A DNA stretch of 64,000 nt from Acidobacteriota bacterium (lineage in GTDB: Bacteria; Actinomycetota; AC-67), in contig JACQXY010000061.1 of the NCBI GenBank assembly GCA_016208485.1, positions 14,330 through 78,329 on the forward strand, in the 5' to 3' direction. The notes beneath the pieces are model-generated. The model saw nothing but the letters and a program-made list of their open reading frames with translations, was not told where the DNA came from and searched no databases. Positions within the stretch are counted from its first letter, which is position 1; each line of letters starts with the position of its first letter. Below are positions 1 through 64,000 of the stretch, piece after piece. A program made the position numbers and the translations under genes.

Positions 1-936
1 CTCGCCGTGGAGGTCGTCCTCCCCAATGGTGAGACCGCCCTGCTCGGAGGTCTCGATCCCGAGCCGCCGGGCTACGACCTGCGCGGGCTCTTCGTCGGCA
101 GCGAGGGTTGCATGGGCATCGCGACGAGAATCGCGGTGAGACTCACCCCGAGCGCACCGGCCATCAAGACGTTGCTCGCCGATTTCACGTCACTGGACGA
201 CGCCGCGCGGACCGTCGGCGACGTGATCGCGGCGGGCGTCATCCCGGCCGCCATGGAGATGATGGACGCTCGGTTCGTGGAGGTGATCGAGCGATCCCTC
301 CACGTTGGCTTCCCGCCGGACGCAGCCGCGATGCTCCTCGTCGAGACCGACGGCCTGGCGGCGGGGACGGAAGCGGCGGCCTCCGCCATCCGCTCGATCG
401 CGGAGGCGAATGGCGCGCGCAGCGTGCGGGTAGCCGCCGACGCCGAGGAACGCGCGCTGCTGTGGAAGGGACGCAAGTCGGCCTTCGGAGCCATCGCTCT
501 GATCGCTCCCAACTACTATCTCCACGACACGGTCGTACCACGGACCCGCCTTGCGGAAGTCCTGCGCAGGATCAACGACATTGCCGACGCCCATCAGCTT
601 GCCCTGCTGAACGTCTTCCACGCGGGCGATGGAAACCTCCATCCCCTCTTACTCTTCGACAAGCGCGTCGCCGGAACGATGGAGCGCGTGCTCGACGCCG
701 GCAAACAGATCATCCGGGTCTGCGTCGATGCGGGCGGAGTGCTCTCCGGGGAGCACGGCATAGGACTCGAGAAGACGGAGTTCATGCCGTGGATCTTCTC
801 CGGATCCGACCTCGATGCGCAGGCGCGCGCGCGCTGCGCTTTCGACCCGGAGCACCGCTTCAACCCGCACAAGGTGCTGCCCGCCGGCTCGCAGTGCGGC
901 GACCTGCGGTCGATCCCAAGGGGTGCGTGGACATGA
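1..936 (+). CDS. glcD: FAD-linked glycolate oxidase subunit GlcD, C-terminal portion (5' end cut by window edge)
   Basis: Frame-1 ORF open from base 1 to the stop at 934-936; the translation (…HAGDGNLHPLLLFD…GEHGIGLEKTEFMPW…) matches the C-terminal FAD-oxidase_C domain of GlcD/D-lactate dehydrogenase family. Confidence 0.7.
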   Translation, partial: LAVEVVLPNGETALLGGLDPEPPGYDLRGLFVGSEGCMGIATRIAVRLTPSAPAIKTLLADFTSLDDAARTVGDVIAAGVIPAAMEMMDARFVEVIERSLHVGFPPDAAAMLLVETDGLAAGTEAAASAIRSIAEANGARSVRVAADAEERALLWKGRKSAFGAIALIAPNYYLHDTVVPRTRLAEVLRRINDIADAHQLALLNVFHAGDGNLHPLLLFDKRVAGTMERVLDAGKQIIRVCVDAGGVLSGEHGIGLEKTEFMPWIFSGSDLDAQARARCAFDPEHRFNPHKVLPAGSQCGDLRSIPRGAWT

Positions 937-1853
937 GGACCCTCGACACACCCGACGCGGCGCTCGAAGCGTTCGCGCGCGAGATCGGTCCGCGCGACCC
1001 GGTCACCCCTCGGGGGGGACGCACTCAGTGGGATGTCGGCGGAGCGCCCGATCCACGCGCCCGAGAGGTTTCTGCGCCGTCCGGCATCGTCTCCTACGAG
1101 CCCGCAGACATGACGGTCCGCGTCCGGGCCGGGACGACCGTCGCCGAGCTGGATGCGGTCCTGGCCGAACAGCGTCAGATGGTGCCGTTCGACGCCTTCG
1201 AGCCTGCTCGAGCGACGGTCGGGGGCGTGCTCGCCGTCGGGAGATCCGGCGTCCGCCGCCTGCGGTACGGCCCCATCCGTGACAGTGTTCTCGAGCTTCG
1301 GTTCGTCTCTGCCGATGGCCTCACGGTCAAGGCCGGCGGCCCGACGGTGAAGAACGTCAGCGGATTTGATCTGTGCAAGCTGCTCGTCGGCTCGCTGGGC
1401 ACCCTCGGCATCATCGCCCAGACCGTGCTCCGGGTTCAGCCGCGGCCGCCCGCAGGAAAGTGGCTCGTCGGCGAGGCCGACCCATTCGAAACGCGCCGCC
1501 GCCTCTTGCGGCCCTCATCGATCCTCTGGGATGGCACAACCGTGTGGGTGCTCCTCGAGGGTCATCCGGCCGACGTCCAAGCGGAGGCTGCTTCCCTCGG
1601 ACCGGAATTCCGCGACGGGGAGGGTCCGCCTGCGTTGCCGACGGCGGGCCGGAGGTCGATCCGTCCGTCGCAGCTCCGGGATCTCACTGGTTCGTTCGTC
1701 GCCGAGATCGGCGTCGGGGTCGTGCACACCACCGACCTGGTCCCTCCTCGGGGAATCGATTCCGTCACGATGGCGCTGCAGCGTGGAATCAAGACCCGAT
1801 TCGACCCGACCGGCCGATTGAATCCGGGGCGCTCTCCGGAGGGGCTTTCATGA
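933..1853 (+). CDS. glcE: glycolate oxidase FAD-binding subunit GlcE
   Basis: ATG at 933 overlaps the glcD stop (ATGA); the 306-aa product has FAD_binding_4-like GlcE features (…VKNVSGFDLCKLLVGSLGTLG…); classic glcD-glcE coupling. Confidence 0.65.
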   Translation: MRTLDTPDAALEAFAREIGPRDPVTPRGGRTQWDVGGAPDPRAREVSAPSGIVSYEPADMTVRVRAGTTVAELDAVLAEQRQMVPFDAFEPARATVGGVLAVGRSGVRRLRYGPIRDSVLELRFVSADGLTVKAGGPTVKNVSGFDLCKLLVGSLGTLGIIAQTVLRVQPRPPAGKWLVGEADPFETRRRLLRPSSILWDGTTVWVLLEGHPADVQAEAASLGPEFRDGEGPPALPTAGRRSIRPSQLRDLTGSFVAEIGVGVVHTTDLVPPRGIDSVTMALQRGIKTRFDPTGRLNPGRSPEGLS

Positions 1854-2019
1854 GCCACCGAAGCCGGTGCCCCGGGACCCTGCGTCGCTGCGGGCCGGCG
1901 AGACCTGCTGTCTCGTCCGATCACGGAACCCCCCCTCCCGGTTCAATCCTGCCCGACCGGGCCGGGGTTCGCGTTCGCCACTCATGTCGCCGGCCACGAG
2001 CGAACTGACGATCCCGCGC

Positions 2020-4239
2020 TCATCTCATCCGCCCCGTGCGCTCTGCCCCCTCGAGGAACACCGAGCGCAGCAGGTCTTCCCGCGCGAGCAGATCCCGAGA
2101 CGAACCGTCGAATCGGATCTGCCCCTTCTCCATGAAGTACGCGTGATCCACCAGGGACAACGCCACATTGACGGACTGCTCGACGAGTACCACGGCCGTC
2201 CCCGCCGCGTTGATCCGTCGCACGGCTTCGAGCAGCTCCGCGACGATGATCGGCGCGAGACCCAGCGACAGCTCGTCGATCAGCAACAGCCGCGGCCGCA
2301 GCACCAGCGCTTTGGCCAGCCCAAGCATCTGCTGCTCGCCGCCCGACAGTGTCGCGGCGGGCAGCGAGCGACGCTCGGCCAGCTGTGGAAACGCCTCGAA
2401 TGCGGTCTCGATGCCACGTTCGCGCGCGCGGCGGTCGCGACCCAGTGAGAACTGGTACAGACGAAGATTCTCGACGACGCTCAGAGTCGGAAACACGGCG
2501 CGGCCGCCCGGGACCTGCGCGACACCGAGCGCGAGCCTGCGCTCGGCCGCGACGTACGTCACGTCCGCTCCCCCGAACCGAACTGTTCCCGCCGACGGCA
2601 AGCCAAGACCCGAGATCACCCGCAGAAGCGTGGACTTGCCGGCCCCGTTCGTCCCCAACAACGCCACCATCTCGCCATCGTCCACGGTGAAGTCGACCCC
2701 GAACAGCACTTGCAGCTGGCCGTACGAGAAGTCGACCCTACGGCACGCAAGCATCGACGGCATCCTCCCGCGCGCGCGCAAGTGGTCAAGCTCAACGCGC
2801 TCGACCATCTCGTCCACCATGCGATCGAGGTCGGATCCGATCGTCCGCGCTGCGCCAAACAACACGAGCGCGGCGATGATGCCCGGCCCCGCCAGCGACG
2901 CGATCGCGCCGCCGGTCCCGAACCGACGGTCGATCCCCCCGAGCAACAAGAGCCCGCCGAATCCGCCGACGGCGGACATGGACATCCCGGCGAGCGCCGA
3001 CGCGTGCGGTCGCATGCGCGGCGGCACGATCGAAAGCATCGCAACGTTGAGGCACGGCAGCACAAGGCCGAGCATCGCAAGGGCGCTCCCGAACAGGGCC
3101 GCCATCAACCAGAATGCGGGCACGAAGATCGCCAGCGCAAGCAGCGCCGTTCCGCCACCGATGAACAGCGCCGTGAGGCGCACCAGCCGACCCGGATCCT
3201 GGCGGAACATCGCTTCGCCACGTGGTGCGAACCATGCCAGCGCACCGATCGAGAACAGTGGCATCACCGCGAAGAACAAGCCGCGCGCGCTCGGCCCCAT
3301 GTCCCACCGATCCTCCAGAAAGAAGAACAGGAAGGTGAACAACGGCACCATGGCCATCCCCAGCACCGCGAACGCCGCCAGGATCCTCCGAATCGTGGGG
3401 ATCAACAGCAGGCGCGAGACGATCTCAAAGAAGCCGAGATGCACATCCTCATCAACGGTCCCCGGTCTGTCACCCACGGCGCCGGCGACGACGTCGCGCA
3501 CTGCATTCGCGTCGAACCGCCCATATCCGGGGTCCTGCAATCGCACGGCAACGACGGCGACCAGAACCGACAGGCATCCCATGACGATGAATACCCCGCG
3601 CCATGTGAAGGAAAAGGCGCCCACGAGCAGCGCGACGAGCAATGGGGCGGTGATGTTGCCGGTCTGTGCGAAGGACCTGTAGGCGACAAGCACGCGCACC
3701 CGCGCTGCGGGGGGGTACGAGTCGACAACCAACGGGGCATGCACGGCGTTGACCGAACCGGATGAGGCGCCGTCGGCGAGCATGACCAGCAGCAACCCCC
3801 ATGCACCTGCGACGAAGCCCGTGAACATCGTTGCGACGCTCCACGCGAACGCCGTGGTGACGGCGACGGTGTTACGGCCCGCGCGGCGTTGCACCAGAGC
3901 GGCCATGGGCAGGGCCGCGAGCGTCATCGCGACGGTCTTCAGCGCGACGAGCGCCGCCAGCATCCCAGCCGAGATGCCGAGCGTGCGACTGATCTCGGGT
4001 CCGAGTACGAAGAACCCGTAGCCCTGGAACTCGTCGACGATCACCAAGAGTCCGAGCGCTGCCAGCGGATACCAGCCGACGCCGGCGTGGCGAACCGTTT
4101 CTCGCAGCGGCGGCACGCCCTGCACGCCGGTGATGCCGAGCGCCGCACGCGCAGAGCCGCGGATGTGCTCACGCAGTTTCTCGAACTCGGCGATCGCCGG
4201 CGTGTGGTCCGGCGCGCCGCTCCGCCTGCGTTCAGTCAT
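2020..4239 (-). CDS. fusion protein: N-terminal 12-TM MFS-like membrane domain + C-terminal LivF-type ABC ATPase (branched-chain amino acid transporter family)
   Basis: 739-aa ORF; N-terminal ~480 aa hydrophobic multi-TM; C-terminus has Walker A GTNGAGKST, ABC signature LSGGEQQML, Walker B LLLIDE, typical of LivF. Confidence 0.7.
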   Translation of the reverse strand: MTERRRSGAPDHTPAIAEFEKLREHIRGSARAALGITGVQGVPPLRETVRHAGVGWYPLAALGLLVIVDEFQGYGFFVLGPEISRTLGISAGMLAALVALKTVAMTLAALPMAALVQRRAGRNTVAVTTAFAWSVATMFTGFVAGAWGLLLVMLADGASSGSVNAVHAPLVVDSYPPAARVRVLVAYRSFAQTGNITAPLLVALLVGAFSFTWRGVFIVMGCLSVLVAVVAVRLQDPGYGRFDANAVRDVVAGAVGDRPGTVDEDVHLGFFEIVSRLLLIPTIRRILAAFAVLGMAMVPLFTFLFFFLEDRWDMGPSARGLFFAVMPLFSIGALAWFAPRGEAMFRQDPGRLVRLTALFIGGGTALLALAIFVPAFWLMAALFGSALAMLGLVLPCLNVAMLSIVPPRMRPHASALAGMSMSAVGGFGGLLLLGGIDRRFGTGGAIASLAGPGIIAALVLFGAARTIGSDLDRMVDEMVERVELDHLRARGRMPSMLACRRVDFSYGQLQVLFGVDFTVDDGEMVALLGTNGAGKSTLLRVISGLGLPSAGTVRFGGADVTYVAAERRLALGVAQVPGGRAVFPTLSVVENLRLYQFSLGRDRRARERGIETAFEAFPQLAERRSLPAATLSGGEQQMLGLAKALVLRPRLLLIDELSLGLAPIIVAELLEAVRRINAAGTAVVLVEQSVNVALSLVDHAYFMEKGQIRFDGSSRDLLAREDLLRSVFLEGAERTGRMR

Positions 4240-4702
4240 TGTGTGCCACCTTGAACGTCACCGAGAACGCCGACTCTCCGATCCGGCTGCCCGAGGCGTT
4301 GAGCAGGATCAGCGTCGCCACGTGCATGTCCGGCGCCGACGGCCGGTCGGTCGGCGGGAGCGTCTCGATCAGCAGCGAGGTTTGAACCGTCCTACGAACG
4401 CCGAACCCAAGAAGAGCGTCGTCGGACGGGCAGCTCGGGTCGCGCGCACAAACAGCGTCGTCGAACAGCGCGACGAGCGTCGTGCCAGGGGCGATCGGCG
4501 TCCGGTCGAGAAACAGCGCGAACGTCGTTCCCTCATCCAGATCCCGCGTCCTCCAGGAGATGTCGAACGGCAATGTGACGGTCCCGTGATCCTCGGGCGC
4601 CACGATCGTGACTCGGTCATCCTGCACGAGCGCGATGCCGCTGACCCGGCACGCCGTCAGCATCAGCAACACCGCAACGGAGAGCCTCAGTCCGCCGGTC
4701 AT
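4232..4702 (-). CDS. small secreted lipoprotein, unknown function
   Basis: Internal ATG start MTGGLRLSVAVLLMLTAC (signal peptide + lipobox LTAC); ATGA overlap with the upstream permease/ATPase gene stop and an 8-nt overlap with the downstream gene; embedded in the ABC operon. Confidence 0.5.
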   Translation of the reverse strand: MTGGLRLSVAVLLMLTACRVSGIALVQDDRVTIVAPEDHGTVTLPFDISWRTRDLDEGTTFALFLDRTPIAPGTTLVALFDDAVCARDPSCPSDDALLGFGVRRTVQTSLLIETLPPTDRPSAPDMHVATLILLNASGSRIGESAFSVTFKVAHND

Positions 4703-7491
4703 CCGCGTCTCGCCTTCGCCACGATGCGTGCGTCCGACCGTTCGATCGCGGCGAGATCGCCGCCGAGATACGACCGGATGACATCGGGATTCGCGCGGAT
4801 CTCGGCCGGCGTGCCCTGAGCGATCAACCGGCCCGACTCCATCGCGAGAATCCGGCCGGCGAGCCCCATGATCAACGGGATGTCGTGCTCGATCAGCAGC
4901 ATCGTCGTGTCGAGGTCTCGACGAACGCGAGCCAGAAGCTCGCCCAGCGCCTCGGTCTCGCGCTGCGCGATCCCGGCTGACGGTTCGTCGAGCAGCAGCA
5001 TCGCCGGCTCGAGCGCGACCATGCACGCTATCTCGACGATCCGGCGTGTCCCGGTGGATAGCTCGCTGATCGTCGCGCGTCGGTAGCCTCCGAGCCCCAT
5101 CGCGTCGATCAACGCCGCGGCGCGCGTGAGTGCGAGCCGGTCGCCCCCGCGGAGTCCTGACACGGCCCTGATGAAGCCACCACCGCCGCCGATCCGATGC
5201 GAGGCAAGCGCGATCGCCTCGACGACGGTCATCGTCGGGAACAGCGCTGCGTCCTGGAATGAGCGGATCATCCCGCGGCGGCTTCGCGCTTCGGGTCCGA
5301 ACGTGGTCACGTCGTGACCGGCGAACACAACACTCCCGGCGTCGGCTCGCGCGAAGCCGGAGATCAGATCGAACGCGGTCGTCTTCCCCGCGCCGTTCGG
5401 GCCGATCAGCCCGACAATCTCGCCCGCCTGCACTGCCAGCGACAACCCGTCGACCGCCAGCACCCCCCCGTAGGTCTTGCGAAGACCCGAGGCCGCGAGC
5501 AGTACTCCGCCGGTCGGCGTAGTGCGTGCTCTCGCTCCGGTGCGTGTCACTACGGATGTCGTTGCGCCTGCGGCGGGCCGTTCCTCAGCCCGGACGCCGG
5601 CTCGCGCCGCGACCCATCGAAGGACCGCCGCTCGGACCGGCCGGACGAGCTGTGCGAGCCCACCGGGCGCGTAAAGGACCAACAGGAGCCAGCCAAACGA
5701 GGTCGCCGCAAGCCCGGCTGTGTCGAGCGGCACGAACTGCGGGATCCCGATGATGTATAACGCGCCCATCAGCGGTCCGGCGATCCATCCGATCCCACCG
5801 AGTGCCGCCATCGCGACCACACTGATCGAGGCCCCGGTCGGGAACGCACCCGGCCGCAAAGTCGACAGTGCGTGTCCGAAGACCGCACCCCCCAGCCCCG
5901 CAAGGAACCCAGCGAGCGCGAACGCCTGGAGTTTCACCCGCGTCGCGAGCACTCCGAACGCGCGCGCGGTGTCCTCGTTGTCGCGGACGGCGATCAACTC
6001 CCGCCCAAGAGAGCTGCGCCATATGTTTCGCGCGAGCAATGAGCCGGCGACGAAGACCCCGAGGGCGAACAGGTAGTAGCTTCGGCCCGAGTCGAACGCG
6101 AACCCCCCGATGATCGGCCGGCCCGGCTGAACGCCATCGCCGAGCATCCAGGACTGGCGCAGCAGCCATGTGGAGGAAACAAGCGCGAATCCGAGCGTGG
6201 TCACGGCGAGCATCAACCCTGGGATGCGCAGTGCCGGCAAGCCGATCAGCACCGAACCAACCGCGGCAGCCAGACCGGCCGCGAGGAACGCGAACATGAA
6301 GTTCCCCGTCCTGGCGACGACCCAGAACGATGCCACTGCGCCGATTGCCGCGAGCCCGAATTGCCCGAACGACACCTGGCCGCCGAGGCCGGTGATAACG
6401 CCGACCGACAGTCCCACCAAACCGAACGAGACGATGGTCGCCAAGATGATCGCCGACGAGTTGGTGACGAGGCCGGCGAGCGCCACGGCGATGAGGAGTC
6501 CGGACGCGGCCATGACCAGGCCGCGGTGCCGGATGACCCACACTCGCTCCCATGCCTCAGGGAGGGGAGGCCAGGGGCGCAGCGCGAGCCAGGTACCGCG
6601 CTCCGTCTCGCGCGCACCGCGCCGGCGCTGCGATAGGAGCCCGATCAGGATGACCACGAACAGCACCAAGTTCGGCACACCACCGCGCGGGTAGTTCCAG
6701 ATCACCTCCTGCTCGATCACGCCGACTCCCAGCCCTGCGAGGAGCGCGACCGGCAGACTGGACATCCGCGCGATCACCGCGGGCACGAGCGCGCGCAGCA
6801 GCAGTGTCGGACCGAAGGTGTCACCCGCGGCGAACCCTTGGGTCGGCAGGATCAGCACAGCCGTGAAACACGAGAGCGCGCCGGCGATCGCCCACGCAAC
6901 CCAAGACATCCGGTCGGTCGGCACGCCGGCCAACCGCGCGGCGTCGGGGTTGTCGGCGGCGCCGCGGATCGCCAAGCCGAGCCGGCTACGGCGCAGGAAC
7001 AGCCACAGCCCGAGCACGAGCACTGGGGAAAGAAACAGCATCCCCGAGTAGGCGGGCGTCACCAGCAGCGCCCCGACCTCGAACCGCGGGAGACCCGGGG
7101 GTTGCGGGAACACGGTGCCGGCCCTCGCCTGAGCGTTGATGACGAACGCGAACACCCCAAGGAACTGGGCGATTCCAAGCGTCGCAACGATGCTCATGAG
7201 CCGCGGCGCCTTCCGCAACCGCCTGATGGCCGCGGTTTCCGCCAGCGCACCCATCCCCGCCGATGCGATCACCGCGCCCGGAAACGCGAACCAGTAGGGC
7301 ACCCCCCACCCCACGACCGCAAGGCTCAGCAGAGCCGCCCCGAACGCGCCGACCTGTCCGTGCGCGAAGTTCACGATCCTGCTCGATCGATAGATGAACA
7401 CCAAGCCGACCCCGAGAATGCCGTAGGTCATCCCGGTGATCAGGCCGAGGATGATCAGCGGCCCGTTGATCTCGAAGCCGAGAATCGTCAC
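4699..7491 (-). CDS. triple-fusion ABC importer: LivH-like permease + LivM-like permease + LivG-like ATPase (branched-chain amino acid/HAAT family)
   Basis: 930-aa ORF (GTG start); two BPD_transp_2-like permease segments followed by Walker A GPNGAGKTT, signature LSTGTRRIVE, Walker B LLLDEP, C-terminal LivG-type extension. Confidence 0.75.
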   Translation of the reverse strand: MTILGFEINGPLIILGLITGMTYGILGVGLVFIYRSSRIVNFAHGQVGAFGAALLSLAVVGWGVPYWFAFPGAVIASAGMGALAETAAIRRLRKAPRLMSIVATLGIAQFLGVFAFVINAQARAGTVFPQPPGLPRFEVGALLVTPAYSGMLFLSPVLVLGLWLFLRRSRLGLAIRGAADNPDAARLAGVPTDRMSWVAWAIAGALSCFTAVLILPTQGFAAGDTFGPTLLLRALVPAVIARMSSLPVALLAGLGVGVIEQEVIWNYPRGGVPNLVLFVVILIGLLSQRRRGARETERGTWLALRPWPPLPEAWERVWVIRHRGLVMAASGLLIAVALAGLVTNSSAIILATIVSFGLVGLSVGVITGLGGQVSFGQFGLAAIGAVASFWVVARTGNFMFAFLAAGLAAAVGSVLIGLPALRIPGLMLAVTTLGFALVSSTWLLRQSWMLGDGVQPGRPIIGGFAFDSGRSYYLFALGVFVAGSLLARNIWRSSLGRELIAVRDNEDTARAFGVLATRVKLQAFALAGFLAGLGGAVFGHALSTLRPGAFPTGASISVVAMAALGGIGWIAGPLMGALYIIGIPQFVPLDTAGLAATSFGWLLLVLYAPGGLAQLVRPVRAAVLRWVAARAGVRAEERPAAGATTSVVTRTGARARTTPTGGVLLAASGLRKTYGGVLAVDGLSLAVQAGEIVGLIGPNGAGKTTAFDLISGFARADAGSVVFAGHDVTTFGPEARSRRGMIRSFQDAALFPTMTVVEAIALASHRIGGGGGFIRAVSGLRGGDRLALTRAAALIDAMGLGGYRRATISELSTGTRRIVEIACMVALEPAMLLLDEPSAGIAQRETEALGELLARVRRDLDTTMLLIEHDIPLIMGLAGRILAMESGRLIAQGTPAEIRANPDVIRSYLGGDLAAIERSDARIVAKARRG

Positions 7492-7546
7492 GCGGGGCAG
7501 CCGACCGATGCTCCGGCGAAGTCGCCACAGCCTCCCCGGTCGGGGA

Positions 7547-9064
7547 TCATGCGACCGCTCGATGCGCGCCGCTGAGGACCCAGCACTCGCACGACATCCT
7601 GTAGATCACGCCGTTCGTCGCGGCGACCCCGTCGTGAGCGCGGGCGTCGGAAAACAGCGTGCGGTACGTCCGTGGCGAAACGAAGCGTTGTCCCAGACTC
7701 TCGACCCCAAGCCGGAAGCCATCCACGTTCGACGCCGGGGCAGCGTCCAAACCGGCCTTGAGAAGGAACCACATGTCGCACAGGGTGATCGCTTGCCCGG
7801 TCGAGCCGACGTCAGGGAGTTCAACCCCCGCCCTATGGAGGATGTCCAAGCACAGACGCTCGGACTCGTTCACCGGCTTCGCGTCCGTGACGTCCTCCTG
7901 ATGGCGCCACCCCACCGCAATCGCTTTCGCCAGCTGACGGTGCGGCACATTGACATTCTGGAACTCGAGGTGACTGTCGCTCTCGAGGCCATAGTAGGGC
8001 GTGTACTCCTGGCCATCGGCCTGTTTCATGAAGAACGTGGCCATAGTTGCGTTCACGTCGTAGAGCAGGACGTGCGTCACGTTCCGTGTCTTGAACCGCA
8101 GGACCGCATTTTGGATCTCCGCAATCGTCGCGCCCGCATCGGGTGTGGAGTCGGGCCACTGGATCTCGACCCTGTCCTCGGCTGCGATCGTAACGCCGTG
8201 CTTCTTCAGTGCGGGCTCCAGGCTACGCGGGATCGACTGCGGCATGCCCGGCACGTCGTAGTACACGAGTCCGTAGTGGTTCGACTTGGACAGGAACCCG
8301 AGCGCTGCCAGCCCGTCGGCCCATGCCTTCGCCTTGCGATCGTAGTTCAATTGACCGGGCCCGTAGTAGTAGCGGCCGAGCCGCCGGACGAACACCTCAT
8401 CCCCGGCGGCGTCGGCGTCGTTGATCGTGATCGTCTTCCCCTCGGCGAGGCACTGTGCCGAATCGACGGTGCCCGCAACGACGGCGAATACCTCTCGATC
8501 GCGCGTGAAGTCCTCACACGCGGCCTGGGCGATGGCCGCATAGGTGTCGGTGCTGGTCGCGTCTAACTCGTGGTACAGCGGCACTGCTGTGCGCCCCCCC
8601 ATCCCGCCGTGCGAATTGATGTACTTCACGATGGCATCCTGGGCCGCGCGCGCATCCACTCCCTGGAGCCCTTTGACGCCGAACGCCGCGACGAATTCGG
8701 CTCCGTTCTTGACCTCGAACGCGCCGATGGAGATCTCGTTGCCCTTCACGCCGCGTCCCGGCGCAAGATCGAAGGAGACCTCGGTGGGCAGCCTCGCGCG
8801 GGCGCCCCCGCCGCCATCCGAGACAAACGGGACGCTGCCGGAACCGGTGGGCGTGCCGCTCGCAGATGGCCCGACCGCGCTCGGCGGCACGCTCGACCCA
8901 ACCGATTCAGCGTCCGACGGGTCCGGGACAGGCTCGAGTTCCCGCGCGCGCTGGGTCGTGGACGAGCAGGTGGCGGCGACCAAGACGAGCACGGCCAAGA
9001 GCCCCGGCAACCGCCGAGCGGTGCGCGCGCGGGGCGTAGACTCGGCTCCGGACCTCATCCCCAT
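7547..9064 (-). CDS. ABC transporter substrate-binding lipoprotein (LivJ/type-I periplasmic-binding-protein family)
   Basis: Start MGMRSGAESTPRARTARRLPGLLAVLVLVAATCSS (signal + lipobox ATC) preceded by strong SD GGAGGAG; product resembles Peripla_BP_6; the upstream 5' extension in the ORF track is Arg-rich and judged non-coding. Confidence 0.7.
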   Translation of the reverse strand: MGMRSGAESTPRARTARRLPGLLAVLVLVAATCSSTTQRARELEPVPDPSDAESVGSSVPPSAVGPSASGTPTGSGSVPFVSDGGGGARARLPTEVSFDLAPGRGVKGNEISIGAFEVKNGAEFVAAFGVKGLQGVDARAAQDAIVKYINSHGGMGGRTAVPLYHELDATSTDTYAAIAQAACEDFTRDREVFAVVAGTVDSAQCLAEGKTITINDADAAGDEVFVRRLGRYYYGPGQLNYDRKAKAWADGLAALGFLSKSNHYGLVYYDVPGMPQSIPRSLEPALKKHGVTIAAEDRVEIQWPDSTPDAGATIAEIQNAVLRFKTRNVTHVLLYDVNATMATFFMKQADGQEYTPYYGLESDSHLEFQNVNVPHRQLAKAIAVGWRHQEDVTDAKPVNESERLCLDILHRAGVELPDVGSTGQAITLCDMWFLLKAGLDAAPASNVDGFRLGVESLGQRFVSPRTYRTLFSDARAHDGVAATNGVIYRMSCECWVLSGAHRAVA

Positions 9065-9099
9065 CTCCTCCTCACCTTGACAGTTCGACGGTCGAGGCG

Positions 9100-9978
9100 T
9101 CACTCCTCCACTTCGGTCGCCAGCGGCCCGAAGATATCGCGCCACCGGTCGAACAGCAGGAGGTGCCCGGCACCCTCGACCACGTTCAATTGAGCTGCAG
9201 GTACCCTGTTCGCGACCCACTCCGCCGCGTGCAGCGGCACGAGCGTATCGTCCGCTCCCTGCCAGATCGCGACCGGGACCGCGATCTCCTCGAGTTCGAA
9301 GCCCCAGGGCTTCACCTCGATCGACAGCTCGTACGCGGATCCCTTGGAACCGCGCCCACCGGTCGCCCGTGCCCGCTCGAGGAACCACGCGCGCACCTCC
9401 GGCCGCGTCGCAACGATGCGATCGGCTTCCGGCATCGACCGCAAAGACCTGTCGAAGAACCGTTCGGGGTTCCTTTGCACGGCTCCGATCATCGGCTTCG
9501 CAAGCATCACGAGCACCGGCCAGGCTCGCCTTGCCACCGCGACCGAGATTCGGGCCTCTCGACGCATCCCCGCCGATCCGAGTGGTGCTCCGGGAGGTGC
9601 GATCCCGCTGATGAACACCGCCCGCGTCACGCGCTCGGGCAGCGCCCGCGCGCAAGCCAACACGTAGGGCCCTCCGGCCGAGACGCCGGCCACGGCGAAA
9701 CGCTCGATGCCGAGCCCGTCCGCCACTTCCGCCACATCGCCAGGCCAATCCGTGATGCGCCTCCGCTGCCGGAAGGCCGAGGCGCCGAAGCCGGGGCGGT
9801 CCGGGCAGACGAACCGCAACCCCAACTGGTGTCCCCACTCGTCGAAAAACGGGAACATCCGATCGCCCGGGTTGCCGTGGAAGAAGAGGACCGGCGCCCC
9901 TGCATGGTTACCCCACTCCGCATAAGAGATCGAGCGGCCATCCTTCAGGCCGACATCTCCGTACCGTGCTCCGTTCAT
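9100..9978 (-). CDS. alpha/beta-fold hydrolase
   Basis: MNGARYGDVGL…VLFFHGNPGDRMF…GVSAGG (GxSxG nucleophile elbow); start chosen at internal ATG 7 nt downstream of the leuD-like stop. Confidence 0.65.
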   Translation of the reverse strand: MNGARYGDVGLKDGRSISYAEWGNHAGAPVLFFHGNPGDRMFPFFDEWGHQLGLRFVCPDRPGFGASAFRQRRRITDWPGDVAEVADGLGIERFAVAGVSAGGPYVLACARALPERVTRAVFISGIAPPGAPLGSAGMRREARISVAVARRAWPVLVMLAKPMIGAVQRNPERFFDRSLRSMPEADRIVATRPEVRAWFLERARATGGRGSKGSAYELSIEVKPWGFELEEIAVPVAIWQGADDTLVPLHAAEWVANRVPAAQLNVVEGAGHLLLFDRWRDIFGPLATEVEE

Positions 9979-9985
9979 GCGCCCG

Positions 9986-10519
9986 TCAGCTCTCTTTCGG
10001 CGCATGCGAGCTGTGCGTCTCGTCCGCGCTCCCGGCCCGCAGCAGCGCAAGAATCCCGCCGGCAGCAAGGATTCGGCGCATCTCCTCCGGCAGCGGATTC
10101 CCCGCGAGATCCGCCCCGCCGACCTTGCTCCGCACCCCGCCCGTCGCCAAGTTCACCTCGACTTCCTCCCCGTCCGAGAAGGCGTGCGCCGCGCCCGCGC
10201 AGGTGAGCACAGGCAAACCGATCGCGACGGCGTTGCGTAGGAACAGGCGCGCAAAGGATTCGGCGACAACACAGCCGACGTCGAGCGACTTGAGCGCCTC
10301 AGGCGCCGTTTCGCGGCTTGACCCACAACCGAAATTGCGACCGGCGACGACGACGTCTCCCGCCCGGACGCCCGACGCAAAGGACGCGTTGACCGACTCC
10401 AGTGCGTGCAGCCTGCGCACCTCGATCGGCTCCGTCGCATACGAGCCGGGAGAGAGCAGGTCGGTGCTGATGTCGTCGCCGAAGCGCCAGACGCGTCCGC
10501 GGACCATGTCACCGGGCAC
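9986..10519 (-). CDS. 3-isopropylmalate/(R)-2-methylmalate dehydratase small subunit family (LeuD-like aconitase swivel domain)
   Basis: 177-aa product …GDDISTDLLSPG…NFGCGSSRE… typical LeuD; overlaps the LeuC-like gene by 11 nt. Confidence 0.75.
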   Translation of the reverse strand: MPGDMVRGRVWRFGDDISTDLLSPGSYATEPIEVRRLHALESVNASFASGVRAGDVVVAGRNFGCGSSRETAPEALKSLDVGCVVAESFARLFLRNAVAIGLPVLTCAGAAHAFSDGEEVEVNLATGGVRSKVGGADLAGNPLPEEMRRILAAGGILALLRAGSADETHSSHAPKES

Positions 10520-11774
10520 AACCGCTCACCACCTTCCGCGGATCGGCGATGCAGCCCGCGATCGCCGACGCGGCGACCGTCGCAGGCGACGCCAGGTAGA
10601 TCTCGGCCTGCGGGCTTCCCATGCGGCCGGGGAAGTTTCGGTTGTGCGTTCCGATGCACCGCTCGCCGGGAGCGAGCAGCCCACCGTGCCCACCGAAGCA
10701 CGGCCCGCAGCCGGGCGGCAGAATCGTGGCGCCGGCCTCGACGAGGACACCGATGAGGCCGCGCCGCTCGGCCTCCCGGTGGATACGACGCGACGCGGGC
10801 GCGACGAGCAGCCGCACCTTCGGGTGGACCTGCGCGCCCCGCAGCAAGTCCGCCGCGACCTCTAGGTCTTCGAGGCGACCATTCGTGCACGAGCCGATGA
10901 ACGCCTGATGGATGGCGGTTCCCTCGACCTCCCCCACAGGTACGACGCGATCCACCGCGTGCGGCACCGCGACCTGCGGCTCCAGCTTCGACAGCGCAAT
11001 CGGGTGCACGGCCGCGTACGCGGCATCGGCGTCGGGTGCCAGGAACTCGTCGGCGCTCCCACCGAGGTAGACGGAGGTCGCCGCGTCGGCGGCGAACATG
11101 CCGAACTTCGCACCGATCTCGACGGCCATGTTGCAGATCGTCAGCCGATCGGCCATGCCCATTCCTGCGGCAGCCGGGCCCGCGAACTCGATCGCGCGAT
11201 ACTGGGCGACGTCTGACCCGAAGCCCCCGGCGATGAACAGAACCACGTCCTTGCCGGTGATCATGTCCGGCAGTGCGCCGGTCATCTCGAAGCGGATCGT
11301 CTCCGGGACGCGGAACCACAGCCGTCCGGTCGCAAGGGTGTACACCATATCGGAGGTGCCGATCCCGGTGCCGGCGGCGCCGACCGCACCCTGAGTCGTC
11401 GTGTGCGAGTCTGTGCCGACGATGAGCATCCCGGGGCGTGAACGGCCGCCTTCAGCGAGCAATTGATGGCAGATGCCACCGCCGGCATCGGAGAAGTATT
11501 CGATCCCGAGTGCATCAACCTCCTCGCGAATGCGGCGGTGCAGCTCGGCTGCCTGCGCGCTCGGCGCCGGGACAAGATGGTCGATGACGATCGCGACACG
11601 GGACGGATCCCAGACCTTCTCGACACCGGCCGATCGCAACTCCGAGAAGACCTGCGCGGCGAAGATGTCGTGGGCCATCGCCAAGTCGATCTCGGCGACG
11701 ACAAACTCGCCGGGCGCAACCGCATCCCGCCCGGAGGCTCGCGCCAGGATCTTCTCCGCCAGCGTGAGACCCAT
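10509..11774 (-). CDS. 3-isopropylmalate dehydratase large-subunit family (LeuC-like aconitase catalytic domain)
   Basis: 421-aa product from MGLTLAEKILAR…; motifs DSHTTT, GSCTNGR, PGCGPCFG (Fe-S cluster Cys); start 2 nt after the SDR stop. Confidence 0.8.
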   Translation of the reverse strand: MGLTLAEKILARASGRDAVAPGEFVVAEIDLAMAHDIFAAQVFSELRSAGVEKVWDPSRVAIVIDHLVPAPSAQAAELHRRIREEVDALGIEYFSDAGGGICHQLLAEGGRSRPGMLIVGTDSHTTTQGAVGAAGTGIGTSDMVYTLATGRLWFRVPETIRFEMTGALPDMITGKDVVLFIAGGFGSDVAQYRAIEFAGPAAAGMGMADRLTICNMAVEIGAKFGMFAADAATSVYLGGSADEFLAPDADAAYAAVHPIALSKLEPQVAVPHAVDRVVPVGEVEGTAIHQAFIGSCTNGRLEDLEVAADLLRGAQVHPKVRLLVAPASRRIHREAERRGLIGVLVEAGATILPPGCGPCFGGHGGLLAPGERCIGTHNRNFPGRMGSPQAEIYLASPATVAASAIAGCIADPRKVVSGCAR

Positions 11775-11776
11775 CG

Positions 11777-12523
11777 TCAGGAGGCTCCAAGGCTGCGGCC
11801 GCCGCAAACGTAGAGGATCTGGCCGGTGACGTAGGAAGCTTCGTCTGAGGCGAAGAAGAGCACCGCCTGCGCGATGTCCTCCGGCGTGCCGACGCGCCCC
11901 ATCGGGACGGTCTTGGCGAGTCGCTCCTGCACGTCCCCGGCGAGCCCGCGGAAGAGCGGCGTGTCGATCAGCGCCGGGGCGACGCAATTCGCCGTGATCT
12001 CGAACTTCGCCAACTCGAGTGCGAGCGTGCGCGTGAGGCTGACGACGCCGCCCTTCGACGACGCATAGTTCGCCTGCCCCGCGCCGCCGAGCCACGCGCG
12101 CGACGAGATGTTGATAATCCGCCCGTGAGTGCGCTCCACCATGTGCGGCACGGCAGCACGGCAGCAGAGGAACGGCGACTTGAGGTTGATGCGGATGACG
12201 TCGTCCCACTCCTCCTCGGACATCTTCGTCAGATAGCGGTCGCGAGCGATGCCGACGTTGTTGACGAGGATGTCGAGCCGCCCGAATTCAGCGACTGTGC
12301 GGTCGACGAGCGCCTGCGCGCCGGCGGTCGTGCTCACGTTGGCCTCGACGCCAATCGCGGACGCGCCGAGGTCGCGCAGCTCCTGGGCCACAGCCGTGAC
12401 ACGGTCGCCCGCGACGTCGTTGACGACGACCAATGCGCCGGCCGCTCCAAATGCCCGCGCGATCCCGGCGCCGATCCCCTGGCCGGATCCGGTGACGACG
12501 GCGACTCGATCCTTGACCTGCAT
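11777..12523 (-). CDS. SDR-family oxidoreductase (FabG-like)
   Basis: TGSGQGIGAGIA Rossmann motif, NNVG, catalytic S…YxxxK (YASSKGG). Confidence 0.8.
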   Translation of the reverse strand: MQVKDRVAVVTGSGQGIGAGIARAFGAAGALVVVNDVAGDRVTAVAQELRDLGASAIGVEANVSTTAGAQALVDRTVAEFGRLDILVNNVGIARDRYLTKMSEEEWDDVIRINLKSPFLCCRAAVPHMVERTHGRIINISSRAWLGGAGQANYASSKGGVVSLTRTLALELAKFEITANCVAPALIDTPLFRGLAGDVQERLAKTVPMGRVGTPEDIAQAVLFFASDEASYVTGQILYVCGGRSLGAS

Positions 12524-12539
12524 TGACGCGCTCCTCCTC

Positions 12540-13325
12540 TCAGCGGCCGACGAACGTGGGTTCCCGCTTCTCCGCGAATGCCTTGATTCCCTCCTTGCGG
12601 TCCTCGCTGATCACCAGATCATGATGGGACGTCGCTTCGAACTCCAGCCCCGCATCTAGATCCACCTCGGTCGCGAGGTTGACGGCTGCCTTGATCTTCG
12701 CGAGCGACAGCGGCGCGCGCTGCCCGATCACGCCCGCGAGCGCACGCGCTTCATCCATCAGCGCGGCGGCCGGGACGACGCGGTTGACGAGCCCGATCGC
12801 GAGGGCCTGCGCGGCGTCGATCCGCTCGCAGGTGAACATCATCTCTTTCGTTCGGGCGGGGCCGAGCAGGCGCGTCGCGCGCTGCGTCCCGCCGGCGCCG
12901 GGCATGCTCCCGACCTTCGCCTCGGGGAACCCGAACTGCGATCCGGCCGCGGCCACCCGCAGGTCGCACGCGAGCGCCATCTCGAGGCCACCGCCCAGGC
13001 AGTAGCCGCGAATCGCGGCGATGACCGGTGTGCCCATCTGCTCGAGACGGCGGAAGACACGTCGGACGCGTGCGCCGAGCGGATCCCCCGTCGAACCCTC
13101 CTGGTAGTCCTTGGCGCGACTCTTGAGGTCGGCGCCGACGCAGAACGCCCTCTCTCCCTGCGCACTGAGGATGAGCACACGCAGGCCCGCGGCCCCCTCG
13201 GCCCTATCGAGGATGCGGCTCATCTCGTCGAGCATCTCGACGCTCATCGCGTTCATAGCTTCGGGGCGGTTGAGCGTGATGAGCCCTACCGCGTCCTCGC
13301 GAGCCCATAGGATCGGTTCCTCCAT
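12540..13325 (-). CDS. enoyl-CoA hydratase/isomerase (crotonase superfamily)
   Basis: LITLNRPEAMNAM…FCVGADLK…GGGLEMALACDLRVAA… crotonase signature. Confidence 0.8.
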   Translation of the reverse strand: MEEPILWAREDAVGLITLNRPEAMNAMSVEMLDEMSRILDRAEGAAGLRVLILSAQGERAFCVGADLKSRAKDYQEGSTGDPLGARVRRVFRRLEQMGTPVIAAIRGYCLGGGLEMALACDLRVAAAGSQFGFPEAKVGSMPGAGGTQRATRLLGPARTKEMMFTCERIDAAQALAIGLVNRVVPAAALMDEARALAGVIGQRAPLSLAKIKAAVNLATEVDLDAGLEFEATSHHDLVISEDRKEGIKAFAEKREPTFVGR

Positions 13326-13335
13326 GGGGACCCCC

Positions 13336-14556
13336 TCACGTCACAGCGGGCTGCGACACCCGCGCTCCCTGGACGACCTGCTGTTCGAACAGCGCGTCGA
13401 TCTCCTCGGCGCCGAAACCGAATTCGCGCAGGACCACCTCGGCATTTTCGCCGGGTCGAACAGGCGGCGGCGGTCCCGGCGCCCCCGGCGTGGCCGAGAA
13501 GCGCACGGGATTGCGGACGGCGGTGATCTCCCCGGCCTCCGGATGCTCGGCGGTGACGAACATCCGCGTGTGCGCCACGTGCGGCTCGACGACGAGGGCC
13601 GGGTAGGACAGCAGCGGCGCGCAGAGGACGTCGGCAGCCTGTAGCAGCGTTACCCATTCGGGTGTGGTCCGCTCGCGGAATATCGGTTCGAGCAGAGCAC
13701 GAAGCGCCGTGCGGTTTCCCACGCGCAGCTCGTTGGTGACGAAGTCGGAACGGGTCGCGAGGTCGGGGCTACCGATCGCCTCACAGAAGCGGCGCCAGCG
13801 GTCCGGTGTGTACGCGGCGACCTGCACGTGACCGTCCCGAGTGGGAAACGCTTCGTTCGGGCACGCGTACGGCGCTGCGCTCCCCTGCCGCAGCGGAGGT
13901 TCGCCCGACGCGAAGAACATCGCCAGGGGCACGACCTGGAGCGCCAGCAGCGCGTCGAGCAGCGACACGTCGGCACGCTGCCCAATCCCGGTACGCTCGC
14001 GCGCGTACAGCGCCGCGAGGATCGCCTGCCCGGCAAACAAGCCGCCGGCCATGTCCGCAGCCGGAACACCAACCTTGACCGGCGGGCCGTCCTCGGTGCC
14101 GGTGACGCTCATGATGCCGCTCATCGCCTGGACGACGCCGTCGACGCCGGGCCGGTCGCGCCACGGCCCGTCCTGCCCGAATGCGGAGATCGCTGCATAG
14201 ATGAGTCGCGGGTTGCGCGCCGACATCGCCCCGAAGCCGATGCCGAGCCGGTCGGCGACGCCGGGCCGGAAGCTCTCCAGCGCGACGTCGCACTCATCAG
14301 CGAGCCGCAGGACGACCTCCCGCCCCGCGGGTTTCTTGACGTCGACGACGATGCTGCGCTTGTTGCGGTTCATGCCCAGGAAGGCCGCTGCCGCGCCGGC
14401 GACGAACGGCGGGCCGAGGCCGCGCCCCCACTCGCCACCGGGTGGCTCGACCTTGACGATCTCGGCGCCGAGGTCGCCCAGCAGCATCGCGCACGTCGGC
14501 CCCGCCGCGCCCTGCGATAGGTCGAGGATGCGGATCCCTTCGAGCGGCCCGCTCAT
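13336..14556 (-). CDS. family III CoA-transferase (CaiB/BaiF/Frc family)
   Basis: N-terminus MSGPLEGIRILDLSQGAAGPTCAMLLGDLGAEIVKVEPP is the canonical CaiB/BaiF start. Confidence 0.8.
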   Translation of the reverse strand: MSGPLEGIRILDLSQGAAGPTCAMLLGDLGAEIVKVEPPGGEWGRGLGPPFVAGAAAAFLGMNRNKRSIVVDVKKPAGREVVLRLADECDVALESFRPGVADRLGIGFGAMSARNPRLIYAAISAFGQDGPWRDRPGVDGVVQAMSGIMSVTGTEDGPPVKVGVPAADMAGGLFAGQAILAALYARERTGIGQRADVSLLDALLALQVVPLAMFFASGEPPLRQGSAAPYACPNEAFPTRDGHVQVAAYTPDRWRRFCEAIGSPDLATRSDFVTNELRVGNRTALRALLEPIFRERTTPEWVTLLQAADVLCAPLLSYPALVVEPHVAHTRMFVTAEHPEAGEITAVRNPVRFSATPGAPGPPPPVRPGENAEVVLREFGFGAEEIDALFEQQVVQGARVSQPAVT

Positions 14557-14563
14557 CGCGCGC

Positions 14564-15832
14564 TCACCGTTCGGCCTTCACCGACTTCCGCGCGCAGGGT
14601 CCCAGCAGGGCGAACACCTCGTCGTCGCACAGCACGTGATCGGACTGCTTCGCCGCCGTCCAGATGCGGTCCATGATCGCCGGATCGGCTTCCAGCCCGC
14701 GGTGCGTCAGCCATGCGATTACGTTCGCCTGACCGCTCATCGGCCCGATGCTGATCACCTGCTCGCGCCCGAACTCGTCGGCCGGCACACCGCTGTAGAC
14801 ACGGTTGGCGAGCCAAGAGTCGCCCTTGCGCATCGCTTTGAGGATCGCCGCCGCATGCACGCCGGTGCTGGTCTCGAAGGCGTCCTTGCCGAAGACCGGG
14901 TTGTTGGAGGGGATCGGCACGCCGGTCGCCTCCGACGCGGCCTGGCAGTACGCGGGGAGCATCGACAGATCGCGGTCGATCCAGCCGAGCAGCTTGAGGT
15001 TGACGAGTAGCAGGTCCATCTCGGTGTTCCCGGCGCGCTCGCCGATGCCGAGCGCGCAGCCGTGAACGCGGTCGACTCCTTCTGCGATCGCGGTGATCGC
15101 GTTCGGGATGTCGAGGCCGCGGTCGCGATGCCCGTGCCAGTCGATCTTGACGTTCTCGCCGGTGTCGGCAACGACCCGCTTGACGTAGCGCACGAGGTTG
15201 CGCACGCCCCACGGCGTCGCGTGGCCGACCGTGTCGGCGAGGCAGATGCGTTTCGCGCCCGCCTCGATCGCCGTCGTGTAAAGGCGCCGCAGATCCTTGC
15301 CGCGGGCGCGAGTCGTGTCTTCGGTGACGTACATGACCTCTATCCCGAGGGAGACGGCGAGCCCGACCGCCGACGCGGTCGTCTTGACCAGGAAGTCCAT
15401 GTCCCAGCCTTCCGCAAACTGCCGGATGGGACTCGACCCGAGGAACAGAGCGGCTTCGATCGGAATCCCGGCGCGCTCCTGCGCCTCGGCGATCGGGAGT
15501 ATGTCGGCCGGCGCGGTACGTCCCGCGGAGTTGGCCTGAATGCGCATGCCGGATGCGCGGATCTCCTGCGCGAGCCGCACCACATCGGCCAGGGCACGCT
15601 CACCCGCGCTCGGATAGCCGATATCGGCGGAGTCAATGCCGAGCGCCTCCATGTGGTGCAGCAGCTCGATCTTCTTTTCGACGGGGGGGTTCAGAACCGA
15701 CGGGCTCTGGAGGCCGTCGCGGAGCGTCTCATCGTCGAGTTCGATCGCTCGCGCCGGCCGCCGCACGGACCCCGACCCCTGATTCCAGTCGTAAAGCAAC
15801 TGCTGCTCGCGGCCCCCGAGTTGCCTCTCCAC
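14564..15832 (-). CDS. LeuA-family 2-alkylmalate synthase catalytic domain (DRE-TIM metallolyase; long-form IPMS-like but lacking the C-terminal regulatory domain)
   Basis: DETLRDGLQSP…GYPSAGE…HGHRDRG… DRE-TIM motifs; start placed at the GTG preceded by SD GAAGGGAGG (8-nt spacer); the ORF-track extension to 15943 is Arg-rich. Confidence 0.65.
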   Translation of the reverse strand: MERQLGGREQQLLYDWNQGSGSVRRPARAIELDDETLRDGLQSPSVLNPPVEKKIELLHHMEALGIDSADIGYPSAGERALADVVRLAQEIRASGMRIQANSAGRTAPADILPIAEAQERAGIPIEAALFLGSSPIRQFAEGWDMDFLVKTTASAVGLAVSLGIEVMYVTEDTTRARGKDLRRLYTTAIEAGAKRICLADTVGHATPWGVRNLVRYVKRVVADTGENVKIDWHGHRDRGLDIPNAITAIAEGVDRVHGCALGIGERAGNTEMDLLLVNLKLLGWIDRDLSMLPAYCQAASEATGVPIPSNNPVFGKDAFETSTGVHAAAILKAMRKGDSWLANRVYSGVPADEFGREQVISIGPMSGQANVIAWLTHRGLEADPAIMDRIWTAAKQSDHVLCDDEVFALLGPCARKSVKAER

Positions 15833-16164
15833 ACCTCTCGCCTCCCTTCGGCACTGTGTGGCTCGCCTCCGGATGCGCTTGAACTGGTCCCGCGCCCAAC
15901 CCCGCTCGCGCTCAGCCAGACTGTTGAAGCCAGACGTTACCAAGCCCCTAGGGTCAAGGCTACGCAGGATCGGACAATGTTCTGGCTCCCGCTTTGGCAG
16001 CTATTGACAACGGCGCCCTCCTCCGCTAGCCTGCCTAGGTCGTCTGGTTGCGTCCAGTGGTCGTTCCAGGGGCTGCCGTGGGTGTCGGTGGCCCCGTCGC
16101 CTGTGCCTCGGGCGCGTACCGAACACCCCGGAGCAATCCGACAACGCTGGCACGGTGTCCCGGG

Positions 16165-17784
16165 ATGAAACCCCACCAGGATGAGCTGACCCAAGAGCCG
16201 AGCGCGCGAGCGACGCTCGCACAACTGCTGGAGAACCTCGGCGAAGGCCTCGTTACGATCCTCGCCGCCCCCAAGGGTCTCGATGTGGAGGTCGTCGGAC
16301 CCGCCATCTTCGATCCGTTGGCCGGCTCCCCGGTCGAGCCCGGCGATCTGATCCTCGCCGTCGCCACCGATCTTTCGCGCGCCGGAGACATAGTGCTGGC
16401 GGCGGCCGACGCCGGCGCCGCCGGCGTCGCCTTCAAGCTGCCGGGCGACCCCCCGCCCGCACTCGCCGAGGCCGGCGCGCGCGCCGGGATTGCGATCCTC
16501 GCCGTGCCGCACGAGCTGTCGTGGGGACACTTCTTCTCCTTGCTGCGCACAGCGGTCGCAAGCACCGCGCAAGTGCCGACGCAAACCTCCGACGTCCCGG
16601 TTGGCGACTTGTTCGCGCTCGCCAACGCCGTTGCGGCGATGGTCGGCGGGCCGGTGACGATCGAGGATCCGAGCTTCCGCATCCTCGCCTATTCGAGCCT
16701 CGAAGAGCCGGTAGACGAGCTGCGGATGCAGACGATCCTCGGGCGCCGCTCCCCGGCAGCATGGATGAGTCGCTTCGGCGACGCCGGGTTCCTGCGTCGC
16801 GTCGCCACCACGGACGATGTCGTCACGGTCGCGGGCATCCCCGAGGAGGGCGTCCTACCGCGCATTGCGATCGCGGTGCGCGCCGGTGGGGAGATGCTCG
16901 GTTCGATCTGGGTGATCGTTCGTCAGGCTCCGGCGCCGCCCGCGTCGGCCGAGGCATTGCGCGAAGCTTCGCGCATCGCAGCGCTGCACCTGATGCGGCA
17001 TCGGGCGACCGCCGACATCGAGCGGCGGTTCCGCGGCGACCTGCTCCTATCGCTGATCGAGGGTCGCGGACCGATCGAGGCCGTCGCCACCAAGCTTGGC
17101 GTCGACGCGGATGGGGCGTTCACCGTCGTCGCGTTCGAGCTGCACTCCGCCGAGGAGCCGGAACTCTCCATCCAGCGGGAGCGGACCCTCGAGCTGATCG
17201 CCGTCTACTGCGAAGCGTTCCGTCGCCGCAGCGCGTGCGTCGCGAGCGGCAAGACCGTCTACTGTTTGCTGCCGACGGCCCCCCATACCGGCCGCCCACG
17301 ACTGATAGCGCTGGCCGCCGACATCATCCGCCGCGCGGAGCGTTCCCTAACAGTCGGGCTGCACGCCGGGATCGGCTCGACGGTCAGCCCCCTGCGAAAC
17401 GTGCCGCGCTCGCGCTGGGAGGCCGACCAGGTGGTGCGCGTCGTCACCCGGTCTCCAGAGCGCGGTCCGGTCGCGCACATCGAAGACGTTCGCGCGCACA
17501 CACTTCTCCTGGAGCTTCAGGATCTCGCGGCAGACCGGCCGCATTTCGCGGCGGGCAAGCTCGAACTGCTGCGCCGGGCGGACGCGCAGCAGGGCACCGA
17601 CTACCTGCGCACGTTGAGTGCATACTTCGAGCACCAGGGCAACGTGGCAAGAGCCGCTCAGGCACTCGGTATCCACGCGAACACGCTCCGCTACCGGTTG
17701 CGGCGCATGGTCGAGCTATCGGGTTTGGATCTCGACGACGCCGACGAGCGACTCATCGCCGACCTGCAGCTCCGCTTCCTGTAG
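16165..17784 (+). CDS. PucR-family transcriptional regulator (C-terminal PucR-type HTH)
   Basis: ATG at 16165 (MKPHQDELTQ…); C-terminal …LGIHANTLRYRLRRMVELSGLDLDDADERL… is the PucR_C HTH; divergent from the LeuA-like cluster. Confidence 0.75.
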   Translation: MKPHQDELTQEPSARATLAQLLENLGEGLVTILAAPKGLDVEVVGPAIFDPLAGSPVEPGDLILAVATDLSRAGDIVLAAADAGAAGVAFKLPGDPPPALAEAGARAGIAILAVPHELSWGHFFSLLRTAVASTAQVPTQTSDVPVGDLFALANAVAAMVGGPVTIEDPSFRILAYSSLEEPVDELRMQTILGRRSPAAWMSRFGDAGFLRRVATTDDVVTVAGIPEEGVLPRIAIAVRAGGEMLGSIWVIVRQAPAPPASAEALREASRIAALHLMRHRATADIERRFRGDLLLSLIEGRGPIEAVATKLGVDADGAFTVVAFELHSAEEPELSIQRERTLELIAVYCEAFRRRSACVASGKTVYCLLPTAPHTGRPRLIALAADIIRRAERSLTVGLHAGIGSTVSPLRNVPRSRWEADQVVRVVTRSPERGPVAHIEDVRAHTLLLELQDLAADRPHFAAGKLELLRRADAQQGTDYLRTLSAYFEHQGNVARAAQALGIHANTLRYRLRRMVELSGLDLDDADERLIADLQLRFL

Positions 17785-17856
17785 ACCCGCCGGTGAACCC
17801 GTCCGCGGTCGCACTGACACGACAGCTTCGGGACGGCGGGCTCTCCCGGCGATCGT

Positions 17857-19041
17857 TCATCCGCCCAGCCGCAGCGCGACCTCGTTCTCGAGCAGCAGGC
17901 CGCGGCGCGTCAGGGTGAGCCTCCCTCCGGCAACCCGCACGAGCCCGGCCTCGCGGAGCACCTCCGCGTCTGCCCGGAGATCGCGCCCGAGTCGCGCGCG
18001 CGCCTCGGCGAGATCGACCCCCTCGATCAGGCGGAGCCGGAGCTGGAGCCACTCCTCCGCGCGCGCCGCCGGGTCGAGGCGCTCCTCGCCGGCGCGCGCG
18101 GCGCGCGGATCCGCCGCGTAGGCGCGCGGGAGCTTGCGGTTCCAGAAGCGCACGCCGGCGATGTGCGAGTGCGCGCCGGCGCCGAGCCCCAGGTACTCGC
18201 CTTGGGTCCAGTAGACGAGGTTGTGGCGGCTCTCGCGTCCGGGCCGCGCCCAGTTCGAGATCTCGTAGTGCCGGTAGCCCGCGCCCTGGAGCACGTCGAG
18301 TGCCGCCTCGAGCTTCGAAGCCTGGTCCTCGTCGTCCGGGGCTGCCATCCGCCCGGTGGCGACGGCGTGGCCTAACGCCGTCGGCCGCTCGATCGTGAGC
18401 GCGTAGCAGCTCAGGTGCTCGGGCGCGAGCGCGAGCGCCTCGCCGAGCGACTCGCGCCAGGCGGCCGCGTCCTCCCCCGGCCCTCCGTAGATGAGGTCGA
18501 GGCTCACGTCGGCGAACCCGGCCTCGCGCGCCGCCCGGACCGCGCGCCGGACGTCCTCCGGCGAGTGTCGCCGGCCGAGCGCCGCGAGCACCGGCCGGGA
18601 GAACGACTGGGCCCCGACGGAGAGCCGGTTCGCCCCGGCCGCGCGGAGCGCCGCCAGGCCACCCGCGGTCACGGTCTCGGGGTTCGCCTCCACCGAGACC
18701 TCGGCTCCGGGGGCGAGGGGCAGGACCCCGCGAATTCGCGCGACGGCGCCGGCAAGGAGGCCCGGGTCCACCATCGTCGGGGTTCCCCCGCCGAGGTAGA
18801 GGGACCCGGCCGCCGGGAAAGGCCCGTGGCGCGCGGCCCACCATTCGGCCTCGCGCGCGAGCGCGTCGAGGTAGGCGCCCACCTCGGCAGCGGAGGCTCC
18901 GACGTGGACGTTGAAGTCGCAGTAGGGGCACTTGTAGGGGCAGAACGGGATGTGCACGTACACCCCGAACGCTGGCGCGAGGTCCGAGGCGACGCCCGTG
19001 GCCGGGTAGGCGGCAAACCCCGCCCCGAAGGGCGGGCTCAC
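17857..19041 (-). CDS. hemW: radical SAM heme chaperone HemW (coproporphyrinogen-III oxidase-like)
   Basis: VYVHIPFCPYKCPYCDFN radical-SAM CxxxCxxC motif, HemN_C-like C-terminus; start set at in-frame GTG with upstream GGAG; the longer ORF-track N-terminus is Arg-rich. Confidence 0.6.
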   Translation of the reverse strand: MSPPFGAGFAAYPATGVASDLAPAFGVYVHIPFCPYKCPYCDFNVHVGASAAEVGAYLDALAREAEWWAARHGPFPAAGSLYLGGGTPTMVDPGLLAGAVARIRGVLPLAPGAEVSVEANPETVTAGGLAALRAAGANRLSVGAQSFSRPVLAALGRRHSPEDVRRAVRAAREAGFADVSLDLIYGGPGEDAAAWRESLGEALALAPEHLSCYALTIERPTALGHAVATGRMAAPDDEDQASKLEAALDVLQGAGYRHYEISNWARPGRESRHNLVYWTQGEYLGLGAGAHSHIAGVRFWNRKLPRAYAADPRAARAGEERLDPAARAEEWLQLRLRLIEGVDLAEARARLGRDLRADAEVLREAGLVRVAGGRLTLTRRGLLLENEVALRLGG

Positions 19042-19154
19042 CGCGGCGCTCCGGTGCCCATCATCGGTCCCGAAGGGTAGCGCGGGAGCGAAGCAGGATT
19101 CCGGGGGGGCTCCGGCGAATCTTGAGCCAGGCCCAAGGAGATAGGGAGGACAGG

Positions 19155-22100
19155 ATGCGACTCTTTCGTGCGCTCGTCGGCGTGATCGTTCTCGTGCTCG
19201 GCGTCCCGGCGGCCGGGCCGGCAGATCCACCAGGGCAGGTGCTCGCGGGGGCTGCGGTGGTGGACTCCACCTGGCACGTCGGCGCGTCCTCGGGGCAATA
19301 CGCGGGCGACCCCGTCCTCGAGCCCGGATCGATCGGCCCCTACGACCCGCAGACCCCCGAGCGCGGGGTCGAGCCCCATCAGCACTCGCTCACGAGCCGG
19401 CCCTCATACGGGCTGCAAGGTCGCGAGTCGGTGCGGGCCCTGGTGATCCAGGGAAGCGACGGAAAGCGCGTCGGACTCGTATCCAACAACCTCTACATCC
19501 CGCAGGACCTGATCGATCGCCGGGTCGCCGGGCTGCTCGCAGAGCACGACGCGCTCGTGGACCTCGGCCTCGCCCCCGGGCCGAGAACCGGCATCACGGG
19601 ATCGAACCTCGTCGTGTCGGTGTCCCACAGCCACTCGTCCCCCTACTACTCCACGCCTTCGTGGGGACCCTGGACGTTCCAGGACGTCTTCGACATCCGC
19701 TTCTTCGAGTTCTACGCCGAGAGGATGGCCGAGGCGGTGATCCGCGCGTCGGCGAGCATGGTCCCCGCCAAGGTCGGAGGGAGTGTGTCGTACTTCGACC
19801 TGCTGCAGCGTCACTCCTTCGGCCCCGAGGTCGCCGACGACGGCACCCCCGCGGGATTCCCCGAGGCCGACTTCCCCGAGAATCGCTCGGTCGGAAAGAC
19901 CGAGAACGAGAAGGCGGTGTTCGTGATCGCGGTCGACGCGGCCGCCACGGGGGAGCCCCTCGCGACCTGGGTGGTGCTCGGCCTGCATCCCGAGATGCTT
20001 TCCGGCAACGACCTGCTCGCCTCCGAGTACGTGAACACGATGTTCCGCTTCGTGGACCGGGAGGTCGGCGGCGTGACGCTCTTCTCGCAGGAGGACACCG
20101 GAACCGCGGAGCCGGCAAAGGATGGCAAGTCTCAGCCCTCCGCGGTGCGGGCGGAGTACTCCCACCGCGAGTACGCGCAGGTGGAGCGCGCCGGTCGCCT
20201 GCTCGCCGATGCCGTCAAGAAGACGCGCGGCGACATCGAGAGCGGAACCCCGGAGGACTCCGAGCAGTTCTCCGCCATGTCGGGCGACTTCCCGGTGGGC
20301 GTGGCCGACCTGCGGCTCGCTCCGCCCAACCTGCGCCCCTCGCCGACCGTTTCCAACTGCCGCGCGGAGAAGGCCTTCGACGGCAACCCCGGTGTGCCGC
20401 TCGTCGGCCTGCCGGACTGCGTCTTCCCGGCCGAGGAGCTGGGCCTGCCCGGGCCACCGGTCAGCCCGCGCGTGGGCTACGGCGCGCTGCGCGAGGCCGG
20501 AGTCCCGGTCCCCGAGAACTACGGCTTCCCGAGCTTCGTCAGCCTCCAGGAATCCGATCAGGTGCACCTGCAGGCGATCCGGCTCGGGAACATCGCCGTC
20601 ACCACCTGCCCGTGCGAGCAGTGGGGGGACCAGGCCCGCAACATCCGGTCGCGCCTGAACAAGGTCCCCGGCGACCTCTGGGACGGCTTCGACTGGACCG
20701 AGCACGCGCGCGGCGAGGCGGCCGGCACGCCCTGGTGCCGCCAGAACTCCGACACCACGTGGACCTGCGCCGACCCGCGCGCCTGGGACTGGGACCTTTC
20801 CGGACCCGTGCCGCGCCAGGTGTGGGACCGCGACCTCCCGCCGGTATCCGACCTCGCCTACCGGCGGATGAAGGCGCAGATTCACAACGACGCCGCGGGT
20901 TGGGACGACCTCGCGAACCTCCAGGCCGAGACCGACCCCGTGGATCCCGCCAAGATCAAGGGGAACTTCACCCACGAGGAACTCACCGATTTCGCCTATG
21001 ACCTCGTGGTTCCGATCGGGATGACGAACGACTACTGGGGCTACATCGTCACCTACCGCGAGTGGGAGCGCGGCGACCACTACCGCAAGGCCCTCTCCGG
21101 TCTCGGGCCGCACTCGGCGGACTTCATGGCGACGCGGCTTTCCCGCATGGCCGCCAACCTGAACGGCGCCAACCTCTCCACCGTCAACCCGAAGGACGTC
21201 GTCTACGGCCCGGAGGACGGGCGCGAGTACGCGACCGCTCAGGCGATCGGCGAGGCCGCGCGCGCCTACATCCCCGCCTATGAGGCGACGCTTCCCGCCG
21301 ACGGCGGAGCGGCAGGGATCGAGCGGCAACCCGGCGACATCGCCCGCTTCGACGCGGCCTCCGTGCGGTGGACCGGCGGGGACCCCTACACCGACACGCC
21401 GAACGTGCGGGTCGAGCGTCTCGAGGACGGCGCCTGGGTGCCGTTCGCCGACGGCTCCGGCGAGGTGCAGTACCGGACCTGGTTCCCGCAGCCGGAGGAC
21501 CTGCCGGCGTGGCGCGCGGGGGAGTTTGCCTGGCACTGGGAAGCCACCTTCGAGGCGCTCGCCTCGGATCTCGAGCTGGTGGACGCGCGCGGCAGCGAGT
21601 ACCGTGCGACCCCCGAGGGGACGTACCGGTTTGTGATCGACGGGACGCGCCGGGGTCTCGCCGGAGCGACGAGCCCCTACCACCTCGAGTCGAACTCGTT
21701 CGACGTGTCGCCGTGGGACGGCATCACGGTCGAGGACATCCGAGTCGATCCCGGCGACGGGACGGTGTCCTTCGCGCTCGGGCCCGTCAACCACTACACC
21801 TACGGCACGCCGAACACCTACACGGTCGGCCCGATCGACTACCCCGATACGGCGACCGCGCTCGACATCTACCCGTTCATCAGCCCGCGCGACCAGTCCC
21901 GGAACCTCGGGCCGGGCGGTGAGCAGTTCTGCTTCGCGTGCAGCTTCCGCCCGTGGGCCGACACCGGGCGGGCGGTGTCGGCGATCGTGACGATCGAGCG
22001 CGCCGGCGGGGGGACCGACCTCGCCGAGGCGACGCTCGGGCCGGACGGCCGGTGGCACACGATCGCCACGCTCGGCGAAGGCGATCGGGCCTTTGTGGCT

Positions 22101-22163
22101 GCGGGGGGCGTCCTCGATGAGTTCGGACAGGTGAACGGGGCCGCGAGCGCGAGCGTCGGCTGA
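19155..22163 (+). CDS. large secreted hydrolase, neutral/alkaline ceramidase-like
   Basis: ATG 19155 with SD GGGAGGA; signal peptide MRLFRALVGVIVLVLGVPAAG; motifs SVSHSHSSP (cf. ceramidase HTHSGP), LSGNDLL, FSQEDTG in ceramidase-like order; ~1000 aa with long C-terminal extension. Confidence 0.5.
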   Translation: MRLFRALVGVIVLVLGVPAAGPADPPGQVLAGAAVVDSTWHVGASSGQYAGDPVLEPGSIGPYDPQTPERGVEPHQHSLTSRPSYGLQGRESVRALVIQGSDGKRVGLVSNNLYIPQDLIDRRVAGLLAEHDALVDLGLAPGPRTGITGSNLVVSVSHSHSSPYYSTPSWGPWTFQDVFDIRFFEFYAERMAEAVIRASASMVPAKVGGSVSYFDLLQRHSFGPEVADDGTPAGFPEADFPENRSVGKTENEKAVFVIAVDAAATGEPLATWVVLGLHPEMLSGNDLLASEYVNTMFRFVDREVGGVTLFSQEDTGTAEPAKDGKSQPSAVRAEYSHREYAQVERAGRLLADAVKKTRGDIESGTPEDSEQFSAMSGDFPVGVADLRLAPPNLRPSPTVSNCRAEKAFDGNPGVPLVGLPDCVFPAEELGLPGPPVSPRVGYGALREAGVPVPENYGFPSFVSLQESDQVHLQAIRLGNIAVTTCPCEQWGDQARNIRSRLNKVPGDLWDGFDWTEHARGEAAGTPWCRQNSDTTWTCADPRAWDWDLSGPVPRQVWDRDLPPVSDLAYRRMKAQIHNDAAGWDDLANLQAETDPVDPAKIKGNFTHEELTDFAYDLVVPIGMTNDYWGYIVTYREWERGDHYRKALSGLGPHSADFMATRLSRMAANLNGANLSTVNPKDVVYGPEDGREYATAQAIGEAARAYIPAYEATLPADGGAAGIERQPGDIARFDAASVRWTGGDPYTDTPNVRVERLEDGAWVPFADGSGEVQYRTWFPQPEDLPAWRAGEFAWHWEATFEALASDLELVDARGSEYRATPEGTYRFVIDGTRRGLAGATSPYHLESNSFDVSPWDGITVEDIRVDPGDGTVSFALGPVNHYTYGTPNTYTVGPIDYPDTATALDIYPFISPRDQSRNLGPGGEQFCFACSFRPWADTGRAVSAIVTIERAGGGTDLAEATLGPDGRWHTIATLGEGDRAFVAAGGVLDEFGQVNGAASASVG

Positions 22164-22212
22164 GCCCGGTATCGGCCTGCGCGGGTGCCGTCCGCCCGCC
22201 ATCCGGCGCGCG

Positions 22213-22253
22213 GTGTTTCAGATCTGAATCCTGAATTCACATCTGAAACCACT
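22213..22253. promoter_or_regulatory. AT-rich palindromic element upstream of tdh-kbl (perfect 12-bp palindrome TTCAGATCTGAA plus inverted repeat GTTTCAGAT…ATCTGAAAC)
   Basis: Seen directly in sequence; ~40% GC in a ~70% GC context, 120 nt upstream of the tdh start. Confidence 0.3.
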
Positions 22254-22376
22254 TCGAGAGGGGCGAGTGCGTGGGAGCGACGCGCTGCGGGCTCCCCGTC
22301 CTAGACTATGGCGGCCGGGGGCCGAGCCTCGGCGCGGCCTCGATGTGGGGGCTCCGACGATGAGGGGTTGCTCCGC

Positions 22377-23408
22377 ATGAAAGCGCTCGTCAAGGCGAAG
22401 GCAGAGCCCGGCCTGTGGATGGAGAACGTCCCGATGCCGGCGGTCGGCGGGGACGACGTCCTGATCCGCGTCCATCGCACGGGGATCTGCGGCACCGATC
22501 TCCACATCCACTCGTGGGACCCATGGGCACAGGCGAATGTCCCCGTGCCCCTCGTGATCGGGCACGAGTTCGTGGGCGAGATCGTCGACCGGGGCGTCCA
22601 CGTCACCGACCTGGAGCCCGGCGACCTCGTCAGCGGCGAGGGGCACCTGATCTGCGGCCGGTGCCGCAACTGCATGGCCGGCCGCCGCCACCTGTGCGCG
22701 CACACGAAAGGGATCGGGGTCAACCATCCGGGCGCGTTCGCCGAGTACATCGCCCTGCCGGCCTCGAACGTCTGGCGGCACCCGCAGGGCATCGACCTCG
22801 ACGTCGCGGCGATCTTCGACCCCTTCGGCAACGCGGTCCACGCCACGCTCACCTTCCCGGTGCTCGGCGAGGACGTGCTCGTCACCGGGGCGGGCCCGAT
22901 CGGGCTGATGGCGGCGCTCGTCGCGCGGCACGCCGGCGCGCGGTACGTCGTGGTCACCGACGTGAACGGCTACCGTGTAGACCTCGCCCGCCGCCTGGGC
23001 GTGACGCTCGCGCTCAACATCACCGAGGCGAAGATCGCCGACGCGCAGCGCGAACTCGGGATGCGGGAGGGGTTCGACGTCGGCCTGGAGATGTCGGGAG
23101 AGCCCGCGGCCCTCAGGGACATGATCGCGAACATGGCCCACGGTGGGAAGATCGCGATGCTCGGCATCCCGACGAGCGAGTTCGGGATCGACTGGACCCG
23201 CCTGGTGTTCAACATGAACACGATCAAGGGCATCTACGGGCGCGAGATGTTCGAGACCTGGTACTGGATGAGCGTGCTCGTGGAGTCCGGCCTGGACATC
23301 TCCCCGGTGATCACGCACCGGTTCGAGGCCGCCGACTTCGAGCAGGCGTTCGCGACGACCCGGGAGGGCCGCTGCGGCAAGGTGCTCATCCGCTGGACGG
23401 ATCGCTGA
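22377..23408 (+). CDS. tdh: L-threonine 3-dehydrogenase
   Basis: [21 protein letters not shown]…GHEFVGEIV…[19 protein letters not shown] zinc-ADH motifs identical in pattern to Tdh. Confidence 0.85.
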
Positions 23409-23421
23409 GGAGGCGCGCCGG

Positions 23422-24600
23422 GTGCTGGGACCGCTGAAGGAGGAGATCGAACGTCGCCTCGCCGAGATCCGCGCGGCGGGGCTCGACAAGGTCGAGCGCG
23501 TGCTCACCTCGCCACAGGACGGTCGGGTCCGGGTGTCCGGCGGCAAGGAGGTGCTGAACCTCTGCGCGAACAACTACCTCGGGCTCGCCGACCACCCGGC
23601 CGTGATCGCCGCCGCGAAGGAGGCCCTCGACCGGTGGGGCTACGGGATGGCGTCGGTGCGCTTCATCTGCGGGACCTCCCAGATTCACAAGGACCTCGAG
23701 GCGCGGCTCTCGGAGTTCCTCGGGACCGAGGACACGATCCTCTACTCCTCGTGCTTCGACGCGAACGGGGGGCTGTTCGAGACCCTGCTCGGCGAGCGCG
23801 ACGCCGTCATCTCCGACGAGCTGAACCACGCCTCGATCATCGACGGCATCCGTCTATCGAAGGCCCGGCGCCTGCGCTACCGCAATCGCGATACGGAGGA
23901 CCTCGCGGAGCAGCTTCGGGCGTGTGCCGATGCGGACAACCGGTTGATCGCGACCGACGGAGTCTTCTCGATGGACGGGCACGTCGCGCCGCTCGATCGA
24001 ATCTGCGAACTCGCCGAGCGCCACTCCGCGCTCGTCATGATGGACGACTCCCACGCGGTCGGGGTGATGGGGGCGACGGGGCGCGGAAGCCACGAGGCGC
24101 GCGGAGTCATGGGGCGGGTGGACATCATCACCGGGACGCTCGGCAAGGCGCTCGGCGGGGCGAGCGGGGGATATGCGAGCGGCCGGCGCGAGATCATCGA
24201 CCTGTTGCGCCAGCGGAGCCGCCCGTACCTGTTCTCCAATTCAGTGGCGCCTGCCATCGTGGCGGCCTCGCTCACGGTCCTAGACCTGATCGAGGCAAGC
24301 GACGACCTGCGCGCGCGCCTCGCCGAGAACACGACCTGGTTCCGCAGCGGGATGACCGAGATGGGCTTCGACATCGTCCCCGGCGAGCACCCTATCGTGC
24401 CGATCATGATCGGGGACGCGGCCGAGGCCTCGCGAATGGCCGATGCCCTCCTCGGCGAGGGGGTCTACGTCATCGGGTTCAGCTACCCGGTGGTGCCGCT
24501 CGGCAAGGCCCGGATCCGCGCGCAGATGTCGGCGGCGCACTCGCGCGCCGATCTCGAGCAGGCGGTCGGCGCGTTCGAGCGCGTGCGCGCGCGCGGCTGA
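23422..24600 (+). CDS. kbl: glycine C-acetyltransferase (2-amino-3-ketobutyrate CoA ligase)
   Basis: GTG start; PLP-dependent AOS family, …LCANNYLGL…SFSMDG…; immediately downstream of tdh (tdh-kbl operon). Confidence 0.85.
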
Positions 24601-24603
24601 GGA

Positions 24604-25031
24604 TCAGGGGCTTTCCCGCAGGACTCGCTCGACCCCGTCGGTGATCGCTGCGCCGAGAGTTCGCAGACGCTGCCTCTCCGTGCGCGAGAGGTCGAGATCC
24701 CCCAGATACGTGAAGACATCACGGACCGCGGCCACCACCTCCAGGCCCGGCGCCTCGGACGCGCGCAGGACCTCCCCGATGTGACGGGGCGACACGTCAC
24801 GGGCGAGCAGGCCCCAGATCTCCACCCGGTCCTTCTCGCCGGGCTGGCTATCGGAGGCAACATCTCGGGGCCGACGATTACGTCGATGTCGTGGCTCTGA
24901 AGACCACCGGTCCTGGCCCAGCTCGCCCACCCTCCGATCAGGATGGCGCCGGGGAATTCGGCGAGGAACCGATCGAGCACCCGACGGCTGAGGTCGGTGT
25001 ACTCCTTCGGGTAGAACTCCTCAGGCGACAC
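24604..25031 (-). pseudogene. frameshifted nucleotidyltransferase-like gene (minimal NTase, motif GG…SHDIDVIV)
   Basis: Two minus-strand ORFs in different frames (25031→~24900: MSPEEFYPKEYTDL…IGGWASWARTGG…HDIDVIVGPEM; then ~24880→24604: …VEIWGLLARDVSPRHIGEVLRA…) read as one protein only if a frameshift is allowed. Confidence 0.35.
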
Positions 25032-25380
25032 CGGCGTCGAGCATCCCGACCGTGAGCGCCGACACGAACCGCGCAGCGGCCCATCCCGGAACGTTGCAGA
25101 GGTCGACGAACGCCTGCGCGAGCGGCGTCACGGCGCCGTAGCGGCGGAGCAGAGGATCGGGATCGAGCACCATGATCGTCGTGTCGCCCGGCACGGCCTC
25201 CTGGAGAGGCGCCGGCAGATCCTCGGGGCTGCCGTAGCAGAGCACGCGGTCGTAGCCGGAGATGAAGTTGCCCCTCTGATACGCGACGACCGGCACCGGC
25301 GTCGTCCGGCCGGTGGTCGTCTCGTCCCCCACCTGCCACGAGATTCCAGGAATCTGATGCAAAGTACCGTATTGGATCAA
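25021..25380 (-). CDS. hypothetical protein (119 aa), overlaps start of NTase-like gene by 11 nt
   Basis: Non-Arg-rich ORF MIQYGTLHQIPGISWQVGDETTTG…; no recognisable domain. Confidence 0.3.
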   Translation of the reverse strand: MIQYGTLHQIPGISWQVGDETTTGRTTPVPVVAYQRGNFISGYDRVLCYGSPEDLPAPLQEAVPGDTTIMVLDPDPLLRRYGAVTPLAQAFVDLCNVPGWAAARFVSALTVGMLDAGVA

Positions 25381-25422
25381 TGCATGACGCCGGGCCGCGT
25401 TCCAGCCCCCCCGGGGGGGCGG

Positions 25423-25644
25423 TCACAGCAGGTTCAGAAGCTCGTCGGCGCTCAGACGTGCCTGGCGCATGACGGAGCGCAGGACCTGCGGGTTGAGGTC
25501 GCCCGGGTGCATTGGGATCGTGACGAGCAAGTTCCCGCGCTTCAGCTGCAGATGGCTTCCTCGCTGGCGAACCGACCGAAAGCCCGCCCTCTCGAGAGCC
25601 CCCACGAGTTCGCGCGGTTTGAGCGAGGGGAGCCGGCGGGACAC
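25423..25644 (-). CDS. hicA: type II toxin HicA (mRNA interferase, YcfA family)
   Basis: 73 aa, …KPRELVGALERAGFRSVRQRGSHLQLKRGNLLVTIPMHPGDLNPQVLRSVMRQARL matches HicA consensus (GSHxxxxxP…IP.H). Confidence 0.8.
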   Translation of the reverse strand: MSRRLPSLKPRELVGALERAGFRSVRQRGSHLQLKRGNLLVTIPMHPGDLNPQVLRSVMRQARLSADELLNLL

Positions 25645-25650
25645 GGGCGC

Positions 25651-25923
25651 CTACGCGTGGGCACGGATGTCCACGTCCACGGTGAAGCGGAACACCTCCG
25701 CCACGCCTTCGGGAGATGCCTCACGCGGATCGTCGGCACGGGGCACAGGACGCAAGTATGGAAGGCCATCCTCGAAGCAACCTTCCATGTGCAGGGTCGC
25801 GGCCTCAAGGAGCATCATCTTCGCTTGTTCGATCGTCGTCCCCTCGGAGGCTACATCCAGCTCCGGGCAGAGAGCCGTGTAACCTCCGGCCTCTTCGACG
25901 ACAACCCCCGTAAAGACGAACAT
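25651..25923 (-). CDS. hicB: antitoxin HicB (UPF0150 family)
   Basis: 90 aa from internal ATG MFVFTGVVVEEAGGYTALCPELDVASEGTTIEQAKMMLLEAATLHMEG…; 6-nt gap to hicA; -10-like TATACT upstream. Confidence 0.7.
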   Translation of the reverse strand: MFVFTGVVVEEAGGYTALCPELDVASEGTTIEQAKMMLLEAATLHMEGCFEDGLPYLRPVPRADDPREASPEGVAEVFRFTVDVDIRAHA

Positions 25924-26025
25924 GCACGGCTCCTGGAATCGGCCTGATCGCAGTATAGCGCCGCCGTCAGGCCGGTCTCCCCGAATCTCCGCTGGATCGG
26001 GCATGCCAGGCTGACCTGGAGACCG

Positions 26026-27843
<1,818 letters not shown>

Positions 27844-27926
27844 GCGGGCCAGGATACCGCGCGCCGGGCACCCCGGTTCGGGGCGGCTCGCCCTCCCCCA
27901 CCGGCCCTGGTACAATCCGCCCTCCG

Positions 27927-28199
27927 ATGGCGAACATCAAGTCCCAGATCAAGAGGAACCGGCAGAACGAGGCCCTGCGCCAGCGCAACCTGGCGGTGCG
28001 CTCCGAACTGCGGACCTTCGCCCGGCGCTTCCGCGAGGCGCTCGCCTCCGGCGACCGCGCGAAGGCGGAGGCGGCGCTCCAGCGCGCCTGCCGTGCCTAC
28101 GACCGCGCCGCGGCAAAGGGCGTCGTTCACAAGAGCAACGCCGCCAACCACAAGTCCCGGCTCTCCAAGGCCTTCAACAGCGCCGGCTCCGCGGCCTGA
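27927..28199 (+). CDS. rpsT: 30S ribosomal protein S20
   Basis: [31 protein letters not shown]… canonical S20. Confidence 0.9.
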
Positions 28200-28261
28200 C
28201 GGCGCGCCGGCCTCATCGAACTCGAGCATCAACTGCCCAGCGCCCCCGGAAACTCGTTCCG

Positions 28262-28609
28262 CTAGCGATTCCGCAGGAAGGCCCAGATCCCTAGGCCGAC
28301 GCACGTCACCGAGCCGGCGCCCACAAGGAGCATGGGCAGGGTCTTGAGGTCGTTGAACATCATGACCGTCAGGGCCACGTACACGAGCGGTAGCACGAGA
28401 CCCGCCAGAATCAACTCGAGAGCGGCCATCCGGTTCGCGGATCGCCGGCGCGCCGCCCTCTGTTCCTCGCTGCGATGCACGGTCGGAAGCCGAAAGACCT
28501 GCAACCAGGCGACGTGCGGCCGCGCGCGCGCGAGCCACGCCAGTGCGAACACGATCGCGAGGACACCAAGCAGAATCGCGCCTGCGCTGTGGGGAAAGAG
28601 CGCGTCCAT
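28262..28609 (-). CDS. small integral membrane protein (3 predicted TM helices), unknown function
   Basis: Internal ATG MDALFPHSAGAILLGVLAIVFALAWLA…; hydrophobic stretches; upstream part of ORF-track ORF is Arg-rich. Confidence 0.45.
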   Translation of the reverse strand: MDALFPHSAGAILLGVLAIVFALAWLARARPHVAWLQVFRLPTVHRSEEQRAARRRSANRMAALELILAGLVLPLVYVALTVMMFNDLKTLPMLLVGAGSVTCVGLGIWAFLRNR

Positions 28610-28617
28610 CGTCTGCC

Positions 28618-28947
28618 TCACCGAGTCGGCGCACCGCGTTGTGCCGGCGGCCGGTCGCTGACCATGAGAAGCGCCGCACCGTCCGGAGTAGTGATCGGCC
28701 CCATTCGCCGAAACCCTGCCTTCTCGTAGCAACGGATGGCGCGGACGTTGGAGGGAGCGGGATCGGTCTGGATCTTGGTCACGGCCGGGTCCGTAGACAG
28801 GGGTCTCGCTCGTCCGGCCACCAGGCGCCGCCTGACAGAGCCGGGACGTAGGAATGTATGTAGCCGACCAGAACAAGGAGGTCGACCGAGCCATTCCGCC
28901 AGCCGAGGAAGGTCGCCCTCGGTGAGTCGCTGGAAGGTGATCGTCAT
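28618..28947 (-). pseudogene. remnant of an aminoglycoside-6'-N-acetyltransferase-family GNAT gene (internal deletion/frame disruption)
   Basis: N-terminus MTITFQRLTEGDLPRLAEWL and C-terminus VTKIQTDPAPSNVRAIRCYEKAGFRRMGPITTPDGAALLMV match the ends of AAC(6')-Ib-type GNATs; the ~100-aa middle is replaced by a short Arg-rich segment; total only 109 aa. Confidence 0.45.
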
Positions 28948-29208
28948 GTGGCACGCGCCTCACCGTTCGAGGACGCGGTTATCGCGGCCTGTTCACGCGC
29001 TGACTCCGGAGGGCCCGGGTTCAGGCGCGCCGGCACCGCCCGCTGATCCCGCACCAGCACCACATCGCGCTCCGACGCACGGCCAAGCGTTTCTTGCGGC
29101 CCGAAGACTCGGCGTTGTCGGCGCAGATGCTCTCCCGGCCGAGCCGATTACGGAGGTGGTCCGCGAACGTCTGCTGCGCCAGCCGGTCCTCGCTGTTGAT
29201 GTCGGTGA

Positions 29209-30078
29209 TCATTGCTGGCCACCGAGCCCATCTGTTACGCCGCGGACGATCCTGAACGCGCGATCCAGATCGAACTGGTCGAACTCGCGGGCTCGCAGAA
29301 CCGGCCGCAGGTGGGCGTCGAGCTGCGGCCGCAGCTGATCCAAGCGCTCGGGCGAGACGTCGAGGGCACCGGCGCCATCGACCGCGAGCTTGCTTCGCAC
29401 GAGCCGCAGGAATTCCGGATCGGCGACATCGAGCCCCGCGACGAGCACAGCGTGGTCGATGTCGAAGAAGTCGCGGATCGCTGCCTCCTGCCGCGAGAGG
29501 GCGGCGCGGAGCTTCTCAGCCATCGCCTCAGGGTAGGACAGACACCGCGCTGGAAAGGTCTCGATGAGGGCGCCGCCTCGCGCCCAGTGGAGAACCGCCG
29601 TGTGCACCCGCCCCTGCTCGGGTGCGGTCAGGGTCGGTTCGCGCAGGCCGATTTCGATGGCGATCGTCTCGGTTCTTGGAGCCAGGAGCGAGCGATAGCC
29701 GAGGGTCGCGTTGTACTGGGTCGATGCGTTGTGACCTTGGAGAGGAACCAGCAGCTCGAACCCGATGTTCTGTAGCCGACCGACGACCGCCTTGACCGGA
29801 GTGACGGTGCGACTGCGAACACCCCGTGTCGAGTCCGGCGCTGTCGGAATGCTGAAGTCGAGATCCTCGCTCAGCCGGAAGAAACCCGAGTGGACTTTGG
29901 CCAGGCAGGTGCCCCCCTTGAAGACCAGCGGGACATCGGCGGCCGCAAGCGCCTCGAGGATCACGCTGCAGAAGTAATCCTTCTCGATCAGGCGTGGGGC
30001 GAATCCCGTCTCCTCGCTGGTGAACCGGATCGCCTCCCGCAGGTCCTCCGGCGCATCTTCGTGCCAGCGGATCGGCAT
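29209..30078 (-). CDS. abiEii: type IV TA toxin AbiEii/AbiGii-family nucleotidyltransferase (DUF1814)
   Basis: Internal ATG MPIRWHED…; motif LIEKDYFCSVILEALA…VFKGGTCLAK…RLSEDLDFS characteristic of AbiEii; starts 2 nt after abiEi stop. Confidence 0.8.
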   Translation of the reverse strand: MPIRWHEDAPEDLREAIRFTSEETGFAPRLIEKDYFCSVILEALAAADVPLVFKGGTCLAKVHSGFFRLSEDLDFSIPTAPDSTRGVRSRTVTPVKAVVGRLQNIGFELLVPLQGHNASTQYNATLGYRSLLAPRTETIAIEIGLREPTLTAPEQGRVHTAVLHWARGGALIETFPARCLSYPEAMAEKLRAALSRQEAAIRDFFDIDHAVLVAGLDVADPEFLRLVRSKLAVDGAGALDVSPERLDQLRPQLDAHLRPVLRAREFDQFDLDRAFRIVRGVTDGLGGQQ

Positions 30079-30080
30079 GC

Positions 30081-30884
30081 TCAGGCCTCGCCGTTCCATA
30101 CCACGCCCCAGCGGCGCTCGACGGGGCCACGCTTGACGCGGCGCGGAATCCAGGGGATCGGGCTGCTTGTCGGCGGAACCGCTCGATCGAGTTTGCGCAG
30201 CAACGCCTCGGCGATGCCTTCGCGCTCGAGCAGTGCCCCGATCCGGCGGATCGTTCCCTTGTCGCCGTAACACAGCGTGAGTTCGACGAGGTCGGCCGCC
30301 TTGACTCGCTTCGCTTCCAACTCGCTCCGAATCCAGCGGTATGCCCGCGGGAGGCTCTCGAAACGGGACCAATCGTAGACAGCGTCGACCAGCGTCCGCG
30401 CGCGCGAGGAATAGATCGCCGCTGGGCCGCCCGCCACACCCGCAGCCTCCTCGGTCGCCCCAAGACGGGCGTCCGCGACCTTGATGAGGGTCAGTTGGAC
30501 CGAGCCAATGCTCCGCACGCCGGAGAGTCGGTTGTTGTACGCGCAGACGCGGTTCGGCATCTGCTCGTCGAAACCATACCGATTGAACGCGTTGAGGCCG
30601 CAGATCTGGTAGCGCCCGTCACGCGCAGCCATCAGCGTCGCCATGGCGAGGCCGTCGTCGGGGCTCCACTTGCCGCCCAAAGGCAGGCGTGGCGGCACGA
30701 GATAGAGTCCGCGCCAGACGCGCGCGATCATCCCGGCGCGCGCTAGGCGACTCAAGAGCTTGCGCTCCTGATCCACGCCGAGGCGCATCGGTTTGCGTAG
30801 ATCGCCGGTGCGCACAGTGGTCCAGCCGCGCATCTGCGCGTACGCCAGGAACTCCGCCTCCAGCCGGCCCATGCCCCGATTCAT
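30081..30884 (-). CDS. abiEi: type IV TA antitoxin / transcriptional regulator AbiEi family
   Basis: 267 aa, …RLARAGMIARVWRGLYLV… AbiEi_4 signature; immediately upstream of abiEii. Confidence 0.7.
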   Translation of the reverse strand: MNRGMGRLEAEFLAYAQMRGWTTVRTGDLRKPMRLGVDQERKLLSRLARAGMIARVWRGLYLVPPRLPLGGKWSPDDGLAMATLMAARDGRYQICGLNAFNRYGFDEQMPNRVCAYNNRLSGVRSIGSVQLTLIKVADARLGATEEAAGVAGGPAAIYSSRARTLVDAVYDWSRFESLPRAYRWIRSELEAKRVKAADLVELTLCYGDKGTIRRIGALLEREGIAEALLRKLDRAVPPTSSPIPWIPRRVKRGPVERRWGVVWNGEA

Positions 30885-30925
30885 GGCCGTACTCTATTAT
30901 TGGGATAATCCCCTGTCAAAGGATT
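30885..30925 (-). promoter_or_regulatory. abiEi promoter: -35 TTGACA, 17-nt spacer, -10 TAGAGT, near-leaderless; contains palindrome GGGATaATCCC
   Basis: Reverse-complement reading of 30891-30919 gives TTGACA-N17-TAGAGT ending 6 nt before the ATG at 30884; AT-rich in a GC-rich context. Confidence 0.4.
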
Positions 30926-31165
30926 TACCGAAGCCTACGAGACGACCCCTCTACACCGCGATCTCCCCGCTCATCAGGCGCGGCAACGACAGGTTGCGGG
31001 CGGCGCGGAGCCGCGCATTCTGGAGTCGAAGGGCGTGAGCCTGAGAAAGTCTTCGGATAGACGGTCTCCTGGGTGCTCTGCGTATCGATTCCCCGCGCTC
31101 CCTCCTTCAGCGCGCGTGTTGTGCCGACCGGCGGATCTGAATGACATGGCCCCCGCGCGCTCGAG

Positions 31166-32191
31166 CTATCGCCGTCCCGCGCTCGGCGCGGCTTCGCCGG
31201 CGATCTCGGCGACGAGCATCTCAAGGACCAGCTCCGGCGGCTCGCCCTCCCCGCGCTCCCCGCCCTTGAGCGCGAGATCGGCGTCGGCGAGGAGGCGGAA
31301 CGCGCGGCGGATGTCCTCCGGCCCGAACGCGCGCGCCTGGCGGAACGCGCGCTTCACGGCGCCCTCCTTCACCTCCAGCTCCTTGGCGATCACCGCCGCC
31401 GGGCGCCGCTCGGAGTCGCGCACGAGCGCCACGGTGCGGAGTTGGCGCGCGAGCGCGGCGACCAGGCCGATCGGGTTCTCCCCCTGGCCGAGCAACGCGC
31501 CGAGGTGCCGGAGCGCAGCGGGGCGATCGCGACCGAGGACCGCATCCACGAACGTCCACGCCTGCGACTCGAGCCCCCGGAAGAGCCGCGTGACGGCCGC
31601 GATGTCGATGGCGCCGTCGGTCGAGGAGAGGAGCTGCTCGGCGGCCGACGCCAGCTCGCGAAGGTCGGTCCCGACCGCGTCCACGAGGGCCTGGGCGGCC
31701 TCCGGCGACACTCGACGGCCGGCCGCGCGCAGCCGCGCCGCGACCCAGCGCGGGACCTCCCAGGGCGGAGGAGCCTCGACCTCGATCACATCGGCGACCG
31801 CGCCGAGCGACTTCTTCAGGCGCGCCCCGCGCGCCGCGACGAGCGCGAGCCGTACGCCGGCCGGGGCGTCCGCCGCCCAGCGAGAGATCATCTCGAGCGC
31901 CGGGGCCTTGAGATCGTCCGCATCCGGAACGACGACGAGACGCCCGCCCCCGAAGAGCGAGGGAGTGTCGAGCCCGTAGGCGATCGCGGCGGGGTCGGAG
32001 GCGGGGAGCACCTCGGTCGCGAAGTCGTGCCGCTCGAGCTCCGCCCGCAGGTCCGCGAGAGCGGTCGAGGCGAGGAACTCGTCGCCCGACACGACGAGGG
32101 TCACCGGCGCGGCGCGGCGCGGCGCGGCGCTGCGCGGCGGCGCCCGGTGGCGCGCGGGCGGGTCGGCCGGGGGGCTGGTGCGAGGCATCAC
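31166..32191 (-). CDS. holA: DNA polymerase III subunit delta
   Basis: DNA_pol3_delta family (…LVVVPDADDLK…); N-terminus uncertain (possible GTG start at 32104; the first ~29 aa of the ORF are Pro/Arg-rich). Confidence 0.7.
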   Translation of the reverse strand: MMPRTSPPADPPARHRAPPRSAAPRRAAPVTLVVSGDEFLASTALADLRAELERHDFATEVLPASDPAAIAYGLDTPSLFGGGRLVVVPDADDLKAPALEMISRWAADAPAGVRLALVAARGARLKKSLGAVADVIEVEAPPPWEVPRWVAARLRAAGRRVSPEAAQALVDAVGTDLRELASAAEQLLSSTDGAIDIAAVTRLFRGLESQAWTFVDAVLGRDRPAALRHLGALLGQGENPIGLVAALARQLRTVALVRDSERRPAAVIAKELEVKEGAVKRAFRQARAFGPEDIRRAFRLLADADLALKGGERGEGEPPELVLEMLVAEIAGEAAPSAGRR

Positions 32192-32198
32192 CGAGATC

Positions 32199-34538
32199 CT
32201 ACGCCGCGGCGGCGCGCTCGGAGCGGATGCTCACCCCTCCCCCACCGTCGACTCCGACCGTCACGTCCCCCGACAGGTCAGTCCGGTAGACGCGCATGCC
32301 GGCGGCGGCGAGGGCCTCCAGGGCCGGGCGCGAGGGGTGCCCGTACTCGTTCGGCCCGACCGAGATGACCGCGACGCCGGCCCGCGTCGCCGCGTAGAAC
32401 TCCGGCAGCATGTGCCTCGACCCGTGGTGGGACACCTTCAGGACGGTCGCGCGCAACCGATCCGGGCGCGCGAGGAGCGGCTCCATCCCCTCTTCCTGCA
32501 CGTCGGCGGTGAGCATGAGCGCATCCGAGCCGTACGTCACACGCAGCACGAGCGAGTTGTTGTTGGAGTCGCTGCCGCTTCCGGCGACGAGCGGCTCCGA
32601 CGGACCGAGGACCTCGATCGTCGCGGCGCCGAGCGCGAGCGTCATCCCCGCGCGCCCGATCACCCGGCGGATCCCCCGGCGCGCGAGCGCCGCGATCGCC
32701 GCCCGGTACGCGGAGTGCCCTTCCTCATCCAGGCCGGAATCGAGCGCGATCCCGATCGGGTAGCGCTCGGCGACCGGGACGAGGCCGTCCACGTGATCGG
32801 CGTCCGGATGCGAGAGGGCGAGGATGTCGAGCCGGCGCACCCCCGCGCGCCGGAGCCTCGCGAGGAGCCGTGCGGGGTCGGGCCCGCCGTCGAGGAGCAT
32901 CGTCGCGCCGCCCGGATCGCGCACGAGGAGCGCATCCCCCTGCCCGATGTCGAGAGCCGTCAGGCTGAGACCCCGCGGCGGAGGCGGGGCGACGGCGCGG
33001 CCCCACGCCATGCCGGCGGCGAGCAGCGCCAGGGCGAGCGCCAAGGGCGCAGCCCGGCGCAGCCGCACCGCGCCGAGCCCCACCAGGGCGAGCGCCAGCG
33101 CGACGCCCGCGCCGGCGATCCCGGCCGGCGTGCCGACAGAGGCGTAGGGAACCCCCGCGAGGACGTGGGCGGTGCCGGCCATCCATGCGAGAGCCGGACG
33201 AGTCAGCACAACGAGCGAGCCTGCCGGCGCCCAGACCGCGCCGGCGCCCGCCCCGAGGAGCCCGAGCACCGTCGCCGGCGCGACGGCCGGCGCCGCGAGC
33301 AGGTTCGCCGGCAGCGCGACCAGAGAGACCTGGTGGAAAGTCAGCGCGAGCAGAGGCGTCACGGCGGCCTGAGCGCCGAGCGTGACGGCTGCGGCCGCGC
33401 CGAGCTTGCCGCGCGGCAGCGCACGCGCGAGACGCGGCGCGACAGCGAGGATCCCGAACGTGGCGAGCGCCGAGAGCTGGAACCCGGCGGAGCGGACGAG
33501 GAACGGGTCGTAGACGAGGAGGACGAGCGAGGCGGCACCCAGGCCGGCGAGGGCCTCCCGGCGAGCCCCGACCGCCGCGCCGGCGAGCGCGAGCCCGGCC
33601 ATCGCCCCGGCGCGGAGCACGCTCGGCTCGAACTGCGTGACGGCCATGAAGGAGAGCAGCGCCGCCGCGAGCGCAGCGAGAGTGGCGCGCGGACCCGCGC
33701 CGGCGCGCCGCAGGCCGAACCCCACCGCTCCGAGCACCATGGCCACGTTCGCGCCGCTCACCGCCAAGAGGTGAGTGAGCCCGGTCGCGCGGAAGTCGAG
33801 CCCGATCTCCGGGTCGAGGGTCGAGTCGTCCCCGATGGTCACGCCGAGATACAGGCCCCGGTAACGCTCCGGAAGCCTCCCCGCCTGCCTGCGGACCGCG
33901 TCGCGGCCGGCGCGCGCGATGCGGGTGAGCGGGCTCGCCGAGCGCCCGGCGCGAACGATCCCGTCCGCGCGGGCGTACGCGCGCGCCGCGACCCCCTTCC
34001 AGCGCAGGCGCGCCGCAGCGCGCTGGATCGCCACGGCCGCGCCGGGGCGCTCGACCGGGGCGAGCCTCGCGTCGAGCCGCACCCGGTCCCCCGGCCGCGG
34101 CGGGCGCCGCAGCGGCGGCCGCACCGACACCCAGGCACGCTCGCGGACGGCGAACGGGCGCCGGTCGATCTCCGCGCGCGAGACCCCGAGGAGGAACCAC
34201 GTCCCCCGGGAATCAGACTCCGGCTCGGCGAGGACGGTCCCATCCAGGAGTGCGTCGGCCCCGCGCGCCGCGCCGGCCGCGAGCGCCGATCCGTCGAGGC
34301 TCGCCAGCCGCAGATCGGCGAGGGCGAGCCCGAGGAGGCCGGCGGCGAGGAGCAGCGCCCAGGCGGAGGCCGGCCGGTGGCGCGCGGCGATCGCGACGCC
34401 GAGCGCGCACGCGGCGAGCGCGGCGCACACCCCCCACGGCGGGCGAACGGAGCCGGCGGCGAGCGCCCCGGTCGACAGCGCCCCGGCGAGAGCGAGGAGC
34501 CGGAGGGCCGGCTCGGGTCCCGGCTGCCGGGCTTCCAT
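32199..34538 (-). CDS. comEC: DNA internalization competence protein ComEC/Rec2 with C-terminal metallo-beta-lactamase domain
   Basis: 779 aa, multi-TM competence domain plus MBL motifs (LDIGQGDALLV…ILALSHPDADHVDGL); start abuts comEA stop. Confidence 0.8.
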   Translation of the reverse strand: MEARQPGPEPALRLLALAGALSTGALAAGSVRPPWGVCAALAACALGVAIAARHRPASAWALLLAAGLLGLALADLRLASLDGSALAAGAARGADALLDGTVLAEPESDSRGTWFLLGVSRAEIDRRPFAVRERAWVSVRPPLRRPPRPGDRVRLDARLAPVERPGAAVAIQRAAARLRWKGVAARAYARADGIVRAGRSASPLTRIARAGRDAVRRQAGRLPERYRGLYLGVTIGDDSTLDPEIGLDFRATGLTHLLAVSGANVAMVLGAVGFGLRRAGAGPRATLAALAAALLSFMAVTQFEPSVLRAGAMAGLALAGAAVGARREALAGLGAASLVLLVYDPFLVRSAGFQLSALATFGILAVAPRLARALPRGKLGAAAAVTLGAQAAVTPLLALTFHQVSLVALPANLLAAPAVAPATVLGLLGAGAGAVWAPAGSLVVLTRPALAWMAGTAHVLAGVPYASVGTPAGIAGAGVALALALVGLGAVRLRRAAPLALALALLAAGMAWGRAVAPPPPRGLSLTALDIGQGDALLVRDPGGATMLLDGGPDPARLLARLRRAGVRRLDILALSHPDADHVDGLVPVAERYPIGIALDSGLDEEGHSAYRAAIAALARRGIRRVIGRAGMTLALGAATIEVLGPSEPLVAGSGSDSNNNSLVLRVTYGSDALMLTADVQEEGMEPLLARPDRLRATVLKVSHHGSRHMLPEFYAATRAGVAVISVGPNEYGHPSRPALEALAAAGMRVYRTDLSGDVTVGVDGGGGVSIRSERAAAA

Positions 34539-35255
34539 CTAGACGGTGACGTAGGGCTCGAGCGAGGAGAACTTCTTCTCCCCGATCCCCTCGACCTTCA
34601 GCAGGTCGCGCACGCTCCGGAACGGGCCGTGCTGGGTCCGGTACTCCACGATCCGCTGGGCGAGCACGGGACCGACGCCGGGGAGCCCCTCGAGGTCGCG
34701 CTCGCTCGCGGCGTTGATGTTGAGCTTGCCGCCGCTCGCGGCACCCCCCGACCCACCGCCGTCCGCCGCCGCGCCGTTGGGCGGGACCTCCCCGCGCCGG
34801 GGCACGTAGATCCGCTCCCCGTCGGCGAGCGGGCGCGCGAGGTTGATCGAGTCGACATCGGCGCCGGGCGCCGGACCTCCGGCGCGGCGCACCGCGTCGA
34901 TGACGCGCGCGCCGGGAGCGAACTCGTAGACTCCCGGGCGCCTCACCGCTCCGGCGACGTGCACCACGATGCGCTCCCCGGCCGCGGCGGAGGCCGACGG
35001 CGCCGCGGAAGGCGCCACGGCGGGGACCGCAGCGGCCCCGAGCGCGGCCGGGCGAGCGCGCGCGAAGGCGACGAGCGCCCCCGAGAGGATGAGCCCGCCG
35101 AGGACCGCGAGCGCGACCGTCTCGCGAGGCCGGAACTCGAGCATGCGAGCCGCGCGAACCCACCACGGAACGGCGAGTCCGCTGCGGCCCCGGTCCTGTG
35201 CGCGCTCGCTCAGCATCTGGCCGGGGAAGGATCGATGGACGCGCGACGCTACCAC
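34539..35255 (-). CDS. comEA: competence protein ComEA (helix-hairpin-helix DNA-binding)
   Basis: C-terminus LNINAASERDLEGLPGVGPVLAQRIVEYRTQHGPFRSVRDLLKVEGIGEKKFSSL = tandem HhH; N-terminal TM; exact start uncertain (alternatives 35216, 35144). Confidence 0.7.
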   Translation of the reverse strand: MVASRVHRSFPGQMLSERAQDRGRSGLAVPWWVRAARMLEFRPRETVALAVLGGLILSGALVAFARARPAALGAAAVPAVAPSAAPSASAAAGERIVVHVAGAVRRPGVYEFAPGARVIDAVRRAGGPAPGADVDSINLARPLADGERIYVPRRGEVPPNGAAADGGGSGGAASGGKLNINAASERDLEGLPGVGPVLAQRIVEYRTQHGPFRSVRDLLKVEGIGEKKFSSLEPYVTV

Positions 35256-35324
35256 GCCGGGCGCGCCCGGCCACGTCCGGGAGAAGCGCGCGGAACGGCG
35301 CGAACGCGCCGGACGGACCGGCGC

Positions 35325-36284
35325 TCAGCTCGGCCCGCGCGCGCCCCGGTGCCGGCGCGTCGAGGCGTGGGCCTCGTCTCCGTGCGCCTCCCAGGGATCG
35401 AGGTGAACGTCCACCTGGGCGACGCCGGGCAGCTCGTGCAAGATCCGGTGGTGGACGGTCTCCGCCACCTCGTGCGCTCGCGCGAGCGGCAGGCGCCCGT
35501 CGACCGCCACCGTCAAGGTGACGTAGAGCGAGCGGCCCGCCCAGCGGGCCTGGCAGCGCCCGACCGAGGCGACGCTCGGAGTGCCTCCCGCCACAAGGCG
35601 GATGCGCTCGACGATCTCCGGGTCGACCGCGTCGAGCAGTCGAGCCAGGACCTGGCGGCCGGCGCCCCAGGCGATCGACCCGATCGCGAGCGTGATCACG
35701 AACCCGGCGATCGGGTCGGCGGCGCGAAACCCGAACCGCGCGCCCAGCAAACCGAGGAACGCCGCGACCGAGGCGAGCGCGTCGGTGCGCGCGTGCTGAC
35801 CGTCGGCCACGAGCGGCTCGCTCCCGATGCGGCGCCCGACCCGGATCTTGTACCGCGCGACCACCTCGTTGCCGATCCCTCCCACGAGCGCCGCGGCCAT
35901 CGCCCAGCCGACGAACGCGACCTCGTGCCCTCCGGTGAGCTTGCGGTAGGACTCGAGGGCGGCGTAGCCCGCGCTCGTCCAGATCACGAGCACCACGCCC
36001 ACTCCGGCGAGGTCCTCCAGGCGCTGGTAGCCGAACGTGTAGCGGTGATCCGCGGCCCGGCGCGCGGCCGTGAACGCCACCGCAAGGATCACCGTCGTGA
36101 CGATGTCCCCGATGTTGTCGAGGAGATCTGCAAGCAGGGCGGCGCTCCCGGAGATCGCCACGACGACGGCCTGGAAGACGGCCGTGAGCACGAGCGCAAC
36201 CGCGGAGATCCGGATCGCGCGCAGACCCTCGCGCGTGCCCTCCGGTCCGGCAACGGCAGCGACCCTGTGCGAATCGCCCGACAT
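35325..36284 (-). CDS. cation diffusion facilitator (CDF) family metal efflux transporter
   Basis: Cation_efflux TM domain plus C-terminal ZT_dimer; His-rich tail (HLDPWEAHGDEAH). Confidence 0.8.
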   Translation of the reverse strand: MSGDSHRVAAVAGPEGTREGLRAIRISAVALVLTAVFQAVVVAISGSAALLADLLDNIGDIVTTVILAVAFTAARRAADHRYTFGYQRLEDLAGVGVVLVIWTSAGYAALESYRKLTGGHEVAFVGWAMAAALVGGIGNEVVARYKIRVGRRIGSEPLVADGQHARTDALASVAAFLGLLGARFGFRAADPIAGFVITLAIGSIAWGAGRQVLARLLDAVDPEIVERIRLVAGGTPSVASVGRCQARWAGRSLYVTLTVAVDGRLPLARAHEVAETVHHRILHELPGVAQVDVHLDPWEAHGDEAHASTRRHRGARGPS

Positions 36285-36342
36285 GGTCCCCCCAGGCTAC
36301 GCCGCGCGCGCCCGGTCGCGAGCGCGCGCCGGACCCACCTCG

Positions 36343-38859
36343 CTACCGGACGACGATGTTGACGAGCCGCGGCGGGACGACGACCGTGCGCACGATCTGT
36401 CTCCCACCAAGGTGCGCTCCCACCTTGTCGGAGCCGAGGGCCAACTCCCTCATCCGCTCCTCGGAGACGGCGGCCGGCACCTCGATCCGGTCGCGCACCT
36501 TGCCGTTCACCTGGACCACCATCGTGTGCGTGTCCACGCGCACGAGCGCGGGGTCGACCTGGGGCCACCCGCCCCGGTGGATGCCGGGCTCCCGGCCGAG
36601 GCGGCGCCAGAGAGCCTCGCAGGCGAACGGCGCCATCGGGGCGAGCATGCGCAGGATCGCGTCGAGCGCCTCTCGCACGTCCTCGCCGGACGACCGCGGG
36701 GCGAGGTCGCCGCTCTCGTTCACGAGCGTCATGAGCTTCGCGATCGCGGTGTTGAAACGGAACCGCTCGTAGTCCTCGGTAACTCCGGCGACGGCGCGGT
36801 GGGTCGCCCGCCGCAAGTCGGAGGCGCCGGAGGGCGCGCCGGCCGACCCGGCGCGCGCGGCGTTGTCGAGCGCGAGGCGCCACACCCGCCCGAGCCACTT
36901 GTTCGACCCGGCGATCGAGCAGTCCGCCCAGTCGACGTCGTCCTCGACCGGCCCGGCGAAGAGAAGCGTGATCCGGAGCGCGTCGGCCCCCCAGCGCTCG
37001 ATGGTCGGCATCAGGTCCACGGCGTTGCCGCGCGACTTCGACATCGCCCCCTTCTCGCCGTTCAGGACCATCCCCTGGTTGAGGAGGTTCGGGAACGGCT
37101 CGGCGAAACCGACGAGCCCGAGATCGTGGAGCACCTTGGTGAAGAAGCGCGAGTAGAGCAGGTGAAGGATCGCGTGCTCGATCCCGCCGGTGTACTGGGC
37201 GACCGGCATCCAGCGCCGCACGGCCTCCGGGTCCACGGCCCGCTCCGGGTCGAGCGCGCAGTAGCGGAAGTAGTACCAGGACGAGTCCACGAACGTATCC
37301 ATCGTGTCGGTCTCGCGGCGCGCGGCGGCGCCGCATCGCGGGCAGGCCGCGCTCACCCACTCCTCCACCTTCGCGAGCGGGGACTCGCCGGTCTCGGCCG
37401 GCGTGAGGTCGTCCATCTCGGGGAGAAGCACCGGCAGCTCGCGCTCGGGGACCGGCACCTCGCCGCAATCCCGGCAGTGCACGATCGGGATCGGGCAGCC
37501 CCAGTAGCGCTGGCGCGAGATGAGCCAATCCCTCAGCCGGTAGCTCACCCTGCCCGTTCCGATGCCCTTCTCCTCGAGCCACCGCGTGACGGCGGCCTTG
37601 CCGCGCTCGGCCGGCGTTCCGTCGAACTCGCCCGAGCCGACCATCACCCCCGGGCCGTCGTAGGCCTCCGCCATCGTGTCGCCGTCGAGAGTCCCGTCCC
37701 CGGGGGCGATGACGACCCGGACCGGGATTCCCTCCTGGCGCGCGAACTCGAAGTCTCGCTGGTCGTGCGCCGGCACCGCCATGATCGCCCCGGTCCCGTA
37801 CTCCATGAGCACGTAGTCGGCGACCCAGATCGGGACCGGCTCGCCGTTCACCGGGTTGCGCGCGTGCGCCCCGAGGAACATCCCCTCCCGGCGGCGCCCG
37901 GTCGCGACGCGCTCGATCTCGGTCCGGCGGCGGACGCGCTCGAGGAAGGTCTCGAACTCCGCGCGCAGGCCCGCCCGCTCGGCGAGGCCGGCCGCCATGG
38001 GATGCTCCGGCGCGAGCACGAAGAAGGTCACGCCCCAGAGCGTGTCGGGGCGCGTGGTGAAGATCGGAACCTCCTCGCCCGTCTCGGCGACCGCGAAGGC
38101 GACTTCGGCTCCCTCGCTCCGGCCGATCCAGTTCCGCTGCATCGCGAGCACGCGGTCGCTCCAGCCGCCGAGCAGGGACATGTCCTCGAGGAGCCGGTCG
38201 GCGTAGGCGGTGATCCGGAGGAACCACTGCACCAGGTCGCGCTTGGTCACCACCGCGTCGCAGCGCTCGCAGAGGCCGCCCACCACCTGCTCGTTCGCGA
38301 GCACCGTGCGGCACGACGGGCACCAGTTGACCGCCGCGCCCTTGCGGTATGCGAGCCCACGCTCGAGGAACTTGAGGAATAGCCACTGCGTCCAGCGGTA
38401 GTACTCCGGATCGCAGGTGTTGAACGCGCGCGACCAGTCGAAGGACACGCCGAAGCGCTTGAAGGTCGCCGTCTGGGTCGCGATGTTGGAGTAGGTCCAC
38501 TCGCGCGGGTGGATCCCCCGCTTGATCGCGGCGTTCTCCGCCGGCAGCCCGAACGCGTCGAAGCCGATCGGGTGGAGCACGTCGTGGCCGCGCGCCCAAT
38601 GGAACCGCGCGATGGCATCCCCGATCGCCCACGCCTCGGCGTGGCCGACGTGCAGGTCCCCCGACGGGTACGGGAACATGTCGAGCGCGTACCTCGGGCT
38701 CTTCGGGGCCTCCGGCGCCGCGAAAGCGTTCTGGCGCGCCCACTCCTCGGAGAGAGGCGGCTCGACCGCGCCGGGGTCGTAGCGCTCGCGCTCGCCGGCC
38801 GCGCTCCGGCCCGAGGCCGAAGCGCGCGCGGATGCCTCCGATGCCGTCTCGCCCGTCAT
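36343..38859 (-). CDS. leuS: leucine--tRNA ligase
   Basis: …YALDMFPYPSGDLHVGHAE… HIGH motif, KMSKS (AMSKSRGN), 838 aa. Confidence 0.9.
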   Translation of the reverse strand: MTGETASEASARASASGRSAAGERERYDPGAVEPPLSEEWARQNAFAAPEAPKSPRYALDMFPYPSGDLHVGHAEAWAIGDAIARFHWARGHDVLHPIGFDAFGLPAENAAIKRGIHPREWTYSNIATQTATFKRFGVSFDWSRAFNTCDPEYYRWTQWLFLKFLERGLAYRKGAAVNWCPSCRTVLANEQVVGGLCERCDAVVTKRDLVQWFLRITAYADRLLEDMSLLGGWSDRVLAMQRNWIGRSEGAEVAFAVAETGEEVPIFTTRPDTLWGVTFFVLAPEHPMAAGLAERAGLRAEFETFLERVRRRTEIERVATGRRREGMFLGAHARNPVNGEPVPIWVADYVLMEYGTGAIMAVPAHDQRDFEFARQEGIPVRVVIAPGDGTLDGDTMAEAYDGPGVMVGSGEFDGTPAERGKAAVTRWLEEKGIGTGRVSYRLRDWLISRQRYWGCPIPIVHCRDCGEVPVPERELPVLLPEMDDLTPAETGESPLAKVEEWVSAACPRCGAAARRETDTMDTFVDSSWYYFRYCALDPERAVDPEAVRRWMPVAQYTGGIEHAILHLLYSRFFTKVLHDLGLVGFAEPFPNLLNQGMVLNGEKGAMSKSRGNAVDLMPTIERWGADALRITLLFAGPVEDDVDWADCSIAGSNKWLGRVWRLALDNAARAGSAGAPSGASDLRRATHRAVAGVTEDYERFRFNTAIAKLMTLVNESGDLAPRSSGEDVREALDAILRMLAPMAPFACEALWRRLGREPGIHRGGWPQVDPALVRVDTHTMVVQVNGKVRDRIEVPAAVSEERMRELALGSDKVGAHLGGRQIVRTVVVPPRLVNIVVR

Positions 38860-38933
38860 GTTGGCGGACAGTCTAGCCCGGGGCCCGGGTCCGTCGACCG
38901 AATCCGCGCGCGCCGGCCCCCGGCTCCCCCGCC

Positions 38934-38943
38934 TTGATACAAT
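38934..38943 (+). promoter_or_regulatory. extended -10 promoter element (TGaTACAAT) for tRNA-Ala
   Basis: TTGATACAAT ending 11 nt before the tRNA 5' end. Confidence 0.3.
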
Positions 38944-38954
38944 CGCCGCCGAAT

Positions 38955-39027
38955 GGGGACGTAGCTCAGTTGGTAGAGCGCTTGCTCGGCAGGCAAGAGG
39001 TCGCCGGTTCGAATCCGGTCGTCTCCA
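38955..39027 (+). tRNA. tRNA-Ala (anticodon GGC)
   Basis: Cloverleaf folds by hand: acceptor GGGGACG/CGTCTCC with the Ala identity pair G3:U70, D-arm GCTC-AGTTGGTA-GAGC, anticodon arm CTTGC-TCGGCAG-GCAAG (anticodon GGC; unusual C33), T-arm GCCGG-TTCGAAT-CCGGT; CCA not encoded. Confidence 0.8.
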
Positions 39028-39163
39028 CTTGACCCCCGCTGTCCGCCCCTCCTCCGTTCTCGTACGGAGTGGCTATCGCCCGCGAGCGCAAACTCGTACC
39101 AGATTGATCACGGGCCATTATTGATCGCCGGCCGGTCACGGCGTCGGCCGGCTTCCGCGCTGA

Positions 39164-39301
39164 GAGCTCTCCAAGCGGTTCGACGTGCGCGGGATCCCGA
39201 CCCTGATCCTCTTCCGCGACGGCGAGGAGCGCCACCGCATCGTCGGCGCGAGCAGGACCGGGGAGCAGATCCTCGAGGAGCTCGGGCCTCACCTCTCTTG
39301 A
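39164..39301 (+). pseudogene. orphan 3' fragment of a thioredoxin gene (C-terminal ~45 codons only)
   Basis: Frame opens just after an in-frame TGA; translation …SKRFDVRGIPTLILFRDGEERHRIVGASRTGEQILEELGPHLS* matches the thioredoxin C-terminus (…GIRGIPTLLLFKNGE…VGA…); no CGPC active-site region upstream, which is occupied by tRNA-Ala. Confidence 0.5.
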
Positions 39302-39602
39302 GCTAGGTCGGCGACCCTAGGGTTGCCTCCCCATCCCGCGATAGGGTGGCCGACCGTTTCTCGCTCGCGGCCGACCCATTCGCCCGACAAAGCGGCATTT
39401 CCGAGTTGACCCCCCGCGCTCCAGGGGGTAAACCGACGCCGGAATTGTCGAAAAGGCGAACAATTCCGAGTGAAAAAGGGAAGTTTCGCCTGGACGGAAA
39501 CGGAGCACCCGAGTGGGGTCCAGGGCGGGCGCAACGGGCGCCCGCGCGGCCGGATACCCCTTCATCGGCCGCAGCTCGGGTAGGGAAAGGAGATGGGGGC
39601 GC

Positions 39603-40421
39603 ATGACTCGAGGGAAGTGGCGGATTGGGGCCCTCGCACTGGTGCTCGTCGCCGGGGCCCTCTCGCTCGCTCCGGTGCTCGCGGCCGACCCACTGCCGCA
39701 GGACTTCAGTCACCGCGCGTGGCAGCGGGCGAACGGCGAGGCCCCGGGCGTGTGGACGAGGCAGCACACGTTGACGCACGAGGCCCCTTCGAACCCCCCC
39801 ACGAACTGGACGGGGACCAACAACGCGGACTGCCAGTCGGCGTGCCACTGGGTGCCGGGGAGGCCGGAAGGATGGAAGAAGATCGACGCCCTGCGGAATG
39901 AGATCACGTCGCCGGGCTTCACGAACCTCTTCGGCGTGACCCCCACGTACGTGGGCAACCAATACCCGTGGGACCTGCTCACCAACGCGGAGAACCAGAC
40001 CAAGCACGCGCTCGCGTTCCGCGACCAGACCGCAGGCAACGACGTCGGCTGCGGCTCGTGTCACAGCGCCAAGGCCGCTCTCGACCGAGGGCTCACGATC
40101 GAGGAGGAGTGGAACGAAACGAAGAAGAAGTGGGTGGTGAAGAGCGGCGGGATCACCGGCTGCGCGAACTGCCACGCGTTCGCGTTCGGCAAGACCGTTG
40201 CCGACCCGGCGGTGGGCAACCTCCACGCCACGCACGTGACCTTCGTGCAGGCGGAGATGGGCCTTGCCGACGCCACCGGCATCGGGGACACGGCCTGCCG
40301 CTACTGCCACGCGGGTCTCGGGCTCGAGGCAGACAAGTCCAACGCCAAGGGCTCCTGCTGGAACTGCCACCTGTCGGGCCACTGGCCGAAGGTGCCGTAC
40401 TGGAGCATCGCCCCGGAGTAA
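39603..40421 (+). CDS. secreted pentaheme c-type cytochrome
   Basis: SD AAAGGAG upstream of ATG; signal peptide MTRGKWRIGALALVLVAGALSLAPVLAADP; five CxxCH motifs (CQSACH, CGSCH, CANCH, CRYCH, CWNCH). Confidence 0.75.
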   Translation: MTRGKWRIGALALVLVAGALSLAPVLAADPLPQDFSHRAWQRANGEAPGVWTRQHTLTHEAPSNPPTNWTGTNNADCQSACHWVPGRPEGWKKIDALRNEITSPGFTNLFGVTPTYVGNQYPWDLLTNAENQTKHALAFRDQTAGNDVGCGSCHSAKAALDRGLTIEEEWNETKKKWVVKSGGITGCANCHAFAFGKTVADPAVGNLHATHVTFVQAEMGLADATGIGDTACRYCHAGLGLEADKSNAKGSCWNCHLSGHWPKVPYWSIAPE

Positions 40422-40484
40422 GCGGGGTCGGACGAAGCGAGGGGGTGGTCGCGAGGCCGCCCCCCTTGCTATTCTCTGAGCACT

Positions 40485-43202
40485 TTGTCCTACTCAATGA
40501 CCGGGTGGGTCCGAGTGACCCGGTGGAAGCCGCTCGCCGCGCTCTGCGCGTTGCTCGCGGCCGCTCCTGCCCTCGCGGCTCCGGAGACGGGAAGCGTCCC
40601 ACGGCGACTGTCGGAGAACCACGCCCCCGCGGCGATCGACTCAGGGACCGGCTCGGGGCACTTCGGATCCTGGGAAGTGGACCGCTTCGGATTGCCGGCC
40701 TTCCGCTACACCGCCGACGAGGAGACCGACCCGCTCGCCAGGCAGCCGGAGCTGGGGGGCGATGATCTTTCCACCGACGCCTGGCACCAGCTCGGCAACG
40801 ACCACATCGTCGCCAACGCCTACAACCACGGCTATGTGCAGCTCTGGAGCCAGGACCGCGTCTATCAGTGGATCAACAAGTACGAGCCGGGATCGCGCCA
40901 CTACTCCGGCGGCTATGGCTACCTGAACGCCGGTGGACAGGTTGTGAGCACGATGTACGACGACCGGCCGGGCGGCACGACGGCCGAGCGCGACTTCGGC
41001 GCGGGATACGCGCGCCGAAGCCTCGCGCCGGCGGGCGCGCTCGCGGTCGAGGACTTCGTCTACGCGCCCTTCGGCGACGATCCCGTGCTCCTGCACGACG
41101 TCGCGATCTCCAACCCGACGGACTCACCGGTCGGCGGCTCCTGGTGGGAGTACTGGGACGTCAACCCGGTGGCGCAGGTCTGGGGTCGCACGCGGGGCAC
41201 GCTCTCCCCCACCTACGACCCCGCGACCAAGACCCTGCTGGTGGATCAGATCCCCGACGACGACGACCTCGACCCACTCTCCATCTACGCCTCCGCGCTG
41301 CAGGGCGAGGTGACCGGTTTCGAGACCGACTCGGGCGCGTTCTTCGGCCCCGGCACGCGGGCCCTCCCCTCGACAGTGGCCGCCGACGCCCCGAGCGGCT
41401 CCATCGCGCCGCCGGCGGCTCCCGGGCAGACCGGAACTACGCTGCTCGCGTTCCGCACTCCCGTGTCCATCCCGGCCCGCGGGTCGGTGAGCCTGCGCTA
41501 TGCGTTCGGCGCCGCGCACCGGGCCGCCGTCCCCGAGATCCTGTCCCGCTACGCGGGCGGCGACCCGCTCGCCGCGAGCGAGGGCTTCTGGCGGGAGTGG
41601 CTCCCCAAGGCGTCCTTCGGCGCCGGGCTCGAGTGGCTCGCGCGCGAGCTTCAGTGGGACGCGTACATGGTCCGCTCGGGCACAACCTACGAAGAGTCCT
41701 GCGGTCATCACATCCTCTCCCAAGGTGGCTACTATCAGTACGGGCTCGGCTTGCAGGGCGGGTTCCGCGACCAGCTCGGCCTGAGCCTCTCCATGATCTC
41801 CCTCGAGCCCGAGATCGCTCGGGAGGTCATCCGCTACTCGGCCCAGGAGCAGGAGGCGGCCACCGGGCACGCCCCGTACGCGATGGGGCACATGTGCACC
41901 CCGGTCGCGCTCCCGTCGGCCGACCTCGATTTCTGGTTCCTCCTTGCGACGAGCGAGTACGCGCTCGCGACGCGAGACTTCGACTTCTTCGATGAGGTCG
42001 TCCGGTTCGTGGACGCCGGCCGCGCGCCGCTCTGGGACCACGTGCGGCTCGCCTACCGCCACATGGAGCGGGTTGTGCGGCGCGGGCCGCACGGCGGCTA
42101 CCTCGTCTCGGCGAGCACCGGCGACTGGACGGACTTCTCCGCCCAGTTCATGCAGATGACCGAGTCCCTGTTCATCACCGCGCAGCTCGCCTACGTCTAC
42201 CCGCGCGTGGCGGAGGTCGCCGATGCGCGGGGGGACGCCCGGTTCGCCACCGCGCTCCGCAAGGACGCCGTGGAGCTCCTCGACGTCCTCCGCCGCGAGT
42301 GGACCGGACGGTGGTTCCCGCGCGGCTACTCGGGCTCACAGCAGATCGGTGTGGGGACGATCTACGAGGAGCCGCAACCGTGGGCGCTCCTTGCCGGAGC
42401 CGCCGATCCCGGTCAAGCCGCGACCCTGATGGACAACATCCGGCTCCTCCTCACCGGGGACGGCGCGCCGGGCGGCCCGAGCCTCATCGGCACCGCGCAG
42501 TCGCCGGCCGCAGGCGACCCGAGGGTGACCGAGAGGGCACTGCCCATCTTCCAGGAGGCCGGCGCGCTCGGCTCCTACGGAGGGGGGAACGCGGTCTACC
42601 TCGGCGGGGTCTGGTACGCCCTCAACGGCCCGCTCGTGTGGGCGCTCGGGAGTCTCGACGAGGTTCCAGGCGCGGCCACCTTCGCCTGGGGCGAGTACCT
42701 CCGCAACACGCTCGCGAACCACGCGGTGCAGTTCCCGAACCACTGGGACGGCACGATCTCGGTGGACGACGTGTGCTGGGCCTGGTACTCGAAGGACCGC
42801 GAGCGGTGCGGCGACGAGGCCTTGAGCGTCCAGTACCGCTACGCCGGCCAGATCCTCAACAAGCACGCCTGGTGGCTCTGGGCGATCCAGAAACTCGCCG
42901 GGATCGTGCCCGAGCGAGACGGGTACCGGATCGAGCCCCACCTGCCGCTCGACGCCTTCTCGCTCCGCCTGCCGTCGGTCGGGCTCGCCTCGGAGCCGGG
43001 GAGGCTCCGCGGCTACGTGCGCGCGGAGCGGGACGGGACCCTGCGGATGCGCGTCCGGCTCCCGGAGAACGCCGATCCGGCGAGCGCGGTCGCCTGGGTG
43101 AACGGCGAGCCGCAGGCCCCCGGGGTTTCCGGCCGGCTCGTGGAGTTCGACCTGCCGGCGCCGGCCGGCACCCCCGCCGATTGGGCCGTGACCTGGGAGT
43201 GA
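40485..43202 (+). CDS. large secreted glycoside-hydrolase-like protein (alpha/alpha-barrel type; family unresolved)
   Basis: 905 aa, signal peptide …KPLAALCALLAAAPALAAPE; W/Y/G-rich composition typical of (alpha/alpha)6 GH catalytic domains; no family-level assignment possible by eye. Confidence 0.45.
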   Translation: MSYSMTGWVRVTRWKPLAALCALLAAAPALAAPETGSVPRRLSENHAPAAIDSGTGSGHFGSWEVDRFGLPAFRYTADEETDPLARQPELGGDDLSTDAWHQLGNDHIVANAYNHGYVQLWSQDRVYQWINKYEPGSRHYSGGYGYLNAGGQVVSTMYDDRPGGTTAERDFGAGYARRSLAPAGALAVEDFVYAPFGDDPVLLHDVAISNPTDSPVGGSWWEYWDVNPVAQVWGRTRGTLSPTYDPATKTLLVDQIPDDDDLDPLSIYASALQGEVTGFETDSGAFFGPGTRALPSTVAADAPSGSIAPPAAPGQTGTTLLAFRTPVSIPARGSVSLRYAFGAAHRAAVPEILSRYAGGDPLAASEGFWREWLPKASFGAGLEWLARELQWDAYMVRSGTTYEESCGHHILSQGGYYQYGLGLQGGFRDQLGLSLSMISLEPEIAREVIRYSAQEQEAATGHAPYAMGHMCTPVALPSADLDFWFLLATSEYALATRDFDFFDEVVRFVDAGRAPLWDHVRLAYRHMERVVRRGPHGGYLVSASTGDWTDFSAQFMQMTESLFITAQLAYVYPRVAEVADARGDARFATALRKDAVELLDVLRREWTGRWFPRGYSGSQQIGVGTIYEEPQPWALLAGAADPGQAATLMDNIRLLLTGDGAPGGPSLIGTAQSPAAGDPRVTERALPIFQEAGALGSYGGGNAVYLGGVWYALNGPLVWALGSLDEVPGAATFAWGEYLRNTLANHAVQFPNHWDGTISVDDVCWAWYSKDRERCGDEALSVQYRYAGQILNKHAWWLWAIQKLAGIVPERDGYRIEPHLPLDAFSLRLPSVGLASEPGRLRGYVRAERDGTLRMRVRLPENADPASAVAWVNGEPQAPGVSGRLVEFDLPAPAGTPADWAVTWE

Positions 43203-43216
43203 CCGCCCCCCGACAT

Positions 43217-43232
43217 TGTGCGCTTGCGCACA
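43217..43232. promoter_or_regulatory. perfect inverted repeat TGTGCGC-TT-GCGCACA between GH-like gene and Rrf2 regulator gene
   Basis: Seen in sequence; candidate Rrf2 operator or stem-loop. Confidence 0.25.
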
Positions 43233-43378
43233 CAGTTGGGTCTACGCCCTAGGGTGCGGGCGACATTCACCTGGGGCAAATGCGTGATCGCCCCTGGGGC
43301 GAGCGGTTCTGGCCCTTCGCCCTCCTCATCCTGCACAGTCTTCCTGCGAGGCGCATTGCAGCCGACGCGAGGACGGGC

Positions 43379-43807
43379 ATGAGGCTGACGAAGGAAGCCG
43401 ACTACGCGGTCCGTTGCGTTCTGGACGTCGCCGGAAACGGGTGGACGGACACCGGACGGGTCGCCCATCGCCAGAACGTCCCCGCGTCGTTCCTCGGCAA
43501 GATCGTGCAGTCCCTCGCCCGGGCCGGCATCCTCACCACGCGCCGGGGGGTCGGCGGAGGGGTCCGCCTCGCGCGCCCGGCCGACTCGGTCACCCTCCTC
43601 GAGATCGTAGAGGCCGTGCAAGGTCCCTTGACCGTGAACGCCTGCGGCGCGGGCCCCGAGGCGTGCGAATGCACACCCGACTGCCCCGCCTACCCGGTCT
43701 TCCTCCGAGCACAGAAGGCGCTCCGCGACGTCCTGTGCGTGCCCGTCGGAAACCTGCTCGATAGTCGCGGGTTGAAGCCCGTCGCAGCGGCGCGAGACGC
43801 GAGCTAG
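43379..43807 (+). CDS. Rrf2-family transcriptional regulator (IscR/NsrR-like, Cys-cluster type)
   Basis: MRLTKEADYAVRCVLDVAG… wHTH plus C-terminal CGAGPEACECTPDCP cysteine cluster. Confidence 0.75.
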   Translation: MRLTKEADYAVRCVLDVAGNGWTDTGRVAHRQNVPASFLGKIVQSLARAGILTTRRGVGGGVRLARPADSVTLLEIVEAVQGPLTVNACGAGPEACECTPDCPAYPVFLRAQKALRDVLCVPVGNLLDSRGLKPVAAARDAS

Positions 43808-46551
43808 GCGCTTCGGCGCCGCCCGCGCCGCTGCCGGCCGACCACCCCGGTCACGAGCGCGCCCGCGGCGAGCGCCGCGCCGAGGAGGCCCAGAGGAACC
43901 CGCGCGCCCCCGCCCTTCGCGGGAAGCGCCAGGGGCACCACCGCCCGCGCGGCGCCGCGGCCCGGCGCCTCGCCGTCGTCCTCGATGACCCTGTGCGCGC
44001 GGGACTCCGCGGCGAGCACCGCGCGATCCGGCTTCGGTGCGAGACCCGGCCCGTAGCGCCAGGCCCCACCGTGGTACATCAGGTCGAGCAGCTCCTGGAC
44101 CTCCTCCTCGTCCTGGTCCACCAAGCTCCAGTCGATCGCCCCGGACCGCGCGACCACGTCCTCCGAGAACTGGTTCAGCGGGTCGAGCGGCGGGTTGAGA
44201 TCGTTCGGAGAGATCGCGGGTTTCACAGCGGCGTACGGGCTGAGATCAGGGTCATCCGAGACGTTCCTGAACAGGTCCCAGAGCGGGCGCGCGGCCTTGT
44301 CGTCGTACTGGCTCATCGGCCGCAGGCCGAAGATCAGCTCGATGCTGCTCAGGATGGAGGAGAAGTCGTACCGCTCGTGAGTGAGGAGCCCATCGCGCAC
44401 CCAGGACCCGGCGGCGAGGAACACCGTCCGGTGCGAGTCGATGTGGTCGTTGCCGGACTGTGGGTCGTCCTCGACGGCGAGGAACACCGTGTCCTCCCAG
44501 TAGGGGCTCGACGACACCGCCTCGATCATCTTCCCGAGCGCCCAGTCGTTGTCGGCGACCATTGCCTGGGGGGTTCGCGCGCCGGGCTCGCCGCCGTAGG
44601 TGTGATCGTTGGGGATCCACACGTAGCTGAACCGCTCCAGGAGCCCCGCCTCCACGTCCTTGGTGAACGCCTGCACGCGGTCGATGTCGCGGGTGTAGTA
44701 CTGCAGGCCGCTCGGGTAGGCCTGCGAGGTGTGCGCGGCGAACTTCGCGAGGTTCTCCGGGCGAACCGACAACTGGTTGCCGTCCCAGCCGTAGATCCGG
44801 AATCCGAGCCCCGCCTCCATCGCCTGGTCCACCAGGTACCCCTCGCCGGGGATCGACACGTCGGCGAGGCCGATCGCGACGTTGCGCTCCTCGGTCGTCC
44901 AGACGCGCGCGGCGTAGTCGGATATCTGCGCGGCGTTGGTCCACATGTGACCGGTGAAGCTCTCCTCGATGGGCGTGCGGAACTCGTCGGCCGTCACCCA
45001 CCGGCGCGCGATCTCGTGAGTGTTCGGCGTGTTGGCGTGCCCGAAGCGGACGAGGCACGGATCGCCGCGCACCCCCGGCATCACGATCGGCGGCGGCAGA
45101 TCGCCGGGCTCGCACTTGCCAGAGAGGTCGCCGAGGACCTGGTCGAAGGTCTTGTTCTCCCGGACGACGAACACGACGTGCTTGATCTTGGGCGAGCGCC
45201 CCAGCGCGCGGTCATACATCGCGTTGCCCGCGGGGATCTCTGCGAGCCGGTCGGTATCGAAGGAGTTGTTCTCGCGCACCGCGGCGGTGTACTGCGCGAG
45301 CGCCTCGGGACCCGGATCCGCGACCACCTGCAGGGTCCCGATGATCTGAGTCGTGGGGCCGGGGCCGTCGGGATTCGGTCCGCTCCCGAGCCCCTTCGCG
45401 CTCGCGACGTAGAGCCCCTTGCCGAAGGCCGACGGCGCGACCGCGGTCGGGTACCAACCGGTCGGGACGTAGGGGGTCAGCTCAGGCCGAAGCGGCGGAT
45501 CGGCGAGATCCACCACCGCAACCGCGTTGTTCCCCCCGAGCGTCACGTAGAGCGTGTCTCCCGAGAGCGCGAGATCGGTCGGGGTCGAGGAGCGCGGAGC
45601 CCCCTGGTAGGGCTCAAGCGAGATCGTCCGGACCGGCCGGTGGATCGCCGGTCCCTCAGTGCGCACCACCGAGACCGTGTCGTCGTTGCCGTTCGCCACG
45701 AAGAGCGTGCCGTCGGGGCGCATCGCCATCGCGGTCGGGTGCCGCCCGACCCGGGCGCGCCCCGCCGGAACGAGGAGCCCAGTAGCGGGTTCTCGGCGGT
45801 AGACCGCCAGCTCGGGACGGCCCCAGAGGCTCACGTACACCCCGGTGCCGTCGGGAGTGATGGCGACCTCGTACGGGAAGCTGTCCGCGGGAACGATCTG
45901 AACGGGCCGCGCCGCCGCGAGGTCCACCACGGCGACCGCGCCGGACTCCTGGCACGCCACGTAGAGGTTCTTGCCGTCCGGAGAGATCGCGATCCCCGCG
46001 GCGAACACACAGGCCGGCGACGGGGGCTCCTTCGCGAGGCCGCGCGCGGCGTCCAGGACGAAGCCTCCCGGGCCGGGGAACTGCGACCGCGCAAGCGAGA
46101 TGGTCGCGCCCGCGGTGAGCGTCATCGCGCCCCCGTCCCACGCGAAGCTGCGCACGAGGTTCGCGATCCCGCCGGAGGCATACAACGTGCTCCCCTCCCA
46201 CGCGAGCCCGACCCAGTTCGGGTGCGCGGCGATCTGGTACTGCCCGAGGGGATGCGCGAGCGCCGGGCTCTCCGGATTCGTCACGTCGACGATCGAGTAG
46301 CCCTGCGTCTCGCGGCCGGAGTTCGCCACGATGACGGCCTTGCCGTCGGGAGTCTCTATGAGATCCTGGGGTCCGCGCCCAACCTGAACGATCGCCCCGG
46401 CCGGGGTGACCTTCTGGCCGGTCGGAAGGAGCGCGTCGTACATCTCGGCCCCGGCGGCGGGCAACCGGAGCGCGATCCCGCCGGCGACGAGCGCCGCCGC
46501 CAGAAGGACGGCCGACGAGCGCGGCATGCGAAGGATCTTCCCTGATCTCAC
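43804..46551 (-). CDS. secreted bifunctional YVTN beta-propeller / phosphoesterase-family (phospholipase C / acid phosphatase AcpA-like) protein with C-terminal hydrophobic anchor
   Basis: N-terminal signal peptide; repeated …PDGK/PDGT…YV… beta-propeller blades; C-terminal half with HVVFVVRENKTFDQVLGDL (phosphoesterase ENxSFD motif); C-terminal LPAKGGG-hydrophobic-RQRRGRRRSA tail. Confidence 0.6.
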   Translation of the reverse strand: MRSGKILRMPRSSAVLLAAALVAGGIALRLPAAGAEMYDALLPTGQKVTPAGAIVQVGRGPQDLIETPDGKAVIVANSGRETQGYSIVDVTNPESPALAHPLGQYQIAAHPNWVGLAWEGSTLYASGGIANLVRSFAWDGGAMTLTAGATISLARSQFPGPGGFVLDAARGLAKEPPSPACVFAAGIAISPDGKNLYVACQESGAVAVVDLAAARPVQIVPADSFPYEVAITPDGTGVYVSLWGRPELAVYRREPATGLLVPAGRARVGRHPTAMAMRPDGTLFVANGNDDTVSVVRTEGPAIHRPVRTISLEPYQGAPRSSTPTDLALSGDTLYVTLGGNNAVAVVDLADPPLRPELTPYVPTGWYPTAVAPSAFGKGLYVASAKGLGSGPNPDGPGPTTQIIGTLQVVADPGPEALAQYTAAVRENNSFDTDRLAEIPAGNAMYDRALGRSPKIKHVVFVVRENKTFDQVLGDLSGKCEPGDLPPPIVMPGVRGDPCLVRFGHANTPNTHEIARRWVTADEFRTPIEESFTGHMWTNAAQISDYAARVWTTEERNVAIGLADVSIPGEGYLVDQAMEAGLGFRIYGWDGNQLSVRPENLAKFAAHTSQAYPSGLQYYTRDIDRVQAFTKDVEAGLLERFSYVWIPNDHTYGGEPGARTPQAMVADNDWALGKMIEAVSSSPYWEDTVFLAVEDDPQSGNDHIDSHRTVFLAAGSWVRDGLLTHERYDFSSILSSIELIFGLRPMSQYDDKAARPLWDLFRNVSDDPDLSPYAAVKPAISPNDLNPPLDPLNQFSEDVVARSGAIDWSLVDQDEEEVQELLDLMYHGGAWRYGPGLAPKPDRAVLAAESRAHRVIEDDGEAPGRGAARAVVPLALPAKGGGARVPLGLLGAALAAGALVTGVVGRQRRGRRRSA

Positions 46552-46662
46552 CGTGCACCTCCAGCGATCGTAGGTCCGACGAGAGCGTGCGAGAGAAACC
46601 TTCGACGCCGAAGCCCCGGTTCCTGCCTTGGCAGGGATCCGGGTGGCGGCCCGACGGGGGGT

Positions 46663-47064
46663 CTACGCGCGCGAGCGGGCGCCGCGCGCGCGCGGCTCGG
46701 CCGGGGGCTCCTCCCAGGGCACGAGAGGCGCGTCCTTCCAAAGCCGCTCCAGCTCGTAGTAGTCGCGCTCCTCCTGGAGGAACACGTGCACCACGACGTC
46801 CACGAAGTCCAGAAGCACCCAGCGCAGGTCGCGCTCGCCCTCGCGGCGGACCGGCCGGCGCCCCGCGGCCCGCATGTCTTGCTCCACGCCGTCGACGATG
46901 GCCTTGACTTGGCGGTCGGTCGCGCCGGAGGCGATCACGAAGTAGTCGGTGATCACGATGAGGTCCCGCACCTCCAGGATCCGCACGTCCTTTGCCTGCT
47001 TCCCGCCGCATGCCCGCGCCGCGAGCACCGCCGCGTCCCGGGAGTCGAGGTCACCGCTCATCAT
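46663..47064 (-). CDS. rsfS: ribosome silencing factor RsfS (iojap)
   Basis: …ILEVRDLIVITDYFVIASGATDRQVKAIVDGVEQ…DFVDVVVHVFLQEERDYYELERLW canonical RsfS; ATGA overlap with upstream gene. Confidence 0.85.
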   Translation of the reverse strand: MMSGDLDSRDAAVLAARACGGKQAKDVRILEVRDLIVITDYFVIASGATDRQVKAIVDGVEQDMRAAGRRPVRREGERDLRWVLLDFVDVVVHVFLQEERDYYELERLWKDAPLVPWEEPPAEPRARGARSRA

Positions 47065-48614
47065 CCCTCCCCAAGGAAGTCCTTGCCGACGACGATGGTG
47101 ACGTCCACGAAGGTCTGCGGCCGCAGCCCGACCTCCACCCGGCCGACCCCGAGGAGCCGGCGGACGCGGTCGCCCACGGCGAGCGCGTCCCGGTCGTCGG
47201 AGTAGACGACGATCTTCGTCGCCGGGTAGTTGAAGCTCGGCGCGTTGCCCGTGACGACCACCTTCATTCCCGCCCGCACCAGCCGCGAGGCGACCCGCGC
47301 GCCGGAATCGGGACGCCCGTTTCCGTTGCGGATCTCGACCCGGACCGTCGCGCCGCCGGCCGGCCGCAGGCTGGATCCGGGGAAGAACTCCTCGACGATC
47401 CCGCCGAGCGGCCCCTCCTCGACCTGGTATGCGTCGCCCGTGCCGACCGACTTCACCGGCAGCACCGGGTAGCTCCGGTCGTCGGCCGGAGCGGCTGCGA
47501 ACGAGGCGAGGAACCCCCCGACCTCGGCACCAGAGGTCCCCGAAGCCACCGACCGGCCGGCCCGCTCGAACAGCGCCGCGAGCCCGGGCGGGTCCTGCGC
47601 GAAGCGCTGGAACAACCCCTCCCACACCGCGCGCATCCGAGGGAACCGCGATAGCTCCGACTCGCCTTCGCCGGTGAAACCGAAGTAGCGAGCCGCCGCG
47701 GCGCCCTCCATCCGCTGCGACCCAGCCTCGAAGGCGACCTCGAACCGGCCCCTCCCCGAGGGGGCGAGCAGCTTGTCCGGCACGTCTACGACGATGCCGC
47801 CGGCGCGGTCTACGAGCCCCGCGAGAGTCCGGTCGCTGAAGGCCGCCCATTCGTCGACGCGGACCCCGAGCAGGTTCTCCGCCGTCGTCACCTGGAGCGA
47901 CGCCCCCCCGATGCTGTAGGCCTTCCCGATCCGGTCGAAGTCCTGTCCGGGGATCTGCGACAGGGTCGACGTCGGCAAGAACATCACGACGGGACTGACG
48001 GCCGTTCCGATCGGGAAGGCTCCGGAGGCAGAGGGGGCAGCGCCCGGCGAACCCGAGGGGGCGGGAGGTGGGGAGGTCGAGCGGTCGATGGCGAAGAAGG
48101 CGAGGGAGTCCGCCTGCTGCGACAGATCCGACGCGGCCGTCGTGATCACGAGGAAAGTCTCCTGCCGCGCCGCCGGCGCTTGGGAGGCAGTCACCTCGGG
48201 CGCGGTCTTGGACGAGAAGAGCCTCGGGACGGCGATCGCGCCCGAGCCGGCCACCAGGAGAACGGCCACGACGAGCGCCGGCCGGAGCCGCCGGTGGGGC
48301 CGGGACAGGCCGATCTCCTCCGCGCCGGCCGGCTCGGGGGCCGGCGCTTCCGGCTCGGCCGGCTCGGGGGCCATCGCTTCCGGCTCGGCCGGCTCGGGGG
48401 CCGGAGGCTCGGGGGCCGGAGGCTCGGGGGCCACCGCTTCCACCGCTGCGGGCTCGAGCGGGGTTCTCCGAAGGGACTGCGCTCCGGGGCCGGTCGCGCG
48501 CCGGCGGCGCCGGGCGGCGATCGCGACTCCCGCGATCACCCCCAACGCCAGAAGCCCGCGCCGCGCCCGGCGCGCTCTCTTCCCCCTACGCCTCGACAAC
48601 TTCCCCGCGCTCAC
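47061..48614 (-). CDS. LytR-CpsA-Psr (LCP) family cell-envelope protein with N-terminal Pro/Glu-rich repeat region and C-terminal LytR_C domain
   Basis: TM anchor, repeats APEPPAPEPPAPEPAEPEAMAPEPAEPEAPAPEP, LCP core, C-terminal …VRVEIRNGNGRPDSGARVASRLVRAGMKVVVTGNAP… (LytR_C). Confidence 0.6.
   Translation of the reverse strand: MSAGKLSRRRGKRARRARRGLLALGVIAGVAIAARRRRRATGPGAQSLRRTPLEPAAVEAVAPEPPAPEPPAPEPAEPEAMAPEPAEPEAPAPEPAGAEEIGLSRPHRRLRPALVVAVLLVAGSGAIAVPRLFSSKTAPEVTASQAPAARQETFLVITTAASDLSQQADSLAFFAIDRSTSPPPAPSGSPGAAPSASGAFPIGTAVSPVVMFLPTSTLSQIPGQDFDRIGKAYSIGGASLQVTTAENLLGVRVDEWAAFSDRTLAGLVDRAGGIVVDVPDKLLAPSGRGRFEVAFEAGSQRMEGAAAARYFGFTGEGESELSRFPRMRAVWEGLFQRFAQDPPGLAALFERAGRSVASGTSGAEVGGFLASFAAAPADDRSYPVLPVKSVGTGDAYQVEEGPLGGIVEEFFPGSSLRPAGGATVRVEIRNGNGRPDSGARVASRLVRAGMKVVVTGNAPSFNYPATKIVVYSDDRDALAVGDRVRRLLGVGRVEVGLRPQTFVDVTIVVGKDFLGEG
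48328..48450. repeat. imperfect tandem repeat array (~30-bp unit ggccggctcgggggccggcgcttccggctc, ~3.5 copies with 15-bp sub-units) inside LCP gene
   Basis: Direct inspection of 48301-48460; encodes the (A/E)PEP(P/A) repeats. Confidence 0.6.
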
Positions 48615-49221
48615 CTCGGTACAGACCGGTCTTCCGTATGTATCGGTCGACGGCCTCGGGCACGAGATAGCGAATCGGCCGCCCTTCTCGCGCGCGCCGC
48701 CTGATGTCCGTCGAGGATATCGCCAAGGCCGGGATCTCCATCGTCAGCACGCGTCGCCCAAGCTCGGGCGGCAACTGCTTCTCGAGGCGGTCCAGATCGT
48801 ACCCCGGCCGGGTCGCCGCGATGAACCAGGCCTCCTCGAGGACCCGCTCGGGGTCCTTCCAGGTGAGGATCTGGAGCACCGCGTCGGCTCCGGTGATGAA
48901 GTACATCTCCGCGGGCGCGAACGCGCGCTTCAGATCTCTCAGCGTGTCCACCGTGTAGGTGGGCCCGGGACGATCGATCTCGACCCGGGAGACCTCGAAC
49001 GCCGGATTGGAGGCAGTCGCGATGGCGGTCATCAGGAAGCGCTCCTCCGGCGGGGCGACCTGGAGCCCTTCCTTCTGCCAGGGCCGGCCGGCAGGAACGA
49101 AGACCACCACGTCGAGGGCGAACCCGAACAGGGCTTCCTCGGCGGTCACCAGATGCCCGGTGTGAATGGGGTCGAACGTCCCACCCATCACCCCGACCCG
49201 GCGCACGGTGGCCTCGCCCAT
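48586..49221 (-). CDS. nadD: nicotinate-nucleotide adenylyltransferase
   Basis: VGVMGGTFDPIHTGHL (HxGH motif), 211 aa; overlaps LCP gene start by 29 nt. Confidence 0.85.
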   Translation of the reverse strand: MGEATVRRVGVMGGTFDPIHTGHLVTAEEALFGFALDVVVFVPAGRPWQKEGLQVAPPEERFLMTAIATASNPAFEVSRVEIDRPGPTYTVDTLRDLKRAFAPAEMYFITGADAVLQILTWKDPERVLEEAWFIAATRPGYDLDRLEKQLPPELGRRVLTMEIPALAISSTDIRRRAREGRPIRYLVPEAVDRYIRKTGLYRGERGEVVEA

Positions 49222-49422
49222 CGGTTGCTGAGTCTAGCAGCGGCGTTCAGGGAGCGGCCGGCGTCTGGGTCGCCGAGGCCGTGCCGGTCGGCGCCTCGAT
49301 CACGCCGCCGGTATCTGCGCCCCGGCCGCACGCGCCGAGCGCCAGCGCCACGGCGGCGAGCGCGACCACGATCCTCAGTCGGTTCCGCACGATCGGTCCC
49401 CCCCAAAGTGGATGGCGCGCCT

Positions 49423-49893
49423 CTACCGGACGACGATCACGCCCGCCATAGCGAGACCTCCCGGGGCGCCGTGCAGCTTGCAGTAGTACGGGTACCGTCC
49501 GGGCTTGCTGAAGGTCCACGAGAACGTCTGGCCCCTCTGCAGGCACTTGCTCTGATCCACCGGGCAGGGCTCGGGGCTCGAATCGAAAGCCTTGTCCTCG
49601 GCCGTCACCGTGTGCGGCTGCACGCCCGTCTGGCTCCAAACGACCTCCGTCCCGGCGCCGACCGTCAGCTCCTTCGGCCTGAAGTCATTGTCGATGACCT
49701 CGACCGCGGCCGTTCCGCTCGCTCCGCCGCCTCCGGTTGGAGACGCGGCCGGGCTTGCCAGCCCGGTCCCCGGAGAGGAGGCCGTCTCGCTTTCGGCGGG
49801 AGCGGGAAAGCCGGTGTCCTTCGTCGCGCCGCAAGCGGCGGCAACGGAGGTGAGAGCGAGAAGAAGCGCGAACGCGCGCACGGATCGACGCAT
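49423..49893 (-). CDS. cupredoxin-like (plastocyanin/azurin family) copper-binding lipoprotein
   Basis: Signal peptide + lipobox MRRSVRAFALLLALTSVAAACG; C-terminal YPYYCKLHGAPGGLAMAGVIVV with Cu ligands (C…H…M) typical of type-1 copper sites. Confidence 0.65.
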   Translation of the reverse strand: MRRSVRAFALLLALTSVAAACGATKDTGFPAPAESETASSPGTGLASPAASPTGGGGASGTAAVEVIDNDFRPKELTVGAGTEVVWSQTGVQPHTVTAEDKAFDSSPEPCPVDQSKCLQRGQTFSWTFSKPGRYPYYCKLHGAPGGLAMAGVIVVR

Positions 49894-50003
49894 GCCCAGT
49901 GTCCTTTCGAGCTCCCGGTTGCCGATCATCCTACGAAGAACGCCCTGGTAGCGCAAACCCGACCGCACAGGTCGGAAACCTTGCGGGTGCTACGCTGGCG
50001 ATC

Positions 50004-51368
50004 ATGATCGACCCCCGCGACGCGCTCGAGGAATCGGCCGAGATGCTCTCCATCGTGATGGAAGGCCTCCCCGCCTGGACGTCCCCCGACGCGTTCGCCC
50101 AGGCCACCGTGCGCGACCTCGACCGCCACTTCACGCCGGGCCTCGTCCGCTACCGCAAGTCGGTGACCGAGGCCGGCGACTTCGCCGCGCTCGAGTGGTC
50201 GGGCGAGGGATCTGTCGTGCGCGACCCGGCCGGGCGTGAGTGGATCGACTGCCTCGGCGGCTACGGCATCTACAACCTCGGCATCCGCCATCCGGAGGTC
50301 GTGGAGGCCGTGCGCCGGCAGCTCGACCGCAACCCGCTCCCCACCCAAGAGCTGCTCGACCCGGTGAAGGGGATGCTCTGCCGCCTGCTCGCGGGGATCA
50401 CCCCCGGCGACATCGAGAACGCGTTCCTCTGCAACTCCGGCACCGAGGCCGTCGAGGGCGCGATGAAGATCGCGCGCGTGGCGACCGGGCGGCGCGGATT
50501 CGTCTGCGCCGAGCGCGCGTTCCACGGCAAGACGCTCGGCGCGCTGTCTCTCATGGGCAAGGCGCAGTTCCGCGAGCCGGTCGAGCCGCTGCTCGCCGGC
50601 GTGCGCCGGGTCCCATTCGGAGACGCCGGCGCGATCGAGTCCCTCCTCGATCAAGAGGGGGACGACATCGCGGCGGTAGTGCTCGAGCCGATCCAGGGCG
50701 AGGCCGGCGCGATCGTGCCTCCCGACGACTACTTCCCGCGCGCGCGCGCGGCGTGCGACGCGGCGGGGACGCTGCTCGTGGCCGACGAGGTCCAGACCGG
50801 GCTCGGGCGCACCGGCGCCCTGTGGGCCGTGGACCACTGGAACGTCGTGCCCGACATCTTGTGCGTCGCCAAGTCTCTCGGCGGGGGCGTCATGCCGGCC
50901 GGCGCGATCCTCGGCCGCGGGCAGGTGTGGAAAGCGCTGGAGGCGAACCCGTTCCTGCACACCTCCACGTTCGGGGGAAACCCGCTCGCGTGCGCGGCCT
51001 CGATCGCCGCGATCCACGTCACCCTGCGGGAGCGACTCTGGGAGCAGGCCGCGCGCAAGGGCGAGCGCTTCACGGCCGGGCTGCGCCTCCTCGCCGAGCG
51101 CTACCCCGGCGTGCTCACGCAGGTCCGCGGGCGCGGGCTGCTCATCGGGATGGTCTTCCCCGACGACCGGACCGGATACGAGGTCGCCGCCGGGCTCTTC
51201 CGGCGCGGGGTCCTCGTTGCCGGGACGCAGGTGTCTGCGGCCACGATCCGAATCGAGCCCGCCCTCAACATCCCCGACGACCTGATCGACGCCGTGCTCG
51301 CGCGCCTCGCCGAAGCGCTCGCCGACACCGCGGCCGCGGGCGGCGCGCTCAGATCGCCCGCGCGATGA
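50004..51368 (+). CDS. class III PLP-dependent aminotransferase (acetylornithine/putrescine/omega-aminotransferase family)
   Basis: …LCNSGTEAVEGAMKIAR…DEVQTGLGRTGALWA…CVAKSLGGG (PLP Lys) signature. Confidence 0.8.
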   Translation: MIDPRDALEESAEMLSIVMEGLPAWTSPDAFAQATVRDLDRHFTPGLVRYRKSVTEAGDFAALEWSGEGSVVRDPAGREWIDCLGGYGIYNLGIRHPEVVEAVRRQLDRNPLPTQELLDPVKGMLCRLLAGITPGDIENAFLCNSGTEAVEGAMKIARVATGRRGFVCAERAFHGKTLGALSLMGKAQFREPVEPLLAGVRRVPFGDAGAIESLLDQEGDDIAAVVLEPIQGEAGAIVPPDDYFPRARAACDAAGTLLVADEVQTGLGRTGALWAVDHWNVVPDILCVAKSLGGGVMPAGAILGRGQVWKALEANPFLHTSTFGGNPLACAASIAAIHVTLRERLWEQAARKGERFTAGLRLLAERYPGVLTQVRGRGLLIGMVFPDDRTGYEVAAGLFRRGVLVAGTQVSAATIRIEPALNIPDDLIDAVLARLAEALADTAAAGGALRSPAR

Positions 51369-52692
51369 AGTCCTCGAGCTGGCGCACGTTACGCACCTCG
51401 ACCATACCGTCGATCCAGGCGGCGTACTCCGAGGCGATCGAGTCCCCGGTGTCCCAGTGGGCGCGCGGCTCCGGGTTGAGCCACCACACGTGCCGCGCTT
51501 TCTGCGCGAGCGCCTTCATGACCCAGGACCCCGGCGAGCGGTAGTTGTTGCGCGCGTCCCCGAGGACGAGGACGCTCGAGCGCGGCCCGAGCGCCTCGCC
51601 GCAGGTCTCCCAGAATCGCTCGAGCGAGGTGCCGTAGTCGGAGTGCCCGTCGAGCCCGACGACGTTCGCCTCGCGGTTGATCCGGTCCACGGCCTGGACG
51701 AAATCCTCGAACTCGAACAGGCGGGTGACCTCGTCGAGGGTGTCGACGAATACGAACGAGCGGACCCTGCTGAACTGGGTCTGCAGCGCGTGGACGAACA
51801 TGAGGGTGAACCGCGCGAACGCCGACACCGATCCGGAGACGTCGCAGACGAGGAACAGCTCCGGCCGGTGCGGAACCCTCCGGCGGAAGCGCGTCTCGAA
51901 CGGCACGCCGCCGGTGGACAGGGACGCGCGAACGGTGCGCCGCACGTCGAGCCTCCCCCGGTGGGCGCGCCGCCGCTTCATCGCGAGGCGGGTCGCCAGC
52001 CGCCGCGCGAGCGGCACGACCGCGCGCCGGAGCTGCGCGATCTCCTCGGAGGTGGCCCGCACGAACTCCAGGTCCTCCGGGAGTGGCCGGACCGCGTGCT
52101 TCGCGACCGCCTCGGGGCCCCGGCGCTCGGCGAGCCGGCGCCGCACGTCGGCCTCCACGGCCCGGCGGAACGCGCGCAGGCGCTCCTCGAACTCCTCCCG
52201 CATCATGCGCTCGTCGAGCGCGGAGGGGGCCCCGCGCTCGGCGGCCTCACCCATCAGCCGCTCCAGCATCGAGTCGAGATTGAGAACCCGGAACACCCGG
52301 TAGGTGAAGTAGGGGCTCCCGCCGCGCGCGTCCTCCACCCGTCCGAACGCCGCGACGGCCCGGCGCGCCATCTCCCGGATCTCTCCCCCGTCGCCGGCTG
52401 AGAGCGCCCGCAGCAGGTCCTCGAAGAACTCCTCGGGGTTCTCGCCGCCCTCCTCCCGGGCGGCGGTGTCCGGGCCGAGGCGCGTGCCGAAGTACAGGTC
52501 GAAGAGCGTGTCGAAGGCCGGCCGGTGCGCCTCGTTCTTCACCATCGTCGTCGCGAGCGCCGCGCGGAACGGCTCGCGCTCCTCGACGCCGACGTGCGCG
52601 AGCGCGCGCATCCCGTCGAGATGCTCGCTCGTGGCGACCGGCACGCCGGCCTTGCGAAGCGCCTCGGCGAACTCGAGCAGCCGGTCGAGCAT
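51349..52692 (-). CDS. VWA-domain protein (CoxE-like)
   Basis: C-terminal …LFLVCDVSGSVSAFARF… MIDAS DxSGS motif; 5 nt downstream of MoxR ATPase gene. Confidence 0.7.
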   Translation of the reverse strand: MLDRLLEFAEALRKAGVPVATSEHLDGMRALAHVGVEEREPFRAALATTMVKNEAHRPAFDTLFDLYFGTRLGPDTAAREEGGENPEEFFEDLLRALSAGDGGEIREMARRAVAAFGRVEDARGGSPYFTYRVFRVLNLDSMLERLMGEAAERGAPSALDERMMREEFEERLRAFRRAVEADVRRRLAERRGPEAVAKHAVRPLPEDLEFVRATSEEIAQLRRAVVPLARRLATRLAMKRRRAHRGRLDVRRTVRASLSTGGVPFETRFRRRVPHRPELFLVCDVSGSVSAFARFTLMFVHALQTQFSRVRSFVFVDTLDEVTRLFEFEDFVQAVDRINREANVVGLDGHSDYGTSLERFWETCGEALGPRSSVLVLGDARNNYRSPGSWVMKALAQKARHVWWLNPEPRAHWDTGDSIASEYAAWIDGMVEVRNVRQLEDFIARAI

Positions 52693-52697
52693 CGGGC

Positions 52698-53591
52698 TCA
52701 GTTGTCGGAGGGGCGCGGGGCGATCTTCAGCTTGGCGCTGACCTTCTCCATGTCGGTCTGGAACTTGAGCAGCACCCCGAGCGAGCGGCGCGCGGCGCCC
52801 TCGTCGAGCGTCGTCACCCCGAGGTGCAACAGCGTCCGGGCCCAGTCGAGCGACTCGGCGATCGAGGGCGCCTTCTTCAGCTCCATCTGCCGGATGCTCC
52901 GCACGACGCGCACGATCTGGTCGGCGAGGGTCTCGGGGATCTCCGGCACGCGCGAGAGAACGATCGCCTTCTCGCGCTCGATGTCGGGGTAGTCGAGGTA
53001 CAGGTAGAGACAGCGGCGCTTGAGCGCCTCCGACAGCTCGCGGGTGTTGTTCGAGGTGAGGACCACGAACGGGATCTGCCGGGCGACGACCGTCCCCATC
53101 TCCGGGATCGTCACCTGGAAGTCCGACAGCAGCTCGAGCAGCAGCCCCTCGAACTCGAAGTCGGTCTTGTCGATCTCGTCCACGAGCAGCGTCACCGGGT
53201 CGTCGCTCCGGATGGCCGACAGGAGCGGGCGCTCGAGCAGGAAGTCCTCGGTGAAGATGTTCGCCTCCACGTCCTCCCAACTCCATTCGCGATCGCGCTC
53301 GGCCTGGATCCTGAGAAGCTGCTTCTTGTAGTTCCACTCGTAGAGCGCTTTCGCCTCGTCCACGCCCTCGTAGCACTGGAGGCGGATGAGGCGCGACCCG
53401 GTCGAGGACGCGAGCGCTTTCGCCAGCTCGGTCTTGCCGGTGCCGGCCGGCCCCTCCACGAGGATCGGCTTGCCGAGGCGGCCGGCAAGGAAGACGACCG
53501 TCGCGATCGACTCGTCCGACAGGTACCCGGCGCCACCGAGGCGCTCGGAGACCTCCTCGACGCTTCCGAACGTCCGTCCGGCGCTAGCCAC
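52698..53591 (-). CDS. MoxR-family AAA+ ATPase (CoxD-like)
   Basis: Walker [17 protein letters not shown], Walker B LLVDEIDK, ~300 aa. Confidence 0.8.
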
Positions 53592-54866
53592 GGACCTGGC
53601 CCGTTCCGTGCACGATGTACTTGTAGGAGGTCAGCTCGGGCAGGGCCATCGGCCCGCGCGCGTGGAGCTTCTGGTTGGAGATCCCGATCTCGGCGCCGAA
53701 GCCGAACTCGCCGCCGTCGGCGAAACGCGTCGAGGCGTTCACCATCACGCAGGCGGAGTCGACTCCGGCGGCGAAGAGGCGCGCGGCCGCCTCGTCCTCG
53801 GTCACGATCGCCTCGGTGTGCCGGCTCCCGTAGCGGTTCACGTGCTCGACGGCCTCCTCGACGGATCCGACGACCTTCACCGCCATGATGAGATCGAGGT
53901 ACTCGGCATACCAGTCGTCCTCCGTCGCAGGCTTCATCGCGGCGGAGTAGCTGCGCGCCGCCTCGTCCCCGCGCAGCTCGACCCCGCGCCGGGTCAGCTC
54001 CTCGATCGCGCCCGGCAGGAACCGGTCGGCCAGCGCGCGGTGCACGAGCAGCGTCTCGGCCGCGTTGCAAACAGACGGCCGCTGCGTCTTCGAGTTCACG
54101 AGGATCGCCGTGGCCTTCCCAAGATCGGCCGCGGAGTCCACGTAGACGTGGCAGTTGCCGACCCCGGTCTCGATGACCGGGACGGTAGACTCCTCGACCA
54201 CCGTGCGGATCAAGTCGGCGCCGCCGCGCGGGATCAAGACGTCCACCAAGCCGTGCGCGCGCATCAGCTCCTTGACGCTCTCGCGGTCGGTCGATCGGAT
54301 GAGCTGGACCGAGTCGGGCGGCAGGCCGGCCAGCGTGCCGGCCTCGTCGAGGATGTCGGCGAGGACCGCGTTCGAGGAGATCGCGCTTCGCGAGCCGCGG
54401 AGCACGCAGGCGTTCCCGCTCTTCAGGCACAGCCCCGCGGCATCCACCGTCACGTTCGGGCGCGCCTCGTAGATGATGCCGACGACCCCGAGCGGAACGC
54501 GCACTTTCTCGATCGCAAGGCCGCTCGGCACGGTCCAGGAGGCGAGGGTCTCCCCCACGGGGTCCGGCAGGGTGACCACATGGCGCAGCCCGTTCGCCAT
54601 CTCGGCGATGCGGGCCGGAGTGAGCGTGAGGCGGTCGATGAGCGCGGCGGGAGTGCCCTCGGCCCTCGCGCGCTCGAGGTCCACGCCGTTCCCCTCGAGG
54701 ATCTCGTCCGCGCGCGCATCGAGCGCCGCGGCCATGGCCGCGAGCGCCGCGTCCTTCACCGCGGTCGCCGTCGTGGCGAGCGCGAACGCGGCTCGGCGCG
54801 CGCGCCCCGCGATCTCGAGAACCCCGCTGATGCCCGCCTCCCGGTGCCAACGGCGCGTGTCCCTCA
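53584..54866 (-). CDS. proA: glutamate-5-semialdehyde dehydrogenase (gamma-glutamyl phosphate reductase)
   Basis: Aligns with ProA throughout (…[31 protein letters not shown]…[10 protein letters not shown]…LHARGPMAL); start tentatively GTG at 54866. Confidence 0.8.
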
Positions 54867-54910
54867 CCGCGCCCGTGCAGAGACTATCGCAGATGCCGGA
54901 ACCTCGTGAT

Positions 54911-54926
54911 ACATGGTATACTATGT
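54911..54926. promoter_or_regulatory. vapBC promoter/operator: 16-bp near-palindrome ACATgGTATACtATGT containing -10 TATACT
   Basis: Seen in sequence; 14/16 symmetric around GTATAC; strongly AT-rich in a GC-rich context; vapB ATG lies 1-7 nt downstream (likely leaderless). Confidence 0.35.
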
Positions 54927-55165
54927 GCATGTTCACGGAGCGCACGCAGGTCTTGCTGAGCCCCGAGCAGCGGCGCGCCCTCGAGCGGCTGGCAAAGCGC
55001 CGCAAGGCCTCGGTCGGCGCCGTCGTCAGAGATGCCATCGAGGCCTACCTGACCCCGGGGGCCGGATCGAGATCGAAGGCGCTCGAGGCGCTTCTCGCGA
55101 TCGAGGCCCCCGTGGCGGACTGGGAGATCATGAAGGCCGAGATCGAGCAGGGAGCGCTCTCCTGA
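54923..55165 (+). CDS. vapB: ribbon-helix-helix antitoxin (VapB/CopG-like)
   Basis: M(CM)[43 protein letters not shown] fold signature; alternative ATG at 54929. Confidence 0.65.
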
Positions 55166-55596
55166 CGGTCTTCATCGACACCGCCCTGCCGATGTACGCG
55201 GCGGGCCGGGAGCACCCGTTGCGCGAGCCCTGCCGGGAGATCCTCGGACTCGCGGCGGCGGGGCGGCTTCCGGCCGTCACCTCCGCCGAGGTCGTCCGGG
55301 AGATCCTCCACCGGTTCGCGCACATCGGACGGCGCGACCTGGGGGCGGCGCTCGCCTCGGCGACCCTGGACCTCTTCGCTCCCGTCTTGCCGGTCACCCA
55401 CCGGATCGTGCAGCGCACGGCGGCCCTGGTCGAGCGATGCCCGCGCCTCTCCGCCCGCGATCTCGTGCACGTCGCCACGTGCCTGGAGGAAGGGATCGGG
55501 GCGATCGTGAGCCCCGACACGGGCTTCGACGAGGTCGGCGCGATCAGGCGGATCCCACCCGGGGACCGCAAGCTCCTGGCGCGCTACCTCCGGTAG
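55162..55596 (+). CDS. vapC: PIN-domain toxin VapC
   Basis: …[15 protein letters not shown]…VTSAEVVREILH…DLVHVATCLEEGIGAIVSPDTGFD with conserved PIN acidic residues; no canonical ATG/GTG/TTG upstream of the first conserved Asp so the start (CTG at 55162?) is uncertain. Confidence 0.6.
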   Translation: MTVFIDTALPMYAAGREHPLREPCREILGLAAAGRLPAVTSAEVVREILHRFAHIGRRDLGAALASATLDLFAPVLPVTHRIVQRTAALVERCPRLSARDLVHVATCLEEGIGAIVSPDTGFDEVGAIRRIPPGDRKLLARYLR

Positions 55597-55678
55597 AGTG
55601 TCCGAACCATCGCGTACATTGTTCTCCGGTCTATCTGCCGACTTGGGGTGCTTGATGGACGCTGCGGAGGGAAGCCGG

Positions 55679-58600
55679 ATGCGGTTCAGCCCCGGCCAGA
55701 TCCTCACCGGCCCTCTTTTCAACGAGCCGATGCGGGTCGAGAACGTGCAGGCCGGCGGCCAAGCAAGCTGGGTGGTGGGGCTCGTCGGCCTGCACTCCGA
55801 GCGCTTCCGCAAGGTGACCCTCAGCCCAGACGACGTCGAGCAACTGACGATCCTCGACGCGCGGCACTCATACGCGGGGGATGGACGGCTTCTGCGCCTC
55901 GGCCTCCAGGCATACGCCCTAGGAATCGCCTACGAATTCGACCCCTACTTTGGACTCTCTATCTCGCGCGTAGATCCGCTGCCGCACCAGCTCGAAGCCG
56001 TCTACGACTACCTGCTCAGGCTGGCGCGGGTGCGGTTCCTGCTCGCGGATGACGCCGGGGCCGGGAAGACCATCATGGCAGGGCTGCTGGTCCGAGAGCT
56101 CGAGCTCCGGGGTCTAGCCGAGCGCATCCTGATCGTCTGCCCGGCAAACCTTGCTTTCCAGTGGCAGCGCGAGCTGAAGGAGAAGTTCGATACCACGTTT
56201 CTCGTGATGAAGGGCCAAGACATCCGAGACCAGTTCGGCATGAACCAGTGGCTAGAACGGGACCGCGTCATCACGTCGCTCGACTTGGCGAAGCGCGAGG
56301 ACATCTTGCCGGGACTGCGCCAAGTCCACTGGGACCTTGTCATCGTGGACGAGGCCCATCGAATGTCGGCTGCCGACGAGTCGCACAAGAGCATGCGCTA
56401 CCGGCTCGGCGAGCTGCTGCGCGACGTCTCCGATCACATGCTCCTTCTCACGGCCACTCCGCACAAGGGCGACCCGCAGAACTTCAGTCTGTTTCTCCAG
56501 CTCCTCGACGCGGACGCCTACGCCGACGTGAAGTCGATCCGCGAGGCGATGGACCGCCGGCGGGCGCCCTTCTACTTGCGCCGCACCAAGGAAGCGATGG
56601 TCTACTTCCCCGAGCGGCGGCCGGACGGCTCCTGGGCTGCCGAGAAGATCTTCACCAAGCGAATCCCGCACACGGTGGACTTTCTGATCGACGGTGCGGA
56701 GTTCGATCTCTACCGCGAGGTGACGCGCTTTGTGAAGCGCGAGAGTGCCCGCGCGGCGGCCGAGGGCGAGGATCCCCGCGCTCGGGCGATCGGCTTCCTG
56801 ATGTCCCTCTACCAGCGCCGGCTCGCCTCGAGCACGTACGCGATGAAGCGATCACTCGAGAATCGCGCCCGACGCCTTGAAGACGGGCTCAAGCGCGCGC
56901 AGGACCTTGCCCGCCAAGCGCCGCCGGATATCCCCGATCCGGACGAGCTGGACGAGATGGAGGAAGGTGAGAGGGAGCAACTCGAGGCCATGATCGAGGC
57001 GATCACTCTCGCGGGAAACGCCGACCAAGTGCGCCAGGAGGTCCAGGAGCTGCGGCGGCTCGCCGCGCAGGCCCAAGCCGTGGTGGACGCGGGAGTAGAG
57101 GCCAAGCTTTCGGAGCTGAAGGATCTGCTCCAAGAAGAGGGCTTCTTCGATCATCCTGACCAGCGCTTGCTCCTGTTCACCGAGTTCAAGGACACCCTCG
57201 ACTACCTCGTGGAGCGCCTGGAGTCCTGGGGCTTCCGGGTCGGCTGCATCCACGGGGGCATGAAACCTGGCTCGCGCAACGAGCCCGGCACGCGCTTGTA
57301 CGCCGAGCAGCAGTTCCGTGAGGGCGAGATCCAGATCCTCGTCGCGACCGAGGCCGCGGGCGAGGGGATCAACCTGCAGGTCTGCAACATCCTCTTCAAC
57401 TACGACATCCCGTGGAACCCGAACCGTCTCGAGCAACGGATGGGCCGCATCCACCGTTACGGCCAGCGCAAGGATTGCTTGATCTTCAACTTCGTGGCGA
57501 CGAACACGATCGAAGGCCGCGTCCTCCAGCGGCTGCTCGAGAAACTCCAGGAGATCCGCGACGCGCTCGACGACGATGCGGTTTTCAACGTGGTCGGCGA
57601 GATTCTGCCGGCCGCCCACGTCGAACGCGTGCTGCGCGACTACTACGCCGGACGCCTCGGAGACGCCGACCTCGAGGAGCGCCTGCTCCGCGACGTGGAT
57701 GAGGGGCAATTCCGGGCCATCTGCCAGAACGCCTTAGAGGGACTGGCGAGCAAGAGGCTCAACCTGGAGATGCTGATCGAGCGTCGCGCGCGGGCACAAG
57801 AGCAACGCGTTGTTCCTGAGACCATCGCCCGATTCATGCGTGAAGCATCCGAGTTCGTGCCGCTCAGCCTGAGGATGGTTCCCAGCCTTGCCCACACCTT
57901 CGAGCCTGCCCGAACGCCCTCCGTTCTACGGCGCCACGAGAAGGACCCGGACTGGAAACTCCCGGCTCTCGCCGACCGCTATCCGCGCTGCTCCACCGAC
58001 CGGGAGACGGCAGAGACCCAGAAGCTGGAGTGGGTCACGCCCGGCCATCCACTATTCGAGGCGATCCGGCGCCACACGCACGCACGGGCGCTGGACGCCC
58101 TCGGCCAAGGTGCGACGTTCCATTCGCTCCAGCATGAACGTCCGGCGCGCATCGACTTCTATCGCGCCCGGGCAGTGGACGGACTCGGACAGGTCGTCCA
58201 TGAGCGGCTCTTCGCCGTGGAGATCGACGAGGACTCGGAGCCTCGGCTCCAAGAGCCCAGCTTGCTCGGGAACTTCGCGCCCGCAATCGCGCCGGCCGAG
58301 ATGCCTGCGGTGGCCGCCCTTCCAGAAGCGACGGCCTGGCTCCACGAACAGGCGCTGGCGCCGTTCCTCGACGAGACGCGGCAGGACCGCATGTCCGAGG
58401 TTGAGCGGATCGCCGCGCACGTCGAGCTGTCGCTGACGGAATTGCTCCAGCGTGCCGACGAGGAGATCGGCCGTTCGGCCTCAGACGTCGAGCAGAAGCT
58501 CGCCGGTGCCGAAGGGCGGCTCGCCATGGCGGAAACGCGTCACGCGGAACTGCTCACGCGACGCGATCGACGCCGGACCGATCTTGAGCACCAGCGTTCG

Positions 58601-59101
58601 CTGACCCTCCAAGCGGTTGAGCGGCTCGCGAGCGTCCTCATCTTGCCGCACCCCGAACGCGAGGCGCCCGATGTGCGACGCCTCAGGCCGAACTTCGAAA
58701 CCGAGGCCACCGCCATGCGCGTGGTGATGGAACATGAGCGGGCGCAGGGTCGTCAGGTCTACGACGTCTCCAAGAAGAACCTGGGCTACGACATCACGAG
58801 CCTCGACCTTGCCTCCGGTGAGTTGCGCCTCATCGAGGTCAAGGGCCTCGGCGCGGCGACCGGCACGATCCTGCTGACGCCCAACGAGCGGCGCGTCGCA
58901 GAGGATCGACCCGACTGCTTCTGGCTCTACGTCGTCACCGACTGCGACAATGCTCCGCGACTCCAGGAGCCGATCCGCGATCCGGCGCGGCTCGACTGGA
59001 ACGAAGTGCGAAAGGTGGCGCACTACTACCTCTCGGTGAACGCGATGACGAAACCCATGCAGGTGCGCGAAGAGCCGTTGCCGTACGGGAAGGCCCCCTG
59101 A
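55679..59101 (+). CDS. SNF2-family helicase (DEXDc + HELICc) with long coiled-coil linker and C-terminal DUF3883 restriction-endonuclease-like domain
   Basis: ATG with SD GGAGGGAAG (alternative upstream GTG 55598/ATG 55655); motifs LLADDAGAGKT (I), DLVIVDEAHR (II), LLLTATPHKG (III), …ILVATEAAGEGINLQ…QRMGRIHRYGQ (V/VI); C-terminus …RLIEVKGLGAATGTILLTPNERRVAEDRPDCFWLYVVTDC…. Confidence 0.75.
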   Translation: MRFSPGQILTGPLFNEPMRVENVQAGGQASWVVGLVGLHSERFRKVTLSPDDVEQLTILDARHSYAGDGRLLRLGLQAYALGIAYEFDPYFGLSISRVDPLPHQLEAVYDYLLRLARVRFLLADDAGAGKTIMAGLLVRELELRGLAERILIVCPANLAFQWQRELKEKFDTTFLVMKGQDIRDQFGMNQWLERDRVITSLDLAKREDILPGLRQVHWDLVIVDEAHRMSAADESHKSMRYRLGELLRDVSDHMLLLTATPHKGDPQNFSLFLQLLDADAYADVKSIREAMDRRRAPFYLRRTKEAMVYFPERRPDGSWAAEKIFTKRIPHTVDFLIDGAEFDLYREVTRFVKRESARAAAEGEDPRARAIGFLMSLYQRRLASSTYAMKRSLENRARRLEDGLKRAQDLARQAPPDIPDPDELDEMEEGEREQLEAMIEAITLAGNADQVRQEVQELRRLAAQAQAVVDAGVEAKLSELKDLLQEEGFFDHPDQRLLLFTEFKDTLDYLVERLESWGFRVGCIHGGMKPGSRNEPGTRLYAEQQFREGEIQILVATEAAGEGINLQVCNILFNYDIPWNPNRLEQRMGRIHRYGQRKDCLIFNFVATNTIEGRVLQRLLEKLQEIRDALDDDAVFNVVGEILPAAHVERVLRDYYAGRLGDADLEERLLRDVDEGQFRAICQNALEGLASKRLNLEMLIERRARAQEQRVVPETIARFMREASEFVPLSLRMVPSLAHTFEPARTPSVLRRHEKDPDWKLPALADRYPRCSTDRETAETQKLEWVTPGHPLFEAIRRHTHARALDALGQGATFHSLQHERPARIDFYRARAVDGLGQVVHERLFAVEIDEDSEPRLQEPSLLGNFAPAIAPAEMPAVAALPEATAWLHEQALAPFLDETRQDRMSEVERIAAHVELSLTELLQRADEEIGRSASDVEQKLAGAEGRLAMAETRHAELLTRRDRRRTDLEHQRSLTLQAVERLASVLILPHPEREAPDVRRLRPNFETEATAMRVVMEHERAQGRQVYDVSKKNLGYDITSLDLASGELRLIEVKGLGAATGTILLTPNERRVAEDRPDCFWLYVVTDCDNAPRLQEPIRDPARLDWNEVRKVAHYYLSVNAMTKPMQVREEPLPYGKAP

Positions 59102-59117
59102 TGGCGGAACGGATCCG

Positions 59118-60602
59118 ATGAGCGAGCGCATCTTCGTGAGCAGCGTGCAGAAGGAACTGGAGGCCGAGCGACGGGCCGTGCGGGCCTTCGTTCGCGGGGA
59201 TGCGCTGCTGCGGCGGTTCTTCGATGTCTTTCTCTTCGAAGACCTCGCGGCATCCGATCGGCGGGCGGACGATGTGTACCTCGACGAGGTGGGACGCTGC
59301 GCCGTCTACCTCGGACTTCTCGGCGACGAGTACGGCAGCGAGGACGCGGCGGGGGCATCGCCGACTGAGCGCGAGTTCGACCACGCCACAGCCCTGGGCA
59401 AGACGCGCCTCGTCTTCGTCAGGGGCGTTGACCACGACGGCCGGCATCCGAAGATGCGCGCTCTGGCCGCCAAGGCCGGAGCGCAGCTTATCCGCAGGCG
59501 TTTCAGCGGGATTTCAGACCTCACCGCGGCCCTCTACGCCAGCCTCGTCGAGCATCTGGAGCGGACGGGCAGGCTTAGCACGCGGCCCTTCGACGCTGCG
59601 GCCTGTCCGGACGCCACGTTGGAGGACGTCTCGCCCCAGAAGATGGAATGGTTCATCGGCATCGCCCGCCGCGAGCGGCAGTATCCTCTCCGCGAGGCTA
59701 CACCGCCGGTCGAGGCTCTGGCCCACCTGAACCTGCTCGACGCAGGCCAGCCGACCCGCGCAGCCGTCCTCCTATTCGGGCGGGAGCCGCAACGCTTTCT
59801 CCTCAGCTCCGAGATCAAGTGCCTGCACTTCCACGGCACCGAGGTGCGCAAGCCCATCCCGTCGTACCAGGTGTACAACGGAACCGTGTTCGAGTTGGTG
59901 GACCAGGCGGCGGACTTCGTCATGTCCAAGATCGCCCGGGCCGTCGGCACCCGCGCCCACGGCCCGGAGGCACCTGTCGAGTACGAGCTGCCCCGAGAGG
60001 CCGTGGTCGAGGCCATCGTGAACGCCGTCGCACACCGCGACTACACGAGCAACGCCAGTGCGCAGGTGATGCTCTTCGCGGACCGGCTGGAGGTCTGGAA
60101 CCCCGGAGAACTCCCCCCCACCCTGACGCTGCCGCAGTTGCGCATACCGCATCCCTCCATTCCCCACAACCCGCTCATCAGCGAGCCGCTCTTCCTTGCC
60201 CGGTACATCGAACGAGCCGGCACCGGCACACTGGACATGATCGCCCGGTGCCGGGAAATGGGCTTGCCCGAACCGGAGTTCCGGCAGGACGGTGGACAGT
60301 TCGTCATGACCTTGTGGCGCGACTGGCTCACGGAGGAAGTTCTGGCCTCCCTGGCACTGAATGAACGCCAGGAGAAGGCGGTCGGCTTCATCCGGCGAGA
60401 AGGCCGCCTGACCAACCTCCAGTACCAGGAGATCACGGGCGCGAGCCGGGCCACCGCGAAGCGGGACCTCGAGGAGCTTATGGGCAAGGGTGTGCTAGTC
60501 CGCATGGGCACCGGGCGCGCTGCCCATTATCTGGTTGCGAAGAAACGGCTCAAGAAAGGCTCAAATGGCTCACCGGAGGGTGCGGACGGAAATGGCTCAT
60601 AA
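59118..60602 (+). CDS. fusion protein DUF4062 + Schlafen/AlbA_2 divergent-ATPase + HATPase_c_4 + C-terminal wHTH (RecG-C-terminal-like 'transcriptional regulator' family)
   Basis: N-terminus MSERIFVSSVQKELEAERRAVRAFVRG matches DUF4062 start consensus; middle …AAVLLFGREPQRFLLSSEIKCLHFHG… (AlbA_2); …PLISEPLFLARYIERAGTGTLDMIARCREMGLPEPEF (HATPase_c_4); C-terminal HTH; TAA stop. Confidence 0.6.
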   Translation: MSERIFVSSVQKELEAERRAVRAFVRGDALLRRFFDVFLFEDLAASDRRADDVYLDEVGRCAVYLGLLGDEYGSEDAAGASPTEREFDHATALGKTRLVFVRGVDHDGRHPKMRALAAKAGAQLIRRRFSGISDLTAALYASLVEHLERTGRLSTRPFDAAACPDATLEDVSPQKMEWFIGIARRERQYPLREATPPVEALAHLNLLDAGQPTRAAVLLFGREPQRFLLSSEIKCLHFHGTEVRKPIPSYQVYNGTVFELVDQAADFVMSKIARAVGTRAHGPEAPVEYELPREAVVEAIVNAVAHRDYTSNASAQVMLFADRLEVWNPGELPPTLTLPQLRIPHPSIPHNPLISEPLFLARYIERAGTGTLDMIARCREMGLPEPEFRQDGGQFVMTLWRDWLTEEVLASLALNERQEKAVGFIRREGRLTNLQYQEITGASRATAKRDLEELMGKGVLVRMGTGRAAHYLVAKKRLKKGSNGSPEGADGNGS

Positions 60603-60662
60603 GTGGCTCAAACGGCTCACGCGGCCCGAACCCCGAAACCAACCCGACGAGGGCGACGCGAG

Positions 60663-60797
60663 ATGATCCCCAAGGAGTGCAAGCGCCTGGCTGAGGTGGA
60701 CTTCCCGATTGCCGAGGCGCCGCGGCATGCGGCGTGGGAGAAGTCGATCCGGCAGGGACATCCGAGCGCACCTGCCTCGAGAACTCAGACCCCATGA
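60663..60797 (+). pseudogene. duplicated 5' fragment (~35 codons) of the DUF1156 methyltransferase gene; short ORF whose stop overlaps the DUF3644 start
   Basis: 60663-60767 is ~89% identical at DNA level to 61867-61971 (protein MIPKECKRLAEVDFPIAEAPRHAAWEKSIRQGHPS vs MIPKECKRLAEVDFPIAEVSRHAAREKSIRHGHPS); homology ends ~nt 105 and the ORF terminates with TGA overlapping ATG 60794. Confidence 0.5.
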
Positions 60798-61870
60798 GAG
60801 GGCTGCCCTACGACGTCAAGGCGCTCGTCGAGAAGGCGAGGGAGACCGCCCTGCTCGCAGTGGAGACCTACAACCGCCCCACGGCGAGCTTCCGGTCAGG
60901 CGCGTACGTAGTCCTGATGATCATCGCTTGGACGTCGCTCTTTCACGCGATGTTCCTTCGCAAGGGAATCAAGCCGTACTGCCGAAAGCCCGGCTCAAGA
61001 CGGTACGAGCGGATCGATGGTGAGCCTCGGCGCTGGGAGCTCGGAGAGTGCCTGCGGCAACACTACAAGGCGAGTAACCCTGCCACCCGGCGGAATCTCG
61101 AGTTCTTCATTGGGCTCCGCAACAAGATCGAGCATCGTTCGCTTGCGCAGATCGACCCAGAAGTCTTCGGCGAATGCCAAGCGATGTTGCTGAACTTCGA
61201 GTCCCTGCTCGTTTCGGAGTTTGGTGATCGGTACGCGATTCGTGGCGGTCTCACGTTCGCCTTGCAGTTCTCACGGGTCGTTCCGACGAGTTCATCGGCG
61301 CCGGCCGCCAATACTGCTGGTAGAGCGTTCAAGGCGATCAAGCAATACGTGGACGCCTTCCGGTCAAGTCTGAGCGCGGACGTGCAGAACGACCTGGCCT
61401 ACAGCTTCAAGGTCTTCCTCGTTCCGAAGATCGGCAATCACGCGAGCAAGGACTCGGTTGCCGTGGAATGGATCAAATACCATCCCTCGAAGCCTGAGGA
61501 GATGAGGCACTACGAGAAGGTAGTGGCGATGATCAAGCCCAAGGAGGTGCAGATCGCGAATCTGGGCCGCCTAAAGCCGACGCAAGTCGCGCGGCAAGTT
61601 GCGGTCAAGCTCGGCAGGCGGTTCACGAATTACGACCACAAGCTTTGCTACGAGCATTTCACGATCCGGCCGCCAGGTGGGGCACCCGATCCGTCGGCAT
61701 GCAACCCTCAGTTCTGTGTCTACGACGATCTCCACAAGGACTACTGCTACACGCCGCAGTGGGTTGACTTCCTTGGGGAGAGACTGGCTGATCCTGCGCT
61801 CTACGCGAACATCATCACGAGAAGGAAGGCCACCGCGAAACCCATTGAAACCAGGAGCGCAACCGCATGA
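60794..61870 (+). CDS. DUF3644-family (HEPN-like, MAE_28990/MAE_18760-type) protein
   Basis: MRGLPYDVKALVEKARETALLAVETYNRPTASFRSGAYVVLMIIAWTSLFHAMFLRKGIKPYCR… matches my recollection of the DUF3644 N-terminal consensus; lower GC (~58%); ATGA overlaps at both ends. Confidence 0.55.
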   Translation: MRGLPYDVKALVEKARETALLAVETYNRPTASFRSGAYVVLMIIAWTSLFHAMFLRKGIKPYCRKPGSRRYERIDGEPRRWELGECLRQHYKASNPATRRNLEFFIGLRNKIEHRSLAQIDPEVFGECQAMLLNFESLLVSEFGDRYAIRGGLTFALQFSRVVPTSSSAPAANTAGRAFKAIKQYVDAFRSSLSADVQNDLAYSFKVFLVPKIGNHASKDSVAVEWIKYHPSKPEEMRHYEKVVAMIKPKEVQIANLGRLKPTQVARQVAVKLGRRFTNYDHKLCYEHFTIRPPGGAPDPSACNPQFCVYDDLHKDYCYTPQWVDFLGERLADPALYANIITRRKATAKPIETRSATA

Positions 61871-64000
61871 TCCCGAAGGAGTGCAAGCGCCTTGCCGAGG
61901 TGGACTTCCCGATCGCCGAGGTGTCGCGGCACGCGGCGCGGGAGAAGTCGATCCGGCACGGGCACCCGAGCACGCTGCACCTGTGGTGGGCCCGGCGGCC
62001 GCTGGCGTCGAGCCGCGCGGTGCTGCTGGGGCTACTCTGGCCGGATCCATGCGATCCGCTGTGCCCGCCAGAGTTCAAGGCGAAGGCTCGAGAGTTGCTG
62101 CCGCGGGTGCAGGGCGGGGGCGCGCCAGGCCCAACTAACAATGATCTACGGCAATCGCTGCTCAAGTTTATCGGTGCGTTTGCGAACTGGGACCTTGCCG
62201 CGAACGGCGTTTACCTGGAGGTCAGCCGCGCCCTGGTGAAGGCGGCGCACGGCGAGGAGCCACCGCTGGTCGTGGATCCGTTCGCGGGGGGCCGATCGAT
62301 CCCGTTGGAGGCTCTGCGGCTTGGCTGCGATGCCTTCGCGAGCGACTTGAACCCCGTCGCCTGCCTGATCCTCAAGGTGATGCTCGAGGACATCCCGCGC
62401 CACGGGCCGAAGCTCGCCGAGGAGCTGCGCCGCGTCGGGACGGAGATCAAACGGCAGGCGGAGAAGGAGTTGGCGGATCTCTACCCCAAGGATCCGGACG
62501 GCGCGACGCCGATCGCCTACCTCTGGGCGCGGACCGTGCGCTGCGAGTCGCCGAACTGCGGCGCGGAGATCCCGCTCGTGCGCTCGTTCTGGCTCTGCAA
62601 GAAGGCGAACCGCCGGCGGGCGCTCAGGCACCGCGTCGTGCGGCCCGCGGGCGAGCCGCCGCGCGTCGAGTTCGAGATAGTCGAGCCGAAGGCTGAGGAG
62701 GAGGTGCCCGGCGGGACGGTGACGCGCGCGAAGGCCACGTGCGTCGCGTGCGGCGCGGTGCTCCCGCCCGAGCGCGTGCGGCCGCAGCTCGCGGCACAGC
62801 GCGGCGGGGCCGACGTCGTCTTCGGCGCCGAGGGCCTACGCACGGCCGGGGCGAGGATGCTGGCCGTTGTGACGCTCCGGCCCGACGAGCAGGGACGGCA
62901 CTATCGGCTGTCAACCGAGCGCGACTACGAGGGCACCCGCAACGCGCAGGAGCGGCTCGCGGCGATCCTCGGCGCGTGGGAGCGTGACGGAAAGATGGGC
63001 CTCCGCCCGGTGCCGGATGAGCCGCTGCCGCCGATCGGCACGCTCGGCTTTCGCGTGCAGCGGTACGGCATGCTCCAGTGGGGCGACCTCTTCACGGCGC
63101 GGCAGAAGACTGCGCTGGTCACGTTGTCGGTGCGGATGGCCCGAGAGAACGGAGACGTCATTGAGGCAATGGCGTCTTCTCTTTCGAGACTTGCGGACAA
63201 GAACGCATCACTCGCAGTCTGGAATCAGATCGGCGAGAAGATTGAGCACGTCTTCGGGCGTCAGGCACTCCCAATCGTCTGGGACTTCGCAGAGGTGCCC
63301 ATATTTTCGAACTCTACCGGTAATTTCGGCAGCGGTGTCGATCTCGTCCGAAAAGTGTTAGAGGCTTGGCCTGGCTCACTTGCAGGGCAAGTTCAACTCG
63401 CTGACGCTACCGAGCACCCACTCCCCGACCAGACCGCAACCGTCTGGTTCACCGACCCGCCCTATTACGATGCGGTCCCGTACGCCGACCTCTCGGACTT
63501 CTTCTTCGTCTGGCTGAAGCGCGCGCTACCGGGACGAGCAGTCTTGCGCGATCCGTTCGATCCGGCCAACCCGCTTTCCCCCAAACGGCGCGAAGCCGTG
63601 CAGGACGAGACGAAACGAGACAACGGTCGGTCGAAGGACCGAGCGTGGTTCGAGGAGACGATGGCCCGTGCCTTCGCCGAAGGCCGACGGGTACTGCGAG
63701 AGGACGGCGTGGGCTCCGTGGTTTTTGCCCACAAGACGACGGAAGGCTGGGAAGCGCTCCTCTCCGGGATGATTCGGGGCGGCTGGACGATCACCGGCTC
63801 GTGGCCCATCGCCACGGAGCGCCCCGGGCGACTGCGCGCACAGGAGTCTGCCGCCCTCGCCACCAGCGTCCACCTCATCTGCCGCCCCCGCCCTGTGGAT
63901 GCAGGCGTCGGTGACTGGGCCGACGTTCTGCGCGAGCTGCCGAACCGCGTCGGCGACTGGATGGAGCGCCTGCAGGGCGAAGGTATTCGCGGCGCCGACC
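61867..64000 (+). CDS. DUF1156-domain N6-adenine DNA methyltransferase with Zn-ribbon (COG1743 family), 3' end beyond window
   Basis: Open frame from ATG 61867 to the window end; N-terminal DUF1156 (…HGHPSTLHLWWARRP…VDPFAGGRSIPLEALRLGCDAFASDLNP = SAM-binding motif I), CxxC…CxxC Zn-ribbon (CESPNCG…CVACG), catalytic motif IV DPPY (VWFTDPPYYD). Confidence 0.75.
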   Translation, partial: MIPKECKRLAEVDFPIAEVSRHAAREKSIRHGHPSTLHLWWARRPLASSRAVLLGLLWPDPCDPLCPPEFKAKARELLPRVQGGGAPGPTNNDLRQSLLKFIGAFANWDLAANGVYLEVSRALVKAAHGEEPPLVVDPFAGGRSIPLEALRLGCDAFASDLNPVACLILKVMLEDIPRHGPKLAEELRRVGTEIKRQAEKELADLYPKDPDGATPIAYLWARTVRCESPNCGAEIPLVRSFWLCKKANRRRALRHRVVRPAGEPPRVEFEIVEPKAEEEVPGGTVTRAKATCVACGAVLPPERVRPQLAAQRGGADVVFGAEGLRTAGARMLAVVTLRPDEQGRHYRLSTERDYEGTRNAQERLAAILGAWERDGKMGLRPVPDEPLPPIGTLGFRVQRYGMLQWGDLFTARQKTALVTLSVRMARENGDVIEAMASSLSRLADKNASLAVWNQIGEKIEHVFGRQALPIVWDFAEVPIFSNSTGNFGSGVDLVRKVLEAWPGSLAGQVQLADATEHPLPDQTATVWFTDPPYYDAVPYADLSDFFFVWLKRALPGRAVLRDPFDPANPLSPKRREAVQDETKRDNGRSKDRAWFEETMARAFAEGRRVLREDGVGSVVFAHKTTEGWEALLSGMIRGGWTITGSWPIATERPGRLRAQESAALATSVHLICRPRPVDAGVGDWADVLRELPNRVGDWMERLQGEGIRGAD

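Follow-up and report, generated by a model that had tools for sequence, protein, structure and literature searches.

A partial hmaB copy ahead of a DUF3644 gene is probably a recombination scar in an Hma-type operon

The 44-codon open reading frame (ORF) at positions 60663-60797 of the window (the whole 64,000-nt stretch of DNA analysed here) is very probably a recombination scar: the 5' end of an hmaB methylase gene that once lay behind an unrelated cassette gene, X, was displaced by a join to a DUF3644-hmaB module, and later served as a homology arm. On the basis of Pfam and PADLOC matches, the locus is assigned to the Hma anti-phage operons and reads HmaA helicase, X, the 44-codon stub, a HEPN-type DUF3644 gene, and the HmaB DUF1156 methylase. 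Its parts, in window coordinates, are as follows.

55598-59101, + strand: hmaA, SNF2-type helicase with a C-terminal NOV_C nuclease-like (PD-(D/E)XK-like) domain (Pfam SNF2-rel_dom, Helicase_C, NOV_C); left conserved flank of the cassette slot.
59118-60602, + strand: cassette X, a DUF4062/HATPase_c_4/C-terminal HTH protein of 494 aa (Pfam).
60603-60662, + strand: 60-nt spacer from X to an hmaB-type start codon; similar spacers of equal length in L120 and L114.
60663-60797, + strand: stub ORF of 44 codons plus stop, a probable displaced hmaB 5' end with a 9-codon out-of-context tail; same ORF and junction in 13 other loci.
60663-60767, + strand: hmaB-derived stub segment (hmaB nt 1-105), the upstream repeat copy; 94/105 against 61867-61971, and end of the L120 blastn HSP.
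60768-60783, + strand: 16-nt putative recombination junction, clearly assignable to neither parent; hmaB homology ends at 60767 and L086 homology begins at 60784.
60784-60793, + strand: the DUF3644 cassette's own leader, common to the stub-less L086; relatives have the consensus GGCTGAGACNCC.
60794-61870, + strand: DUF3644 HEPN-type cassette, 358 aa, PADLOC candidate PDC-S19 (Pfam DUF3644, E = 1.4e-51).
61867-61971, + strand: downstream repeat copy, the functional hmaB 5' end; 100/105 identical to the L120 hmaB 5' end.
61867-64000, + strand: hmaB, DUF1156 DNA methyltransferase continuing beyond the window end, 711 codons visible (Pfam DUF1156, E = 1.4e-21); right conserved flank of the slot.

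HmaA of the window matches the PADLOC HmaA model over residues 69-1114 (E = 8.5e-174) and is 80-87% identical in amino acids to HmaA of loci L001-L003 and L005; HmaB (PADLOC HmaB, E = 8.8e-107) lies downstream on the same strand. The window itself stops inside hmaB, and in homologous loci HmaC, a DUF499 ATPase, is present (L001, 10111-12891, PADLOC HmaC 2.9e-92; also L002-L006, L085, L086, and L098). The X protein is 100% identical to an NCBI protein of an Acidobacteria MAG (P0121), and its homologues of 77-85% identity are embedded in three Hma loci (L114, L117, L120) and in a BREX locus (L122/L123). The DUF3644 protein matches PADLOC PDLC04950 (PDC-S19) with an E value of 2.2e-131 over residues 1-347 of 358, and carries the HEPN Rx4-6H motif as RNKIEH (Rx4H; R109-H114, positions 61118-61135), in which R109, N110, E113, and H114 are invariant in 29 homologues. 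Embedded genes occur in 62.7% of 1,485 Hma systems and are nearly always co-oriented (Payne et al. 2024, bioRxiv 10.1101/2024.01.29.577857; Liu et al. 2024, PMC11232893); one of them, HEC-08, is an Hma-embedded DUF3644 HEPN protein for which phage protection was shown (Payne et al. 2024). System and slot are the same here, but the window protein matches PDC-S19 rather than HEC-08; because it has no match to the HEC-08 models in PADLOC at E ≤ 0.01, membership in HEC-08 is not claimed.

The stub region is recognized by the PADLOC HmaB model at residues 24-56 of a 64-aa ORF beginning at GTG 60603. Alignment, a repeat finder, and codon-by-codon comparison agree that 60663-60767 and 61867-61971 are collinear direct repeats, identical at 94 of 105 nt (89.5%), much as the initial annotation had it (about 89% over about 105 nt). 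Codon by codon, the 11 differences comprise 7 synonymous third-position and 4 amino-acid changes, leaving 31 of 35 residues identical. In 15-nt bins, identity drops to background directly 5' of both ATGs and beyond nt 105, so the homology does end abruptly; a blastn search of the entire window with the 5' end of the real hmaB as query returned a single extra copy (E = 6.8e-36), the next match having E = 0.03. The stub ORF starts at ATG 60663 and ends in a TGA (60795-60797) that forms an ATGA overlap with the DUF3644 ATG (60794-60796), and the DUF3644 stop (61868-61870) overlaps the hmaB ATG (61867-61869) in the same manner; both ATGA junctions had been noted, but the description of the DUF3644 gene as nested must be corrected, as it sits between the stub and the real hmaB. 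The identical arrangement recurs in L113, whose contig was assembled separately, out of a public sequencing run (Logan SRR12113402), and on which the 44-codon ORF was called as a gene.

Among the relatives compared, all of them metagenome or MAG contigs, both an empty site and a stub-less DUF3644 locus are found. In L120 the HmaA 3' end is followed by X (85% aa identity), by the 60-nt spacer, and by an hmaB that is intact and has only one start, and a DUF3644 gene is missing; window positions 58622-60767 align to L120 positions 1-2146 in a single blastn HSP (84.3%) whose end falls exactly at hmaB nt 105, and the L120 hmaB 5' end also aligns to the real copy of the window. L086 and L093 read HmaA-DUF3644-HmaB, with DUF3644 86-88% identical to that of the window and the stub absent; homology between the window and L086 starts 10 nt 5' of the DUF3644 ATG (60784). 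These states indicate that X was once followed by an hmaB whose 5' end, since displaced, is the stub. The window thus combines two modules, one of HmaA, X, and an hmaB 5' end, the other of DUF3644 and hmaB; an old recombination would in this way have given the operon a second defence gene. The 60-nt spacer appears to be inherited jointly with X, being identical at 45/60 positions in L120 (before an intact hmaB) and at 42/60 in L114 (before an 11-codon hmaB stub). The comparison with orthologous loci, proposed in the initial annotation, thus upholds its view of a cassette insertion or recombination scar with the methylase N terminus as the recombination target. Its suggestion of two distinct DUF1156 loci or an old insertion needs one refinement, in that the copies have mostly not diverged as a pair of old alleles. 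Where they differ (11 sites), the functional copy of L120 has the base of the real copy eight times and that of the stub twice (8/11 differences are stub-specific), so the 10% divergence mostly represents decay of the stub. Evidence on gene conversion between the stub and the real copy of one locus is mixed.

The same junction (GHPS[T/A]PA..ETP*, ATGA) recurs in 14 loci (Acidobacteria, Aminicenantes, Eisenbacteria, Deltaproteobacteria, and metagenomes); these loci are phylogenetically related, so that counts across them are not independent. The shared sequence points to a single origin of the junction, which then travelled with the operon into several phyla. Immediately 5' of this stub, at least 10 different and unrelated cassettes are found, in most cases with a stop overlapping the stub ATG, which is the overlap that cassette genes also form with real hmaB starts; median pairwise identity is 0.52 over the 150 nt upstream, 0.83 in the stub, and 0.93 in DUF3644. 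A module of 2244 nt comprising an hmaB stub and a HerA-like gene lies downstream of DUF3644 in L084 and upstream of it in L080 (93.5% identity), and L083 equals L080 minus this module, with alignment overlaps limited to the first ~61-63 nt of the stubs. Modules are thus permuted and deleted with breakpoints inside stubs, and the stubs therefore act as homology linkers; a within-stub comparison resolved no crossover points inside the stub sequence.

Such stubs are not confined to the window-type junction. In related loci, cassettes are set apart by ten more independent hmaB 5' stub junctions, which together with that of the window make eleven junction types, with hmaB broken at codons 11, 11, 19, ~20, 20, 21, 25, 27, 36, ~49, and ~214; at least six hmaA 3' stubs also lie at cassette boundaries, including chimeras of an hmaB 5' with an hmaA 3' end. 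Stubs are present in 11 of 13 multi-cassette loci versus one of six single-cassette loci (p = 0.0095 in a rough Fisher test), and were not detectable in the multi-cassette loci L004 and L006. The search for the same duplication in other DUF1156 loci, likewise suggested at the outset, was therefore positive among these relatives, but distant plasmid-borne DUF1156 loci showed none, nor did the hmaB-hmaC slot.

As for how the scar was formed, hmaB would at the start have lain directly behind cassette X. An illegitimate join, possibly via microhomology, would then have fused this hmaB at about nt 105-125 to a point ~10-20 nt 5' of a DUF3644 gene that already lay directly ahead of another, intact hmaB; because the incoming module brought a complete hmaB, the methylase would have stayed functional and the old 5' end would have remained as a stub. 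An 8-nt sequence, TGGTGGGC, is common to hmaB nt 118-125 and to positions -17 to -10 of the L086 leader. A microhomology model predicts an ATG-to-ATG distance of 134 nt, and 131 nt is observed (3 nt shorter; the junction has diverged); the 16 nt at 60768-60783 may be decayed hmaB nt 106-125. With ~85-95% nucleotide similarity to real hmaB 5' ends, the stub makes a short homology arm; between it and the hmaA 3' end, upstream cassettes could have been swapped, deleted, and permuted by homologous recombination, leaving DUF3644-hmaB undisturbed. For the first join, we infer either homology-facilitated illegitimate recombination or a two-step route in which the slot was duplicated in tandem and a cassette then replaced. 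The former (de Vries & Wackernagel 2002; Prudhomme et al. 2002; Meier & Wackernagel 2003, as cited in PMC5361080 and PMC3240628) is known experimentally from just a handful of competent species and from conjugation in E. coli. It combines one homologous anchor with one microhomology join, and would account for a novel junction in hmaB with an intact hmaB downstream; the process is experimental elsewhere, whereas at Hma it is suggested by the 8-nt microhomology.

Embedding in Hma is already published, its significance and origin having been left for future exploration (Payne et al. 10.1101/2024.01.29.577857; Liu et al. PMC11232893); the literature searched contains no description of the stub signature or of the mechanism that it suggests. 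In the text of the Payne preprint "recombination," "fragment," and "truncat" are absent and "duplicat" appears once, on duplicate-sequence removal, and the text of Liu et al. has no "duplicat" and mentions "recombination" once, in passing. By analogy, the closest counterpart of the Hma stubs would be the displacement arrays of Rhs, CDI, and T6SS toxins, in which incoming modules anchor by homology in the conserved part of a gene and are joined illegitimately at their opposite end; earlier modules are shifted away and survive as orphans with conserved-gene fragments, and homologous recombination subsequently transfers and rearranges the arrays (Kirchberger et al. 2017, PMC5361080, which notes an integrase-free parallel to integrons and cites Jackson 2009, Poole 2011, and Koskiniemi 2014 on such arrays). 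The Hma loci share with them orphan fragments of a conserved gene at module boundaries, relatives in empty and occupied states, and later homologous rearrangement via the retained fragments (L080, L083, L084, and the cassettes exchanged at the stub ATG). They differ in that the variable 3' tip of a toxin gene is displaced downstream in Rhs/CDI/T6SS, whereas the methylase 5' end (or the helicase 3' end) is displaced in Hma, and in that the Hma cargo consists of whole unrelated defence genes between two conserved genes of one operon.

Lying between the inserted genes of many related Hma operons, the stubs show how gene stacks are built and reshuffled. It is a tentative and rather doubtful extension that hmaB 5' and hmaA 3' stubs are the universal linkers of a recombinase-free, integron-like system in which every embedded module is stub-flanked, making this the general embedding mechanism in Hma. 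If this were true, ordinary homologous recombination would be enough to loop out, reinsert, or reorder stub-flanked modules and to pass them between Hma operons in unrelated bacteria; stub length would be held under ~150 nt because longer repeats collapse; the mechanism would perhaps also apply to BREX, DISARM, and type I R-M operons; and the unusually conserved hmaB start and ATGA junctions could be kept partly for the linker role.

The same scar could also have arisen by tandem duplication of the entire slot, from just ahead of DUF3644 to hmaB nt ~110, with other cassettes then taking the place of the upstream DUF3644 by homologous recombination between the hmaA 3' end and the stub. Stub-less HmaA-DUF3644-HmaB loci (L086, L093) offer a starting state for this route, chimeric hmaB 5'-hmaA 3' junctions in L084 (246-449) and L114 (7546-7722) are the expected remains of a slot duplication, and the two hmaA 3' stubs of L052 have the same left junction; yet no locus was found with the same cassette twice and a stub between, and the window stub is contiguous with X and its spacer as in L120, which a direct join of X-hmaB to DUF3644-hmaB explains equally well. 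We regard the duplication route as possible but unlikely. A site-specific recombinase or transposase that targets a particular site within the hmaB 5' end, in the manner of integrons or of SCC and tRNA-gene islands, is highly improbable. Islands at tRNA genes and SCC elements at rlmH are likewise units bounded by partial copies of the target-gene end, with the incoming unit restoring the gene, and such units have a recombinase of their own, which uses a constant att core of ~15-50 bp. The Hma arrays too are punctuated by copies of target-gene ends, and in L080 newer modules adjoin hmaB with older ones further upstream, and the stub at 7074 adjoins an IS21 remnant (truncated IstA plus IstB). 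In contrast to tRNA/SCC arrays, however, their repeats measure 33-147 nt, with one of ~640 nt, and break points vary among junction types from codon 11 to ~214, so that, unless secondary deletions have moved them, there is no fixed core. Pfam and PADLOC searches found no integrase or transposase in the 1.2-kb insert or in the 55-64 kb stretch, and the genes that separate hmaA from hmaB include no recombinase in the window, L001-L003, L080, L084, L114, or L117. The repeat finder detected no terminal inverted repeats or attC-like palindromes flanking the insert, and a repeat of 105 nt at 89.5% identity is not the short exact duplication expected; the initial annotation had rightly argued against a recent target-site duplication. 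Transposon target-site duplication and att duplication or an integron cassette array were rejected on these grounds. A metagenome-assembled genome could in principle hold hmaB alleles of two strains, collapsed or chimerically joined, and 11 differing sites are compatible with two such alleles, but the identical arrangement in L113, the junction in 13 other contigs from unrelated studies and phyla, and the intact reading frames and ATGA overlaps on both sides make an assembly or binning artefact extremely improbable.

It remains to weigh the displaced gene end against a genuine small gene, whose product, taken from the HmaB N terminus, would be a leader, regulator, or adaptor needed for DUF3644 or Hma function. 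The initial annotation had named the same short upstream ORF in relatives, as a conserved independent gene, as evidence against its reading. The ORF does recur in the 13 other loci, its frame is open up to the overlapping TGA in 12/14, the start codon and ATGA junction are kept, and it was called as a gene in L113, but the conserved-gene part does not hold. Substitutions number 60 synonymous and 37 non-synonymous in 11 stubs versus 63 and 7 in 13 real 5' ends, giving ratios of ~0.19 and 0.035, that is, a rate of amino-acid substitution in the stub ~5 times that of the real N terminus; this dN/dS-like ratio is rough, part of the synonymous divergence is older than the stub, and 0.19 is still below neutrality, which is in favour of a gene. 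The stubs of L087 and L088 (2/14) are frameshifted, and in-frame deletions occur in L003 (7 codons), L081, and L082; in L088 the ATG has also become TTG. In addition, the ORF has no Pfam match, is absent entirely from the close relatives L086 and L093, and has counterparts at other junctions that are 11-49 codons long and fused to unrelated sequences. Relaxed constraint, frameshifts, and absence from close relatives therefore argue that the stub is an inherited scar and not a conserved gene; a functional peptide is very unlikely, and the stub peptide itself appears, from these changes, to be dispensable and decaying.

The earlier suggestion of a leader peptide accordingly fails as a conserved peptide, but finds weak support as translational coupling. 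The stop/start overlaps are those of ATGA-coupled genes, although here the upstream ORF would be a pseudogene fragment rather than a functional partner gene. The anti-SD match at the DUF3644 start is weak in stub-bearing loci (~-3.3 kcal/mol) versus -5 to -10 in most stub-less ones. Since the hmaB start context and the ATGA overlap are kept, translation of the stub probably brings ribosomes to a DUF3644 start with a weak Shine-Dalgarno sequence, a secondary effect suggested by frame retention together with that weak match.

The locus is an Hma anti-phage operon according to PADLOC and Pfam, and the following operon and embedded genes were placed in the window:

55598-59101, + strand, HmaA, SNF2 helicase with NOV_C domain (PADLOC, E = 8.5e-174)
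59118-60602, + strand, X, embedded DUF4062/HATPase_c_4/HTH protein (Pfam)
60794-61870, + strand, embedded DUF3644 protein (PADLOC candidate PDC-S19, full-length match, E = 2.2e-131)
61867 to window end, + strand, HmaB, DUF1156 methyltransferase (PADLOC, E = 8.8e-107)

The two embedded genes, X and the DUF3644 gene, are co-oriented between hmaA and hmaB; the window ends before hmaC, which is present in homologous loci. The HEPN motif RNKIEH is invariant in the DUF3644 protein, and X is 100% identical to a protein from an Acidobacteria MAG. Comparison of the DUF3644 profile with PDB sequences and with NCBIfam gave no useful matches, and no Rfam family was detected in 58500-62500 (E ≤ 0.1). A promoter/terminator scan of 55000-62500 returned none on the + strand, which fits a single operon, but such a scan is uninformative for the host organism. 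Directly 5' of hmaA lies a VapBC-like pair (54908-55596) made up of an RHH (CopG-type) antitoxin-like ORF and a PIN-domain ORF; the last base of the latter is 55596, and the first of hmaA is 55598. On the minus strand, 53584-55038 carries a gene of the aldehyde-dehydrogenase family, probably proA, and a lone tRNA-Ala(GGC) gene is found at 38955-39028, ~16.6 kb upstream of hmaA.

The initial annotation had described a duplicated methylase 5' end upstream of the DUF3644 gene and proposed a cassette insertion or recombination scar. The duplication is real: 60663-60767 recurs at 61867-61971 as a collinear direct repeat (94 of 105 bases identical), and the 11 differences comprise seven synonymous third-position changes and four amino-acid changes. 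Identity drops to background directly 5' of both ATGs and beyond nucleotide 105, and this is the only further copy of the real hmaB 5' end in the 64 kb of the window (E = 6.8e-36, against 0.03 for the next best match). The upstream copy, hereafter the stub, heads an ORF of 44 codons whose TGA (60795-60797) overlaps the DUF3644 ATG, and the DUF3644 TGA (61868-61870) overlaps the start codon of hmaB, which encodes the DUF1156 methylase. The same structure is present in L113, a contig assembled separately from a public sequencing run (SRR12113402).

Homologous loci and contigs (L numbers) were compared with the window. L120, located via the closest X homologue, contains the HmaA 3' end, X (85% identical in amino acids), the same 60-nt spacer as the window, and one intact hmaB, without DUF3644. 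A single blastn alignment joins window positions 58622-60767 to L120 positions 1-2146 (84.3%) and ends exactly at hmaB nucleotide 105; the L120 hmaB 5' end aligns with the window's real copy too. L086 and L093 have the order HmaA-DUF3644-HmaB, with DUF3644 86-88% identical and no stub, and homology between L086 and the window begins just 10 nt 5' of the DUF3644 ATG. From L120 on one side and L086 and L093 on the other, it follows that two modules meet in the window, "HmaA-X-spacer-hmaB nt 1-105" and "leader-DUF3644-hmaB", with the new junction located within 60768-60783. The empty site in L120, the stub-less loci, and the junction between two modules support the proposed scar, and the stub in the window is best read as an old and ordinary recombination scar. 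Of the 11 positions that distinguish the stub from the real copy, L120 matches the real copy at eight, the stub at two, and neither at one, indicating that the ~10% divergence is mostly decay of the stub. An 8-nt microhomology, TGGTGGGC, is shared by hmaB nucleotides 118-125 and the L086 leader (-17 to -10) and would join in frame; because the actual junction has diverged and falls 3 nt short of the predicted length, it stays a lead as the join site.

Transposon target-site duplication, att-site duplication, and an integron were considered as sources of the repeat and rejected: no recombinase lies between hmaA and hmaB, there is no fixed core, inverted repeats are absent, and the repeat is long and diverged. 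We infer that an illegitimate join brought a module with DUF3644 and an intact hmaB into the 5' region of a resident hmaB; the route would be homology-facilitated illegitimate recombination or, alternatively, a tandem duplication of the slot and later replacement of a cassette. Comparison among the loci shows that the displaced hmaB 5' end was left as the stub and has decayed from then on. Translation of the stub might also feed ribosomes into the DUF3644 start; the anti-SD match of this start is weak with the stub (~-3.3 kcal/mol), compared with -5 to -10 in most stub-less loci.

The junction of the window, termed type A (...GHPS[T/A]PA..ETP*, with ATGA onto DUF3644), is common to 14 loci analysed, from Aminicenantes, Eisenbacteria, and Deltaproteobacteria MAGs plus many metagenomes. 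The frame is open in 12 of the 14 stubs and shifted in L087 and L088; L003, L081, and L082 carry in-frame deletions, and the ATG of L088 is changed to TTG. Four of six stub indels are in frame, which is not significant (p = 0.10). Counted against a consensus of the real 5' ends, the changes in 11 stubs number 60 synonymous and 37 nonsynonymous (rough ratio, 0.19), and those in 13 real 5' ends number 63 and 7 (rough ratio, 0.035). The pattern points to a single origin, wide spread, and relaxed constraint. Because of this relaxation and the absence of the stub from close relatives, its peptide appears dispensable, and the stub is read as a scar and no conserved gene. The gene-conversion comparison was mixed: in the window, L002, L079, and L087, no foreign real 5' end is closer to the stub than that of its own locus (L079 and L087 are ties), while in four other loci a foreign one is closer.

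At least 10 unrelated cassettes sit directly 5' of the type-A junction, namely, DUF4062/HATPase_c_4, AlbA_2/HATPase_c_4, AIPR/AbiU, AAA_13 (PDC-S06), a UvrD/GajB-like helicase, a HerA-like ATPase, OLD-TOPRIM, DUF4145, PIN, and one unknown. In most loci the cassette stop codon overlaps the stub ATG, as cassette genes do with real hmaB starts. Median pairwise identity is 0.52 in the 150 nt 5' of the stub, 0.83 in the stub, and 0.93 in DUF3644. A module of 2.2 kb (93.5% identical), made up of a 21-codon stub and a HerA-like gene, is located 3' of DUF3644 in L084 and 5' of it in L080, and L083 equals L080 without this module; the overlap of the two alignments is confined to the stub's first 63 nt. 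Since both end points fall at homologous positions in hmaB-derived sequence, these rearrangements arose by homologous recombination through the stubs. No crossovers are resolvable within the stubs, as "orthologous" stubs are equally similar to one another (84-87% over the first 63 nt). The comparative structure shows that the stub and the hmaA 3' end serve as homology arms for cassette exchange, deletion, and permutation. The locus in the window and its relatives offer a concrete, checkable answer on embedding for one Hma subfamily.

Besides type A, 10 independent hmaB 5' junctions were found, breaking at codons 11, 11, 19, ~20, 20, 21, 25, 27, ~49, and ~214. With type A included, 10 of 11 break points fall within the first 50 of ~1,000 codons; counted conservatively as nine of ten, this gives p ~2e-11 in a binomial test under a uniform model. 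Longer repeats may be quickly lost by recombination, or harmful. The sole stub longer than 50 codons is a 225-codon ORF in mid-array in L084 (2046-2723), with hmaB homology over ~214 codons, taking in DUF1156 and the beginning of the methyltransferase fold. At least six hmaA 3' stubs of 35-85 codons were found as well. The following partial copies of the hmaA 3' end (35-76 codons) are situated 5' of embedded cassettes, as a mirror image of the hmaB 5' stubs:

L005 5774-5863, L095 1189-1338, and L114 5850-5981: hmaA 3' partial copies
L052 3402-3650 and 4827-5048: hmaA 3' partial copies with a common left junction, MD[S/F]DSLRQTIL…

Two hmaB5'|hmaA3' chimeras occur, at L084 246-449 and L114 7546-7722. 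In L080 (7074-12322), and likewise in L092, an hmaB stub of ~20 codons continues in frame into a truncated IS21 IstA (Mu-transpos_C_2); next come IstB and a complete IetA-IetS defence pair, the stop codon of which overlaps the ATG of the real hmaB. An insertion sequence may have been involved in this one event. Stubs are present in 11 of 13 multi-cassette loci versus one of six single-cassette loci (p = 0.0095, indicative only because the loci are related). In the hmaB-hmaC slot, a search for hmaB 3' and hmaC 5' stubs found none. The HmaC N terminus is matched twice in different frames in L015 (12330-12546; aa 1-22 and aa 12-71), probably a frameshift or small duplication and no stub. A tblastn search with the HmaB N terminus against 72,556 plasmids hit 60 records, three with two matching places, and the two inspected (Thermus L118, Planktothrix L119), which are distant DUF1156 loci, have no stubs; this search says little on generality, because short stubs at 60-70% identity miss its E-value limit.

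[quoted passage not shown] Embedding of defence genes in Hma is already published (Payne et al. 2024, 10.1101/2024.01.29.577857; Liu et al. 2024, PMC11232893), as is the anti-phage activity of HEC-08, a DUF3644 HEPN protein (Payne et al. 2024). The authors of the discovery work call the how and why of embedding unexplored, and both papers leave its origin open. In the text of Payne et al., fragments, truncation, and recombination go unmentioned, and "duplicate" appears only where duplicate sequences are removed; the text of Liu et al. has no "duplicat" and "recombination" once, in passing. We did not find the recurrent stub signature described in the literature that could be searched, and it would explain how Hma accumulates and reshuffles embedded genes. 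The closest mechanistic analogues are the effector-immunity displacement arrays of Rhs, CDI, and T6SS, in which a conserved part of a gene anchors each incoming module and older modules persist as orphans bearing fragments of that gene (Kirchberger et al. 2017, PMC5361080). Hma differs in that the 5' gene end (or the helicase 3' end) is displaced and in that the cargo is whole unrelated defence genes in an operon-internal slot.

In the stub model, new modules bring an intact copy of the flanking gene's end, and the old end stays as a stub that becomes an arm for shuffling. The model would account for the co-orientation and tight coupling of the arrays and predicts that defence modules are gained, lost, and reordered in a recA-dependent manner, which is testable in the laboratory. 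As a sequence signature, the stub can also be used to delimit cassettes and to find more embedded candidates. In annotation, short "hypothetical proteins" that begin with MIPK(D/E)CKRLAEVDFPIAE and lie 5' of an embedded gene should be marked as fragments of hmaB.

In L122 and L123 (6001-7488), an X homologue (77% identical) is embedded, without Hma stubs, in a BREX-like locus, where a 1148-aa gene next after brxB and the gene of a PglX-like methylase flank it; sequence similarity to the window stops within ~15-20 nt of the X gene, and the same cassette therefore moves between different host systems. Another X homologue (80% identical; L121 6001-7621) adjoins Ku and LigD genes outside an Hma operon, with a 30-codon remnant of the hmaB interior (aa 131-160) just 3' of it, possibly a decayed Hma locus. 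The HmaA match of L004 is split (aa 252-761 and aa 758-1165) by ~1.9 kb of unmatched sequence (1531-3480), which suggests an insertion inside hmaA, and the hmaB match of L093 (1126-1679) skips from aa 94 to aa 429, suggesting an internal methylase deletion in this contig. Finally, GGCTCA occurs six times within 73 nt (60547-60619; spacings 11, 9, 27, 11, and 9) across the X 3' end and the spacer before the stub, out of only 21 copies on the + strand of the whole window; the cluster is conserved in L114 and L120 and could be an array of sites bound by X through its HTH domain, or by a different regulator.

What the first reader, a model, noticed from the sequence alone, without database searches (positions are those of the whole stretch)
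63100..63420. Sharp low-GC patch inside the methyltransferase ORF
About 300 nt within the DUF1156 MTase gene (…gagaacggagacgtcattgaggcaatggcgtcttctctttcgagacttgcggacaagaacgcatcactcgcagtctggaatcag…ccatattttcgaactctaccggtaatttcggc…) drops to roughly 50% GC, flanked by >70% GC on both sides. The patch lies just upstream of the DPPY catalytic motif. Codon usage also shifts (tct, ttt, att, aat, gta). This suggests a mosaic gene built by recombination with a lower-GC homologue, plausibly a swapped target-recognition segment.
Basis: seen in the sequence. Interest (0 to 1): 0.55.

Follow-up and report, generated by a model that had tools for sequence, protein, structure and literature searches.

The report
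Swappable variable cassette in defence methyltransferase
The low-GC stretch is real and coincides with a ~100-codon hypervariable module, exchanged by recombination, inside an otherwise highly conserved anti-phage (Hma / BREX-related) DNA methyltransferase; 78 of 80 relatives show the same dip, so it is a family trait and not a one-off import from a low-GC donor.

Summary
The patch exists. Bases 63100-63420 are 56.7% GC, not ~50%, and include the lowest-GC 300-nt window of the whole 64 kb. Third-codon-position GC (GC3) falls from ~0.93 to 0.61.

The gene is hmaB, the DUF1156 adenine methyltransferase of an Hma / type-1 BREX-related defence locus.

In a codon alignment of 80 homologues from more than 15 phyla, codons 421-520 (63127-63426) stand out in four ways:
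- They are hypervariable: mean pairwise amino-acid identity is 37%, against 76-79% in the flanks.
- Their length is essentially invariant.
- They have lower GC3 in 78 of 80 genes (mean difference -0.19).
- Their similarity is uncorrelated with that of the rest of HmaB, HmaA or HmaC.

Alleles fall into discrete classes. Selection is purifying within a class, and synonymous sites are saturated between classes. Some gene pairs are similar only across the patch, which indicates cassette exchange through the conserved flanks.

This copy is itself a mosaic, with a breakpoint at 63124-63131: the 5' part is about equally distant from the Rokubacteria and Dormibacteraeota copies, slightly nearer the former, and the 3' part is 96% identical to the Dormibacteraeota copy.

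The most likely function is a target-specificity module. That is inferred, not shown. Verdict: a new member of a known kind, of moderate interest.

The parts
61867..64000 (+). hmaB: DUF1156 N6-adenine DNA methyltransferase of an Hma / type-1 BREX-related system. The first 711 of 1000 codons are in the window; the gene runs off the window end.
   Evidence: Pfam DUF1156 E = 1.4e-21. PADLOC HmaB E = 8.8e-107. 100% identical to P0001, a 1000-aa protein named as from an 'Acidobacteria bacterium' MAG.
63127..63426 (+). Hypervariable, essentially length-invariant, low-GC3 cassette (codons 421-520).
   Evidence: Column plurality is 0.12-0.5 here against 0.8-0.98 in the flanks, gap fraction is 0-0.01, and family mean GC3 is 0.54-0.62 against 0.75-0.85. 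78/80 homologues have lower GC3 here. Alleles form discrete classes. AF2 pLDDT is mostly 86-96; elements are H411-425, H430-445, a hairpin at 451-460, E473-476 and H487-500.
63052..63126 (+). Conserved 5' arm (codons 396-420, ...GFRVQRYGMLQWGDLFTARQKxAL). It abuts the recombination breakpoint of this copy, mapped between 63124 and 63131 (arm/cassette junction).
   Evidence: Family mean nt identity is 0.70-0.76 here against 0.32 in the next window. Exact shared runs of 25-50 nt exist with other family members. The maximum-chi-square breakpoint lies between 63124 and 63131 (chi2 = 131; maximum over 300 permutations 15.8).
63262..63297 (+). Conserved anchor motif inside the cassette (F463-E476 region, FGRQALPIVWDFAE).
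   Evidence: R465 and E476 are invariant in 111 proteins, and F463, Q466, A467, L468, P469, W472 and D473 are nearly invariant there; see also the alignment. GC3 is low even at the conserved columns of the patch (0.62 against 0.78 outside).
63385..63408 (+). Motif-III-like strand GQVQLADA (codons 507-514), at the 3' end of the cassette.
   Evidence: G507, Q508, D513 and A514 are nearly invariant. The motif-III assignment is an inference from the order of motifs in Rossmann-fold N6-methyltransferases.
63442..63522 (+). Conserved 3' arm with catalytic motif IV (DPPY at 63454-63465).
   Evidence: Column plurality is 0.87-0.99. Family mean nt identity is 0.76-0.79. DPPY is located.
62542..62751 (+). 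Four-cysteine Zn-ribbon (C226, C231, C292, C295) of the large insert. This part is conserved and GC-rich, and it lies outside the variable cassette.
   Evidence: All four cysteines are invariant or nearly so. GC is 75-81% and GC3 0.93-1.0. pLDDT is above 90. The feature is described for this family in PMC12839542.
62269..62292 (+). SAM-binding motif I (VVDPFAGG).
   Evidence: D137, P138, F139 and G141 are invariant.
61906..62055 (+). DUF1156 N-terminal domain.
   Evidence: Pfam match to residues 14-63.
55598..59101 (+). hmaA: SNF2 helicase with a C-terminal NOV_C nuclease.
   Evidence: Pfam SNF2-rel_dom, Helicase_C and NOV_C. PADLOC HmaA E = 8.5e-174.
59118..60602 (+). Accessory gene inserted between hmaA and hmaB (DUF4062 + HATPase_c_4 + HTH).
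   Evidence: Pfam.
60663..60767 (+). Relic copy of the first ~35 codons of hmaB, immediately 5' of the cargo gene.
   Evidence: ~90% identical to hmaB 5' ends. It translates as MIPKECKRLAEVDFPIAEAPRHAAWEKSIRQGHPS.
60734..61870 (+). Cargo gene PDC-S19 / DUF3644, 57-60% GC, bracketed by the relic and the intact hmaB 5' end.
   Evidence: Pfam DUF3644 E = 1.6e-51. PADLOC PDC-S19 E = 2.6e-131. It lies in the second-lowest-GC stretch of the window.

Best explanation
The low-GC patch (codons 421-520, bases 63127-63426) is the exchangeable hypervariable module of HmaB, the adenine methyltransferase of an Hma / type-1 BREX-related anti-phage system.

**Shown**
- The module is essentially constant in length and confidently predicted as ordered in the structure model.
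- It exists as many deeply diverged allele classes. Each class is under purifying selection.
- Its similarity pattern is independent of the rest of HmaB, HmaA and HmaC.
- It is moved between backbones by recombination, most plausibly homologous recombination through the conserved arms on either side (the route itself is inferred).
- This window's copy is a recombinant whose breakpoint lies on the 5' arm/cassette junction.

**Inferred**
- The module sets the DNA motif that HmaB methylates, and hence what the system treats as self. Swapping it would re-target the system, as target-recognition-domain (TRD) exchange does in Type I HsdS, Type III Mod and BREX PglX.
- The depressed GC3 is a block-wide signature of the cassette's separate history. 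It is either AT-biased mutation that is not offset by whatever keeps the recombining backbone GC-rich, or spread faster than compositional adjustment to the host. It is not a mark of a low-GC donor.
For: - **Identity of the gene and locus:**. The nearest relative's locus has hmaA ... hmaB ... DUF499 hmaC.
- **Hypervariability and invariant length:**. Mean pairwise amino-acid identity is 0.375 in the patch against 0.76 and 0.79 in the flanks, and patch identity is uncorrelated with upstream identity (r = 0.06). Pairs with 90-91% upstream identity have 23-35% patch identity.
- **Number of alleles:** 44 classes at 60% identity among 80 genomes. Identity to this allele is bimodal among 110 proteins (22 at 0.7-0.92, 88 below 0.6, none between).
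- **Selection:** omega is 0.1-0.2 within classes, the same as in the flanks. Between classes dN is 0.6-1.1 and dS is saturated.
- **Patch-only similarity islands:**
  - WIN/L085: patch nt identity 0.89 (dS 0.42) against flanks 0.77/0.82 (dS 0.63/0.72).
  - L086/L087: patch 0.95 (dS 0.16) against 0.79/0.83 (dS 0.77/0.81).
  - L031/L058: patch dS 0.26 against 0.98/1.34.
- **Breakpoint in this copy:** 63124-63131, chi2 = 131 against a permutation maximum of 15.8. To the left, 53/127 informative sites favour L081; to the right, 247/263 do. The signal persists when the patch is excluded (110/122).
- **Arms:** conserved, with 25-50-nt exact matches to other family members.
- **Independence from partners:** Mantel r is -0.11 to 0.02 against HmaC and -0.03 to 0.11 against HmaA. 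Other HmaB segments give 0.15-0.48 against HmaC and weaker, partly non-significant values (0.06-0.27) against HmaA.
- **Structure:** ordered in the AF2 model, pLDDT mostly 86-96.
- **Position:** it is the last ~100 residues of the insert between core strands 2 and 3. PMC12839542 calls that insert the nested TRD of this family.
- **The GC3 dip is family-wide, regional and not driven by amino-acid content:**
- **Same segment in a second subfamily:** a ~50%-identical cyanobacterial-type subfamily is also more variable here (plurality 0.57 against 0.81).
Against: - Nothing here shows that the segment touches DNA or sets a motif. No relative has a solved structure. The fold search returned only generic Rossmann methyltransferases. 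The model coordinates could not be inspected.
- The methylation motif of any HmaB is unknown. In the one experimental study, HmaA alone defended against T4, and T4 grown on HmaB-expressing cells behaved no differently (PMC11232893). Even the restriction-modification-like role of HmaB is therefore unproven.
- The published description places the Zn-finger at the apex of the TRD, yet that part is conserved here.
- The cassette contains a nearly invariant motif (FGRQALPxxWDFxE), so part of it may be a structural element of the catalytic domain.
- The cause of the low GC3 is not established.
- The window-specific breakpoint comes from a metagenome-assembled contig, and its read support could not be checked.
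Confidence: 0.6

Rival explanations
1. Arms-race or interaction surface rather than a DNA-specificity module. The variable helices and loops would be a surface bound by phage anti-defence proteins (as the DNA mimic Ocr binds BREX PglX) or by another host factor, and they would diversify to escape it. Target sequence would be the same in all alleles.
For: - The variable positions flank conserved anchor residues, as expected of exposed surfaces on a fixed scaffold.
- The module is self-contained and independent of HmaA and HmaC.
- The Zn-ribbon, which PMC12839542 proposes may help refine TRD-binding specificity, is conserved.
- No methylation motif is known for any HmaB.
Against: - Within a class the patch is under purifying selection as strong as in the flanks (omega 0.1-0.2). 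Classes are discrete, and dS between them is saturated.
- That pattern suits long-lived specificity types more than continuous escape evolution.
- No inhibitor of Hma is known.
Confidence: 0.2
2. One reading: a single recent gene conversion from a homologue living in a lower-GC genome left a ~300-nt low-GC tract in this gene only.
For: - The dip is sharp at its 5' edge, where a real recombination breakpoint sits.
- The host's other genes have GC3 of about 0.87.
Against: - 78/80 homologues have the dip at the same codons, whatever the GC content of their own backbone (mean -0.19). This gene ranks 20th of 80.
- All sampled carriers of this patch class sit on high-GC3 backbones (0.79-0.93) and still have patch GC3 of 0.60-0.77.
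- The tract most recently shared with the nearest relative extends well beyond the patch.
Confidence: 0.05
3. The family-wide GC3 dip is selected at the nucleotide or translation level. It would be a conserved cluster of rare codons that slows the ribosome before the catalytic half so the large insert can fold, or it would be an embedded regulatory element.
For: - The dip is positionally conserved in 78/80 genes.
- It affects even the conserved columns of the patch (GC3 0.62 against 0.78).
- It is not explained by amino-acid content.
Against: - In low-GC hosts, where A/T-ending codons are the common ones, a rare-codon cluster should invert to G/C-ending codons. It does not: L028 has 0.34 against 0.42-0.56, L040 has 0.39 against 0.49-0.70, and Planktothrix has 0.23 against 0.26-0.32.
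- The deficit simply shrinks with host GC.
- No Rfam family and no repeat was found.
- A sequence element is hard to reconcile with ~45% nt identity between alleles.
Confidence: 0.05
4. The mosaic seen in this particular copy is an assembly chimera. The metagenome assembler would have joined two co-occurring hmaB variants inside the conserved arm.
For: - The source is a MAG contig.
- hmaB is very conserved across taxa found in the same kinds of sample.
- The breakpoint lies just after a conserved stretch with 32-50-nt exact matches to other alleles.
Against: - The same decoupling of patch and flanks is seen across 80 genomes, including chromosome-level assemblies.
- Exact matches near the junction are at most 50 nt with any sampled relative.
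- This rival does not bear on the family-wide GC dip at all.
Confidence: 0.1
5. Programmed local diversification: a diversity-generating retroelement target, or a shufflon/inverton with silent cassettes.
For: There is a hypervariable segment in a defence gene.
Against: - No second copy of the patch or its arms was found in the window or in 83 related loci.
- No inverted repeats flank it.
- No reverse transcriptase or invertase appears in the gene lists of related loci.
- Variation spans ~300 nt at ~45% nt identity, which is unlike adenine-directed mutagenesis.
Confidence: 0.02
6. A relaxed-constraint linker that drifts freely towards AT.
For: It has the lowest conservation and the lowest GC3 in the gene.
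Against: - Virtually no indels in 80 homologues.
- omega is 0.1-0.2 within classes.
- pLDDT is about 90 with defined helices and strands.
- There are invariant residues inside it.
Confidence: 0.03

Closest known systems
HmaB / 'BR-MTase' of the Hma (helicase-methylase-ATPase) or type-1 DUF499-centred BREX-related system (Payne et al. 2021 via PADLOC; PMC11232893; PMC12839542)
   Same: - DUF1156 N-terminal domain, split Rossmann N6-methyltransferase with DPPY, a large insert with a 4-Cys Zn-ribbon, and an SNF2-NOV_C helicase-nuclease neighbour.
[quoted passage not shown]
   Different: - The papers found in the held library treat the whole ~250-residue insert as the TRD and do not report a discrete hypervariable sub-module.
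- Here the Zn-ribbon part is highly conserved (column plurality ~0.8-0.96). Only the last ~100 residues before motif III vary, and they recombine and carry a GC3 dip.
Target-recognition-domain exchange in Type I HsdS, Type III Mod and Type IIG enzymes ('domain movement'); own knowledge, with examples in the literature listed
   Same: Conserved arms flank deeply diverged, discrete, same-length specificity modules. These are reshuffled by homologous recombination and kept under purifying selection within a type.
   Different: - Here the module is nested inside the catalytic Rossmann fold of a single-chain methyltransferase.
- There are no local silent cassettes or invertons.
- Exchange is seen across phyla, including Archaea.
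- The link to DNA specificity is untested.
BREX PglX (type 1) and BrxXI/PglXI (type 3) methyltransferases
   Same: - A single methyltransferase acts as the presumed specificity factor of a multi-protein, restriction-modification-like defence.
- Type-3 BrxXI shares the nested insert-TRD architecture.
- There is a weak PADLOC PglXI match (E = 6.5e-4).
   Different: - Not a BREX member: no PglZ or BrxC was seen in the window or in the related loci listed.
- The N-terminus is DUF1156.
- PglX carries its TRD C-terminally.
Beta-class N4/N6 methyltransferases (PF01555; CcrM 6PBD, TTHA0409 2ZIG)
   Same: They are among the structural matches to the catalytic core. The HPxx..WxxRP-like motif X precedes motif I, and DPPY is motif IV.
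   Different: - Motif order is permuted relative to the beta class (X-I ... insert ... IV-VIII).
- TM-scores are very low (0.09-0.14 on the query).
- There is no counterpart of the cassette.

Membership tests
Hma / type-1 BREX-related (DUF499-centred) system, HmaB methyltransferase | DUF1156 N-terminal domain and a match to the HmaB profile | tested here: met
   Pfam PF06634 E = 1.4e-21. PADLOC HmaB E = 8.8e-107.
Hma / type-1 BREX-related (DUF499-centred) system, HmaB methyltransferase | N6-adenine methyltransferase motifs (motif I DPFAGG, motif IV DPPY) and a 4-Cys Zn-ribbon insert | tested here: met
   The motifs are read directly in the translation. They are invariant across 111 proteins, including C226, C231, C292 and C295.
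Hma / type-1 BREX-related (DUF499-centred) system, HmaB methyltransferase | Neighbouring SNF2 helicase with a NOV_C nuclease (HmaA) | tested here: met
   ORF 55598-59101: PADLOC HmaA E = 8.5e-174, and Pfam SNF2-rel_dom, Helicase_C and NOV_C.
Hma / type-1 BREX-related (DUF499-centred) system, HmaB methyltransferase | DUF499 ATPase (HmaC) downstream | not testable with these tools
   The window ends inside hmaB, and the source contig is not in the look-up collection. The closest relative L081 and 69 other loci do carry DUF499/HmaC downstream.
Exchangeable target-recognition module (TRD) of a restriction-modification-like methyltransferase | Hypervariable between homologues whose flanks are conserved, with preserved length and fold | tested here: met
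Exchangeable target-recognition module (TRD) of a restriction-modification-like methyltransferase | Discrete allele classes, with purifying selection within a class | tested here: met
Exchangeable target-recognition module (TRD) of a restriction-modification-like methyltransferase | History incongruent with the flanks (recombinational exchange) | tested here: met
Exchangeable target-recognition module (TRD) of a restriction-modification-like methyltransferase | Contacts DNA and determines the methylated motif | not testable with these tools
   There is no solved relative, no DNA-bound model and no methylome data. The literature has no motif for HmaB.
Exchangeable target-recognition module (TRD) of a restriction-modification-like methyltransferase | Located where the family's TRD is placed | tested here: inconclusive
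   It lies inside the strand-2/strand-3 insert that PMC12839542 calls the TRD. However, it is only the C-terminal third of that insert, and it excludes the Zn-ribbon apex.
Diversity-generating retroelement target | A template repeat and a reverse transcriptase nearby | tested here: not met
   No second copy in the window or in 83 loci. No reverse transcriptase in the gene lists.
Shufflon / inverton specificity switching | Silent cassettes, flanking inverted repeats and a recombinase | tested here: not met
Recent horizontal import from a lower-GC donor (compositional island) | The compositional anomaly is peculiar to this genome and absent from homologues in other high-GC genomes | tested here: not met
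   78/80 homologues share it.

The most novel reading that the evidence does not exclude
The cassette belongs to a pan-phylum pool of specificity modules that travels and evolves separately from its host gene. Alleles older than the backbones that carry them are passed between Bacteria and Archaea through ~75-nt conserved arms.

On this reading, the block-wide GC3 deficit seen in 78/80 hosts is a general compositional footprint of a segment that is excluded from the homologous exchange (and any GC-biased conversion or selection) that keeps the rest of the gene GC-rich. If so, a GC3 dip inside a conserved defence gene could be used to find specificity modules directly from sequence, and HmaB could be re-targeted by swapping 100 codons.
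Probability: 0.25. Interest if true: 0.6.

Novelty: new member of a known kind. Interest (0 to 1): 0.42.

Why it matters
How Hma / BREX-related systems tell self from non-self is unknown, and no target motif has been measured for HmaB. This analysis points to one ~100-residue segment as the only part of HmaB that differs strongly between otherwise 75-90% identical systems and that assorts independently of the other components.

That gives a concrete experiment: methylomes of allele classes, and cassette swaps between them. It also gives a possible handle for re-programming the system.

The work also shows that a local GC dip in a defence gene can be a family-wide mark of a variable module and need not indicate recent foreign origin. 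This is a useful caution for scans based on composition alone.

Tried and rejected
Searching 106 residues against the 5.8-billion-protein set returned only 25 short fragments and did not recover the source protein, so it was uninformative. The question was answered from the codon alignment of 80+ loci instead.
- **Source contig.** Look-ups of the source contig (via P0001) and of P0003's contig found nothing on record, so the rest of hmaB and hmaC could not be read as DNA.
- **First AF2 run.** An alignment of 75-90%-identical sequences gave a poor model (pLDDT 53). Adding a ~50%-identical cyanobacterial-type subfamily raised it to 81. The motif I region stayed unreliable, and the coordinates could not be inspected.
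- **Structure comparisons.**
  - The PDB sequence search found nothing.
  - Foldseek against the PDB gave only generic Rossmann methyltransferases.
- **Partner co-variation.** I tested whether patch classes co-vary with the hypervariable C-terminus of HmaC or with any HmaA segment, which would indicate a partner interface or shared specificity. They do not. Power is limited: only 9 same-class pairs had a complete HmaC.
- **Local diversification machinery.**
  - Silent cassettes or template repeats: none.
  - Flanking inverted repeats: none.
  - Rfam families: none.
- **A false lead.** An apparent second low-GC3 stretch in ORF 7550-9907(-) is a frame artefact. That long ORF overlaps the hydrolase gene at 9103-10152.
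- **Literature.** No paper in the held library reports an HmaB motif or a hypervariable HmaB segment.
Full report
**1. The observation**

The ORF starts at ATG 61867 and runs off the window end. Bases 63100-63420 are 56.7% GC, and the lowest 100-nt window inside is 51%. The lowest-GC 300-nt window of the entire 64 kb starts at 63103 (55.7%). The window mean is 69.7% with SD 4.1%.

In frame, GC3 is 0.9-1.0 over codons 160-410 and 0.47-0.73 over codons ~415-510. Over codons 421-520, 61/100 codons end in G or C, against 528/606 elsewhere in the gene (Fisher p = 3e-9). The other genes of the window have a median GC3 of 0.86, and their 100-codon windows average 0.876 (SD 0.078).

Amino-acid content does not explain the drop: the expected GC3 is 0.88 and the observed value is 0.61. 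DPPY starts at 63454.

The observation therefore stands, with two corrections. The GC is 55-57%, not ~50%. The downstream flank is only 66% GC for 300 nt before it returns to 71%.

**2. The gene and its surroundings**

- The protein has the DUF1156 domain and matches the PADLOC HmaB profile (E = 8.8e-107).
- Upstream lie HmaA (SNF2 helicase plus NOV_C nuclease, 55598-59101), a DUF4062/HATPase_c_4 gene (59118-60602) and a PDC-S19/DUF3644 gene (60734-61870).
- This is the Hma system. It has recently been renamed the type-1 DUF499-centred BREX-related system (PMC11232893, PMC12839542).
- The window's protein is identical to P0001, a 1000-residue protein labelled as from an Acidobacteria MAG.
- Relatives are 75-90% identical across more than 15 phyla, including Halobacteria and Bathyarchaeia.

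**3. What the patch is**

I built a codon alignment of 80 species-representative genome loci plus the closest metagenomic relatives.

| Measure | Codons 421-520 | Rest of gene |
|---|---|---|
| Column plurality | 0.12-0.5 | 0.8-0.98 |
| Alignment gaps | essentially none | n/a |
| Mean GC3 of all homologues | 0.54-0.62 | 0.75-0.85 |

- 78 of 80 genes have lower GC3 in the patch. The mean difference is -0.19 (Wilcoxon p = 1e-14), and this gene's -0.26 ranks 20th of 80.
- The deficit belongs to the block, not to individual columns. Conserved columns inside the patch have GC3 0.62, against 0.78 for conserved columns outside. Variable columns outside still have 0.73.
- The 5' edge is sharp. GC3 goes from 0.86 to 0.58, and conservation from 0.93 to 0.28, between codons 414 and 426.
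- The deficit grows with backbone GC3, from -0.11 below 0.65 to about -0.20 above 0.75. It does not change sign in low-GC hosts.

**4. The patch is exchanged as a cassette**

- Mean pairwise identity is 0.375 in the patch against 0.76 and 0.79 in the flanks. Patch identity is uncorrelated with upstream identity (r = 0.06).
- Pairs with 90-91% upstream identity have 23-35% patch identity (L037/L065, L029/L067, L010/L046).
- The reverse also occurs, with the patch as an island of similarity:

| Pair | Patch nt identity (dS) | Flank nt identity (dS) |
|---|---|---|
| WIN/L085 | 0.89 (0.42) | 0.77 / 0.82 (0.63 / 0.72) |
| L086/L087 | 0.95 (0.16) | 0.79 / 0.83 (0.77 / 0.81) |
| L031/L058 | n/a (0.26) | n/a (0.98 / 1.34) |

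- Alleles are discrete. There are 44 clusters at 60% identity among 80 genomes. Identity to this allele is bimodal among the 110 best protein hits.
- Within a class, omega is 0.1-0.2, the same as in the flanks. Between classes dN is 0.6-1.1 and dS is saturated.
- The arms on either side are local maxima of nucleotide conservation and share 25-50-nt exact runs with other alleles.
- No silent copies, template repeats or flanking inverted repeats exist. This argues against a DGR or a shufflon.

**5. This copy is itself a mosaic**

I compared it with L081 (Dormibacteraeota, 90% amino-acid identity) and L002 (Rokubacteria). The maximum-chi-square breakpoint falls between 63124 and 63131 (chi2 = 131; the maximum over 300 permutations is 15.8).

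- To the left, 53/127 informative sites favour L081.
- To the right, 247/263 favour L081.
- With the patch removed, the right side still gives 110/122.

Nucleotide identity to L081 is about 87% before codon 421 and 93-100% after it. At protein level the high identity continues to the C-terminus. So a breakpoint does sit on the 5' edge of the patch, but the recently shared tract is the patch plus the whole 3' part. An assembly chimera cannot be excluded for this one contig. The family-wide pattern does not depend on that contig.

**6. What the cassette most likely does**

The literature places a ~250-residue TRD insert with a 4-Cys Zn-finger between core strands 2 and 3 of this methyltransferase family (PMC12839542). 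Here the Zn-ribbon (C226, C231, C292, C295) and most of the insert are highly conserved and GC-rich. Only the last ~100 residues before motif III/IV vary.

The improved AF2 model (pLDDT 81, with the patch mostly 86-96) shows the following elements, in order, directly before the DPPY strand:
- two helices (411-425 and 430-445);
- a hairpin (451-460);
- a strand in the invariant WDFAE motif (473-476);
- a helix (487-500).

Patch classes do not co-vary with any segment of HmaC (r = -0.11 to 0.02). This includes HmaC's hypervariable C-terminus. They do not co-vary with HmaA either (r = -0.03 to 0.11). Other HmaB segments co-vary with HmaC (r = 0.15-0.48) and more weakly, partly non-significantly, with HmaA (r = 0.06-0.27).

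A self-contained, ordered, essentially length-invariant module, with many ancient classes under purifying selection and exchange through conserved arms, is the pattern of a specificity (TRD) module. The same pattern is seen in Type I HsdS, Type III Mod and BREX PglX (own knowledge; examples). I therefore infer that it sets the motif HmaB methylates.

This is inference. No solved relative exists. The fold search gave only generic Rossmann methyltransferases. No HmaB motif has been measured, and the single experimental paper saw no effect of HmaB on T4. The main rival is a surface that diversifies against phage inhibitors.

**7. Why the GC is low**

The "lower-GC donor" explanation fails, because the dip is shared by homologues in all host classes. 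All sampled carriers of this allele class sit on high-GC3 backbones.

A selected rare-codon cluster is unlikely, because the sign does not reverse in low-GC hosts.

What remains is a block-wide compositional regime tied to the cassette's separate history. Either AT-biased mutation is not countered by whatever keeps the frequently exchanged backbone GC-rich, or the cassette spreads faster than it adjusts to the host's composition. This was not resolved here.

**8. Novelty and verdict**

Exchange of TRD cassettes is well known. The held literature does not describe it for HmaB/DUF1156 enzymes, nor the restriction of variability to the final third of the nested insert, nor the family-wide GC3 dip.

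I file it as a new member of a known kind, of moderate interest.

Noticed in passing
window 60663-60767 (and L002:453-531, L021:3895-3959, L029:5560-5605, L033:3655-3733, L035:4884-4921, L067:3835-3892, L068:5916-6034): There is a relic direct copy of the first ~35 codons of hmaB (~90% identical) immediately 5' of the PDC-S19 cargo gene, so the cargo is bracketed by two hmaB 5' ends. 8 of 83 sources carry such a relic 0.4-2.4 kb upstream of hmaB. In three of them the intervening gene is an OLD-family AAA_15(+TOPRIM) ATPase. This suggests that defence cargo is inserted between hmaA and hmaB by recombination at the hmaB 5' end.
   Followed up: partly
window 60881-61929: This is the second-lowest-GC stretch of the window (57-60% GC). 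It corresponds to the PDC-S19/DUF3644 cargo gene (GC3 0.76).
   Followed up: no
window 62047-62226 (hmaB codons 61-120): This is a second, smaller variable segment of HmaB, with indels (plurality 0.40-0.7, 12% gaps). In this copy GC3 dips to 0.53-0.67 and no sampled relative exceeds 68% nt identity over codons 76-100. Unlike the main patch, the family as a whole shows no GC3 dip here.
   Followed up: partly
whole hmaB family (L001-L087): The backbone is 75-90% identical in amino acids and 70-89% in nucleotides across more than 15 bacterial phyla and two archaeal lineages. Pairwise identities of different gene segments correlate only weakly (r <= 0.42). The whole gene therefore looks like a recombining, horizontally spreading pool, not only the patch.
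   Followed up: partly
L081:14892-17654 and 45 other loci (HmaC): The HmaC (DUF499) C-terminus, about residues 800-860 and 881-920, is hypervariable (plurality 0.44-0.62 against ~0.85 elsewhere). This agrees with the hypervariable RRM domain described in PMC12839542. It does not co-vary with the HmaB patch.
   Followed up: partly
window 62557-62583 and 62749-62775: A 27-nt imperfect direct repeat (85%) encodes the two CG-A-[EV]-[IL]-P knuckles of the Zn-ribbon. This hints at an internal duplication.
   Followed up: no
window 59118-60602; L083:1807-3096; L085:1221-2915; L086:1235-3004: A gene with an HATPase_c_4 domain sits directly upstream of hmaB in several otherwise different loci. Its N-terminus is SLFN_AlbA_2 in the relatives and DUF4062 in this window. 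It may be a recurrent accessory of the system.
   Followed up: no
proteins P0186 and P0217: Cyanobacterial-type relatives of ~1340 residues carry a DprA domain (PF02481) fused to the DUF1156 methyltransferase.
   Followed up: no
window 31000-37000: This block is unusually GC-rich (73-79% GC), with a strong AT skew (0.40 at 33-34 kb). It was not examined.
   Followed up: no
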